NCBI GenBank assembly: GCA_001938485.1 | Contig: MQRK01212652.1 | Coordinates: 1-50,036, forward strand | Reading direction: 5' to 3' | Origin: Girardia tigrina | Taxonomy: Eukaryota | Length of the DNA stretch: 50,036 nt | Part shown: positions 1 through 50,036 of the stretch, piece by piece | How the letters are laid out: each line of letters opens with the position of its first letter | How positions within the stretch are numbered: position 1 is the stretch's first letter | Program-made: the position numbers and the translations under genes | The notes under the pieces: generated by a model | Seen by the model: the letters and a program-made list of their open reading frames with translations, nothing else | Database searches by the model: none | Told to the model about the DNA's origin: nothing

Positions 1-231
1 CATGAATTGGGATACTGTATTACGAGAAAAGAACTGCTGGCAATCTACTATTTTACACAACACTTCAAGCACTGTCTGTACGGCAAGAAATTTCTATTAA
101 GAACGGATCATAAAGCCATTACCTTTATGATGACGACAAAGAACCCAATCACTCCGCAATTTCAAACTTGGATAAATTTTCTAAGTGGGTTGGATATGAC
201 AATGGAAGATACAATGGTGATACCGCTATAG
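1..231 (+). mobile_element. Ty3/gypsy retrotransposon pol fragment (RNase H region after RT)
   Basis: Translates HELGYCITRKELLAIYYFTQHFKHCLYGKKFLLRTDHKAI...QTWINFLS, matching the gypsy RNase H motifs ELLAI, YL.G..F.L.TDH and RW...L. Truncated by the window edge. Confidence 0.9.
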
Positions 232-233
232 GA

Positions 234-423
234 AGAACGGCTGTCTTTAAGTAGGTGCAACGATTCCAGGCAGGGCGTCAATCATTGGAGGATGATTAAC
301 GCAGTGGGCGACCAACAACGTCAGGATGTCAAGAAAATGGGAAAGTTATCGAGAAAATCATTCTTGGTGACAGATGTCTCACTATCCGTGAGATAGCAGC
401 TATTACAGGCGTTTCTAAAAGTC
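234..423 (+). mobile_element. Mariner transposase N-terminal HTH fragment (degenerate)
   Basis: Manual translation RTAVFK*VQRFQAGRQSLEDD*RSGRPTTS...DRCLTIREIAAITGVSKS, containing the mariner LED..RSGRP motif and second HTH. Confidence 0.85.
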
Positions 424-549
424 TAGCAATGGTCCCGGTTACCTTAGCATTAGTTCCGGTTCACTTGGTAACGGTAACCAAGGTCTTAGTGAGTCAAGGC
501 GGTTGTAACCATGGTAACGGTTACCGTATCCATAGCAACCGAAGAAAAA

Positions 550-1037
550 AGGGCTAATCGATCGCTGCACAGTGCCCAGAGGTGCTAATCGATATTTTAA
601 AAGTGCTAATCAATAGTAAACATTGTACGACACATTTCCAATGTGCTAGCACAGTGCTTTTAAAGTTGCACATGTGCAAAAGTGCAAAAATCAATACATC
701 AAATTTTTTAAAAGTACTAAAGTAAAAAATCGATATCCTGTGTTTGATGCACATTTTGATTCTCTATCTGAATGTGCAATTAGAAATTTCATATATTGAT
801 TACTTTCCCTATAATTGACATAATGTGCAAATTTACACAATATTGATTTTAAAGGTACAAGGAAGCCGAATATCAAAAAAGTGCTGATGCACTTGAATTG
901 TAATCAATATACGTAAATTCAGATTCAACATCAACATGTTCAAAAAGGTGTTGAAATATCGATAATTTCGAACATTTCTTAAATTCTCAAAAAAGTGCTA
1001 AAAAATCAATTTTTTTCGTATATATATGAAAACCCTG
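550..1037. mobile_element. One end of a non-autonomous DNA transposon (hAT-like CAGGGTT terminus) with subterminal short repeats
   Basis: Many AAAAGTGCT, AATCGAT and TGCACA motifs. The region ends in ...TATATGAAAACCCTG, the reverse complement of CAGGGTTTTCATATA. The partner TIR was not seen. Confidence 0.45.
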
Positions 1038-1404
1038 TGATATATGTATGTTGTTTACCATCAAACAATCTCATGAATTGTCTAATATACCTAGTGATCA
1101 ATTACAAGTTCCATGGTTACCGTAACCAAGATACATAACATTTTACATTATATGTAAAAACGACATGTAAAAACTCATATTATACTTAAAACATGCATAG
1201 ACATTATACATACCACATACACAATCACCAAAAGTACGTGAGCCTAGACATCACCTATAAAAGTACCTCGGTTACCGAAAAGTTATATATATATAACTTT
1301 TATTGAACAGTGTAATGTTTTAAGATAACGTTCATTGGACCATATAATGCAATAATTATACATGTTTACCTCATTTTTATATAGCGTTTATTAGGCTGTA
1401 TAAT

Positions 1405-1407
<3 letters not shown>

Positions 1408-1438
<31 letters not shown>

Positions 1439-1550
1439 TGTTATATATGTATGTACTGTTATATATGTATGTACTGTTATATATGTATGTACTGTTATAT
1501 ATGTATGTACTGTTATATATGTATGTACTGTTATATATGTATGTACTGTT
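1408..1550. repeat. (AT)n microsatellite followed by an 18-bp tandem repeat
   Basis: (TA)n at 1408-1437, then TACTGTTATATATGTATG x6 plus a partial copy at 1436-1550. Confidence 0.97.
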
Positions 1551-3813
1551 TTTAATGTAGTAATACATATATACAGTACAATACTGTATGGACGTTTTAG
1601 TTCATTGAATGTTAATTTATTGTTTTAATGCGGTAAAGTGCTCAAAAATCGAATCTAGTCCTAACTGACTACCATTTCTTCCTCAATTTGAAGAACGTAT
1701 TGATAAGGAAAAAAATTCAATTCCAAAAATTTTGTAAAAGTGGCCTTCCAGGAATTTATAGATTCTTGCATTCCAAATATTTTTTTCAAATTGACCTCAA
1801 GAAACTGCAGCTCAAATGCAAAAGTGTGTCGATAATATGAGTGTAAACTTTGATGAATGACATAAATATTTGTATTGGTAAATTATCAATAAACTTTGAC
1901 TTCAGTTCTAAAAATTTCATACTTTACGACAATATTATATTTTTGGATTAGAGAGATAATATAGGATCCCCAAGATGGGTGCACATTTAGTTGCAACGAC
2001 GATTTGCGATGTATTTCAACATCTGGATCACAAAATTTTTAAAAGTAATCTTTATTTCTAAAATTTTCATTTGAACGCGATTCCTAAAACAACCAATCCG
2101 AATTAATTCTGAAACCAGAAATTCTACATCATTTTTTTCTTAAGGAAAGAGGATCGATAATTAAATTAGAATTAAATTATTTAATTTACTTTTTCTTTTA
2201 TTTGTCGGTATTTTAAATCTACATTTTGGTTCAATTATTAAGTGACAACGTTCATTTTGGGAATTTCCTTGATTTATTTTGTCAGTTAATTTTGGTTTAG
2301 GGTTAGGAATATTTTTATTTTTTATATGAAATATATTTTATAAAACATTTTTAATTTGTGATTATTACATTTTAGCAATTCATAAATGTGAGTCTTCTGA
2401 TGAAAAATATTCCAAAAAGAATGAAAAAAAATGAATAAACAATTTATTCAAATTTATGGAAACGATTTTTTTGTTGAAAAAAGAACTAATAAGGCTGAAC
2501 TAATAATATCATAATAATAATATCTTATGGTCCTGTAAGGATTAATGTCAAAAAATAATTAATTAATTTAACTTTGATTTTTTCGAATATTGTTGGGTTT
2601 TTTAAATACTCCTAAGCAGTTAATGTCCTTCCGAAAAAAAAACAAATTTTTAACCAAAATCTAATTTTTATTTTACTTTCTTAACATTACATAATTTTTG
2701 TTTTATTAGACGACTTCTTTCTTTTAAACGACCTCTGAGATTGTTTTTTATCTAATTAAAACAAAGAAAACAAATTTGATGGCGATATTATGGATAATTA
2801 AAAATGATCAATCTTAGAAAAATAAAAATAATTAATAAACAATGAGAAGTCAGATAATTCTTTTAATAAGCGATGTTGATTACTCAAATATCGTCTCTGT
2901 CGGGCAAACTGGTTAAAGTAGTATCATCACACCTTCAGTGTGAAAAAACTGGACAATCTGTTGAGCTAGTAGCTATGGTCTTTCCTATAGAGTTTCTCAC
3001 ACTCGACCGAACTAATCAATTGAAACTATCGTCTCCCATTGATACGTGTGAGGTAAGGGTCACGCCCAAGCTAGCTGTTGTTACGAGCATTCGAGAGGCA
3101 GGTCAAACGACATCTGTTGTATCATGTGCCATACGTCACAGTTGAATTACTGACTCTTAATATTCAACAGTTTGCTGATTTTCGAAATTTTAAATATTTC
3201 AATATTTATTACATTTTATTAGTTTTTTAATTATAAAAACATAAAAAACAATGATGCATCTACTGTACATATTATAAATAAAACTAAGAACTATTTATAC
3301 TGAGATTATTATCAGTGAGATTATCAGTGGATTTTAATTCAGATTATTTTTTAATCTTAATAACCTTATCCCTCTGTATTGGTCGTTAGAAACAACTCTT
3401 TTATCCCTGAAAAATTCAGCAACTTGTACAAAGTAATTTGAAATGGTAAAACTATTTGAAACGTGATGCTCTTTTTAGAATATACTTGATTGTTTTCAAT
3501 AAAATAAATTTGGTTTTCATTTTGATAGATAAATTCATAGACTTTCTTATCACCAAATTGTTTCCACTTGCTCTTCGATATTCTTATAATCACATTTTCA
3601 AGCTCCAATATTTGTTAATAAACTTCACAAAATTTTATAAACTTTCACAATGTATTATGAATGTATTTTATAATTGCTTCTTTTCTGAATTGTTTGCATT
3701 TTTACTTTATATCTTTAATTTAGATACTTGAATTATCCCAGACACTTCCAAAATATAAGTATTAGAATACAAGAATAAACAGATTAGCTGAGATTCTTTT
3801 TACAAGTAACGTA

Positions 3814-4620
3814 TTTGGTTTCCCGGAAAGTTCATATAGATTTTTAATAAAAATTCAGAAGCAAAATTTTTATGTATATACATTTATTTAATCAATATGT
3901 ATACTCCAGTTTCTTCCACAATTTTTTACCATCTTTCTTGTAACTGGAAATTCAATTCTTCCAAAATTTCTCGGGTTTCTCGTTGAAAAACTGTTTAAGG
4001 TGAGATTTCAGGACATCCAAAGACTCTAAGATCATACCTTTAAGAGAATTTTGCAGTGACCTGAATATGTTATATTTGGAAGGGGCAATGTCAGTGGAAT
4101 AAAATTCGTGGGGTAGCACATCCCAACCAAGTTCTAACAAAATTTTTCTCGTAGCCAAAGAGACATATGGTCTGACATTGTAATAATGCAACCGAACATC
4201 CATCCTGTTCGTTAATTCTGGTCATTTATCCAAGACCGTTAATTTTAATTCATCCAGTTTGGAGGAATACTTGTCTGAAATAATTGACTGTTTGTTTGGT
4301 AGGAATATCATAATACATAATTCTTTTGAAATCCCACCACACAGAGAGCATGAATTTCTTTGGATGAAGACCAAGATCTATTTCGTTTCACATTGTCATA
4401 GATAACCCATTTTTCGTAATCCGTTACAATTTGTTTCAAAAACGATACAGTTTCATTGTGTTTGTAAGGCGAATCACAAATGGATGTGATCAATCAGAGT
4501 TTTTTGCTTAGATTACTCAGAACCCATAAATCATAATGATTCACGTTATTGTGCTTCTCTAAAAGCTCATGAGCGATGGTATTCGATATATTCAGTATTT
4601 CTGTGAATTCACGCGTTTTG
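3814..4620 (-). mobile_element. Degenerate mariner element, 3' two-thirds with one TIR
   Basis: ORF pieces FLKQIVTDYEKWVIYDNVKRNRSW and HYYNVRPYVSLATRKILLELGWDVLPHEFYSTDIAPSKYNIFRSLQN. TA plus TTTGGTTTCCCGGAAAGTTC TIR-like end at 3812. Confidence 0.9.
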
Positions 4621-4999
4621 TAGGGAAAATATTTGCAAGATTTTAAAAGTTGTTTAAAAAGCCAACATTTTAAACGTTTGAATTTTTTAAATTATTATAT
4701 GACAAAAATGAAAGTTAAATGATTCCCATATTTACTAATCCCTTTTGTGACCTTTTTTAGACAGCCATTGTAGAATAGCATGATCAATAGAATTGAAAAT
4801 GAAAAAGAAACTATTAAATAAATTTTATTTCCTAAAATAACAAGGTATAAGTTAAACTTTTATTAAAATATTATTTATAATCAAATTTTATAATCAACAT
4901 TTGCCTTCGGCCGGACAATGATGTACAAAATATTTATCATATGATTGCTACAACGCTTCCAAACGAAGAATGATATCATGGTATTCGTGTACAATTGAA

Positions 5000-5660
5000 A
5001 TCACGTTATATTCACGACATTCTTTTCCGAATTCCATTACGTTACTTTAAAGAGGCCACTTGTAAAATGTCTCAAAAAATGAGTAGTTAAAAGTGTTCTT
5101 TTTAAAGAACTTATCAACATACTGTATATAAAGTTTTTTTCTTTATTTATGGTACATTACTGAATGTTTTATTTCTGTTGCAATGCTCAAAACTATCGAA
5201 AAATGATAATCGGGTGTCTCAGAATCTCATAGCCTAGATCGTTCAGCTGTCATTCAATAATCTGTGATGTAAACTGTAAACAGCGATGTCTCATGAAGGA
5301 TAATCAGGGTATGCCTTTGATTTTGTACGGAATCCTAAACGGCGAGTTTTCTTTGTATTTAAACAATTTTAGAACAGTATGTCAGGACAGGAATCATTTT
5401 TTCAGAATTCAAAAAGATTAAAGCATGATACCTTTAAAAGTCCGCCACACTGTTAGTATCTATCTAATCACGGTGAAATGAGGCATTAGTTTGATACCCA
5501 TGATATGTTTCATACTTGATTCAATGTCTAGATAGTTTCATGTTGTCTTATGCTATCCACTTTCGTAGTAGGTTATCAGTCTTCTCAAAGATGGCTTATC
5601 TGGATTCATTAAACTAAGGAAATTTTAATTTCAAATCATCTCTGTTTCTGCTGAGTAGTC
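5000..5660 (-). mobile_element. Highly degenerate mariner transposase fragment
   Basis: Frame-shifted minus-strand pieces KWIA*DNMK, LTVWRTFKGI, QLNDLGYEILRHP and DYHF. Confidence 0.65.
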
Positions 5661-6479
5661 ACATTGTGAGATAATTATTTTTTCACTTTTTACTCGAAGG
5701 TTGTTAATGGCTTTCCTAAAAAATCTTCTGAAAGTTAACAATTAGTATCAACTAATTAATGTATAAGATGCTTTTCCCATGGACTATTTTTTTAATTTTC
5801 GTTTTTCACAAGGAATTTTTCATTCCAAATCGAGAAAGATCTTTCATTAGCAATACAATTACCGAAAGAATTAATTATATTACAAACTGCTGGAACTCGG
5901 TTAATTAAAATTTAATCTCAAAAAACTGTGATTGTTTCGATGTATACTATTAGGAAAACTTACTATAAATCTTATTTAAAAGTTTTACAAATATATCAAT
6001 AACTACACAGAATTAATTGACCATGGATTTCTCATTACGATTGAAAACATTCACTATTTTATCCATTAGGAATTATATTCTAAATGGCTCAGCTTGGTGT
6101 TCATTTTAACTGTCGAAATTTATTGAAATAATGTTTAAAACTTTATTGTATATAAGATGCAGTGCTGTAGAGAAACACGAAACAAATTGACCAGTTCCAT
6201 TCGTAAATGGAAGCGAGAAAGATTGGTCAATCTCAATAACCAGATTGAACAAGGTTTAAATGTTGGAAGCTTCAAAAAAAAGGTGGGGCTAATCTAGAAT
6301 TGCGTATGGTGCGGAATCTAGAAACGAAAACGCATACGCTTTTTATGCATGTGCCATCAGTCACTAATAGTCAGAGGGTAAGTAATTATCAAAAGCTTCT
6401 TGAAGCGCGCTCACTTATCGAGTTGTATTGGTATAGACCCACTGAACACAAAAAAGGTAAGGCTTACCCTATCACAAAT

Positions 6480-7215
6480 GAGTAACTGGAAGGTACCCGG
6501 CTCAAAAGGGGTGATTGCGAAGGTTCATTAACAAACTGAAGCTCGATTTTGAGATGATTTGGAACGGGGATAATCATCAGTTCCCAACGGCTTAGAGGAG
6601 TGCAAAAGTGGTAACACTCTTCGAGGGAAAGGGTGCTAGGTTTGATTCGAATAATTATGGAGGGATCTTCCTCTTGGAAGTCGCTGACAATGTTTTTGCA
6701 CGAATAATCGAAAATAAAATGATGCCGTTGATGGAAGAAAGGTTAGACCCCTGGCAGTTTGGTTTGCGGTCGAAAAAAGGTATTATGCAAGCTATTAGTA
6801 AACTCAGCCGGATACAGGAAGAAGATCGATATGAGATGCAGATCGTATTTGTGATCTTCATCGTTTTGGAAAAGGCATTTGATAGTGTCCTATGTGAACT
6901 TCTGTAGACCTACCTGAAAAGATTCGACTCAACCGACAAGATTTGCTGCCTGATCAAGGAATTCCATGAGAGCTTTATTATCTCAGAGGGTGATTGTGAA
7001 TTTCTCATGGAAAGATATGTCAGGCAGGGATGTGCGATGGGACCTTGTCTTTTAAACTTGGTCCTCGATGAAGTTATCAAAACGGCGATACTGAAACGAT
7101 TCAGGACAGTAATTATCCTGATCGACGAGCATAGTGACGAATTTCAAGTCAATAGCCTTGCTAGTGCGGATGACCTATGTGTCGTGTTCTCTTCTCTCGA
7201 CAACATATTCGTGGA
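6480..7215 (+). mobile_element. RTE-like non-LTR retrotransposon, RT domain (5' piece)
   Basis: VTLFEGKG..NNYGGIFLL...WQFGLR...FIVLEKAFDSV...VRQGCAMGPCLLNLVLD...ASADDL, i.e. non-LTR RT domains 0-5, with in-frame stops. Confidence 0.92.
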
Positions 7216-10071
7216 CTCAGAGCGTCCATCCGTTTTTTGAGTTCAACGGCAACTCCAATATGTCATTTACCTTCCTGTATACTCATATTACACCCATGAG
7301 GAACAGACGCATCTCCTCCGCGCACATCAACAAGTTGTGTGTGTTTCGGAGCGCCTTCGGGCTCGAACCAGTACCGAGTATGACCCGACTGGTGGTCTCA
7401 GCTGCATAGGGTTAGATGTCATTTCATGCTATCGTTATAGATTATATTCTCACGTTATCATTTTAAAGTATGTGAAACGAAGAGAGTGCCAAAGAGATAA
7501 ACGTCGGTCTGCCCGCGTGCCCCTTGCATGCTGCGGCCAGCCTGCGTCATCTCCAAAAGGTTCCTCGCTCTTTTCTTTTATGATTCGAATGTTCAGAATT
7601 AATTTATTTACTTCATAAAATCATTTATCTTTAGTTGACTTTACCTAACTATTCTGCTTTATTTTTGCTATTTACCTCTACACTAGGCCAATCTCATTAC
7701 AAATCATACAGTTATTTAAATCGCTTGGATACAGTCTAATTTTAAATTAATTCAATTGTAATGTTCGCTTAGAAATTTTTATTAAAATCTTTTGTACGTA
7801 AAATAAATGGAAATTTTTGGCGAAACCACCCTATTAAATCAGCTTTTTATTTATTTATCTATTATTTCATTTATTTATTTATCGATTATCATAAGCAGAC
7901 ATGATCTTTACTCGCAACATTTACGGATGTTTAAAATCTTTCGCAAACGAAAATAACTCCTGGACGAAAAAATGCTTTACTCAGCGGTTATAGTCACACT
8001 TCCTCTTCGAACACTGACGAATTTCTAACAGAACAACGTCTTCATTAATCTATCGACCTCATTTATTGGACATACTTGAAAATTGTCCATTGATTGTCTT
8101 AATTATCATATTTTCATTTGTATCGATTCCTGCACTTTCTGAATATTTCAATTGATTCAATTTAGCTTTCAATTTTGTCGGTTCGATTTCCGTTCTATAT
8201 ATTATCTTCATTTTCTTCAGTTATCTTTGAAACACTTTCTATGTAGAAATTTCTTTCGTCAATTACCAACATTTCATACATTTTATCACTTAGATTCGCT
8301 TTTAATGTTTCAAGTACATCTTTTCCATTACACGTTTCGTTCAATTCATCCACAATTTCTCCAACAATTGAATCCTTCATATTTTCTAAAAGCACACCAA
8401 TCTTATCCATATTTATTTCTCCTTTCCCACATTCTATTAAAATACTTTGTTTTTCGTCTTATTTTTTACCGAATTTTAATGGATCCAACTCCAAATGATT
8501 TAAATAAATGCTTTCTGCTACACTTTCTTTCACGTCGTTAATTATTAGAAATTCATTCATACAATTACTTTCTTGTAACTTCCATAATATTTCAATATTG
8601 ACATCTTTATTTCTCTTATCATTTTCTAGATCTTTAATTTCTGGATCTTTTGAATTTCTCTATACAATCAACTATGCATTTGGATCAACTTTTATTCGTT
8701 CAGTTTTGTCTTCAGGTGTAATCATTCCAAACATTATTGCATCCGTCATTCTTATGTTCAGTTGTTTTTCATCGATTTTATCATAAATAAAATATTTTAA
8801 CATTTCAGATAAACATGTAGTTTCAAATTTTGTTTATATTTGTTCATTTAAATTTTGTCAATGTAATATTGGTTATTATAAATATTATTTCGTATTGGTT
8901 AAGACTCACATAATTATATAATATACTATAAAATACTATATAATGATTTAAAATGTTTTAAAAAATGTTCAGATATAGAATATATAAATATATTTTATTT
9001 TCTTCAAAAAAAACGTAAAATAAAATAATTTTCCAATGTTCTTTTTATGACCAATAATTAATTATACCTTATTTTTAATGTAATTTTGTAATTAATGAAG
9101 TAAATAATAAATAATATATATATTTTTTTACAATCAAATAAAAATCGAAAATTACAAGACTAAATCCAAAATCAATGGAAAGAACATTTAGACAATTTTC
9201 GTTTTTATAAATATAATTTTCTTTTCATTATTTATTTTTTTTATTACTAGGTAATAATTTATTTACAAGGATAATATTTTCGGAGTAGTGCTTCAAGAAA
9301 CATAAATTTCTTTCAAGAGGTAGATTATTCTTTTAAGAATCTTCGTCAACAAAATTTTTTTACTCTTCTTTGGTCTTTCAGTGGTCTATTTATTACATTT
9401 AACGAGGTTATTATTATCTAAAACATGTTATTGCTTCACACCAAACAAAATTTTTTTTGCTGTTGGTTATAGACACAAAGATTCACAAGCCTACAAGTAT
9501 CTGAAAATATAAATCAGTTTAAACTGTCAAGCAAACCTTTTGAAGGATGATCTATATTTGTCCAATGTTGTTACTCTATTATTTAATAAAATAAAATTTG
9601 TAAATGATGTCAACTGAATATTTTTATTTGTCAACTTTTTTAACCAATTTAAGGTTAAATATTTGAAAAAGATTAATTATACTATTTTATATTAAAAAAT
9701 TATTTTTAACTGCTAAATTATTAATCTCAAATTGATAATTAATGTCTTTATTTCAATACCTAAGTTATAAATTGTATATATATAAGTATAAGTTTTTTGA
9801 ATATTTTTGTAAAATAATTTACTAATTTATTCATTATTATCCTTGTTAAGAAATCATTCAATTAATAATATATTAAAAATTATTAATTATGAAATTAAAT
9901 TTTTAAATTAAATTGTAATTATTGATAAATTTTGATTCATTAATTCAACCGTTCGAGTCACGTTCACAATATTTTATCTTTTATTTCAAAAAAATTTTGT
10001 TGACAAGTAAATATTAATTAATTAAATTGGTCAATTCAAACAAATATAAATTTTTGACCTTCAATTCAATC

Positions 10072-11345
10072 TAGGCGAAAGTCATGTGCCTAACCGATCA
10101 CTCGGGGACTGGAATATCGCAAGTGATGTGTGGCGACAAAGTCATAAAATGAGTGAGTGAGTTCTGTTACTTCGGCAGTATATTGACCACATGTGATAGC
10201 TGCAGTCGGAATATCGGTCAGCGGTTGAGTTGAAGAATGAAGAAATTACGAGAATTCAAAGTAACATTGTTCCTTTAGTGCTGAAAAGAAGACTAATCGA
10301 ATGAAGCATTTTTTTCCGGTAGTGCATTATGGGAGTAAGTGCTCGGCAACATCTGAAAAAGAAGTACCTCGGTACCAGCTTTTCCTAATACCTGCACACG
10401 CACTGTTTTTGATAAAACTGCACTTGACAGAAAAAGTTAATTGGTTTGACAGAGATACATGTGGTACTAGTGAAACAGCGTTTTGTATTCTTTAAGTATA
10501 ATAGTCGGAAAGGTGTACATGAGATAAAAAGAGTATTAAACTCTGAAATGCCCTCAAGAAATAGAAGGATCAGCAGCCGTAAAAAGCAGTTGACGAAAGA
10601 GCGCATCGGCCGCAATATGCTCAGGGTATTTGGTGACCAAGAAGATTTGGTAGAATACCAGGAATGAGAGGAGAATTCTCGACACTGACGAGGAATTCAA
10701 ACACTTGATAAAATGAACTGTTTCTTGAAAGCTGATATAAGTAATTAAACAGAGAAAAGAGTATCCGAAAATGCTCTAGCCGCGTATCAAAAGAGTGCAA
10801 TGCACGTATCCATCTTGTTTCAAAGCTTTTGCGGAACAGAAGGAATTAAAAAGAGACATCAAAAACTTGCATATGGACACGATGCCACATCCTCAGAATG
10901 GTGACAAACATTTCCAATGTCCCCTGGAAAATTGTTGTAAGACCTATAAAACGGAGGTATGGTTAAAGCGACATTTATTGATCGATCATCAAACCCACGG
11001 CAATACCAGTGGTAATAGTGTTTCACAAAATAACATGGATGAAAGATGTACAGAATCTTCGAACCCGATCGCGATGCATGATGTGTTAACCCCCTCTATG
11101 GTACCACGGAGACGGACTCAGGATTGCTTCCAAGGGTAGTTCTCGACTTACGGTTATGTAATACAACTTATATGGGAATATTTCGGTGTCCCTTTACTCA
11201 TTATACAATATGTGTTTACACAGCCAAAGCTGTCCAGAATCACGGCAGGAGGGATCATGACTGGTCCTTTCTGACTTGGAAACCGAAGCGCACCCGTGCA
11301 CTGAAAGATCGTATTCTTGCATCTAAAGCCGTGCGAGAAAGTTAG
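10072..11345 (+). mobile_element. RTE-like LINE 3' piece (RT domains 6-7, thumb, three C2H2-like fingers), collinear with 6480-7215
   Basis: AKVM...VSEFCYFGSIL, FPVVHYGSKCSATSEKE, then QCTYPSCFKAF...LKRDIKNLH, FQCPLENCCKTYKTEVWLKRHLLIDH and FRCPFTHY...VQNHGRRDH. It resumes where the first piece stops. Confidence 0.82.
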
Positions 11346-11469
11346 TAGGCTTTGTATTGTCTATTTATGGTTTGTAACGGATACAGAGTCTATGGCTCAC
11401 TACCCTGTACGCCAATGCTGGTACATTAGTTTCTACGATACTCAGTTATCCATCCAGTTGGACAGGCTT

Positions 11470-12709
11470 ATTATATATATTATAAAAGCCCAAGTCACTC
11501 ACTGCTTCACTAACGCTGACGTAATCAAGCGAGATAAAAAAACCCCAGTGTGTCGGGTAGTATATATATCCGGCACACTATAAATAACCGATACATTTAT
11601 ATATTATAAAAGCCCAAGTCACTCACTGCTTCACTAACGCTGACGTAATCAAGCGAGAAAAAAATCAACAATCGATATCGATTAATCAATTTCATAATTT
11701 TGTATTAATTGAATTATTATCAAACAAAAATTAACATTTAGTAATTTTTGTCATTTGTTAAAGTCGAAAATTGTAAATTTATAATTATAAAGATATAAAT
11801 ATTTGTATGAAAAGTAATATATATATTATAAAAGCCCAAGTCACTCACTGCTTCACTAACGCTGACGTAATCAAGCGAGATAAAAAAAATCGACAATCGA
11901 TATCGATTAATCAATTTCATAATTTTGTATTAATTGAACTATTATCAAACAAAAATTAACATTTAGTAATTTTTGTCATTTGTTAAAGTCGAAAATTGTA
12001 AATTTATAATTATAAAGATATAAATATTTGTATGAAAAGTAATATATATATATTATAAAAGCCCAAGTCACTCACTGCTTCACTAACGCTGACGTAATCA
12101 AGCGAGAAAAAAATCAACAATCGATATCGATTAATCAATTTCATAATTTTGTATTAATTGAATTATTATCAAACAAAAATTAACATTTAGTAATTTTTGT
12201 CATTTGTTAAAGTCGAAAATTGTAAATTTATAATTATAAAGATATAAATATTTGTATGAAAAGTAATATATATATNNNNNNNNNNNNNNNNNNNNNNNNN
12301 NNNNNNNNNNNNNNNNNNNNNNNNNNNNNNNNNNNNNNNNNNNNNNNNNNNNNNNNNNNNNNNNNNNNNNNNNNNNNNNNNNNNNNNNNNNNNNNNNNNN
12401 NNNNNNNNNNNNNNNNNNNNNNNNNNNNNNNNNNNNNNNNNNNNNNNNNNNNNNNNNNNNNNNNNNNNNNNNNNNNNNNNNNNNNNNNNNNNNNNNNNNN
12501 NNNNNNNNNNNNNNNNNNNNNNNNNNNNNNNNNNNNNNNNNNNNNNNNNNNNNNNNNNNNNNNNNNNNNNNNNNNNNNNNNNNNNNNNNNNTTTACCTTA
12601 CAGCGTTAGTGAGGCAGTGAGGCAGGCAGTGAGTTACTTGGACTTTTATAATATAAAAAAAATTGAACCCCCGGCAAGAGAGGGCCGCGAAGCGGGCCGA
12701 GCGCGCTAG
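11470..12709 (+). mobile_element. Non-autonomous Helitron-like element with a tandem array of 5' ends
   Basis: TATATTATAAAAGCCCAAGTCACTCACTG 5'-end motif repeated (G of GCCC at 11488, 11612, 11834, 12061). 3' end has a GGCCGC-GAA-GCGGGCC hairpin (12683-12698) and CTAG|T (12706-12710). Confidence 0.7.
11600..12275. repeat. Near-identical ~222-227 bp tandem repeat, 3 copies, running into an assembly gap
   Basis: Direct comparison of the units gives periods of 222 and 227 bp. Confidence 0.97.
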
Positions 12710-12729
12710 TTTTATATAAGAAAGTAATA

Positions 12730-13549
12730 GTTTATGAAAGATTGCTTGTGAGTTTATATGGAATAGTTGTTGGGAGAAACTGCCTCCTTTAATGGTCTCT
12801 TAAGGATAATTCAACAGGAATGTGATCAACTAGGAATGAAAGACAGTATCAATTCGTTGGTATGCGACAGACGCACAACACGGCATGAACCAGTAAACAT
12901 TCCGAAATTTACCAGACCGCAGATGAAACTGTTTCAGTGTTCATTTAAATTCAGTTCCAGAGAATTCGTGGAACAAAAAGAATTAAATCAGAATGAAAAA
13001 CAAGACCAAAATCCATGAATTCCTCAAAAGTCAGAAGGATTCAACTGTCATTTATGCAGTAAGAGCTACAAATCCAAATGGTGACTTAAACGGCACCTGA
13101 GCACAGTTCACAAATCTGAAATTCCAACAAGAAGTCAAAACATTATCTAGCAAAATCAAACAGTCAAAGATACAAGAAGAAGGAAATCAATAAACAAGAG
13201 ACATTCTATAAATTAATATCACTCAAGCGCCGATTATTGATCCAAATGCTGTTCCAACAGGAAAGTTGACAGTGAGCTCCGACCAACAGTTCTATCGGCA
13301 AGAGGAACTTTCAGATGCCCGTTTTATGGCTATGTAAAGACCACAAATACAACCAAATGGATACAAGGTCATGCGGCCACAACACATGATGGGTCGTTCA
13401 TCACTGGAATGCCGAAACTTTGGGAAAAAACGAAAGGCTGACGTCCCAGTAGGAGTCCTATCGGGGGCTTATAGACTTCCTTTATTTGTGGTGGTCCATC
13501 TGAAGAACCTTTAAGCTCGATACCATTCTTGTTAGAGATGGTAGGCCCA
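12730..13549 (+). mobile_element. Second, diverged RTE-like LINE 3' end (three C2H2-like fingers plus 3' UTR)
   Basis: FQCSFKFSSREFVEQKELNQ, FNCHLCSKSYKSKW*LKRHLSTVH and GTFRCPFYGY...IQGHAATTHDGSFITGMPK align motif by motif with 10795-11300. Stop at 13439-13441. Confidence 0.75.
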
Positions 13550-14552
13550 TTGTGTATCTGTATTTCTAAAGTTAAATGACGATGAAAATTGTTTTTATTC
13601 ACGTATGATGTTCTTAGCACTGTATCTATGAACTAAATTGAAATATTAAGTTGATAATCACAAAAATATTTTCAATAAAGTTTAATTTTTAAGCCTTCAA
13701 ATTACTTCGAATCCAAGGATGTCTAACATCCGACATTTCATAATACATACCGAAATATTTTCTTCGAATTAAAGTTACCTATTCTAATAGCTTCACCTAC
13801 ATCTTATTTATGACATCTGAGCTACACGTTTGCTTCCAATTACTTCTTATGTCATTTATGTGTTAAATTCTTGTTTATTGTTTAATTAAATACATTTTAA
13901 TTGTTATTTTTCATCAATAAATTTGTAAAGAGTTTTTGAATGTGACAATAAGGTAATATAATAAATATGAATTATTACTATTGTGAAATGCTTTTATCAA
14001 CTTGCAAAGTCAGAAAATTGGTTACCTTTGATTACTTTGACACCCACGCTAGGAGAACACGTGTTAAGAAGCAAGAATGTTGTCTTAGAACAATCTTTTT
14101 TCTTGGATACATAATCAATGTATTATTTATTTACGAGTTTATTTGGTATTGAAAGCAAATGTTATTTTTTCACTTAACCTTCAAGTAACCTTATAATAAA
14201 TTATATATAATAAAATTATATCAAATCAAAAGATGTAATGCAAAAAATATTTAATCATAATTGTAGAATCAGTCAAGACACATTTTTTTATTTTCTTTTG
14301 TTTAAAATTTGATTTACTAGAAACAATAATACACAATACAAATATGCAGGTTAATTTCCTATGACTCATACCTTTTTAATCTTGACACTTTTACATTGTC
14401 CGTCGCTATATCATTTGATTGTAGGTTTATGGTAAAATTTGTAATTATTTCTAACTCCAATGGTCAGGAAATAAAGAATCACGACAACCTAATAAACCTA
14501 CAATCTAGTAGTCTGGAACTTCTGGAACAGGACAGTACGCGAATCGCAATAA

Positions 14553-15335
14553 AAGTAATCCATCACTTATCTCGGTTAATGCGTTCCAGAACCACCTACT
14601 AAAAGTTAAAATCCGCGAAGTAGGGACTGTATCTTTATTTTAATCATATATTTTATTTATATACTTCATTAACAATAAAAATTCACAAAATAATAGTACA
14701 AATACAAACCTTAACTCTTCTTCGTGCGACTAATAAACATTATAATGGGGAGTCATTTGTATTGCTTCTTTGTCTGGATTAGCAGGGTTTTGTAGGATGA
14801 CATGCAATTGTCAAAAGAATTTTTAGACTCTAATGAACGGATTATATTCGTGTACCAATCTTCAGAAAAATTGCTGAAGTTCTTGAGCCTTTCTTTTCAA
14901 GGTGGCAAGACGTTCAAGAGTTAGACCAACGAACGCCTCCTCCTTGTCCCGTTGTTCTTTTTCCTTCACCTCTTCACTTACTGATTTGGTCAACTCCTCC
15001 AGTTCTTCATCCGTCAGTGGTTAACTGTGCACGTCAAACAGATCTTAAACATCTTTGGTAGTCATATCACTGAAACCCTATCCTACCAGTATTTTTGCCA
15101 GACTTACAGCTTTAACGACTGCAGAATGTCGAATTTCGTCGGGAGATAATCCTTTACAATTGTGTACCACTTCTGGTTTTCATATCATTTAGGACCTTCA
15201 GAATATTTTCCAGATGTGATGTAATCATGTAGTCACTTACATTACATAATTACATTAAATTAAAAAGTATTTATTGAAAATCCGCAAAACATCGAAGTCG
15301 CAAAAAGCGAACCTTGAAGAAGCGAGGGATTACTG
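14553..15335 (-). mobile_element. Internally deleted Tigger/pogo DNA transposon
   Basis: Minus-strand PEVVHNCKGLSPDEIRHSAVVKAVSLAKILVG*GFSDMT...PLTDEELEELTKS...GLTLERLA (Tigger C-terminus). TIR CAGTAATCCCTCGCTT at 15320-15335 with a degenerate partner at 14553. Confidence 0.85.
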
Positions 15336-15580
15336 TTTACATAATATTCTGAATCTCCACGAACTGAAATTCTGATAATGACTGTTTGCCTTTGTGAGAA
15401 GTGGTTACAACCTCAATATCAGGATTCATTTTTTTAACANCAAAATTTATTTATATAACAATTCACATATTTAAAACAAATTTTCCTGTTAATTTAATTA
15501 TCTCGACCCAAATTAATCTATTAAATTCATTTCGATTTAATTTTAAAAATCCTGAAAATTTATTTCGACAATTTATTTCA

Positions 15581-16000
15581 AAAATTATTTAAACTTTATT
15601 TTCAAAATTTATTTCAAAGTTTATTTAAAATTGTCTATTAAAAATATTTTTATTTATAAATAAATATTTAATATTTTTGTTTTCTTGACATTTTAAATTT
15701 TAAGATATTTAATAGATACATTAAAATATATTTTTTATTTTTAAATAGATATTTTATTTTTTATGATTTTCTTTTATTATATCATTTTTAATTTTTTTTA
15801 AAATATTTAAAAACACATTAAAAAATATTTTATNNNNNNNNNNNNNNNNNNNNNNNNNNNNNNNNNNNNNNNNNNNNNNNNNNTATCATTTTTAATTTTA
15901 AAATATTGAATAAGCATATTAACATAAAAATATTTTACCCTTTAAATTAAAAAATAATAAATTATTCAGGCGAGATAAAAATTTAAATTAACCCCTCATA
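15581..16000 (+). repeat. AT-rich dispersed repeat, copy 1
   Basis: Reverse complement of 49631-50036, e.g. ATTATTCAGGCGAGAT and GAATAAGCATATTAACATAAAAATATTTTACCC. Confidence 0.9.
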
Positions 16001-16852
16001 GCCTTATTGTATAAAGTAAGTATAAAGAGGCTAAAAATATAATGTCTTTTATTTCAAAGTAGGTATTCCAACATATGCAATGTAAAAATTCACTCAGAAG
16101 ACTTTAAAAAATGAATTCTCTAGAACTAGTTGGCAGTTTATTGAGATTCAGTTATTAAATGACAACGCGAATTATTTTAATTATTATCTATTTTAATTAT
16201 TTGTGTATCCAGAACCTTTGTTTTTTAATAGATTTTCATGTATTTTAAAATAAGCTATTAAAATTTTCAATGAAAATAAATCTGAAAAGTAATTATTAAT
16301 TTTTGTATTTCAAGAAAATTATTGAAAAAAATTATTATTTAATACAACGAAGGACGGACCAGCACTTAATTTATATGGACGAATAGTTAATATTTACATT
16401 CATATACCTTTGTGAATCTTATAATTAGAATTACATGTGGTCAAGAATGACCTATTAATTGTTAATGTCCAGACATACAGGTTTATTTAGATGAAAGTCT
16501 AAAATTAAATATGCAGAAGTACTTTTTAATTTTAAAGCAAAATTAAATTATTTTTTAAACAAAACATTTTTTTCTGAAAAAATCCCTTTACGAGGTTTTA
16601 AGCCGACATTGAAAATAGTTTACTTGTTATCGTTATTCGTTAGGATTTATTCTGTTTCCGTTTCAGACATATTTGTTTTCCTTCTGCTTAAATATTTGTA
16701 ATATTTAAATGTTATTATTATTCATTCTAAACATTTATACCATACTTTCACAAAAGTATTTAAAGAAAAGGTTAGTTTAATATTTTTAATTATTTAATGT
16801 CGATAGTGGATTATCATTTATAATTAAGTTACGTATTAGTAACCACAATTTA

Positions 16853-18499
16853 CAGCTTGAGTAAAAATGTATGGTCAGTCTGTTTATGGTTTAAAATGAT
16901 AGATATAAAAGATAAAAAGCAATTTTTTGAAAATTTTTGAAATTAAGGTCTAGCTTCACATAGCTATTACACAATAAAGTTTTACACAGTTTTGGAATTT
17001 CGTCAATTATTATGGTGTCATTTTGTAGATTTTGTCTTTTTTAAATATATAGTTTCTGCGATATTACGTATAAATTTAAAATATTTATTTGATAATTTAT
17101 GAGGGAAAAGTACAAAAAATTATTTTTTAGTTTTATTAATACAAAATATTTTCGAAATGACCACCTTCCGTGGCTAAAATGTGTTCCACTCGACTTTCAA
17201 AACTTTTAATTGACTTCTGCAAGAATTTTGTTGATAGGCATTTGATCTTTTCAGTAATTTGTGCTTTCAACTCGGTAATTATTGATAGTACTGACGGATA
17301 AATATTATCCTTCAGGTAACCCCATAATACAAAGTCGCATGGATTCACATCCGGTGAATATGGAGGCCAATAAATCCATTCTTCTGTGTGCTTCTCAGAA
17401 TCTAAACCAATAATTCTTTCTCCAAAATGCTCGTTTAAGTATTCGAAAACATCGTATGTTCTATGCAGTCTTGTTCCATCTTGCATAAACCAATAATCGT
17501 CAATTTTATAAATCTCATTCATGAACGGGACCACTTCATCCTTCAATATGTCAATATATATTTTTGTATTTACGTTTTCGTTAATAAAGATTGGTCCGAT
17601 AATTATTTCTGATGACAAATCGTACCAAACGGTCACTCTTTTAGGATGTCGTGGCTTAATAGTCATTAAATGAAGATTCTCTGAACCACCAAAACGCCAA
17701 TTTTGTTTGTTTACGCATCCGCTTCGGTGAAAATGAGCCTCGTCGCTGAACCAAATTTTGCCGCAGTCGATTTTGTCTCTTTCCTTCAGATCGATCATCA
17801 TATTTGAAAATTCAAATCGTTTCTCATGAGCTTTTCATTAATTGGTTGATTGAATTGAATTTTAAATGGAAATAAATTAAGGTCCTGCTTCATTATACGT
17901 CTAAGAGACCTCCGTTCGATACTTAAAACTTCAGAAGCAATTCTTTTGTTTTCGTAATATTTGGCCACCATTTCTGCATTCTGTTTTCGGTTTAGCTCCC
18001 ATTGCATCTTTATCGTCTAGGATGCTTCCAATTCTAAGAAACTTTTCATAATTATTTGTTATATTTCAATATAATATCTATATTATTTCCCTCCCGTTAT
18101 ATTGTAATGTCATCCAAACTTTTTCTTAAATAATTTAATTGTTTCTTCTGCTGAAAAATCCACTTTGAAACAAGTTAAAACTATAAATGTTCGTTGATCA
18201 ATATTATATTAGTTCATATTACGAAATTCGCTAATAAAGGTATTGATTTTTTATATATTTAAATTTAAATGTAATATCACAGAAACTACATATTAAAAAG
18301 AAATTTTAATTTGAAACTTTTTGTTAAAAGACGAAATCTACAAAATAAAAACATAATAATGACGAAATTCCAAAACTTTGTGTAAAACTTTGTTGTGAAG
18401 CTAGCCTTTAATTTCAAAATATTTTCAAAAAATTGCTTTTTGTCACGTATCTATCATTTGAAACAATAAACAGACTGATCATAAATTTACCCCACCCAA
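16853..18499 (-). mobile_element. Tc1/mariner DD41D (rosa/Visitor)-like element with long (~230 bp) imperfect TIRs
   Basis: ORF 17136-17801 has IWFSDEAHF..G.VNKQNWR, MQDG, WPPYSPDVNPCDFVLWGYLK and GGHFE. The N-terminus is frameshifted. 16853-17085 is an imperfect inverted repeat of ~18255-18499, and the element is TA-flanked. Confidence 0.92.
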
Positions 18500-18980
18500 T
18501 AACTACATTTAGTCAATGGATAATTTTTGTGTTTAAATAAATTTTTCAAATAATTTTATTTCATTTCCAGCACACATACTGTACCCAACAAAAATGAATA
18601 AACAAAAAAGAGGACCTGAGAAATAACAAATAAGAAAGAAATCATTTTTAGAAAACGATTCCCAAAAATATACAAAGTTAATAAACATGTTTACAACATC
18701 TAGTACTAATTCTATTATCAATATAAGTACGACTGATTTAAAAACAAAAGAAATAGTGATCTCCATCCGATTCGCAATGTTTCTGATATAGTATTATTAT
18801 TATCATATAATGAGGCCTAAGGTTCTAAAACTGAAACAACAGATATTTGGGGGGATAATGCTGAGAATGTAAATTCATATTCTCAATCTGACTTTCAATA
18901 TAAACTGACCAGTAGGCATAACCATTTTTAGCAAAGCGAGGAAACTTAAAACGACTAAAATTATTTTTTGAAACTTACAG

Positions 18981-19913
18981 CAGGACGAACAATTGAATTT
19001 GGGAGCCCTAGGCTATGACACCAAATGGGGCCCTATCCGCCAACTTCTATTGTTTAAAGGCGATTATAGTTTAGTAGTAGTGTCTCACTTTCTTGCGCTT
19101 TTTTCGATCTAAAGCCTTTGCATTTTTTATTAAAAAGAATAAATATAATTATATTTTCTAGTAGACATTTTCAAGCAAAAATTTTTATACAGAAATGTGA
19201 GGATATTGAATCTAAAGTGAAGAAGATTCAACACAAATAGAACACAAATCCTACAACCTTATTATTCTTATGATATGAAAAATGAAAAGATCGAAATCTC
19301 AAGCAAATGTGTAAGCGCTTACTATCTGTCATTTTCCAAAATATTAAGTTGACTAATAGTGATTTACATTCATATTGATAATTTCCAAATAATTACATTA
19401 AATAACATAATTTAAACAAAAACATTTCTTCGTAATTTTAAATATATTTCAATATTTAAAATTTTATTAATGATATGAATCGTTTTCATGACAATTTACA
19501 GAAATCTAGCAGAGTATTTATAAATAATATCTACCATATGCAAAATAAAATAATTTTTGTTATAAACACCATTCGAATCATCTATGAGATAATCCTTAGA
19601 ATAGCTTTCATACATAGACATCGCTCAAAAAGATTAAATATCTTTATCTCATAATCTGAACTAATTTGAACCTAAATATTTCAAAAATATACAACATTCA
19701 AACATAAAACATCAACATTCCTCACAATGTGTGTATATTAGTTGCCTGTTATATCGGTATCAGAATTAAAAAATATACATGACAATATTATTATTTTTTT
19801 GATATGACTCATTTTAGGACCATTTGGTATCTAATCTCAGAGTAAAAGGGGACCCTTTGATGGGTGGGGCTCTGGGCTGCAGCCCATAAAGCCCATGCAT
19901 AAATCCGGCACCG
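18981..19913. mobile_element. Non-autonomous hAT element
   Basis: Left end CAGGACGAAC...GGGAGCCCTAGG...GGGGCCC; right end GGGCTGCAGCCC...TAAATCCGGCACCG. Flanks ACTTACAG / AATAACAG match 6 of 8 bp, consistent with a decayed 8-bp TSD. Confidence 0.7.
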
Positions 19914-19929
19914 AATAACAGCGAATCGC

Positions 19930-20690
19930 TTGAAACTATTTTTCATATTTCATCCTCAACAAATAAATTTTGATCTCAATGGTAAACTTAATCACCAGAA
20001 CGTTTCTTTCAGAAACAATAAGACTCGCAAATGGCTGAATTACGAAAAAAACAATCAAAAGTTGTTTTGATCATTTTGTCTGGCGTTTAGCAAATTTGCA
20101 GATCAATTAGTCGATCCAACATAATGAGGTCAAAGCATACGTAATGATTTACACTGATTTATAATGATTTATCAAAGAATGTCACAACATGAAGGAAATG
20201 TACTCCATGCAGCCTGCATGGAATAATATTTTTTTTAAAAATCAATGTCGAAGATTGTGCTAGTATTTACACCCGCCGACATGTAGAAGAGATTAAAAAG
20301 AATCATTTACTTTTATAAAGTTTTAATATATTTCAATAATAAGCTTATTACGTCAATGAAATTAATTAAATTAATTAATTAATGAAATTAATAAACTAAC
20401 TCTTCATATAAACTGTAAAAGTTATTAGTCAGCGTTGACTTAGATACCAAAAAGCAGAATAGTCAGTATTCACTTTAATGGATGACAGTGTAAATTATGG
20501 GAATTTTTTAAAAATTCCTTTGCTTGTTAGCAAATTTGATTCATTTTTAGAAGTGCATATAGAAGATGTGGTTCGAAAAAGTCAATCCCATCATGATTCA
20601 GTTTGCAGCAGCAAAGGTCATGAGGATTTGGTCACATTTCTATCAAAAATGAATGTTAATAAAGTAACCTACATTTTTAACAAACATGAT
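19930..20690 (+). mobile_element. hAT transposase N-terminal fragment (TTF zinc finger region)
   Basis: RKWLNYEKNNQKLF*SFCLAF, QHEGNVLHAACM and NYGNFLKIPLLVSKFDSFL...KGHEDLVTFLSK, which are ZMYM1-type hAT motifs. Confidence 0.75.
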
Positions 20691-20984
20691 GGTTGAATAG
20701 ATTAGAGGAGCCGCTATGTTTAGCATTCGAATTGATACTACACAACATATTAATATTAATGTTCTATTGTGATCTGATATGTAACGGACACTGTACACTG
20801 TACCATAAGCTTGATTTAGAAATTCACAAGTTATAGCTTCTGAATTATTTGTGGCATTTGCTTTTCCAGCAAGTTCTAATATTAAGGGGTGTAAGTTTCT
20901 TAAACTTAGTTGAGAACTCATATTTTTCAGAATTATCAATTACATTCATTTTATATATTAATTCAGGATTCTTTTATTGAATTA

Positions 20985-22266
20985 TTAGGTTGTTGCAAAA
21001 TCAATGCAGGTTTTTAAACCTAAACTTTAAACAAATGTAACTCAGCACAGAATAAACTTTATTAATCGAAATAAAAACCATCAGAAGCTATGCGTTTCTG
21101 CCAACGAGAAACAAGTTTATTGATGTCCCTAGTTTAGAACTCCTGAGTTCTGGATGCGATGAAAGCGTTAAAGGCTACTTTAGTGTCGTCTTGGTTTTTG
21201 AATCATTTTTACTGGAGGAACTTGTCCAGATGCTTGAAAAAATGGTAGTCGGTGGGCAAGAGGTCCGGTGAGTAGGGTAGATGAGTCAGAGTTTCGAACC
21301 CAAATTCGTTTAGCTTTTGTAGGATCGGTTTTGCGATGTGTGGCCGAGTGCTGTTGTGGAGGAGAATCGTCCCCTTCATATTGACCATTCTCTGGAACAT
21401 ACGTCGAAGCTCGAGGTGCATTTTGTCAATTTGTTGGCAGTACTTCTCTGCGGTGATCGATTCACTCGTATTCAGAAAGCTGTGATAGATGAGACCGGCT
21501 GCAGACCACCAAACAGTCACCATAATCTTCTTTTGGTAGAGTTTCGGTTTCGGAAAGTGATGAGGAGCATCATAGCGGTTCAACCATTTTGCCGAACGTC
21601 GCTGATTGTCGTAGAGAATCCCCTTCTCATCACACTTCATAATCCGGGACGTTCTCGTTGCGCAAAAAAAACGCGGAAGACACCTCAAAACGACGATTGA
21701 TTGTCATTCAATCAAATTTGTGAGGCACCAATTTTTCGAGCTTTTTTCGATTTTCCAATTTGCTTTAAGTGCCGAGCGACGGTTGAGGGATCAACGTTAA
21801 GCTCTTCTACGAGTGCTCGAAAAGTTGTGCGTGGATCGACTTCCACCAGCTCCTTCAATTCATGATCGTCAATCGTCGATGGGCGGCTGCCACGAGGCTC
21901 ATCTTCCATACTGGTATTGCCAGAGCGAAACTTTTAATACCAGCCTTGCACCGTGCATTCGTTGACACTTCCCTTGCCCCAAACTTTGTTGATGTTTCGA
22001 GTGGTTTGAGCTGCATTACGGTCTAGCTTTAACTCGTAGAAGTAAATGTTGCGAAAATCACGTTCCGACATTTGCTATTAAAATCGACATTATTAACAAA
22101 AGAAACATTATAATAAGGTTTAGACAAATATATCTAAGAGTATTAATTAAGCTTTCGAATGACTCATAACATTATACATTACAAAACATCATACATGTTT
22201 TAGTCGTATAACATTGTGGTAAATACAAAACAATCAAAATCCTGTATTCCTTTTGCAACAACCGAA
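20985..22266 (-). mobile_element. Full-length defective mariner (cecropia-like), 1282 bp
   Basis: TA-flanked TIRs TTAGGTTGTTGCAAAA / TTTTGCAACAACCGAA. Transposase runs from ATG 22071 (MSERDFRNIYFYELKL...) to stop 21062, with CDEKGILYDN, MVTVWWS and YSPDLLPTDYHFF. Contains stops and frameshifts. Confidence 0.95.
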
Positions 22267-22346
22267 TATATTTCTGAATAACACTGTAATTAATTAGGAA
22301 CATAATTTAACTGATATAGCTAATATAACAAATTATTATTGTGTTT

Positions 22347-22528
22347 TTGATATGGAAAATTGTTATAATATCAATGAACTATGAACAATGTCTGAGTTCA
22401 AAGATTACAGCAGTCGGTTTCTTCAGTTATAAGAAACAGCTGTAAATCTCTGATATAAACCTTGTTTGTATATTAAAGAGAAATATAATAGCAAAATCTT
22501 ATCACAGTGCTTTAGACCCTGTGATACT
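22347..22528 (+). repeat. Dispersed ~180-bp repeat, copy 1
   Basis: Near-identical to 40273-40448 (CTGAGTTCAAAGATTACAGCAGTCGGTTTCTTCAG...TATCACAGTGCTT..ACCCTGTGATACT). Confidence 0.92.
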
Positions 22529-25121
22529 CATGTTTAACATCATATACATCATTAATTCAAGGGTTAATATTTCAAACAGTTTGAGTAATCGATGTTTAGA
22601 ATAATGTATTCATAATATATAAGTAATTTCTTCTAATATAACATAATGATACACATTCCTTTATAATAATATAATAATAATAATTTCTTTATAATCATAG
22701 CTGCAACAATTGATAAATACAACGAAATAAAACATATACAAAATAAATACACATTGTAAAAACAACATTTAAAATGTGAGTAAAAATTATAAATGAATAA
22801 ATCACAATAAAAATGTAACAATATTTTTCGGAGTAAAATATACTTATCGCTTTTTGTTTTAATGTCGTTTTAAAAAACGTTGAAATGAGAATATTTTATT
22901 GTTATTAATATTGATAAATTTTACTTTTTTTAAAAAAACAACTTCCAAGGGAGTCCAATTAAAAATGTTGATGGGTGCCTCAAAATTTGGTTTAAGAATG
23001 TAAATTAAAATTACTTTACTTCATGTTGACCGATCTTGAACACATTCGACAAGTATTGTTCAGAATAACATAGACTAGAAAAAACCTTTAGATTTGCTAA
23101 AAGATTTATGTATTTATTGAATGACTGATATTACATATGAGTTTTATATTCACTTCAATAATAAATTAAAATAAAATTCAATGATTTTTTAGAAGATAAT
23201 CTCAATAAAAATGCAAGTGATAAAAGTGAAGAAGAATAAGATGAAGATGAAAGCAACCGAAGATTCTCATTTTATCAAGTAATCAGATTTTGTCTTTTAG
23301 AGCTGCTGAAAGAAAAATAAATCGGAACAAAATTTCATAATTTCGAATGATGTATTATTAATAATTTTTATTTTGTGGGAATTTATCTTTTCAAAACTCA
23401 CGGGGAGCTCTACATTTTCGTATACTTCATTGGATGAGTGTTGATTTTTAACATTCTTGATTGTGATAACACACATTTCTAATGAAAGACGTTTTCCACT
23501 GACCAGGGGTGTTCTCGCTTTTGCTCCCCGGGAGCCTTCACAAGCCATAAGGCTCCGGTGACTTAACGGTTGGATATCGTTGATAACAAATGTCCTTTTA
23601 ATTGAATGAATATATTTTGCTTTTTTTTATTTTGAAAAAATATAAAATATAAACTTTTTAAAAAACAGTTATAAAACGGATAAATAATAGACTATAATAA
23701 AATGATATATGATCAGTGATTCTCATGGCGGTTAAAAATTTACAAAAGAAAAAAATAAGGAATTTTAAAAGAATAATAAAACTATTATGCAAGTACTATT
23801 AAAAAAGCAACTTAAAAGAATTATAAAGAAAAACACCAATCCGAAGAATCGCTTTTCATCTTCTCACAATGAGATCCGGTGAGAAAACATATTTTGTTAA
23901 AGAGTTTTATCATATCAATTGAACTTTCTCTAAGTTGTTTAATGAGACTTCCTGGGGGTGTTAATTAATGGTGTCAGTATTACCATTCATTGAGGCCACT
24001 TAAATGAGTCTGAACGTTTGCGGAGACTGTATTGTGAAACAGTTCTTGAGACTGTCCTTATGTAGTTTGAATTCATTCGTGAGTTTCCTTGTGGTTCAAT
24101 GCGTTTAATAAGTGGTCATAGTTTTTGATAAATTACCGGAACCGGTGCCTAACACAACGAAATAAAAATAATTCCATTGTCTTCTTTTTAAATCTAGATT
24201 TTATTTTTTGTTAATTATCGAAAAAATATATAATATTAGAACAATTATTAAGGGGAAAATATTATAAATGATTTAATGTAATACAAATTCATATTTTTTT
24301 TAAAGTTGATATCTTGAAAAGAATCAGTTTGTTTTAATTATAATTTTAAAATGTAATTATTTTACAAATTACTATTTAAATTTTTTTTATAAAATCTGGA
24401 ATTTTTTTAAAATAGTGATATTTGATGAATTGCTGCTTTATGGAAACTTAAAAAAACGAAGTATCGATAAAACACTGAGGATATGATCTATATTCATAAT
24501 TGGTTCTGGAAACGGACTGCTTGGATCATCTTGCTGCAGCAGATTCTTTTTCAGGAATAGAGTCGGTTCTAACTGAATGTTCGAGAATTCGATATGTATA
24601 TCTTTATATTTTTAGAATTAAAAATTCTAAAAAAGAAGGTTAAAGAAAAAATAATTTTTATTTAATAAAGATTTAATATTTAAAAAGTAAAGAATGTGTT
24701 AATTATGATTAAAAAAATGTTGTTTAAAACGTTGAGGTTGTTTTTGAGTTGATTTAAAAAGGTTTGGTATCTACCGTTGTAAAAGTGTATTGAAAAATTT
24801 TTAATAGAGTTTTTGATTCGATTTAATTTACATTGATTTGAATTATGATCTATTTCGTGTTGACTTCCAAACAAAACCATGTTTTCTGATTACTGGTATA
24901 CAAAGTCAACGGAGAAATTGAAAACTACAAATATTAATTCCAAAATACCCATAGAAAACGTCAATAACAACTGTGAAATTTTTCCTTTTGAAATTTTCTT
25001 AAATTTTATTGTGGAGTTTGGTTGAAAATAAAGACATTGAATGGCAAATTTTAAAGAACTGATTTCGAGAATTCGAAATTCCAAAATGGATTACTCAGGG
25101 TTATTAGAAACCGTCAATTGG

Positions 25122-25403
25122 AAACTCACTATCGATTATGGAAAGAAATCGAAACTCGAATCCGCAGTTTATCCGGCTTCGCAAATCGCTACTGCGGTCG
25201 TTGAACCATACAATTCAATCTTGACGACTCATACGACTCTTGAACACTCGGATTGTGCGTTTATGGTAGACAATGAAACGATTTACAAAATCTGCCGCTG
25301 GAATCTCGATATCAAACGGCCGACTTATACCAATTTAAATCGATTGATCGACCAAATAGTCAGCTCGATTACCGCGTCTCTAAGATTCGACGGCGCTCTC
25401 AAT
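25122..25403 (+). pseudogene. TUBA: Alpha-tubulin internal fragment (approx. residues 156-249)
   Basis: [52 protein letters not shown]...[24 protein letters not shown]. No N- or C-terminal tubulin sequence nearby, and several highly conserved residues are substituted. Confidence 0.95.
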
Positions 25404-25406
25404 AAA

Positions 25407-26234
25407 TAGGCCCAGCACAATAAGAAAAACAACAATTCAATGGTGGACCATGCTGCCTCCGTCCGATTCTCGGGGCAACCTGAGGGTCGGGCGGAACAGG
25501 TGTTCTTTACATTTCAAAATTGTCCTAAAAATCCGACTGTTCAAAACATTCAAAATATCAATCTTCCATCTGGGTGGGAGAAACATAATTCTAAAAACAA
25601 CTAGCCAAACACAACATACAATAAACACCATTAGAAAATATTTCTCACACTCTATAATCACATTCATCGTCACTTTGCATTAATAAATTATAACAATCAA
25701 ATTGATAGTTTTAGAGAGACTTGTTTCTCCTCACAATATTTATTAATGAGAAAAAAATAAATCTCGATAACAAACTAACTTACCATAACCAAAAGCATCA
25801 TGAAATATTTTTTAAAGAAACCTAGAAAATTAAAATATATAAATAGTACAGAGAATTCTTATAGAAAATAGGTACTCAAATTTTTTCTATTATACCTAGT
25901 TCGATCAATAACCTCTAAGATTCATATTAAATAAAAAAACACAATGTTCTAACAAATTTTATCTTGAACAACATTTATTACTAGTACGAAAAAATGTTGT
26001 ACATAATTTATCAATTGACCATCCTTGGTTAGCAATTAGTGCCTCTCTAGGAGTGAGTGTTACCGTAGACGACATTACTTTCAAAAGTACGCTGTTGCAG
26101 TGTAAAATTATGATAGTTGTGAGGAATATTTTAAATTTGGTATGTTGAAATTGGTTTGTTGAATTTTGTATGTTGAGTTTAGTATTTTGAAATGTGTTTC
26201 TCCCACCCAGATGGAAAATTGATATTTTAGATGT
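25407..26234. mobile_element. Non-autonomous element with imperfect inverted arms and TAG terminus (Academ- or hAT-like, unresolved)
   Basis: Starts TAGGCCCAGCACAA right where tubulin similarity stops. The motif AAAATATCAAT.TTCCATCTGGGTGGGAGAAACA occurs at ~25552 (+), ~26195-26229 (-) and ~40105 (+). The right end is lost in an N-gap. Confidence 0.5.
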
Positions 26235-26589
26235 NNNNNNNNNNNNNNNNNNNNNNNNNNNNNNNNNNNNNNNNNNNNNNNNNNNNNNNATTTTTAAATA
26301 AAATTAATATGTAAATAAAAATTAATACTAAAACTACAAAATTTGAACTTTAAAATTAAAATCAGAAAATAATGAAAAATTTGTTCGAATAATTGTTTAT
26401 AAAAAAAACATTAACAAAAAATTAACAATTTGGAACGATGTCGAATGACGAGAGTTTTTCTGAGAATTGTCCAAAAGACAATTCTGACTGTATTGAAAAT
26501 AAAAGTTTGAAAACCCATGTTGGTGTTCTTAATAATCATAAGTTAAACTTAGTTTGAAACGATAGTATTGAATTTTTCAAATATCGATT

Positions 26590-27189
26590 ATAACGAATCG
26601 ATTAAAAAGGCGTCACACAATAACGAGCAAGCAGCAAAACGCTTTTGTTTCTGCTTTTCATTTAACTCATTTGGAATCTAATATATCAATTTCAGCCAAG
26701 TGATTCAATATTGTTTGCTATAAAACAGCAAACATTAGCCAGAAATCAAGAGCACTTTGTGATGGATCCGACTACACGGTTACCTTCAGTTCTTCACTGT
26801 CTACCTGCGTTCCTGGACGATCATTTGACTCATTTTTAAGGTTGAAAGTACTTTTCACTAATTTCCTGAACCAAGTTAAGACTGTCTGCTACGTAGTATC
26901 ATTGTATCCGAATACACTATTGAGGTTACGCAAGGTTTCTGATGCTGAAGTTCCATGTCGGAAATGGTACTTCATAATAGTTCAAATTCCTATCTTTTCC
27001 ATTTTTTAAAATATTGATCATCAAAACAAGTTAATAATAATTTTAATTAATTTTTATTGATATGTTTAATATCCAAGATACGTAGCAATCAAACAAAAAA
27101 CTGAGAAGTAAAATGCTAAGTCATTGTCAAATTATAATTATTTGAATTTATTGTAATCATGCCTATAAATTTCGTACTTGAAAACCTAA
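26590..27189 (-). mobile_element. Mariner 5' half with TIR (cecropia-like)
   Basis: ATG 27002: MEKIGI*TIMKYHFRHGTSASETLRNLNSVFG...TVLTWFRK...DSEELKVTV*SDP...PNELNEKQKQKR. TIR-like ...GAAAACCTAA followed by TA at 27190. Confidence 0.85.
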
Positions 27190-27424
27190 TACTATCGAAC
27201 ACTTTTAATATACTTTTTTTAATCTTTAAAATATTTGCTGAATTTTTTATATTTAGTGTCATGCAATACCAAGTACAAAAATATTGTTTCACGGCTCGTT
27301 TGTTATAAGTAGATCATTTTAATTATTTACTCTGATCTTGACTTGATGAAGTGCATGCATGATTAATTAATTTTATATTAGCTTCATTTTATATTAGCTT
27401 AATTTTATATTAAGTTTTATATTA

Positions 27425-27999
27425 TTAGGTTGGGGAAAAAGTAATCCATTATTTTAATCCATTATTTTTGGCCAAACGAAATGAAATCGACCCATTTCTT
27501 AAACGGATAGTTACTGGGGATGAGAAATTGGTCACATACGACAATGTTGTACGAAAATGATCGTGGTCAAAGCATGGTGAAGCACCTCAAACGATCGCCA
27601 AACCAGGAATAACAGCCAGGAAAATTCTACAGTGTATTTGGTGGGACTGGAAAGGAATCATTTATTATGAGTTGCTTCCGTATGGCCAAACACTAAATTC
27701 AGATCTGTACTGTCAACAACTGAACCGTTTGAAGATAGCAATTGATGAGAAACCATATAGTCCGGACCTGGCACCAAGCGATTACCACCTTTTTCTCGCA
27801 TTGCAAAATTTTCTGAGTGATAAGAAATTGGGATCAATAGAAGATTGTGAAAATCGATTACTATAGTTTTTCGCCAAAAAGGACCAAGACTTCTACGAGA
27901 GAGGCATTATGAAGCTACCTTCAAAATGGCCACTAATTATACAACAAAACGATGCATATTTGAGTCCAAAAATAATGGATTTCTTTTTCCCCAACCTAA
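27425..27999 (+). mobile_element. Internally deleted mariner (mellifera-like), 575 bp, with intact TIRs
   Basis: TA-flanked TIR TTAGGTTGGGGAAAAAG.AATCCATTATTT at both ends. Encodes DPFLKRIVTGDEK, CIWWDWKGIIYYELLPYGQTLNSDLYCQQL and YSPDLAPSDYHLF. Confidence 0.95.
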
Positions 28000-28150
28000 T
28001 ATTTTCTGGCAGTCAATTATTAATTAACAATTTTACTTTTACCGCGTTATGTTTGAATCCTCATATAAATCGTAGCTTATACAAATGAAAAATTAAAATA
28101 AATACACAATTTGCTTTGGGATTTATCAGTAAATGTTTTAATTTAATTAA

Positions 28151-28220
28151 CCCTTTGAACGCGTTAAACATTATTAAACATTAAATCCGGCGACTATAGT
28201 CGATTTACGCGTTCAAAGGG
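28151..28220. mobile_element. 70-bp piggyBac-like MITE
   Basis: TTAA | CCCTTTGAACGCGT ... ACGCGTTCAAAGGG | TTAA, with the internal palindrome CGACTATAGTCG at 28191-28202. Confidence 0.85.
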
Positions 28221-28323
28221 TTAAATATGAATAAATACCAAGATGTTTTATATTTATCTCCTTTATAGTTAGTTATATTAATATCTACTATAAAACAATT
28301 TACAAAGTCTTGGCAAGAGTTAG

Positions 28324-28396
28324 ACCACTGTCGACTCGAACACAGAATCCAGCCATCTAAGACATTCTATCTACCAGTTGTTTGTTCCACTGTGGC
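28324..28396 (-). pseudogene. tRNA-like remnant or SINE head
   Basis: 73 nt on the minus strand with a GCCAC...GTGGT acceptor-like stem, A-box-like TGGAACAA..TGG and B-box GTTCGAGTC. The arms are degenerate. Confidence 0.35.
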
Positions 28397-28464
28397 AGAA
28401 CAAATTGGACTATCATTTTTTTCGATTATTCAAATGAATTAAAATTATTTTTAAAGTATTTAAA

Positions 28465-28625
28465 ATATATTTCTGTATATAAAACGACCCTTTATCTTTA
28501 AAAAATTGCTCTGTGGCCTTCACATTATTAAAAGTTCAATTTTTGTTACTGTTAGATAAATCAATTTCCCCATTTTAAGGACAATTTTTTAGTGATAAAT
28601 GGTTGTCTTATATACAGAAATAAAG
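28465..28625. mobile_element. Short Tc1/pogo-type MITE
   Basis: Imperfect 39-bp inverted arms: TTTCTGTATATAAAACGACCCTTTATCTTTAAAAAATTG versus reverse complement TTTCTGTATATAAGACAACCATTTATCACTAAAAAATTG. Confidence 0.65.
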
Positions 28626-29059
28626 GCTATGTATAATTCAATTCTATCGGTTGTTTATCAGGCTGTGATAGGAAAAAGTTGTATCCTCTTAGTCTAGGAA
28701 AATTTGTTGAGGTATTTCTGTAATGATTTTTTGAAATGAATTTTGAAATAAAAAGTTGTTAACATTTATGTGTGATCTTTAAAAAATCTATTTATACAGA
28801 CAATGTTTAAATACATTTTTAACAGAATATTTACAAAATAAAAAAAAGGATGATATGTTATCTCATCAATGCATGTAATCATATGTAACTCAAAAATATT
28901 TTATTTTATTGCCTTTATCAACTTGATGAACATTAGATTTAGAAATTTGTTTATTTTTCTAATGTTAGTTTTATTTTTATTCATAATATATTCAGTATTT
29001 AATCGAAAAAAATTATTTTACATTAATTGAAAAATAATTCTATAAGAAAATCATTTTTT

Positions 29060-29950
29060 AAAATTATGTGCATTATCTGATTTTTCTTTGCATTTTTAGA
29101 GGCAAAATCGGTAACACAATCTTCCATACTTACATTCGAAGCTAACTCAGCCTGGATTGAAAGGAAGTAAAGACTAGGAAGTATTTCATGTGCTATTGTT
29201 GTTCGAAGAAATGTTTTTATCAATTTAAATTTTGAAAAACTAATTTTACCACAAGCTACATAATTTGTAGAAGTATTCTTAAACTAATTAGAATTTTAGA
29301 GTAAACATCTAAAAGTTGTTTTTCAAATCAATTGTAACACATCTTTAGGTGATGTTGATATGACAATGTCATCGATATACGCTGCAGTATTCTATAATCC
29401 GTTGAAGATGATGTCAATGTGCCTCTGAAACGTCTGCGAGGCGTTTCGAAGACCAAAGAGCATTAGAAGATACTCGAAAATGTCAAATGGCGTGATAATG
29501 GCTGTTTTCGGGATGGATTCTTCATCAACTGGGGTTTTGTGATATTCCTTGACGAAAAAAGTGATGAAAATACCTTGCTGTCAGTGAAGTGTTGTAAAAT
29601 TTCGACAATGAGAGGCATTGTATAGCAATCAGAAGTTGTTCAAGCCCCGCTGATTCGTACTGAGCCGTCCTTCTTGGTACAATCTGTAAAGGAACCGATA
29701 AAGGTGAACTGGAACGTTGTATATTGTAATCAAAAACGTTGATTTGTATCCAAAATGGCTGTAGTTCGTTACATAAATCCACCTCTTCAATATTTTTTAA
29801 GTCATCACGACGCAATGGAGGCGCAAAGTTTTGTACAATATTTAAGCGAATTTTGTTTTTTTAATATTTTTTTAAGTTATTAACGTCATAAATAAATCCT
29901 AAAATCAATTTAAGTTGTTGCCTTTGAAATTCTTCATTAACGGATTTATA
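29060..29950 (-). mobile_element. hAT transposase C-terminal fragment (dimerisation region), interrupted by a gypsy RT piece
   Basis: LGFIYDVNNL...IEEVDLCNELQPF, then after the insert SPKDVLQLI...LISLRILL...LIKTFLRTTIAHEILPSLYFLSIQAELA...DFASKNAKK. Confidence 0.8.
29350..29722 (-). mobile_element. Ty3/gypsy reverse transcriptase core fragment
   Basis: SSSPLSVPLQIVP/KKDGSVRISG, YTMPLIVEIL..KVFSSL and DEESIPKTAIITPFDIFEYLLMLFGLRNASQTFQRHID...AAYIDDIVI. Confidence 0.9.
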
Positions 29951-32489
29951 TATTTTGACGCAATATTAAGATTTTAATAATGATCCAGGAAATACTAGTT
30001 GAGAAGCACGGAAACATGGTACATTGTTATAGATATTCCATGAACGCAAAGACGCAACTAAAGTACACTATAATTAAAAACCTAAATGTTCCTAATATAA
30101 TTTATCTAAAATAAAAAATCAAAAATAAATTTGTCTTTCTACTGTCTCAAATAAACAAACATAAAAACATCCGAAACATAATATTAATCCCACTTCTCCC
30201 TTTAATTTATGACCCAAATTATTTCCTTCTAATAGTTCGTGGAAAGAGTGAATCTGAATGAATCTGAATTTGAATGAATCTTAAATTCATATAATTTAAT
30301 TTCACTTCTCCGCCAAAACAAACAATTAAAGTAAATTATCAAAGAAAAATTGATCCGAAAATCAACTTAGTTAAAAAGAAACAATACACTTTCTAAAAAA
30401 ACATTATTAAAATAAATAATTATAGAAAAACTTTCCATAAAAAATCCCCCAAAAAGTTAATCGTTCAAAAAATCCGACTAAATCAACCGAAACTCGCAGC
30501 TGAAGCTTACATAATTCTCGAAGAAATAATCGACACGCAACTCCACACGTTTATCAACCGGTATCGTGATATTTGCCTCAATTAATAGCGACATTGACTT
30601 TCAGAAGAGTTCAATGGTCCTCATTCCTCACTCCTCACCCCTCATTCCTCACTAAAAAGGGTTCATAACACAAATTCGTCCTTCTCACCCGTGACTAACA
30701 AATTTGTATAAATTCGATTGGGGAAAAATATATTAATTGATTATATATAATAAAATCTGAATCAGTTTTATTGATTTTCTCCCTTATAATTTGAAAGATT
30801 TTCATTGAATTTCGTCGAGTAGTTCACAATACTCCATTCCCTAATTCAATCTATCAGATCCCACTGATACTAAACTGTCATGTTCACATTAGCAGCCCAC
30901 TCGAAATCAAGTGAAATAATTGATGAAATTAACCAAGGAATTTTTGTCAAGAGTCTTTTCAAGATTTTTTTCAGTAATTAATTTTTTTACGAAAAAAAAG
31001 AAAAAAACCGATTATTTTTTTATCGAAAATTTTTTTTCTGTTTTTCCTGAACGATTTTAATGAGACTTCAGAATGAGTAATTTATTTAATAGGTAAAACA
31101 GAATCGGACAATTATGAGATTTGGAAGAACTCTCCGAAAGGTTCAGAGTTTTAATGAAATAGTAAACAAATATCAATCCCTCTTCCTTAGAGCGCTATAT
31201 GTATAAGAAAAAGAAACTAGACAACTGATATATGAAAAATAATAAAATATAAAATTAAATTTCAATTTAATATTATTGTCAAAACATGATCAAACTCTCA
31301 ATACCAATGGTAATTTGAGAACAGTTACCAAAGAATATGTTTGTTTTGTTATTTGCTGTAACATTCGACTAAGCACCGCTGTCATTGCCCGATTGGATTT
31401 TGGACTCATTAGCCTAGGAATCCATCAATTCTCCCTCTTAGACAGATCTCTGAAGTGGTAGATAAACACTCATCAGTTCTAATTCTGTTCTCCATCAAGA
31501 AATCTTTCTTTCGCACACACACACTTACATACGATTTTCAAGGATTATTTAACTGAAAAAAATATAAAATTTTTTGAAGGACAAAAAACGAGAAAAAAAA
31601 TTTCTTGAAATTTTATTTTTCATATTCGTAACTCAAATTAAGGTTGTGAATAATCAATGAATATAAGATTGATACTGATTTTTAATTGTTATTTTAACTC
31701 CATCTCCAGAAAAAACCTCTTGATAAATATTGTTAATGAGGAAATGGGTAGGTTCCATATAAAATATTCACATCCTCACAGCTGTTCTCAATGGGCTCTT
31801 CTGCAATATGCTATTGATAAACCATAACTGCTGGCATGATTTCAAGAGCTACTCCAGAGCGTCAACACAAAAGCTTATTTCTATAGGCAATAGATTGAAT
31901 TAATAAACTGTTTCAGTGAAATATGAGTGTGAATGAAGAGATGTAATGGAAAAAAGAAATACTAATAATAATATGCAATGAATTATAAAATCTATTAAAA
32001 AAAGAAAGATATCAAACAAACAATTGATTTAACAATATTTTTTTTCTGGGTTTTCGTTACATTTGATTCCCGTTTTTCAATCCATCTGTGAATATTGTTG
32101 ATTGAAATTAATCATGTGAACGGGAATTACTTCCCGATGATCGAAAGCCGTTTTTTTCAGATCAGAAATTCTCCGATTCTCGAGTGGTTGTTGACAACTT
32201 TTCGACGAAAACCTCATCATTTTTAATAAATAATTGATTTCTTTTCTTTTGACAATTTATTTTCTTTTGCATCTACAAATTATTATTCAATTTAAATAAT
32301 TTTATTATTTTCTTTTTTTTATAATAAAAAAAACTAAATTTCTCGATTTTATATTATTAACATTATTATTATTATTTATTTTGGAAACATGGAATATTTT
32401 TTTTCCATTTTTATTAATTTATTGATTTATTATCTACTCAATGGAAACAGCAATTGATTAAAAGAAACTCTCCTAATGAAGTAATCTAT

Positions 32490-33013
32490 ATCCAATGGGA
32501 CTTTATAACTTCACTCAACGCTCAAGTGGTTTCCAGCCAATCACATTCAAGAGTCGCACAAAATAATTATTTAGACTGATTTTTCAAGTGGCTGTAATTG
32601 TAGTCTATCAATATCTATTTTCTGATTGGCTGCAGGTTTAGAAACAACTCATCGGTGCCATGCCAACCACACACCAAATCGACATTTGTTGTAGAGTTGG
32701 TTTTAATAGAGTTCGATGCTGGATTCCCTCAGTTTTCACAGTGAGTATTCTTCATCAGCGTTTGAGCACTCTTCACTCAGTTTCAACAGCCATCACTGGA
32801 TCGACTCAGACACTTCTAAGTGGATCACAAGTACCACGTCAATATCGTAAGCCTTCCAGCAACAAGCCATTCTCCACAACTGAACATTCTTCAAATATAC
32901 ACTTGTCATTTTTTTCAAAACATCTCCAATAACAATTGACACCGATTTTAAATTTCTTTTATTTGCACCTCATTCAAGTAACTAAGAACCAAGTGGGTCA
33001 CTTGAACTAGCCA
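32490..33013 (+). promoter_or_regulatory. Probable nkx2-1 proximal promoter / 5' region with CCAAT boxes and NK2 sites
   Basis: CAGCCAATCA at 32534-32543 and its inverse TGATTGGCTG at 32623-32632 (NF-Y consensus). CAAGTG/CACTTG at 32523, 32585, 32900, 32990 and 32999. TSS unknown. Confidence 0.6.
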
Positions 33014-33242
33014 ATGTCTTTGCAGCCTTCTTGTAGCACTGATGGCTCTTACTCGTCATATCGATCGTTTGGGCCATCATTAATTTCGTGCTCATCTTTC
33101 TCAAATGCATATTATGGTGCCGATATTGCGGGACTGTATGCAAACGAGCCCCGTTCATTTAATGTACCCGGTTATTCTTCGAATCCAACGAATTGGTGTT
33201 GTAATATGTCTGGAGGAATCAACACAGACACCAGATCAGCAG
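33014..33242 (+). CDS. nkx2-1: NK2.1-class homeobox gene, coding exon 1
   Basis: ATG 33014 MSLQPSCST..., then a Tyr-rich region. Donor AG|GTAAGA at 33243 (phase 1) opens a 50-nt intron ending TTATTTCAG at 33292. Confidence 0.8.
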
Positions 33243-33292
33243 GTAAGATATCAGAAAATTAAACAACTCAAATTTTAAAATACTTATTTCAG

Positions 33293-33585
33293 TATCAAAA
33301 TTAATTGGAGCATCAGAAACATCATCGGGTCCCAACTATAATCCCTGTAATTTGATGTCCCCTTTTTTCCAATCAAGTCGTTATGATAGATCAAGCAATT
33401 TATTTTCCGGTAATTCTCCAATAAACGGAATGCTTTATCAAAGTCATTCTCAAAGACGGCGGAGGAGAATTTTGTTCAGTCAAGCCCAAGTGTATGAACT
33501 TGAGAGACGATTTAAACAACAAAAGTATTTGTCAGCCCCAGAACGAGAACATCTGGCATCCCTTATCAATTTAACTCCTACCCAG
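33293..33585 (+). CDS. nkx2-1: NK2.1-class homeobox gene, coding exon 2 (homeodomain 1-44)
   Basis: In frame VSKLIG...[44 protein letters not shown]. Donor CAG|GTAAAA at 33586 (phase 0). Confidence 0.95.
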
Positions 33586-36500
33586 GTAAAAATGATTACT
33601 TATCGATTTGCACCGGAATTATTTTAATAAATCAATAATTTTCCACTCAAAGAAAACAAATTAATGAATTTAATTTATTATTTAGAAGTTTCAAAATTAA
33701 TTAAAAATGGTTTTCATCAATTAATAAATTTTTTTATTCTATAGAAAGTGACATCTTTTAAATTAAACTTTATTTCAATGTAATAATTAATTTGGTAAAT
33801 TAAAATAAATCAATGTATCATTTGATTAATATGTTTAAATTAATAATATTCCAATTTATTGTAAGTTAATTTTATTAAATATTAAAATTAAATTGTATTA
33901 TTTTAAAAATATGAAAAATTGTATTTTAACATTTTTGTTTCGAAAATTTCTGATAGTTATTCCTTGATTTCGTATAAGTTTTTCGCGTTTAAAATACGAT
34001 TAAACATTGTTCCATTGCAAAAGTTTAATCGAAGAATGTTACTATGGAGAAAATGATTTTAAATATATGGATCTTCTCAAGACTAATCGAGATTAGTTTT
34101 CATTCAATATGGTGCATTCCACTTTTATGCTTTCTAAGTTCTAGAGAATCATTTTTCCTTTGAATTAATATGATTACTGTACCAAAACGTTGTAGTACAA
34201 ATGGAATGACTTTCCAAATAATCTACGTCAGTAATATTGCAGAAAGACCACATAATTGATAAGGGTTTTTAATTAATTATCTGTTGATAGTTAAAAGTTT
34301 TGACACAATAATTAAGGGTTTATTGGCATTAATATTTTAAAGTTTTGCTCGTAACGTGATGTTGTTATTAAGTATTTGTTAGTATTTTTATATAATTTTA
34401 TTAACAATGTTTTTAATTATTCTTGTCATTATAAAATTTATTTTTTATAATTATTTTTATTAATAACAATATTATCATTGTAATTATTTATTTATCTACA
34501 GCTTTAATCCGAAGTACGACAATAAATTTAGCAGGTTCTTTAAAACTTTTAAGTAACTTGTTCTCATGAAAGTTTTATAAATCTTAAGTTCATTACCTTG
34601 AAAAAGATTATATTGTACTACATCTGTTCAAAATTTAATTTGTTCTAAAAATATAAGTATAATTTTATTTAACTTAAATGAACTTTCATTTGTTTTATTA
34701 TTTTTAATCCTCCAGAAAGACTTCAAATAAAATTTCTTTTCGTCTGTTTCTTCATTTGACGGGGATGATTAAGTTATGGATAAAAAACCTTTACTATGAT
34801 TCCTAACAAATTTAAAGTCATCAGAATCGAATCTGGATAGTGTTATTAAATTGGAACTTAATGATATAAACTGTATTTAGAAAAATTTCCTTATCTTTAA
34901 TACTGTGTATTAACAGTTTTGACTATATAATAGTTAAAACCGTAACTTGCTTCATGAAAGACATTATTCAACCTTAGAAGTTAATATAAATTACCTGAAA
35001 AGAATGACTTGGTTTCTTCACAATCGTATAAAATAATTTTCCTAAAATATGGTCCTATATACAAGTCATGGACACAAAAACTCATTAACTAATCATTTAC
35101 ATATTACCGTCCTTTCTGAATATCCCGTTCTGATGATCCAGTAAAATATCTTTTAGTAAAAGCAGATTGATTAAATATAATGGATCATCCGCTAATGATA
35201 TCGTACATAGAAAGAATTCTGTTGAATAAAACGATAATCAGAAGCATTTTTTTCTTAAACATAAAATTATTTTGTAGATTGTGATATTCAAAAAACGTGT
35301 ATCAAGAGATGAAAAGTTTTTTTATGTAAATTTGTAATAATTCCACAAAAAATTGTTAAAGTTGAAGTCTGAAAAGCTATTTCAAGTAATTTAGAAGTAT
35401 TATTTTTTTAAGGGCAAACGGAATCATAAATGAAACCTGAAAGAAAGATTAAGAATAAACTAAATAATCAAAATTATGTGTATTTAAGATAGTTTGGGGA
35501 TTATTACGGTTTCAGTTGGTTTAGCCAAAGAAATGACATATTTTTTAAAATCCCTATATTAAAATTTAGTTGTTGGTCTTTTACATTCAGTCAGAAAACA
35601 ATCTTTGTGCAAAGATTAGTAATAAGACGAAATAGATGATTCTATCCAAACATAATTTAAAAACATTTACAAATATTCAAGAAGACGAAAATATTAAATC
35701 TTTATATTAAATAATTTAAATAGTCAGGCAAAAGTTGGTGGAAAGAAAATTTCGATAATTCTAAAATAAAATTGTCACATAAACAATTGTTTTATTAATT
35801 AAAAAGCTTTATTTGGTCATATAATATTTAACTTTTTCTTTAATTAATTGCCGCTCTAGGTCACTTTTATAAGGGAGTTAAATTTTACTTTTTTGTGAAA
35901 TTATCAAAAATATTTTGTTTCCTGGAAAAATATAACTATCATTATGATTGGTTTGAAGAAATATGCCGCAAATTTATGAATATAAACATGCTTATTGGAA
36001 GCTTATTATTATAGGTAATATGTGAAAGGAATAACATATTCTGAAGCGGTGAAAAGAAAAAAACTAAAAGAGATAAAAACAACTAATTAAAAAATCGATA
36101 AACAAATCTTAAACCTATATGATAGGCACATGATAGTCATCAAGAGTCTTGTAAAAGATGTCTAAGGAAAAAGGGTATTTTCTAAGAGCTATTCGAATGT
36201 CAGCTTTTATCTTTTTTAAACACGATAATTTGGTCGTTAAATATGTAATTATTCTAATGATCAATTGATGTCTAAATTGTATAAAATGTGTCATTTTTAA
36301 TTTAATTGGTTTGAGTCATAAAGTTTATAAATATATGTACACAAATCATACACAAATATCACATGATCATTAATACGTCACTGTTTTAGTCCCAGAACAT
36401 CTTTTTGATGCCAATATACATCTTTTATATTATCTTATTTATTTCCTCATAATATTTAAGATTTAAACATTATTTTGATTTGTCTAAAATAGTAATACTC

Positions 36501-36781
36501 AACCGATTCACATCAGGAATAATTATTTCACGGTTGAACAAAATTGATTGTTATTTAACGACTTATGATGCATGACTCCCATACAGTAAATATTCAATAA
36601 TCAAGTAAATAATCACTTGTATTTTATTGATTATTTTTCTAAAATATCATTTATAGAAAAAACTGTCCACATTAACCAATTATCCTAAGAAAAAAGAAAT
36701 TGAAATGATATCAATCATGTAACTACTTTAGTTTGATTACCTTTTAACTCTAGTGTGTCAGTAAGTCAGTGTCTTTTTTAA

Positions 36782-36855
36782 CACTTTGAGTGCGACATGA
36801 CGCAGACATCTGCGTCATATGAGTATTACAGATGAATATCACCGCACTCAAAGTG
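36782..36855. mobile_element. 74-bp piggyBac-like MITE in intron 2
   Basis: TTAA | CACTTTGAGTGCG ... CGCACTCAAAGTG | TTAA, with the internal palindrome ATGACGCAGA-CA-TCTGCGTCAT. Confidence 0.85.
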
Positions 36856-36954
36856 TTAAATATTTCTTCAGTTAAACTTTTTTATTTTTTAAATGGTTAC
36901 TGACATTTAAAAAATTTTACGTAATTTTTCCTTGAGCACTAATATTGAAAAATG

Positions 36955-37404
36955 GGTGACAAGACAATTGTGTACATAAAAATTGCGTAAAGGACAATTA
37001 TGTAAAGATTATTAAATTATTATTGTTAAATTATTGATGGTTTTGAATGAAATGATGACACCTATATATAATTCAAATATTTCACAAATTCAGTTTAATT
37101 AACAGTTAATTTTATTTTTAAAATAACACGTTAAATATTTTTTTCATTAATAATTTATTGAAAATTATTCATAAAATTAATTTGATTAAAATTTTTAATA
37201 AAATTATTGATTAAATATTTGAGTTTTTCGTCCTCAATATTATATCCATTGACTTCAATCGGTAAGGGTTTAAGGTTAGGGTTAGAGTTTCGGTTGTGGT
37301 TAGGGATTAATGTAACGGTGTACTTCATGATATTAAATAATCTGTTTTTAAAGTTATAAATTCTTATGTACGCAATTGTTCATGTAAGCAATTGTCACGG
37401 AACC
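36955..37404. mobile_element. Non-autonomous Mutator-like element, 450 bp, in intron 2
   Basis: Exact 9-bp TSD TGAAAAATG (36946-36954 and 37405-37413). Ends GGTGACAAGACAATTG / CAATTGTCACGGAACC, subterminal ACAATTGYGTACAT-type repeats, and an internal GGTTAG tract. Confidence 0.8.
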
Positions 37405-37829
37405 TGAAAAATGTATCGGGATTATTTTAGTAGTAAATATATGTTGCTGATTCTATGCTTAGTGACCACAATTTCAAAACTTCAATTGTAAACATAGATG
37501 TTCCAGGAAATTAAATTAAAAATTTAAATAACCATTTCAACAATTCTTGTTTAAGAAGGTCTCACGTTTGTCTATGCATTCTAAGCGAATCTAATTGACA
37601 TTAATTAATTTAATAAAGATTTGGTGATATTTAGTAATGTTGATTTGATTTATGTACCAAAATTAATAATCCTTTACATTAAGATAAAATATCATTTATG
37701 TTAAGACAAACTAAATAAAAGTTAAATTATTATTTTATTCATTACGTCTTTAATTTCTCAATATCGCATTACTTATAAATATAAGTAGTGAATTTTAAAT
37801 AATAAATAATTTCTAAATGATAATTCTAG

Positions 37830-38474
37830 GTGAAAATCTGGTTTCAGAACCATCGTTACAAGTGCAAACGGTCTCAGAAAGACATTGAAAAAGATCAACA
37901 GAAAAGAGAAATGACGGGAATCAGCACAATCCATAGTCCGGTGGACAGTGTTGCCAGTAATGACCACTGTGAGACCAGGCACAGCGTTTGCAATTTATTT
38001 CCCAACCAACAATCCAAAAGCGTTTCATCACCAATAGTAAAAAACACAGAAAACTTAGTGGAAAATTCCTTATCTCAAGTTAAAGTGGAAGATCAAAGTG
38101 AAATGTCTTTTGCTTTTTCTAAAGTTATATTACCGGGAAAATTCACAGAAAAACCGAATGAATCTCAAATAAAAGATGGCCTAACATCCAGTACAACGAT
38201 GGACTGTCCGAGTATGTCTCAATACTATCAGCATCTGCAATCCAGATACAGTTATAATATCAATATATCCGACTTGAGAGCTCCTTCACTCATCCCTGAT
38301 TTGGATTCTATCAATAAATCTGAATCTTCTTTAGTTTTTCCTTCCATATTTACTAGCACTGAACAATTGTTACCAATAATTTCAGAATCAGGATCCATAT
38401 ATCCTTCAGAATTTCCCAATTTACCATTTCCCAACAACGACTCCTATCACTTTAGCACCAACAAACCGTGGTGA
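37830..38474 (+). CDS. nkx2-1: NK2.1-class homeobox gene, coding exon 3 (homeodomain 45-60 and C-terminus)
   Basis: Acceptor TTCTAG at 37829, then VKIWFQNHRYKCKRSQKD with the NK2-diagnostic Tyr54. Ends TNKPW*. The joined CDS is 1167 nt (388 aa). Confidence 0.95.
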   Translation: MKIWFQNHRYKCKRSQKDIEKDQQKREMTGISTIHSPVDSVASNDHCETRHSVCNLFPNQQSKSVSSPIVKNTENLVENSLSQVKVEDQSEMSFAFSKVILPGKFTEKPNESQIKDGLTSSTTMDCPSMSQYYQHLQSRYSYNINISDLRAPSLIPDLDSINKSESSLVFPSIFTSTEQLLPIISESGSIYPSEFPNLPFPNNDSYHFSTNKPW

Positions 38475-40097
38475 AATTTATAATTCCTCGAATTATGCTT
38501 CAATTTAACTACTTATTGTTCTGACAGTAAATAGTTATTTGTTTTTGTAAAACTTTAATATAATTTTCTAGTTGATCATCGTTATTGAAAACCAAAAGTC
38601 AAATATAAATGTATAATAATAATGATAATAATATTAAAATACGACACAAAAATAATTATCACGAGATTCAGTCTCCAAACTCAAAATCAATTGTACAGTT
38701 CAGTTTAAAAAATTGAAAAATAATTATGATAATAGCAATAATAACATTAAATAATAATAGCATAAATAGTGACATTAATCTGGACTAAAATGTAATTCCC
38801 ATTATCAGTCAGAACTTGAATGAGGTAAGGAACAATGCCCGATCGAAATTTGCTCATCATAGGACATGCAAAACATCAAAATGTACACAGGTAGATAATC
38901 TAATGGCAATGAATGTCTGAGGATGGATCAGATGATGTCTAGAGACATGTCCAGACTCACATCATCGGCCGGGGCGTATACTATGACAATTACATATCTT
39001 TAAATGATCTTTCAAAACAAAATAAAAAAATTTTAAAATACCAAAATATCGATTATTTGAATTTAAAATACAAAATTTAAAAAAAATAATAATCTGATTA
39101 TTAAAACTTAAATAAATTATTATTATTTGAATCATTATTTTTGATCATTTAAAGTATACTTTTAAAGATAGCAGCTTTCAGTCAACTACACTTTCTGTTT
39201 TTTATACAGTAAGTTTTGTCGTCTTGATAATTTTTTAAACAAATAATCTAAGCTACCTAATATGTCAGAATTTTAAGTCATTCTATGTATTAACAACATC
39301 AATATGCGTTTTGAAACATTTATTATTATCACGAGCGCATTCACTATTTGACATCTCTCTTGATCAATTTATTTCTGAGTTCAAACTAATTATTTTCAAT
39401 AAATGAAAATCTGTTAATAAAAATTATTAATTATAAAGAANNNNNNNNNNNNNNNNNNNNNNNNNNNNNNNNNNNNNNNNNNNNNNNNNNNNNNNNNNNN
39501 NNNNNNNNNNNNNNNNNNNNNNNNNNNNNNNNNNNNNNNNNNNNNNNNNNNNNNNNNNNNNNNNNNNNNNNNNNNNNNNNNNNNNNNNNNNNNNNNNNNN
39601 NNNNNNNNNNNNNNNNNNNNNNNNNNNNNNNNNNNNNNNNNNNNNNNNNNNNNNNNNNNNNNNNNNNNNNNNNNNNNNNNNNNNNNNNNNNNNNNNNNNN
39701 NNNNNNNNNNNNNNNNNNNNNNNNNNNNNNNNNNNNNNNNNNNNNNNNNNNNNNNNNNNNNNNNNNNNNNNNNNNNNNNNNNNNNNNNNNNNNNNNNNNN
39801 NNNNNNNNNNNNNNNNNNNNNNNNNNNNNNNNNNNNNNNNNNNNNNNNNNNNNNNNNNNNNNNNNNNNNNNNNNNNNNNNNNNNNNNNNNNNNNNNNNNN
39901 NNNNNNNNNNNNNNNNNNNNNNNNNNNNNNNNNNNNNNNNNNNNNNNNNNNNNNNNNNNNNNNNNNNNNNNNNNNNNNNNNNNNNNNNNNNNNNNNNNNN
40001 NNNNNNNNNNNNNNNNNNNNNNNNNNNNNNNNNNNNNNNNNNNNNNNNNNNNNNNNNNNNNNNNNNNNNNNNNATACTCGAATAATTATTTATCGTG

Positions 40098-40192
40098 AAC
40101 ATCTAAAATATCAATTTTCCATCTGGGTGGGAGAAACACATTTCCAAATACTAAACTCAACATACAAAATTCAACATACCAAATTTAAAATA
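40098..40192 (+). repeat. Further copy of the CCATCTGGGTGGGAGAAACA element arm
   Basis: Reverse complement match to ~26130-26234. Confidence 0.85.
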
Positions 40193-40272
40193 AAAAATTA
40201 TTTAAAATAAAATAAAATTATTTAATTTAAAATAAAAATTATTTTAAAATTATTATTGTATGGAAAAAATTA

Positions 40273-40448
40273 TTGATATGGAAAATTGTTATAATATCAA
40301 TAAACTATGAACAATGCCTGAGTTCAAAGATTACAGCAGTCGGTTTCTTCAGTTATAAGAAACAGTTGTAAATCTCTGATATAAACCTTGTTTGTATAGA
40401 GAAATATAATAACAAAATCTTATCACAGTGCTTAGACCCTGTGATACT
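40273..40448 (+). repeat. Dispersed ~180-bp repeat, copy 2
   Basis: Matches 22347-22528. Confidence 0.92.
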
Positions 40449-40508
40449 TATTTTCTCTCATTATTATGCATACTTCTACATTCAAATGTGGAATATTTTG
40501 CTGTTGAT

Positions 40509-40767
40509 GAAATTCTATTTGGAATCAATTTAAATTTTTTGTTCTGATTTTAAAGAAAAATTTTAATCAACAGACAACAATTTATCAATATGCACTATTC
40601 TGGAATGTATTTGAAATGTTTTTAATTTATTAAATAATTTACTAAATGTATAAAAACATTTAAAAATACATTCCAGAATCGTGCATATTGATAAATTGTT
40701 GTCTGTTGATTAAAATTTTTCTCTAAAATCAGAACAAAACATTTAAATTGATTCAAAATAGAATTTC
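40509..40767. repeat. 259-bp near-perfect palindrome (foldback)
   Basis: The left arm GAAATTCTATTT...AATCAACAGACAACAATTTATCAATATGCAC.ATTCTGGAATGTATTT is mirrored by the right arm with almost no spacer. Confidence 0.93.
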
Positions 40768-43700
40768 TGTTTCGAAGTATATATTCACAGAAACAATAAA
40801 AACTGCAGTATAATTGCAGTAAGTGATGGAGGGAGGTATAAGAGAGATTTAAATAATTAATCAATCAAGACTAACTAATTAAAACTACAAGTTATTTGAT
40901 TGGTAGAACTAAATTAAAATTGCCGAACTATACATGACGGAAAGGAAAAATGATTACAAAGATAAATATTAACACGAACAGAATGCTACGCTTTTTACTA
41001 TTTCTTTACGTAAATAAACAATAATTAAGAGGAAATTTTGATTCATATTAATCTATATTCCCTTGGGAAAGTAAATCACTGTAGTCAGTGACTGTTGCTG
41101 TTGGAGAACAAAAACTCAAGGATTATAAATATTGTTTTGCAAAGAAATACATTTTAGAATATCATAATTTTGAGAACAAGTTTTGTCGTTTTCTCGCAAA
41201 TTTTGTAATACTGGAAGAGATTTTTGATAAACTAATGGGAAAAATATGCTTGAACGAATCAACAGCACGAGAGACAATTTTTTATATACAGAGAAGATTT
41301 ATAGTATTATCATGTAATAATATAATTACAGATTGTTCGAATGCAAAAGGGACACGAACTAATTGGTAAACAAAATGACTTAAATAAATATGAATAAAAG
41401 TATGTTATCAATTTAATATTATCAATAATCCCATAATAAAATAAGTGATTTATTAATTTCAAAGTATTTTCAAGAATATTTACCATGAAATATAACAATG
41501 AAAAATAACAAACTGTAGACTTTTTAATAAACTGGTTGGTTTTATGATAATAAAAATAATCTTCAAATTTTAGAAACAAGTGAATTTATACAAATATATT
41601 ATTAATATATCATTGAGTATTTTGGATAAAGGTAGTATATATCATTTCCAGTGTCAAAAGTACGAAGTCTTGTAAGAACGAGAAATGTAAAGTTACTTAC
41701 GCTTTAGAATCGTTATAATTAAACACATATTTTCGAAAGAAAATTTCGATCACAATTAACTTTGACGTTAACTTCATCAATAATTCTCTTCGTTAAAATT
41801 GTTTCAGTTTCAAATTGATTTTTAATGAAAGTTTATAAATGATTTTACAGAGATTTTGGATAGTAAAATTAGCATTTATTTAGTGATCTCATGGTTTAAG
41901 CAACTAGTTTTATTTCATTATTTATCTCAAGAACCTTAAGTTATCTGCTGTTTATGCAGAAACAAGAGTTAGGTTGAAATATTTTGTTTCTATTAAAATA
42001 TTCCTTTTGTTATTGAATGACAATAATAAATATTTCAAATGCCTAAATAACACCTTTGTGGATTATAATGGCAAAATGAATGTTTCAATTTACAATTAAC
42101 TGAACTTAAATCACAGTGTCAAAATAAAAGTTATACACGATCGAATTAGAATGTCCTAAAGCTTGAAAAATATTACAAAAATAGAATTTCTTAAATATCT
42201 AAAAAATATTGAAATGTATTTGTACAAAAGTAGAATAATAAAATTATTGTTGAAACCTAGGAACTTTCGATCATTAAATTGTATTTGATAAGACAGAAAT
42301 CACCAAAATGCAAATGAAGATTAATAATTTGTGGATATTTCCATTTTCAAATGTTTGCGTGGGTTCGAACCATTATACTAATTCTAGCACTGGTAGTAGC
42401 CCCTTGTTGCTTTTAATACATCAAAATTCATTCGTCAAATAAATCGAACCTTCTACTTTAACGAGGAAAAACATTCTGTCAATCTTTAAGAAAAGATATA
42501 TTAATTGGTGTTCGTCAGTAACTAACCTTTCGTTGAGAAGAACAAGTCACAGATTTGTAAGTTCTATATTGAAAGAAAATGGTGACTTATATCAATTTTA
42601 AAATGAGATTAAAAATTTGTTTTGAAATTTCAGAAACAAAAATAATTGTCAGAAAAAAATAATTAAATAAACCTACTTAATTTCTGTGGCATAACTTTAA
42701 TTAAGATTCAAAAATTATGATACGACAATAAACTAAACTGTATTGAGACAGAAACATAATCTAAATTTTATGGATTATCATAACAAAGTTGTTATTGTTA
42801 AGATTAAAATATAGACTTTAATTTTTTTAAAAATCCTGAACTATATGTTATATATGATATCTATTCGCATCTATAATCATATTTTTTGCCTCAGTAAAAA
42901 ATTATTATTTTATACATGTTTTATATGTATCAGAAGCAGTGGCGCAAATCCAAGGGGGGCACCGGGGCCTTGGACCCCCTAACACAAACAGAGAGGGGCC
43001 ACCATGTTAAAGAAGTACATTAAAAAGTACATAATAGATTAAAGCCCCTGCTTCAGTCAACCAGACTTAGTTTCAGGATATTCAGCCACGTGCGCTCTTT
43101 CTTCACTGTCAAGCTCACTACCTAACCTTGGTAATTCAAGATGCCGTAAACGCAGTGAAAGGCCTAGATGATTTCATAAATCTAATCAAAGATTTAATCA
43201 ACTTTGTCCGCTCCTCACCCAAACATCTGGTTCATTTCAGGAACATTGCTGTCAATTTAGAAATGGCAAATGCCAAACTCCGCCACCTTTGTCCTACCCC
43301 CTAGAATTTACGTTTACGTTCACTGGTGTTTAATAAAGAGTTTGCTCAACCACTGATGAAACTTCTGGAGGAATTAACAGAAGAAAGTACAATGGAAGGG
43401 GAAGTGCGTGCCAAAGCCTCAGGATTCAGCTCCGTTATGGCGACGATCGACTTTGTTTTTTGGCTTATAGTGTCAATAGAACTGTTTGAGTACATAACAA
43501 AGCTCAGCAGGCTGTTCCAAATAACGACCCTCCGTACAGAGCAAGGAAAAGAAGCTGAAAACATCACTCTTAAGATTTTGATGGCTTACAGAAGAGAAGA
43601 ACAGTTCAACAATGTTTGGAATGAAGCTCTTGACCTGCAGGAAAAGCTAGGGGCTGTGAGACCTACTCTGTCACACCAAAGACAGATTCCAGCTCGATTC

Positions 43701-43985
43701 TATGGTCCTGCTCTAATATACCAACCAATGGGACCTGTGAAACACTATCGAATACAGTACTGAGAAGTTCTTGACCATGCAATTACTTCAATGGAATCTC
43801 GTTTCACTTGCCAGGAGCACATCGTTGTTGAATCTATGGAGAGCATTATCCTACTCCAACGATGTGAATGTTAATCGTCTGAAGAATCAGCCATTTGTAC
43901 AGGAAAATCTACCAAATGCAACATCCGTGACAAATATGAAGCTCGCTATCGATGCCTTCCATGACCTTGGTCGGTCAAGAGCGCT

Positions 43986-45679
43986 TGGTGCGGGACTGGT
44001 ACAGTGGATATGTAGTTGCAGCGCCTTTGGATTGATGGGTGGACTTCGGGTCATGGGGAGGTACAAATAGATACCTTTAATTTGTATAATCCGGGGGGCT
44101 CGGTCGATCGGATTCCGTTGCCGCCGCTGATTTTCATCTGCATTGTGTCGGCCACCAAATACACCGAATCGAGCTCGACACAGAGCTGACCGGTCATCAT
44201 CGATTTAAAAGATAATTGCAATTGTAAACTGGAGTTAATCTCGAGACTACTCCAGTTGAAAAGTAATCCGACCATTTGATAATTAGAGGAGCGCCACACA
44301 TTAAGAAACTCGCAGCCAGGATATGGCAGACTGATCACGTTAAATTCGCGATACCGATCGACTTTTCTGATGAGCTGATTTGTAGTCCAAATATCATCTT
44401 TTATTCTCCAACATCAATTCGAAGATATATTTGATCTTAAATGTTTCCAGAAGTTTTTTGTCACCGCCCCTAATTTGATCAAACGTGTCCTCGGTCAAAC
44501 GCGCTTGGCCTCGGTCACTCTCGCTATTTCCGCCTCCACTACTGTCGAATACGGACTGGAAATACTGCTATCCGTATATTTCAAATATACCACTGAGTGT
44601 GCTCGACCGACATATAAATTTATTGCGATATGTCATTGTTGGAACCGCAAACCATATCTAGCAGCGCTTGTTCAGCGATCGGTAAAAGACGATAGACTTT
44701 CCTCGTCAGTCGATAATTTCTGATACAGAACAACGATATGAGACGGATAATGCGAACAGAAAATCTCGTCGTAATTATTAATCAATTGGCAAATGTAATT
44801 CTATGAGAACAATTCTTCACAGATTTTATTAATCCTTGTCGCATCAGTTTGAATAAATTGATCAAAAAACTCTCGTGGAACACAAATCACAATCGACCAT
44901 CGTATTTGGACTTAGAAAACAATGACAATTCAATTTTTCGGTCAAATTGGTGACGTCTAATCAGATAATTCAAATTTTCTAAATTGAATTTTTTCTTTCA
45001 AATTCAAAACCGAAAGATTGGCTTTCAAACAATTCGGATTGTCGATTTTTTTTACGTTTTTATTAAAATTTGTTGTCAGTTTATTCAAAGTTCGATTTTC
45101 ATCCCAATGAATATTTTCAATGTTTTTCATTGAACTGAAACGTCTCTGGATTTTTTTATTCACGAATTCAGCGTTACAACACTCCTCAAATAACACAAAA
45201 TGAAAGGAAGCTCCAAAATTTTTTATTTTATTTCTTAATCAAAATATCAACAAAATGACAATTTTTGATTAAACTAATTCGATAAAACAAATCGAATTTT
45301 AACATTAAATTTTTTTTACAAATTTCAAATCGAATTTTTTTTGTGAAATTAATTTTTATAAAAAAACAAATAATTGATTGAAATCAACAAAAATTCAATT
45401 TTTTAATAAAATTTTAATCAAAGTTTTCAAATTCCCTTAAGATAAAAATTGAGTCAAATATTGATTCCGAAATTGTTCGTTTTAATTCATTTTGGAATTT
45501 GAATAATTTATTTTTCTTAAAATTTCTTTCGAATAAAATTAGATAGAAAAAATCAGAATTTCAATTTCAACCATTTTTGATGGTTTAAGATCATGCAAAT
45601 TACGAAGAATTAGTTGTTCGAATTCCAAATATTCTTTTAACATTTCTATCAGATAGTAATTAAAATTTATCGCAAAACA
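43986..45679. other. 1694-bp insert with TG...CA ends and 5-bp TSD GCGCT, carrying host-gene DNA
   Basis: GCGCT at 43981-43985 and 45680-45684. Removing the insert and one repeat restores the hAT frame R-A-L-I-P-Q-V. Confidence 0.85.
44200..44900 (-). pseudogene. MTMR14: Myotubularin-related protein 14 (Jumpy/EDTP) 5' half, frameshifted
   Basis: Minus-strand pieces ICEELFS*NY, FCSHYPSHIVVL, FAVPTMTYRNKFICRSSTLSGIFEIYG, FDQIRGGDKKLL..IKYIFELMLENK, FGLQISSSEK and RYREFNVISLPYPGCEF...GLLFNW. These match recalled MTMR14 motifs (CGHYPRHIV, ICRSATLAG, FDKVRGYDIKLL, DLMVENKK, TSSEK, SIPYPGCEF, GLIFNW) in order. Confidence 0.88.
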
Positions 45680-48136
45680 GCGCTCATACCTCAAGTTATT
45701 CGTTTGGTTCAAATCTATGACTTTTCCAGCATCAAACGGAAATTTAGAGCGTACATTTTCTGTACTACGACGCATCAAATCCTATATTCGCTTCAAAATG
45801 TCACAGAAGAGACTAAATCACCTACTTGTTTTGAATGTGTACAAAGAGCTTCTAGACTTTCTTGAAATTGTCTCAATTCTGCGCTCATTTATAATGGTGA
45901 ATGATATCCGTAGCAATACCTTTGCAATGTCATAGTTTTGATTGTCGCAATTGTCATATTTCATTTTGAAATGTGCAGGGCATCATTCGCAAAGACAGTT
46001 GATTTTGTCTCACCAAAGTGTGTGCATAAACGTTGTTGTAGTAACCTACCACTACTATAATAATTATGAATAAATTATTTATAATAGATCCAATAAAATG
46101 AATATGAAGAAATAATCAGATGTTTGGATTTATTCGTACTTTTATTGTGGGTTCAGTCATGGGATGCGTATTACGTCAAATTTATAGCTTATTGTAACTT
46201 GGATTATGTTTCACGACATTCTCGATACTCTTCGTGACCCGTGTGACAATGGGAATGACATTCACCACCAAATACCACCATCTCATCAGACAGGAACCGC
46301 TCAAATTGCAATTATTCGGATCCTTGAACTGTATCATGATATTTGCCATTTCAATGTTGGCAGTTTTGATAATGCTGATTAAAGTACATCGATTTCGAAC
46401 TAGGTATAATTTATTGGTGCCCGTTATCGCAAAAATACAAATGATATTTCTATTAACCTTTCAAACTCTAACGATTAGAAAGAACGATTATTCAAATGGC
46501 AACTTCAACTATAGCTTTCAGCGTTCAACTTTAAAATGAAGTCAAAGAATTAATTGATGATTGCCAACAACAGAACATGATGTGACATCATATGCCGAAA
46601 TAATACAATTCTAAGGTTCCTATTCAGTGCCTAAATGTTCTGGACCAGCCGATGTCTGTGGATTTCGGTCGGATTGAGAAAATACACAAAATTGTTTTTC
46701 CAAGATATAATTTTTAAATATTCAAGTAACTAATTCGGATAATTTAAAATTATAAATAGTAATCAATTAAATGATGCAAACCTACAAAAGTTTTGGTAAT
46801 GATAAAATAATATAAATTAAATAATATTTTGTAAGGATTCCTGTCGGATATTATTTACTTCATTCATTATAAGATTGTATTTGAAATTGATAAAAAAATC
46901 AAATAGCCATTTTCTTTCCTTTGCCAATTGAATTGACATTTTCAGTTTTTTTTGAATATTGTCGTAAATAAAATCAATTGGTAACAATGGTTTATCTTGA
47001 AAATTTACTGAAATATCTTTAATCAATTATAACTAGAAAAATCCGTATTAATGTTCAAGTGATCCGCGTAATAAAAAAAGTAGTGTTCACTAAATAGTCG
47101 AAATGGAAAGTAGTGTGACCTATGGATTTCTAATGATAAACTACATCGTAGAATGCAACCATCAAATTATATTTATTGAATTTCTAAATAAAAAATTATA
47201 TAATGTGACTCGAGTAGCATCCAATAAATTATTTTTTATATAATAATTGAGGAAATTCTATTGATTCTAGATTCATTAGTTCAATATTACGAATTAATAT
47301 CAGAGTCATTTGTTTGAAGACTCTAATCATGGTATGAGATGTATTTTCTATGGAATGTCATGAATTAATAATCAGAAAACATGTGTTATTTATCAAGATT
47401 CTATAAATAATTTATATTCAAGTCGGTTGTTGACCCTATCTGCGATGAAGTTACGACCATTACGTTCTACATAATGCATTCAATAGTTTATGAAAACGAG
47501 AAACTGATTTTAAATTTAGATTCAATCTCAGGGCATTATTTAATATTTAAATGAAACATTAATATAAAGAAGCAACCAACCATTAAGAACATAATCAGTG
47601 AAAAGTTGATTAAATTTTGAAGAATTGACAAGCATAGCCTGTAGCATTTGGTTAAATATGGCCAATATTTCTCTGTTCAGTCTCAAATACGGATGGACAG
47701 GAATAGAAACGCCTAAGCTTCTCTAAATGTTTAAAACAAATATATATATATGTGTGTTTACAAGAATAATTGTATTATTTATTTAACCCTATTGAAATAT
47801 TGTGTTAATTCAAATCAATCAGTCATTTGTTTTGATAAATATTCCAATTTAAATATAAATAACGTTTAAAATGTATAATCGTTTGATTGGTCATGTAAAA
47901 CATTAACTTAATTTTGTATCCTAACAGCACGAGTATCAAAATTACAGAGACTATTAAAAACAAATAAATATATTTTTGGTAGTCAATAGATTAATTAAGG
48001 TTATTTATTAATTAAAGAAATGTTTTGAGTAAAATATCAAAAATCTATTGAAATGTGATAAAATTTTCACGAAAATCCGTGTAGGAATCGTCAAAATCGC
48101 CATTATTTGAAATCGGTGTTAATTTAACCATTTTTT

Positions 48137-48255
48137 GGGGCCTCCCATCTCTTTCAAGAATGGTATTGAGCCTATAAGCTCTTTAGATGGTCCACCCAAA
48201 CCAAATAAGTCTATAAGCTTCCCGATAGGCCTCCTACAGGGACGTCAGCCTTTCG
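48137..48255 (-). mobile_element. Severely 5'-truncated LINE insertion (3' tail only)
   Basis: The reverse complement aligns with 13431-13549 (CGAAAGGCTGACGTCCC.GTAGGAG.CCTATCGGG...ATACCATTCTTG..AGAGATGG.AGGCCC). It is followed on the minus strand by A6. Confidence 0.8.
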
Positions 48256-48501
48256 CTTCAGTGCACGCTTTGAATTTATATGTATATGTATATATATTGG
48301 TATATGAAATTGCAAGACAAACGAATATTATTCTACGAGAATATCAAATACCAGTCCATGTTCCCTCTGTTCCACCATCAACAAGCATCAAACTGTCGTT
48401 GATTAAAACTCTTAACGGACATTAGAGGAAAAATTAGTCATACATATAATATTTGTCTAAAAAGTGTGTTTGCTTGTTTGTCGGTCACGCTTTTAAATGT
48501 G

Positions 48502-48933
48502 AAATTGTGGAGGAACCAGAGTGAATCCATTTAAGGAGGTCAATCCATTAAGGGGGTCAATCTGGATTGCTCGCATCAATACAATTCTATCGGTGCAGCA
48601 CCTTCGCCGAAAGATGCCAGGAAGCGGACGAAATCGATCGAAAATCGTGCAGGTCATTAAAAAGTTAAATCAACACCAATTTCGAATAATGACGATTTGG
48701 ATAATTCGTACAAGGAATTTCGTGAAAATACTAATAAAATACTAATTTATTTGATAAATAACGATTTTATCACTTATTTACTAATTATTTTGCTAAAAAT
48801 CAATTTTGTATAAATTACAAATTTTCGTTATTAAAAAATAATATCAACAAATAAAATGCAAAATTGTGGAGGGACCGGAGTAAATCCCTTTAAGGACGTG
48901 GTCAATATGGATAGCCCGCATCGAGACAATTCT
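48502..48933 (+). repeat. Two imperfect ~75-85 bp direct repeats
   Basis: AAATTGTGGAGG.ACC.GAGT.AATCC.TTTAAGGA...GTCAAT.TGGAT.GC.CGCATC...ACAATTCT at ~48502 and ~48860. Confidence 0.75.
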
Positions 48934-49630
48934 GCGAAATTAACACAGAATTCGAAGCAATAAATAATAAATTATAATAATTACGATTTACAAATTAAAA
49001 CAGAAACTTTCAAAGACGAAAATTCAGCCACCCGTCATAGTTTTCTGTTATAGTTTTTCTAGTTTAATTATAAATTAGGTTACCATTATTAGTTTAACTA
49101 TAGAACATAATCATTTATTTTTAAAAGTTCGTTTAAAATTAAATTTATATTTACAACTTTAACTGAAAAGTTTTATCTTTTTTAATTGATATTTGCTTGG
49201 GGGTGGTATATAATAAGAGGTTTAATTTCTATGCGACAATACTGCCTTTTGATGTATTGTGGCTTGAATAAGGGGCAATGACTACATGTTTTCATTTGTA
49301 CATCCTCTCCAATCGATTTCTACCTTTGTTAATTTTCATTTAAACATAGTAAAAATATATAATGATACATTATTTTAAAGATGATGAGGAAATATTATTC
49401 TTCGATATTTTTTTACACTAGTCTAATTTATAAAACTGTAAAATTTGGATATTATAATTTAAAAAAAATTCTTAATCACAAAATTCAAAGATCCCAGAAT
49501 TTTGTTTATTTTGCAATCCAAATATCAAGAACCATAATATTAAAACAATTCCTAAATTCGGTTTTTCTTTTGGGTAATTTAAAACACTTTTGTAACCTGT
49601 TAACCGGGCCTTCTCCTCCGCAATTATGTT

Positions 49631-50036
49631 TATGAGGGCTTAATTTAAATTATCATCTCGCCTGAATAATTTATTATTTTTTAATTTAAAGGGTAAAATA
49701 TTTTTATGTTAATATGCTTATTCAATATTTTAAAATTAAAAATGATAAAATAAAACAACTATTAAAAATCAAAAACGTTTTTAAAAATTAAATATTTTTA
49801 ATGTGTTTTGAAATATTTTAAAAAAAATTAAAAATAATATAATAAAAGAAAATCATAAAAATAAAATATCTATTAAAAATAAAAAATATCTTTTAATGTA
49901 TCTATTAAATATCTTATAATTAAAAATGTCAAGAAAACAAAAATATTAAATATTTATTTATAAATAAAAATATTTTTAATAAGCAATTTTAGAAAAACTT
50001 TGAAATAAATTTTGAAAATAAAGTTTAAATTATTTT
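49631..50036 (-). repeat. AT-rich dispersed repeat, copy 2 (inverted)
   Basis: Reverse complement of 15581-16000. Runs off the window end. Confidence 0.9.

What the first reader, a model, noticed from the sequence alone, without database searches (positions are those of the whole stretch)
43981..45684. Host genomic DNA (MTMR14 5' half plus upstream exon-like DNA) inserted like a transposon: TG...CA ends, 5-bp TSD, no TE sequence
Seen: a 1694-bp insert splits the hAT ORF precisely, with GCGCT duplicated. It could also be read as a 6-bp AGCGCT repeat, which would remove the terminal CA. It carries a frameshifted, 3'-truncated MTMR14 (likely ATG 44900) and about 780 bp of upstream DNA with exon/intron-like pieces (45539-45679, 44957-45196). 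There is no poly(A), no TIR and no LTR pair. Known: TG...CA with a 4-6 bp TSD is the signature of LTR/retroviral-type integrases, whereas LINE retrocopies are 5'-truncated with A-tails and Pack-type elements have TIRs. Inference: integrase-mediated insertion of ordinary chromosomal DNA, a solo-LTR-like unit assembled from host genes, or capture at a staggered break. This could be an undescribed gene-fragment mobilisation route.
Basis: partly seen in the sequence, partly recalled or inferred. Interest (0 to 1): 0.75.

Follow-up and report, generated by a model that had tools for sequence, protein, structure and literature searches.

The report
Multicopy mosaic of spliced gene pieces
A 1.7-kb insertion that split an old transposon is one copy of a repeat family stitched together from intron-free front ends of host genes, probably spread by a retrotransposon's enzymes, a known route to gene shuffling seen here in an unusually bare form.

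Summary
The insertion is real. Contigs bridge both junctions, and paralogous empty hAT copies carry AGCGCT once, so the 5/6-bp TSD is genuine. It is not unique chromosomal DNA. Contig depth over the MTMR14 part is 10-42 times that of the junction contig, with many variant contigs, so it is a dispersed family. The MTMR14 piece (44900-44193, minus strand) is colinear with its closest relative and lacks introns at two sites where relatives read into introns. It stops before the catalytic motif. Contig break points show a mosaic: a 207-bp end segment, the MTMR14 5' part, a probable 5' piece of a LIM-type gene, AT-rich DNA and a 105-bp segment shared with other contigs. The left end (TGGTGCG) seems shared by other copies; the right end is untested. 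There is no TIR, LTR pair, PPT, A-tail or Helitron end. Best reading: an RNA-level chimera mobilised by LTR-type integrase, as a cargo-loaded solo LTR or an LTR-less unit (0.45). The main rival is a TPRT/Penelope-type 5'-truncated copy (0.25). New variant of retroelement-mediated gene-fragment shuffling; the engine is not identified.

The parts
43074..43985 (+). Decayed hAT transposase gene, part left of the insertion (left limit approximate)
   Evidence: Open frames. Paralogous contigs join it directly to 45679 (table 5). No Pfam hAT hit for 43074-43298 or 43305-43763.
43980..43985 (+). Left target-site copy, AGCGCT (GCGCT at 43981-43985 in the 5-bp reading)
   Evidence: Empty paralogues carry it once.
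43986..44044 (.). Left terminus starting TGGTGCG (3' end in cargo orientation, reading ...GCACCA); probably the shared end of the family
   Evidence: The X2 loose-end consensus before 44002 (5 contigs, agreement 0.74) holds the same 7 letters at a one-base offset, with unrelated letters beyond (table 7). Simulation gives 0.74 for 17 shared plus 13 unrelated letters, against 0.90-0.95 if all are shared. Inference.
44045..44192 (.). GC-rich segment of unknown origin, high-depth, not MTMR14
   Evidence: 43986-44192 is 52.7% GC against 29.5% for the window. No Pfam hit in 6 of 6 frames, no PDB hit, no fold signal (z 0.57 and 0.01), no Rfam hit. X4 loose end at 44045.
44193..44900 (-). Processed (intron-free) 5' coding part of MTMR14, broken by small deletions and stops, ending before the catalytic CX5R motif
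   Evidence: X3 record 16 leaves the window at 44193; its loose letters translate by hand to the next residues of P0002 (10 of 11 identical; table 7).
44901..45029 (-). Leader-like DNA upstream of the MTMR14 ATG, ending at an internal junction at 45029/45030
   Evidence: X1 (2 contigs) and X2 (1 contig) leave the window to the right at 45030; X3 and X4 record 18 leaves to the left at 45029 (table 7).
45029..45156 (-). Probable 5' piece of a second host gene, whose contig continues in frame into a C-x2-C-x3-I-x-D motif like the start of a LIM domain
   Evidence: Record 18 (1888 nt; letters 69-196 match with 11 differences; table 8). Frame. Hand translation of the loose end; the LIM consensus is recalled, not tested.
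45157..45574 (.). Very AT-rich spacer of unknown origin, also present in diverged copies
   Evidence: 45030-45574 is 21% GC. Site depth is 1.3-17 times the junction contig. X4 record 26 covers 45105-45562 with 26 differences and 28 gaps.
45575..45679 (-). Right segment shared with contigs that have a different interior: a terminal module or a third gene piece (weak LisH-like frame)
   Evidence: X4 loose end before 45575; variant at 45596 in 9 (X1) and 12 (X2) contigs. Pfam ARMC9_LisH E 0.23, far below cut-off, so a lead only.
45679..45684 (+). Right target-site copy, AGCGCT (GCGCT at 45680-45684)
45680..45935 (+). hAT transposase C-terminal part, right of the insertion
   Evidence: PF05699 E 3.2e-4.

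Best explanation
The insert is an old, decayed copy of a dispersed non-autonomous element made mostly of host mRNA pieces. SHOWN: true insertion with a 5/6-bp TSD into a hAT copy; multicopy; MTMR14 part colinear and intron-free; internal break points at 44193, 45029/45030, 45575 and about 44045. INFERRED: (1) the reverse transcriptase of an LTR retrotransposon switched templates among co-packaged RNAs and joined the 5' parts of MTMR14 and a LIM-type gene, in one orientation, between element-derived end segments; (2) the chimera was then copied repeatedly in trans; (3) an integrase joined its CA-3' ends into a 5-bp staggered cut, giving TG...CA and GCGCT twice; (4) this copy is either a cargo-loaded solo LTR left by LTR-LTR recombination or a unit that never had an LTR pair. 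The MTMR14 piece lacks the catalytic motif, so no phosphatase can come from this copy.
For: TSD and junctions (tables 5, 8). Per-site depth relative to the junction contig is 10-42x at the 8 tabulated sites from 44053 to 44803 and 1.3-22x at the 8 sites from 44886 to 45596, in both X1 and X2 (16 of the 40 listed sites used). Up to 22 contigs carry one variant (44743, X1), whereas the central hAT bins are covered by one contig. Anchor spacing against P0002 differs by -34, +3, -1, -10 and -6 nt, so there is no intron between 44761 and 44233; three of these losses match letters that other contigs have and the window lacks (tables 4, 5c). Relatives read into introns before SSSEK (45 of 134 fail a crude contiguity pattern) and after FDWxx (15 of 143 rows by eye, plus the closest genomic hit P0001). 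Multi-gene chimeras, stronger 3' truncation, no poly(A) and secondary amplification are described features of LTR-mediated retrocopies (PMC5131818, section 5). The left end appears shared among copies.
Against: No LTR pair and no polypurine tract followed by TG on either strand; described LTR-mediated retrocopies keep both LTRs. TG...CA depends on the 5-bp reading; the 6-bp reading fits equally and removes the CA. No segment could be tied to a known LTR element. The right ends of other copies were not among the loose ends shown (289 rows hidden). X2 depth falls from the left end (7878) towards the right (about 360-940), as 5' truncation would give; X1 is flatter. The tool warns that summed contig depth is no copy number, and the identity bands include hAT paralogues. 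The host species' own MTMR14 intron structure was not seen. No listed piece bridges the 45029/45030 junction. How the tool computes 'agreement' is my assumption.
Confidence: 0.45

Rival explanations
1. Target-primed retrotransposition (LINE or Penelope-like). The 207-bp GC-rich segment is the 3' recognition module (pLTR-like or LINE 3' end), the host pieces were captured upstream of it, and this copy is 5'-truncated at 45679 with a short TSD. TG and CA are incidental.
For: The shared end is the 3' end in cargo orientation; X2 depth declines towards the 5' end (table 2). The right segment may be a gene piece rather than a terminus (weak). Penelope pLTRs are 193-218 bp and host DNA is captured in 0.9-1.5-kb spacers before the 3' pLTR in Adineta (PMC3846280 section 6).
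Against: No A-tail or tandem tail. No exact hammerhead core in the insert and no one-mismatch core in 43986-44192; no Rfam match. TSDs in the Penelope passages read are 8-10 bp. No RT or endonuclease similarity in the 207 bp. X1 depth is not clearly 3'-biased.
Confidence: 0.25
2. The insert is an internal fragment of a larger cargo-rich element (for example a giant gypsy-type element), or an aborted cDNA that begins at the primer-binding site (TGG...), pasted into a staggered break or joined by one-ended integration.
For: The left edge begins TGG, as a primer-binding site would (own knowledge). Giant Burro elements of planarians carry many host-like domains (PMC6431247 section 7). Multicopy depth would follow from the parent element.
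Against: Low agreement of the X2 loose ends suggests different flanks, not one common upstream sequence. No tRNA 3'-end match in the 3 searchable supplement files of PMC7962491 (1 file not searchable). MTMR14 is not among the Burro domains listed. No 3' LTR or PPT. The organism is not shown to be a planarian.
Confidence: 0.14
3. DNA-level capture by a Helitron or a TIR-poor Pack-type DNA transposon that collected promoters and first exons.
For: Several 5' gene pieces in one orientation with AT-rich DNA between them; multicopy Pack-TIRs exist in animals (PMC8277862 abstract).
Against: No TC...CTRR ends or 3' hairpin. A TSD is present, which Helitrons do not make (own knowledge). No TIR. The MTMR14 part is intron-free.
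Confidence: 0.08
4. One reading: a single piece of ordinary chromosomal DNA inserted once by an integrase or by break repair.
For: Host-gene content, no recognisable TE protein, real TSD.
Against: Multicopy, mosaic and processed.
Confidence: 0.03

Closest known systems
LTR-mediated chimeric retrocopies in animals (PMC5131818)
   Same: Partial intron-free gene pieces, 3' truncation, no poly(A), two or more parent genes joined, further amplification as a non-autonomous unit.
   Different: There the cargo replaces internal ORFs between two LTRs. Here the unit between the TSDs is only 1.7 kb, with no LTR pair, no PPT and no recognisable retrotransposon sequence.
Solo LTRs of gypsy/BEL elements; Burro giant gypsy elements of planarians (PMC6431247)
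   Same: TG...CA with a 5-bp TSD and no internal repeat (solo-LTR hallmarks, own knowledge); Burro carries host-like regulatory domains.
   Different: About 0.85 kb of the unit is recognisable or probable host coding sequence. No full-length parent was found. MTMR14 is not among the Burro domains in the section read. The host taxon is not established.
Penelope-like elements that capture host DNA (PMC3846280)
   Same: A roughly 200-bp module at the 3' end, a kilobase-scale captured spacer, a short TSD.
   Different: No pLTR pair, no hammerhead core, shorter TSD; the cargo here is intron-free while Penelope can keep introns.
Pack-TIR/Pack-MULE and Helitron gene-fragment capture (PMC8277862 abstract; Helitron features from own knowledge)
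   Same: Multicopy unit carrying pieces of host genes.
   Different: No TIRs, no Helitron ends, TSD present, processed cargo.

Membership tests
LTR-mediated chimeric retrocopy | Intron-free partial gene cargo without poly(A) | tested here: met
   Introns inferred from relatives; the host's own gene was not seen.
LTR-mediated chimeric retrocopy | Both 5' and 3' LTRs flank the cargo | tested here: not met
   No terminal direct repeat (82 of 300 shuffles as good); self-BLAST shows no long internal repeat.
LTR-mediated chimeric retrocopy | Microsimilarity at the switch points | not testable with these tools
   Needs the full parent sequences; only 30-letter loose ends were shown.
Solo LTR | TG...CA ends with a 4-6-bp TSD | tested here: inconclusive
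   Met in the 5-bp reading, lost in the equally valid 6-bp reading.
Solo LTR | Same sequence occurs as paired LTRs of a full-length element, next to PBS and PPT | not testable with these tools
   No genome held; collection scans found no relative.
Solo LTR | Both ends shared by dispersed copies | tested here: inconclusive
   Left end probably shared; right end not visible in the rows shown.
LINE-type processed pseudogene | 3' poly(A) or tandem tail | tested here: not met
Penelope-like element derivative | pLTR with hammerhead ribozyme core | tested here: not met
   No exact core in the insert, none with one mismatch in 43986-44192 (motif recalled); no Rfam match at E up to 5. Decay could hide it.
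Pack-TIR / Pack-MULE | Terminal inverted repeats | tested here: not met
   1049 of 2000 shuffles score as well.
Helitron | 5' TC, 3' hairpin plus CTRR, no TSD | tested here: not met
   Ends are TG/AACA or TG/ACCA, hairpins no better than -1.8 kcal/mol; TSD present.
Burro element | Giant gag-env-pol polyprotein between LTRs | tested here: not met
   No such ORF in the insert. Descent from such an element could not be tested.
Functional MTMR14 | CX5R catalytic motif and open frame | tested here: not met
   Homology ends at 44193, before the motif; several breaks.

The most novel reading that the evidence does not exclude
A family of compact elements with no LTR pair, TIR or tail, built almost wholly from the 5' ends of different host mRNAs between two short fixed termini, copied by reverse transcription and inserted by an integrase through CA-3' ends. 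One end would be a primer-binding-site or tRNA-like CCA. This would be a minimal exon-shuffling vehicle of an undescribed build, still exchanging cargo between subfamilies.
Probability: 0.17. Interest if true: 0.75.

Novelty: new variant of a known kind. Interest (0 to 1): 0.45.

Why it matters
Retroelement-driven capture and amplification of host gene pieces is known, so the core finding is not a new principle. What is unusual is the packaging: a 1.7-kb unit with a clean TSD, mostly host-derived, with no LTR pair or tail. If both ends prove fixed across copies, it would define the minimal cis-ends needed to mobilise mRNA chimeras and show a gene-shuffling route that LTR-pair and TIR finders miss. 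In practice, such copies will be mis-annotated as an MTMR14 gene-family expansion. I found no paper on MTMR14 capture by a mobile element: 'MTMR14'+'planarian' gave 0 papers, and 'MTMR14'+'transposon' gave 7, none on capture by title or abstract start. The library lacks the main Burro paper.

Tried and rejected
No genome is held. No RNA holder listed: X3 and X4 are only guessed to be RNA, so nothing is claimed about expression. Collection scans found nothing: viral contigs, metagenomes; the one bacterial hit L001 is a chance 21-mer. Word-index protein searches gave no hit for the 120-aa frame among longer proteins or for the homeobox 3' exon used to place the taxon, so the organism is undetermined; 'planarian' is my guess from AT content and recall. 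Hit P0003 is a spurious bacterial repeat protein. ESM Atlas gave no usable hit (best 0.85). PDB searches were empty or at chance level. No tRNA in the window. My early idea that the left edge is the MTMR14 HC..R motif was wrong: MTMR14 ends at 44193. The 93-aa upstream frame looked unusual against mononucleotide shuffles (6 of 500) but not against dinucleotide shuffles (58 of 500). The deletion joints in X1/X2 inside the insert do not have splice-type ends (table 5; 2 rows hidden). The PBS idea found no tRNA match. Earlier scan findings: nothing returned in 6 of 6 answered look-ups. The Burro genome paper (Grohme 2018) is not held; it and its supplements may list MTMR14-like cargo or LTR ends, and my recollection of them could not be checked.
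Full report
Setting. The window is AT-rich animal DNA (29.5% GC) with assembly gaps and many transposon remains. No genome is held and the taxon was not established. A planarian is my guess, from composition and recall only. The main outside evidence is one lay of contigs from 4 of 16 listed runs on 42900-46200 at 85% likeness: X1 and X2 (guessed DNA, two samples, one study) and X3 and X4 (guessed RNA, one sample). One of them may be the source sample, and the tables are cut (318 variant rows, 289 loose-end rows and 1096 pieces not shown).

The insertion is real. The insert is 43986-45679 with GCGCT on both sides, or 43986-45678 with AGCGCT on both sides; the sequence cannot choose between them. 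Contigs with 0-1 differences bridge the left junction in 4 of 4 runs and the right junction in 2 of 4 among the listed pieces (table 8). Paralogous hAT contigs (14-54 other letters per piece) join 43979 to 45679 with six letters fitting either side, in X1 and X2 (table 5). The frame to the right matches the hAT dimerisation domain just under cut-off. No piece spans the whole insert, and no listed identical contig covers 44452-45581.

It is a repeat, not unique host DNA. The central hAT bins are covered by one contig (depth 243.9 in X1, 118.8 in X2), while bins inside the insert reach 1711-9747 and 362-7878 (table 2). At 16 of the 40 listed variant sites, depth relative to the junction contig is 10-42x from 44053 to 44803 and 1.3-22x from 44886 to 45596. 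Single variants are carried by up to 22 contigs. The tool warns that summed depth is not copy number, so I claim many diverged copies, probably tens, and no figure. At several sites every X1 and X2 contig differs from the window (for example 44251 and 44305), so this copy has private changes and looks old.

The MTMR14 piece is processed and truncated. The 120-aa frame has 135 hits (one, P0003, is spurious), and 4 of the 10 clusters looked up carry MTMR14 or myotubularin names. The closest, unnamed P0002, aligns at E 2e-28. Distances between six anchors differ from P0002 by -34, +3, -1, -10 and -6 nt: the window only loses letters, and nothing intron-sized is present. The -34, -1 and -10 losses match letters that other contigs have near 44682, 44398 and 44362/44353 (tables 4, 5c). 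Genome-read relatives run into introns just before SSSEK (45 of 134 fail a crude pattern, some mis-scored) and just after FDWxx (15 of 143 rows by eye, plus P0001, the closest genomic hit); the window is continuous at both. This points to an RNA step, though the host's own gene was not seen. Homology ends at 44193: X3 record 16 leaves there, and its loose letters, translated by hand, continue as P0002 does (10 of 11 residues). The catalytic motif is not in the insert.

It is a mosaic. Read on the minus strand it has five parts. (1) A 105-bp segment, 45679-45575, shared with contigs of other interior; its LisH-like frame is only a lead (E 0.23). (2) AT-rich DNA. (3) 45156-45029, matched by an 1888-nt contig in X3 and X4 that leaves at 45029 in frame into a C-x2-C-x3-I-x-D motif, like the start of a LIM domain (frame; motif recalled). 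X1 and X2 contigs leave in the other direction at 45030, marking a junction. (4) The MTMR14 leader and 5' coding part. (5) A 207-bp GC-rich segment, 44192-43986, with no protein, RNA-family or folding signal. Five X2 contigs clipped at 44002 have a consensus holding the same TGGTGCG as the window's left edge, with unrelated letters beyond and agreement 0.74. A simulation gives 0.74 (0.69-0.79) for 17 shared plus 13 unrelated letters at 10% divergence, and 0.90-0.95 if all 30 are shared at 5-10%. The left edge is therefore probably a family terminus, on my assumption of how agreement is computed. The right ends of other copies were not visible.

Mechanism. There is no TIR, terminal direct repeat, PPT, A-tail, Helitron end or hammerhead core. 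Spliced 5' pieces of several genes in one orientation, 3'-truncated, tail-less and amplified, match LTR-mediated retroposition by template switching (PMC5131818: passages and section 5 read). TG...CA with 5 bp fits an integrase (own knowledge). The mismatch is the missing LTR pair, which that paper expects; a cargo-loaded solo LTR or an LTR-less derivative would reconcile it. I give this 0.45. A target-primed route is the main rival (0.25): the shared end is the 3' end, X2 depth falls 5'-ward, and Penelope elements have roughly 200-bp pLTRs preceded by captured host spacers (PMC3846280: passages and section 6). Against it stand the short TSD and the lack of a tail or ribozyme core. A fragment or PBS-terminated cDNA of a larger element (0.14) is suggested by the TGG start and by Burro's cargo habit (PMC6431247: passages and section 7). 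It is weakened by the varied flanks and by no tRNA match in PMC7962491 (supplement search only, 3 files searched, 1 not). DNA-level Pack or Helitron capture gets 0.08 (PMC8277862: abstract and outline only) and a one-off capture 0.03. PMC8532177 and PMC11410931 were read as passages and added nothing specific.

Novelty. This works like a known process, retroelement-mediated gene-fragment shuffling, but fails the membership tests for a standard LTR retrocopy, processed pseudogene, Pack-TIR and Helitron, and solo-LTR status is untested. Nine literature searches (listings only, except the papers named) showed no report of MTMR14 capture, but the main Burro paper and its supplements are not held, and Repbase-type libraries could not be searched. 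Verdict: new variant of a known kind, interest 0.45. The bold case, a minimal LTR-less integrase-mobilised mRNA mosaic with fixed ends, has probability about 0.17 and would merit 0.75. A table of copy ends and TSDs from a long-read assembly would decide it.

Noticed in passing
window 25041-25409 (+): Isolated intron-free alpha-tubulin-like fragment (Pfam Tubulin E 4.7e-9), CpG-rich like the insert and followed by a MITE-like repeat. It may be a second processed gene fragment of the same kind; its boundaries and TSD were not worked out.
   Followed up: partly
window 33247-33627 and 37830-38474 (+): NK2-like homeobox gene with an intron in the homeodomain (Pfam Homeodomain; subfamily label recalled). 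The hAT and the insert lie about 5 kb downstream.
   Followed up: partly
window 25546-26234 and 40098-40199: MITE-like family: 81-nt inverted arms 527 nt apart, with a further copy next to the N gap at 40074.
   Followed up: no
window 17136-17834 (-) and 21209-21703 (-): Decayed Tc1/mariner transposases (DDE_3 E 7e-11; Transposase_1 E 3e-25); inverted arms at 16865-16960 and 18394-18488 frame the first.
   Followed up: partly
window 11469-12275 and 12617-12660: 224-bp tandem array (3 copies, 97% matches) running into an N gap, with an inverted partial copy on the other side.
   Followed up: no
window 40509-40767: Near-perfect palindrome: 129-nt arms, 89% complementary, 1 nt apart.
   Followed up: no
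window 6908-7240 (+) and 10780-11139 (+): Reverse-transcriptase fragment (RVT_1 E 1.3e-4) and a C2H2 zinc-finger frame, probably LINE remains.
   Followed up: partly
hAT joints 43252-45996, 43972-45981, 45826-45947: Other hAT paralogues carry internal deletions of different sizes, a set of non-autonomous derivatives.
   Followed up: no
X4 record 22 and X3 records 16-17 (44130-44837): A less-decayed lineage that keeps segments the window copy has lost; record 22 already has the 44193 junction. Several of its variant letters have zero depth in X1 and X2, which is unexplained (filtering, strain difference or assembly loss).
   Followed up: partly
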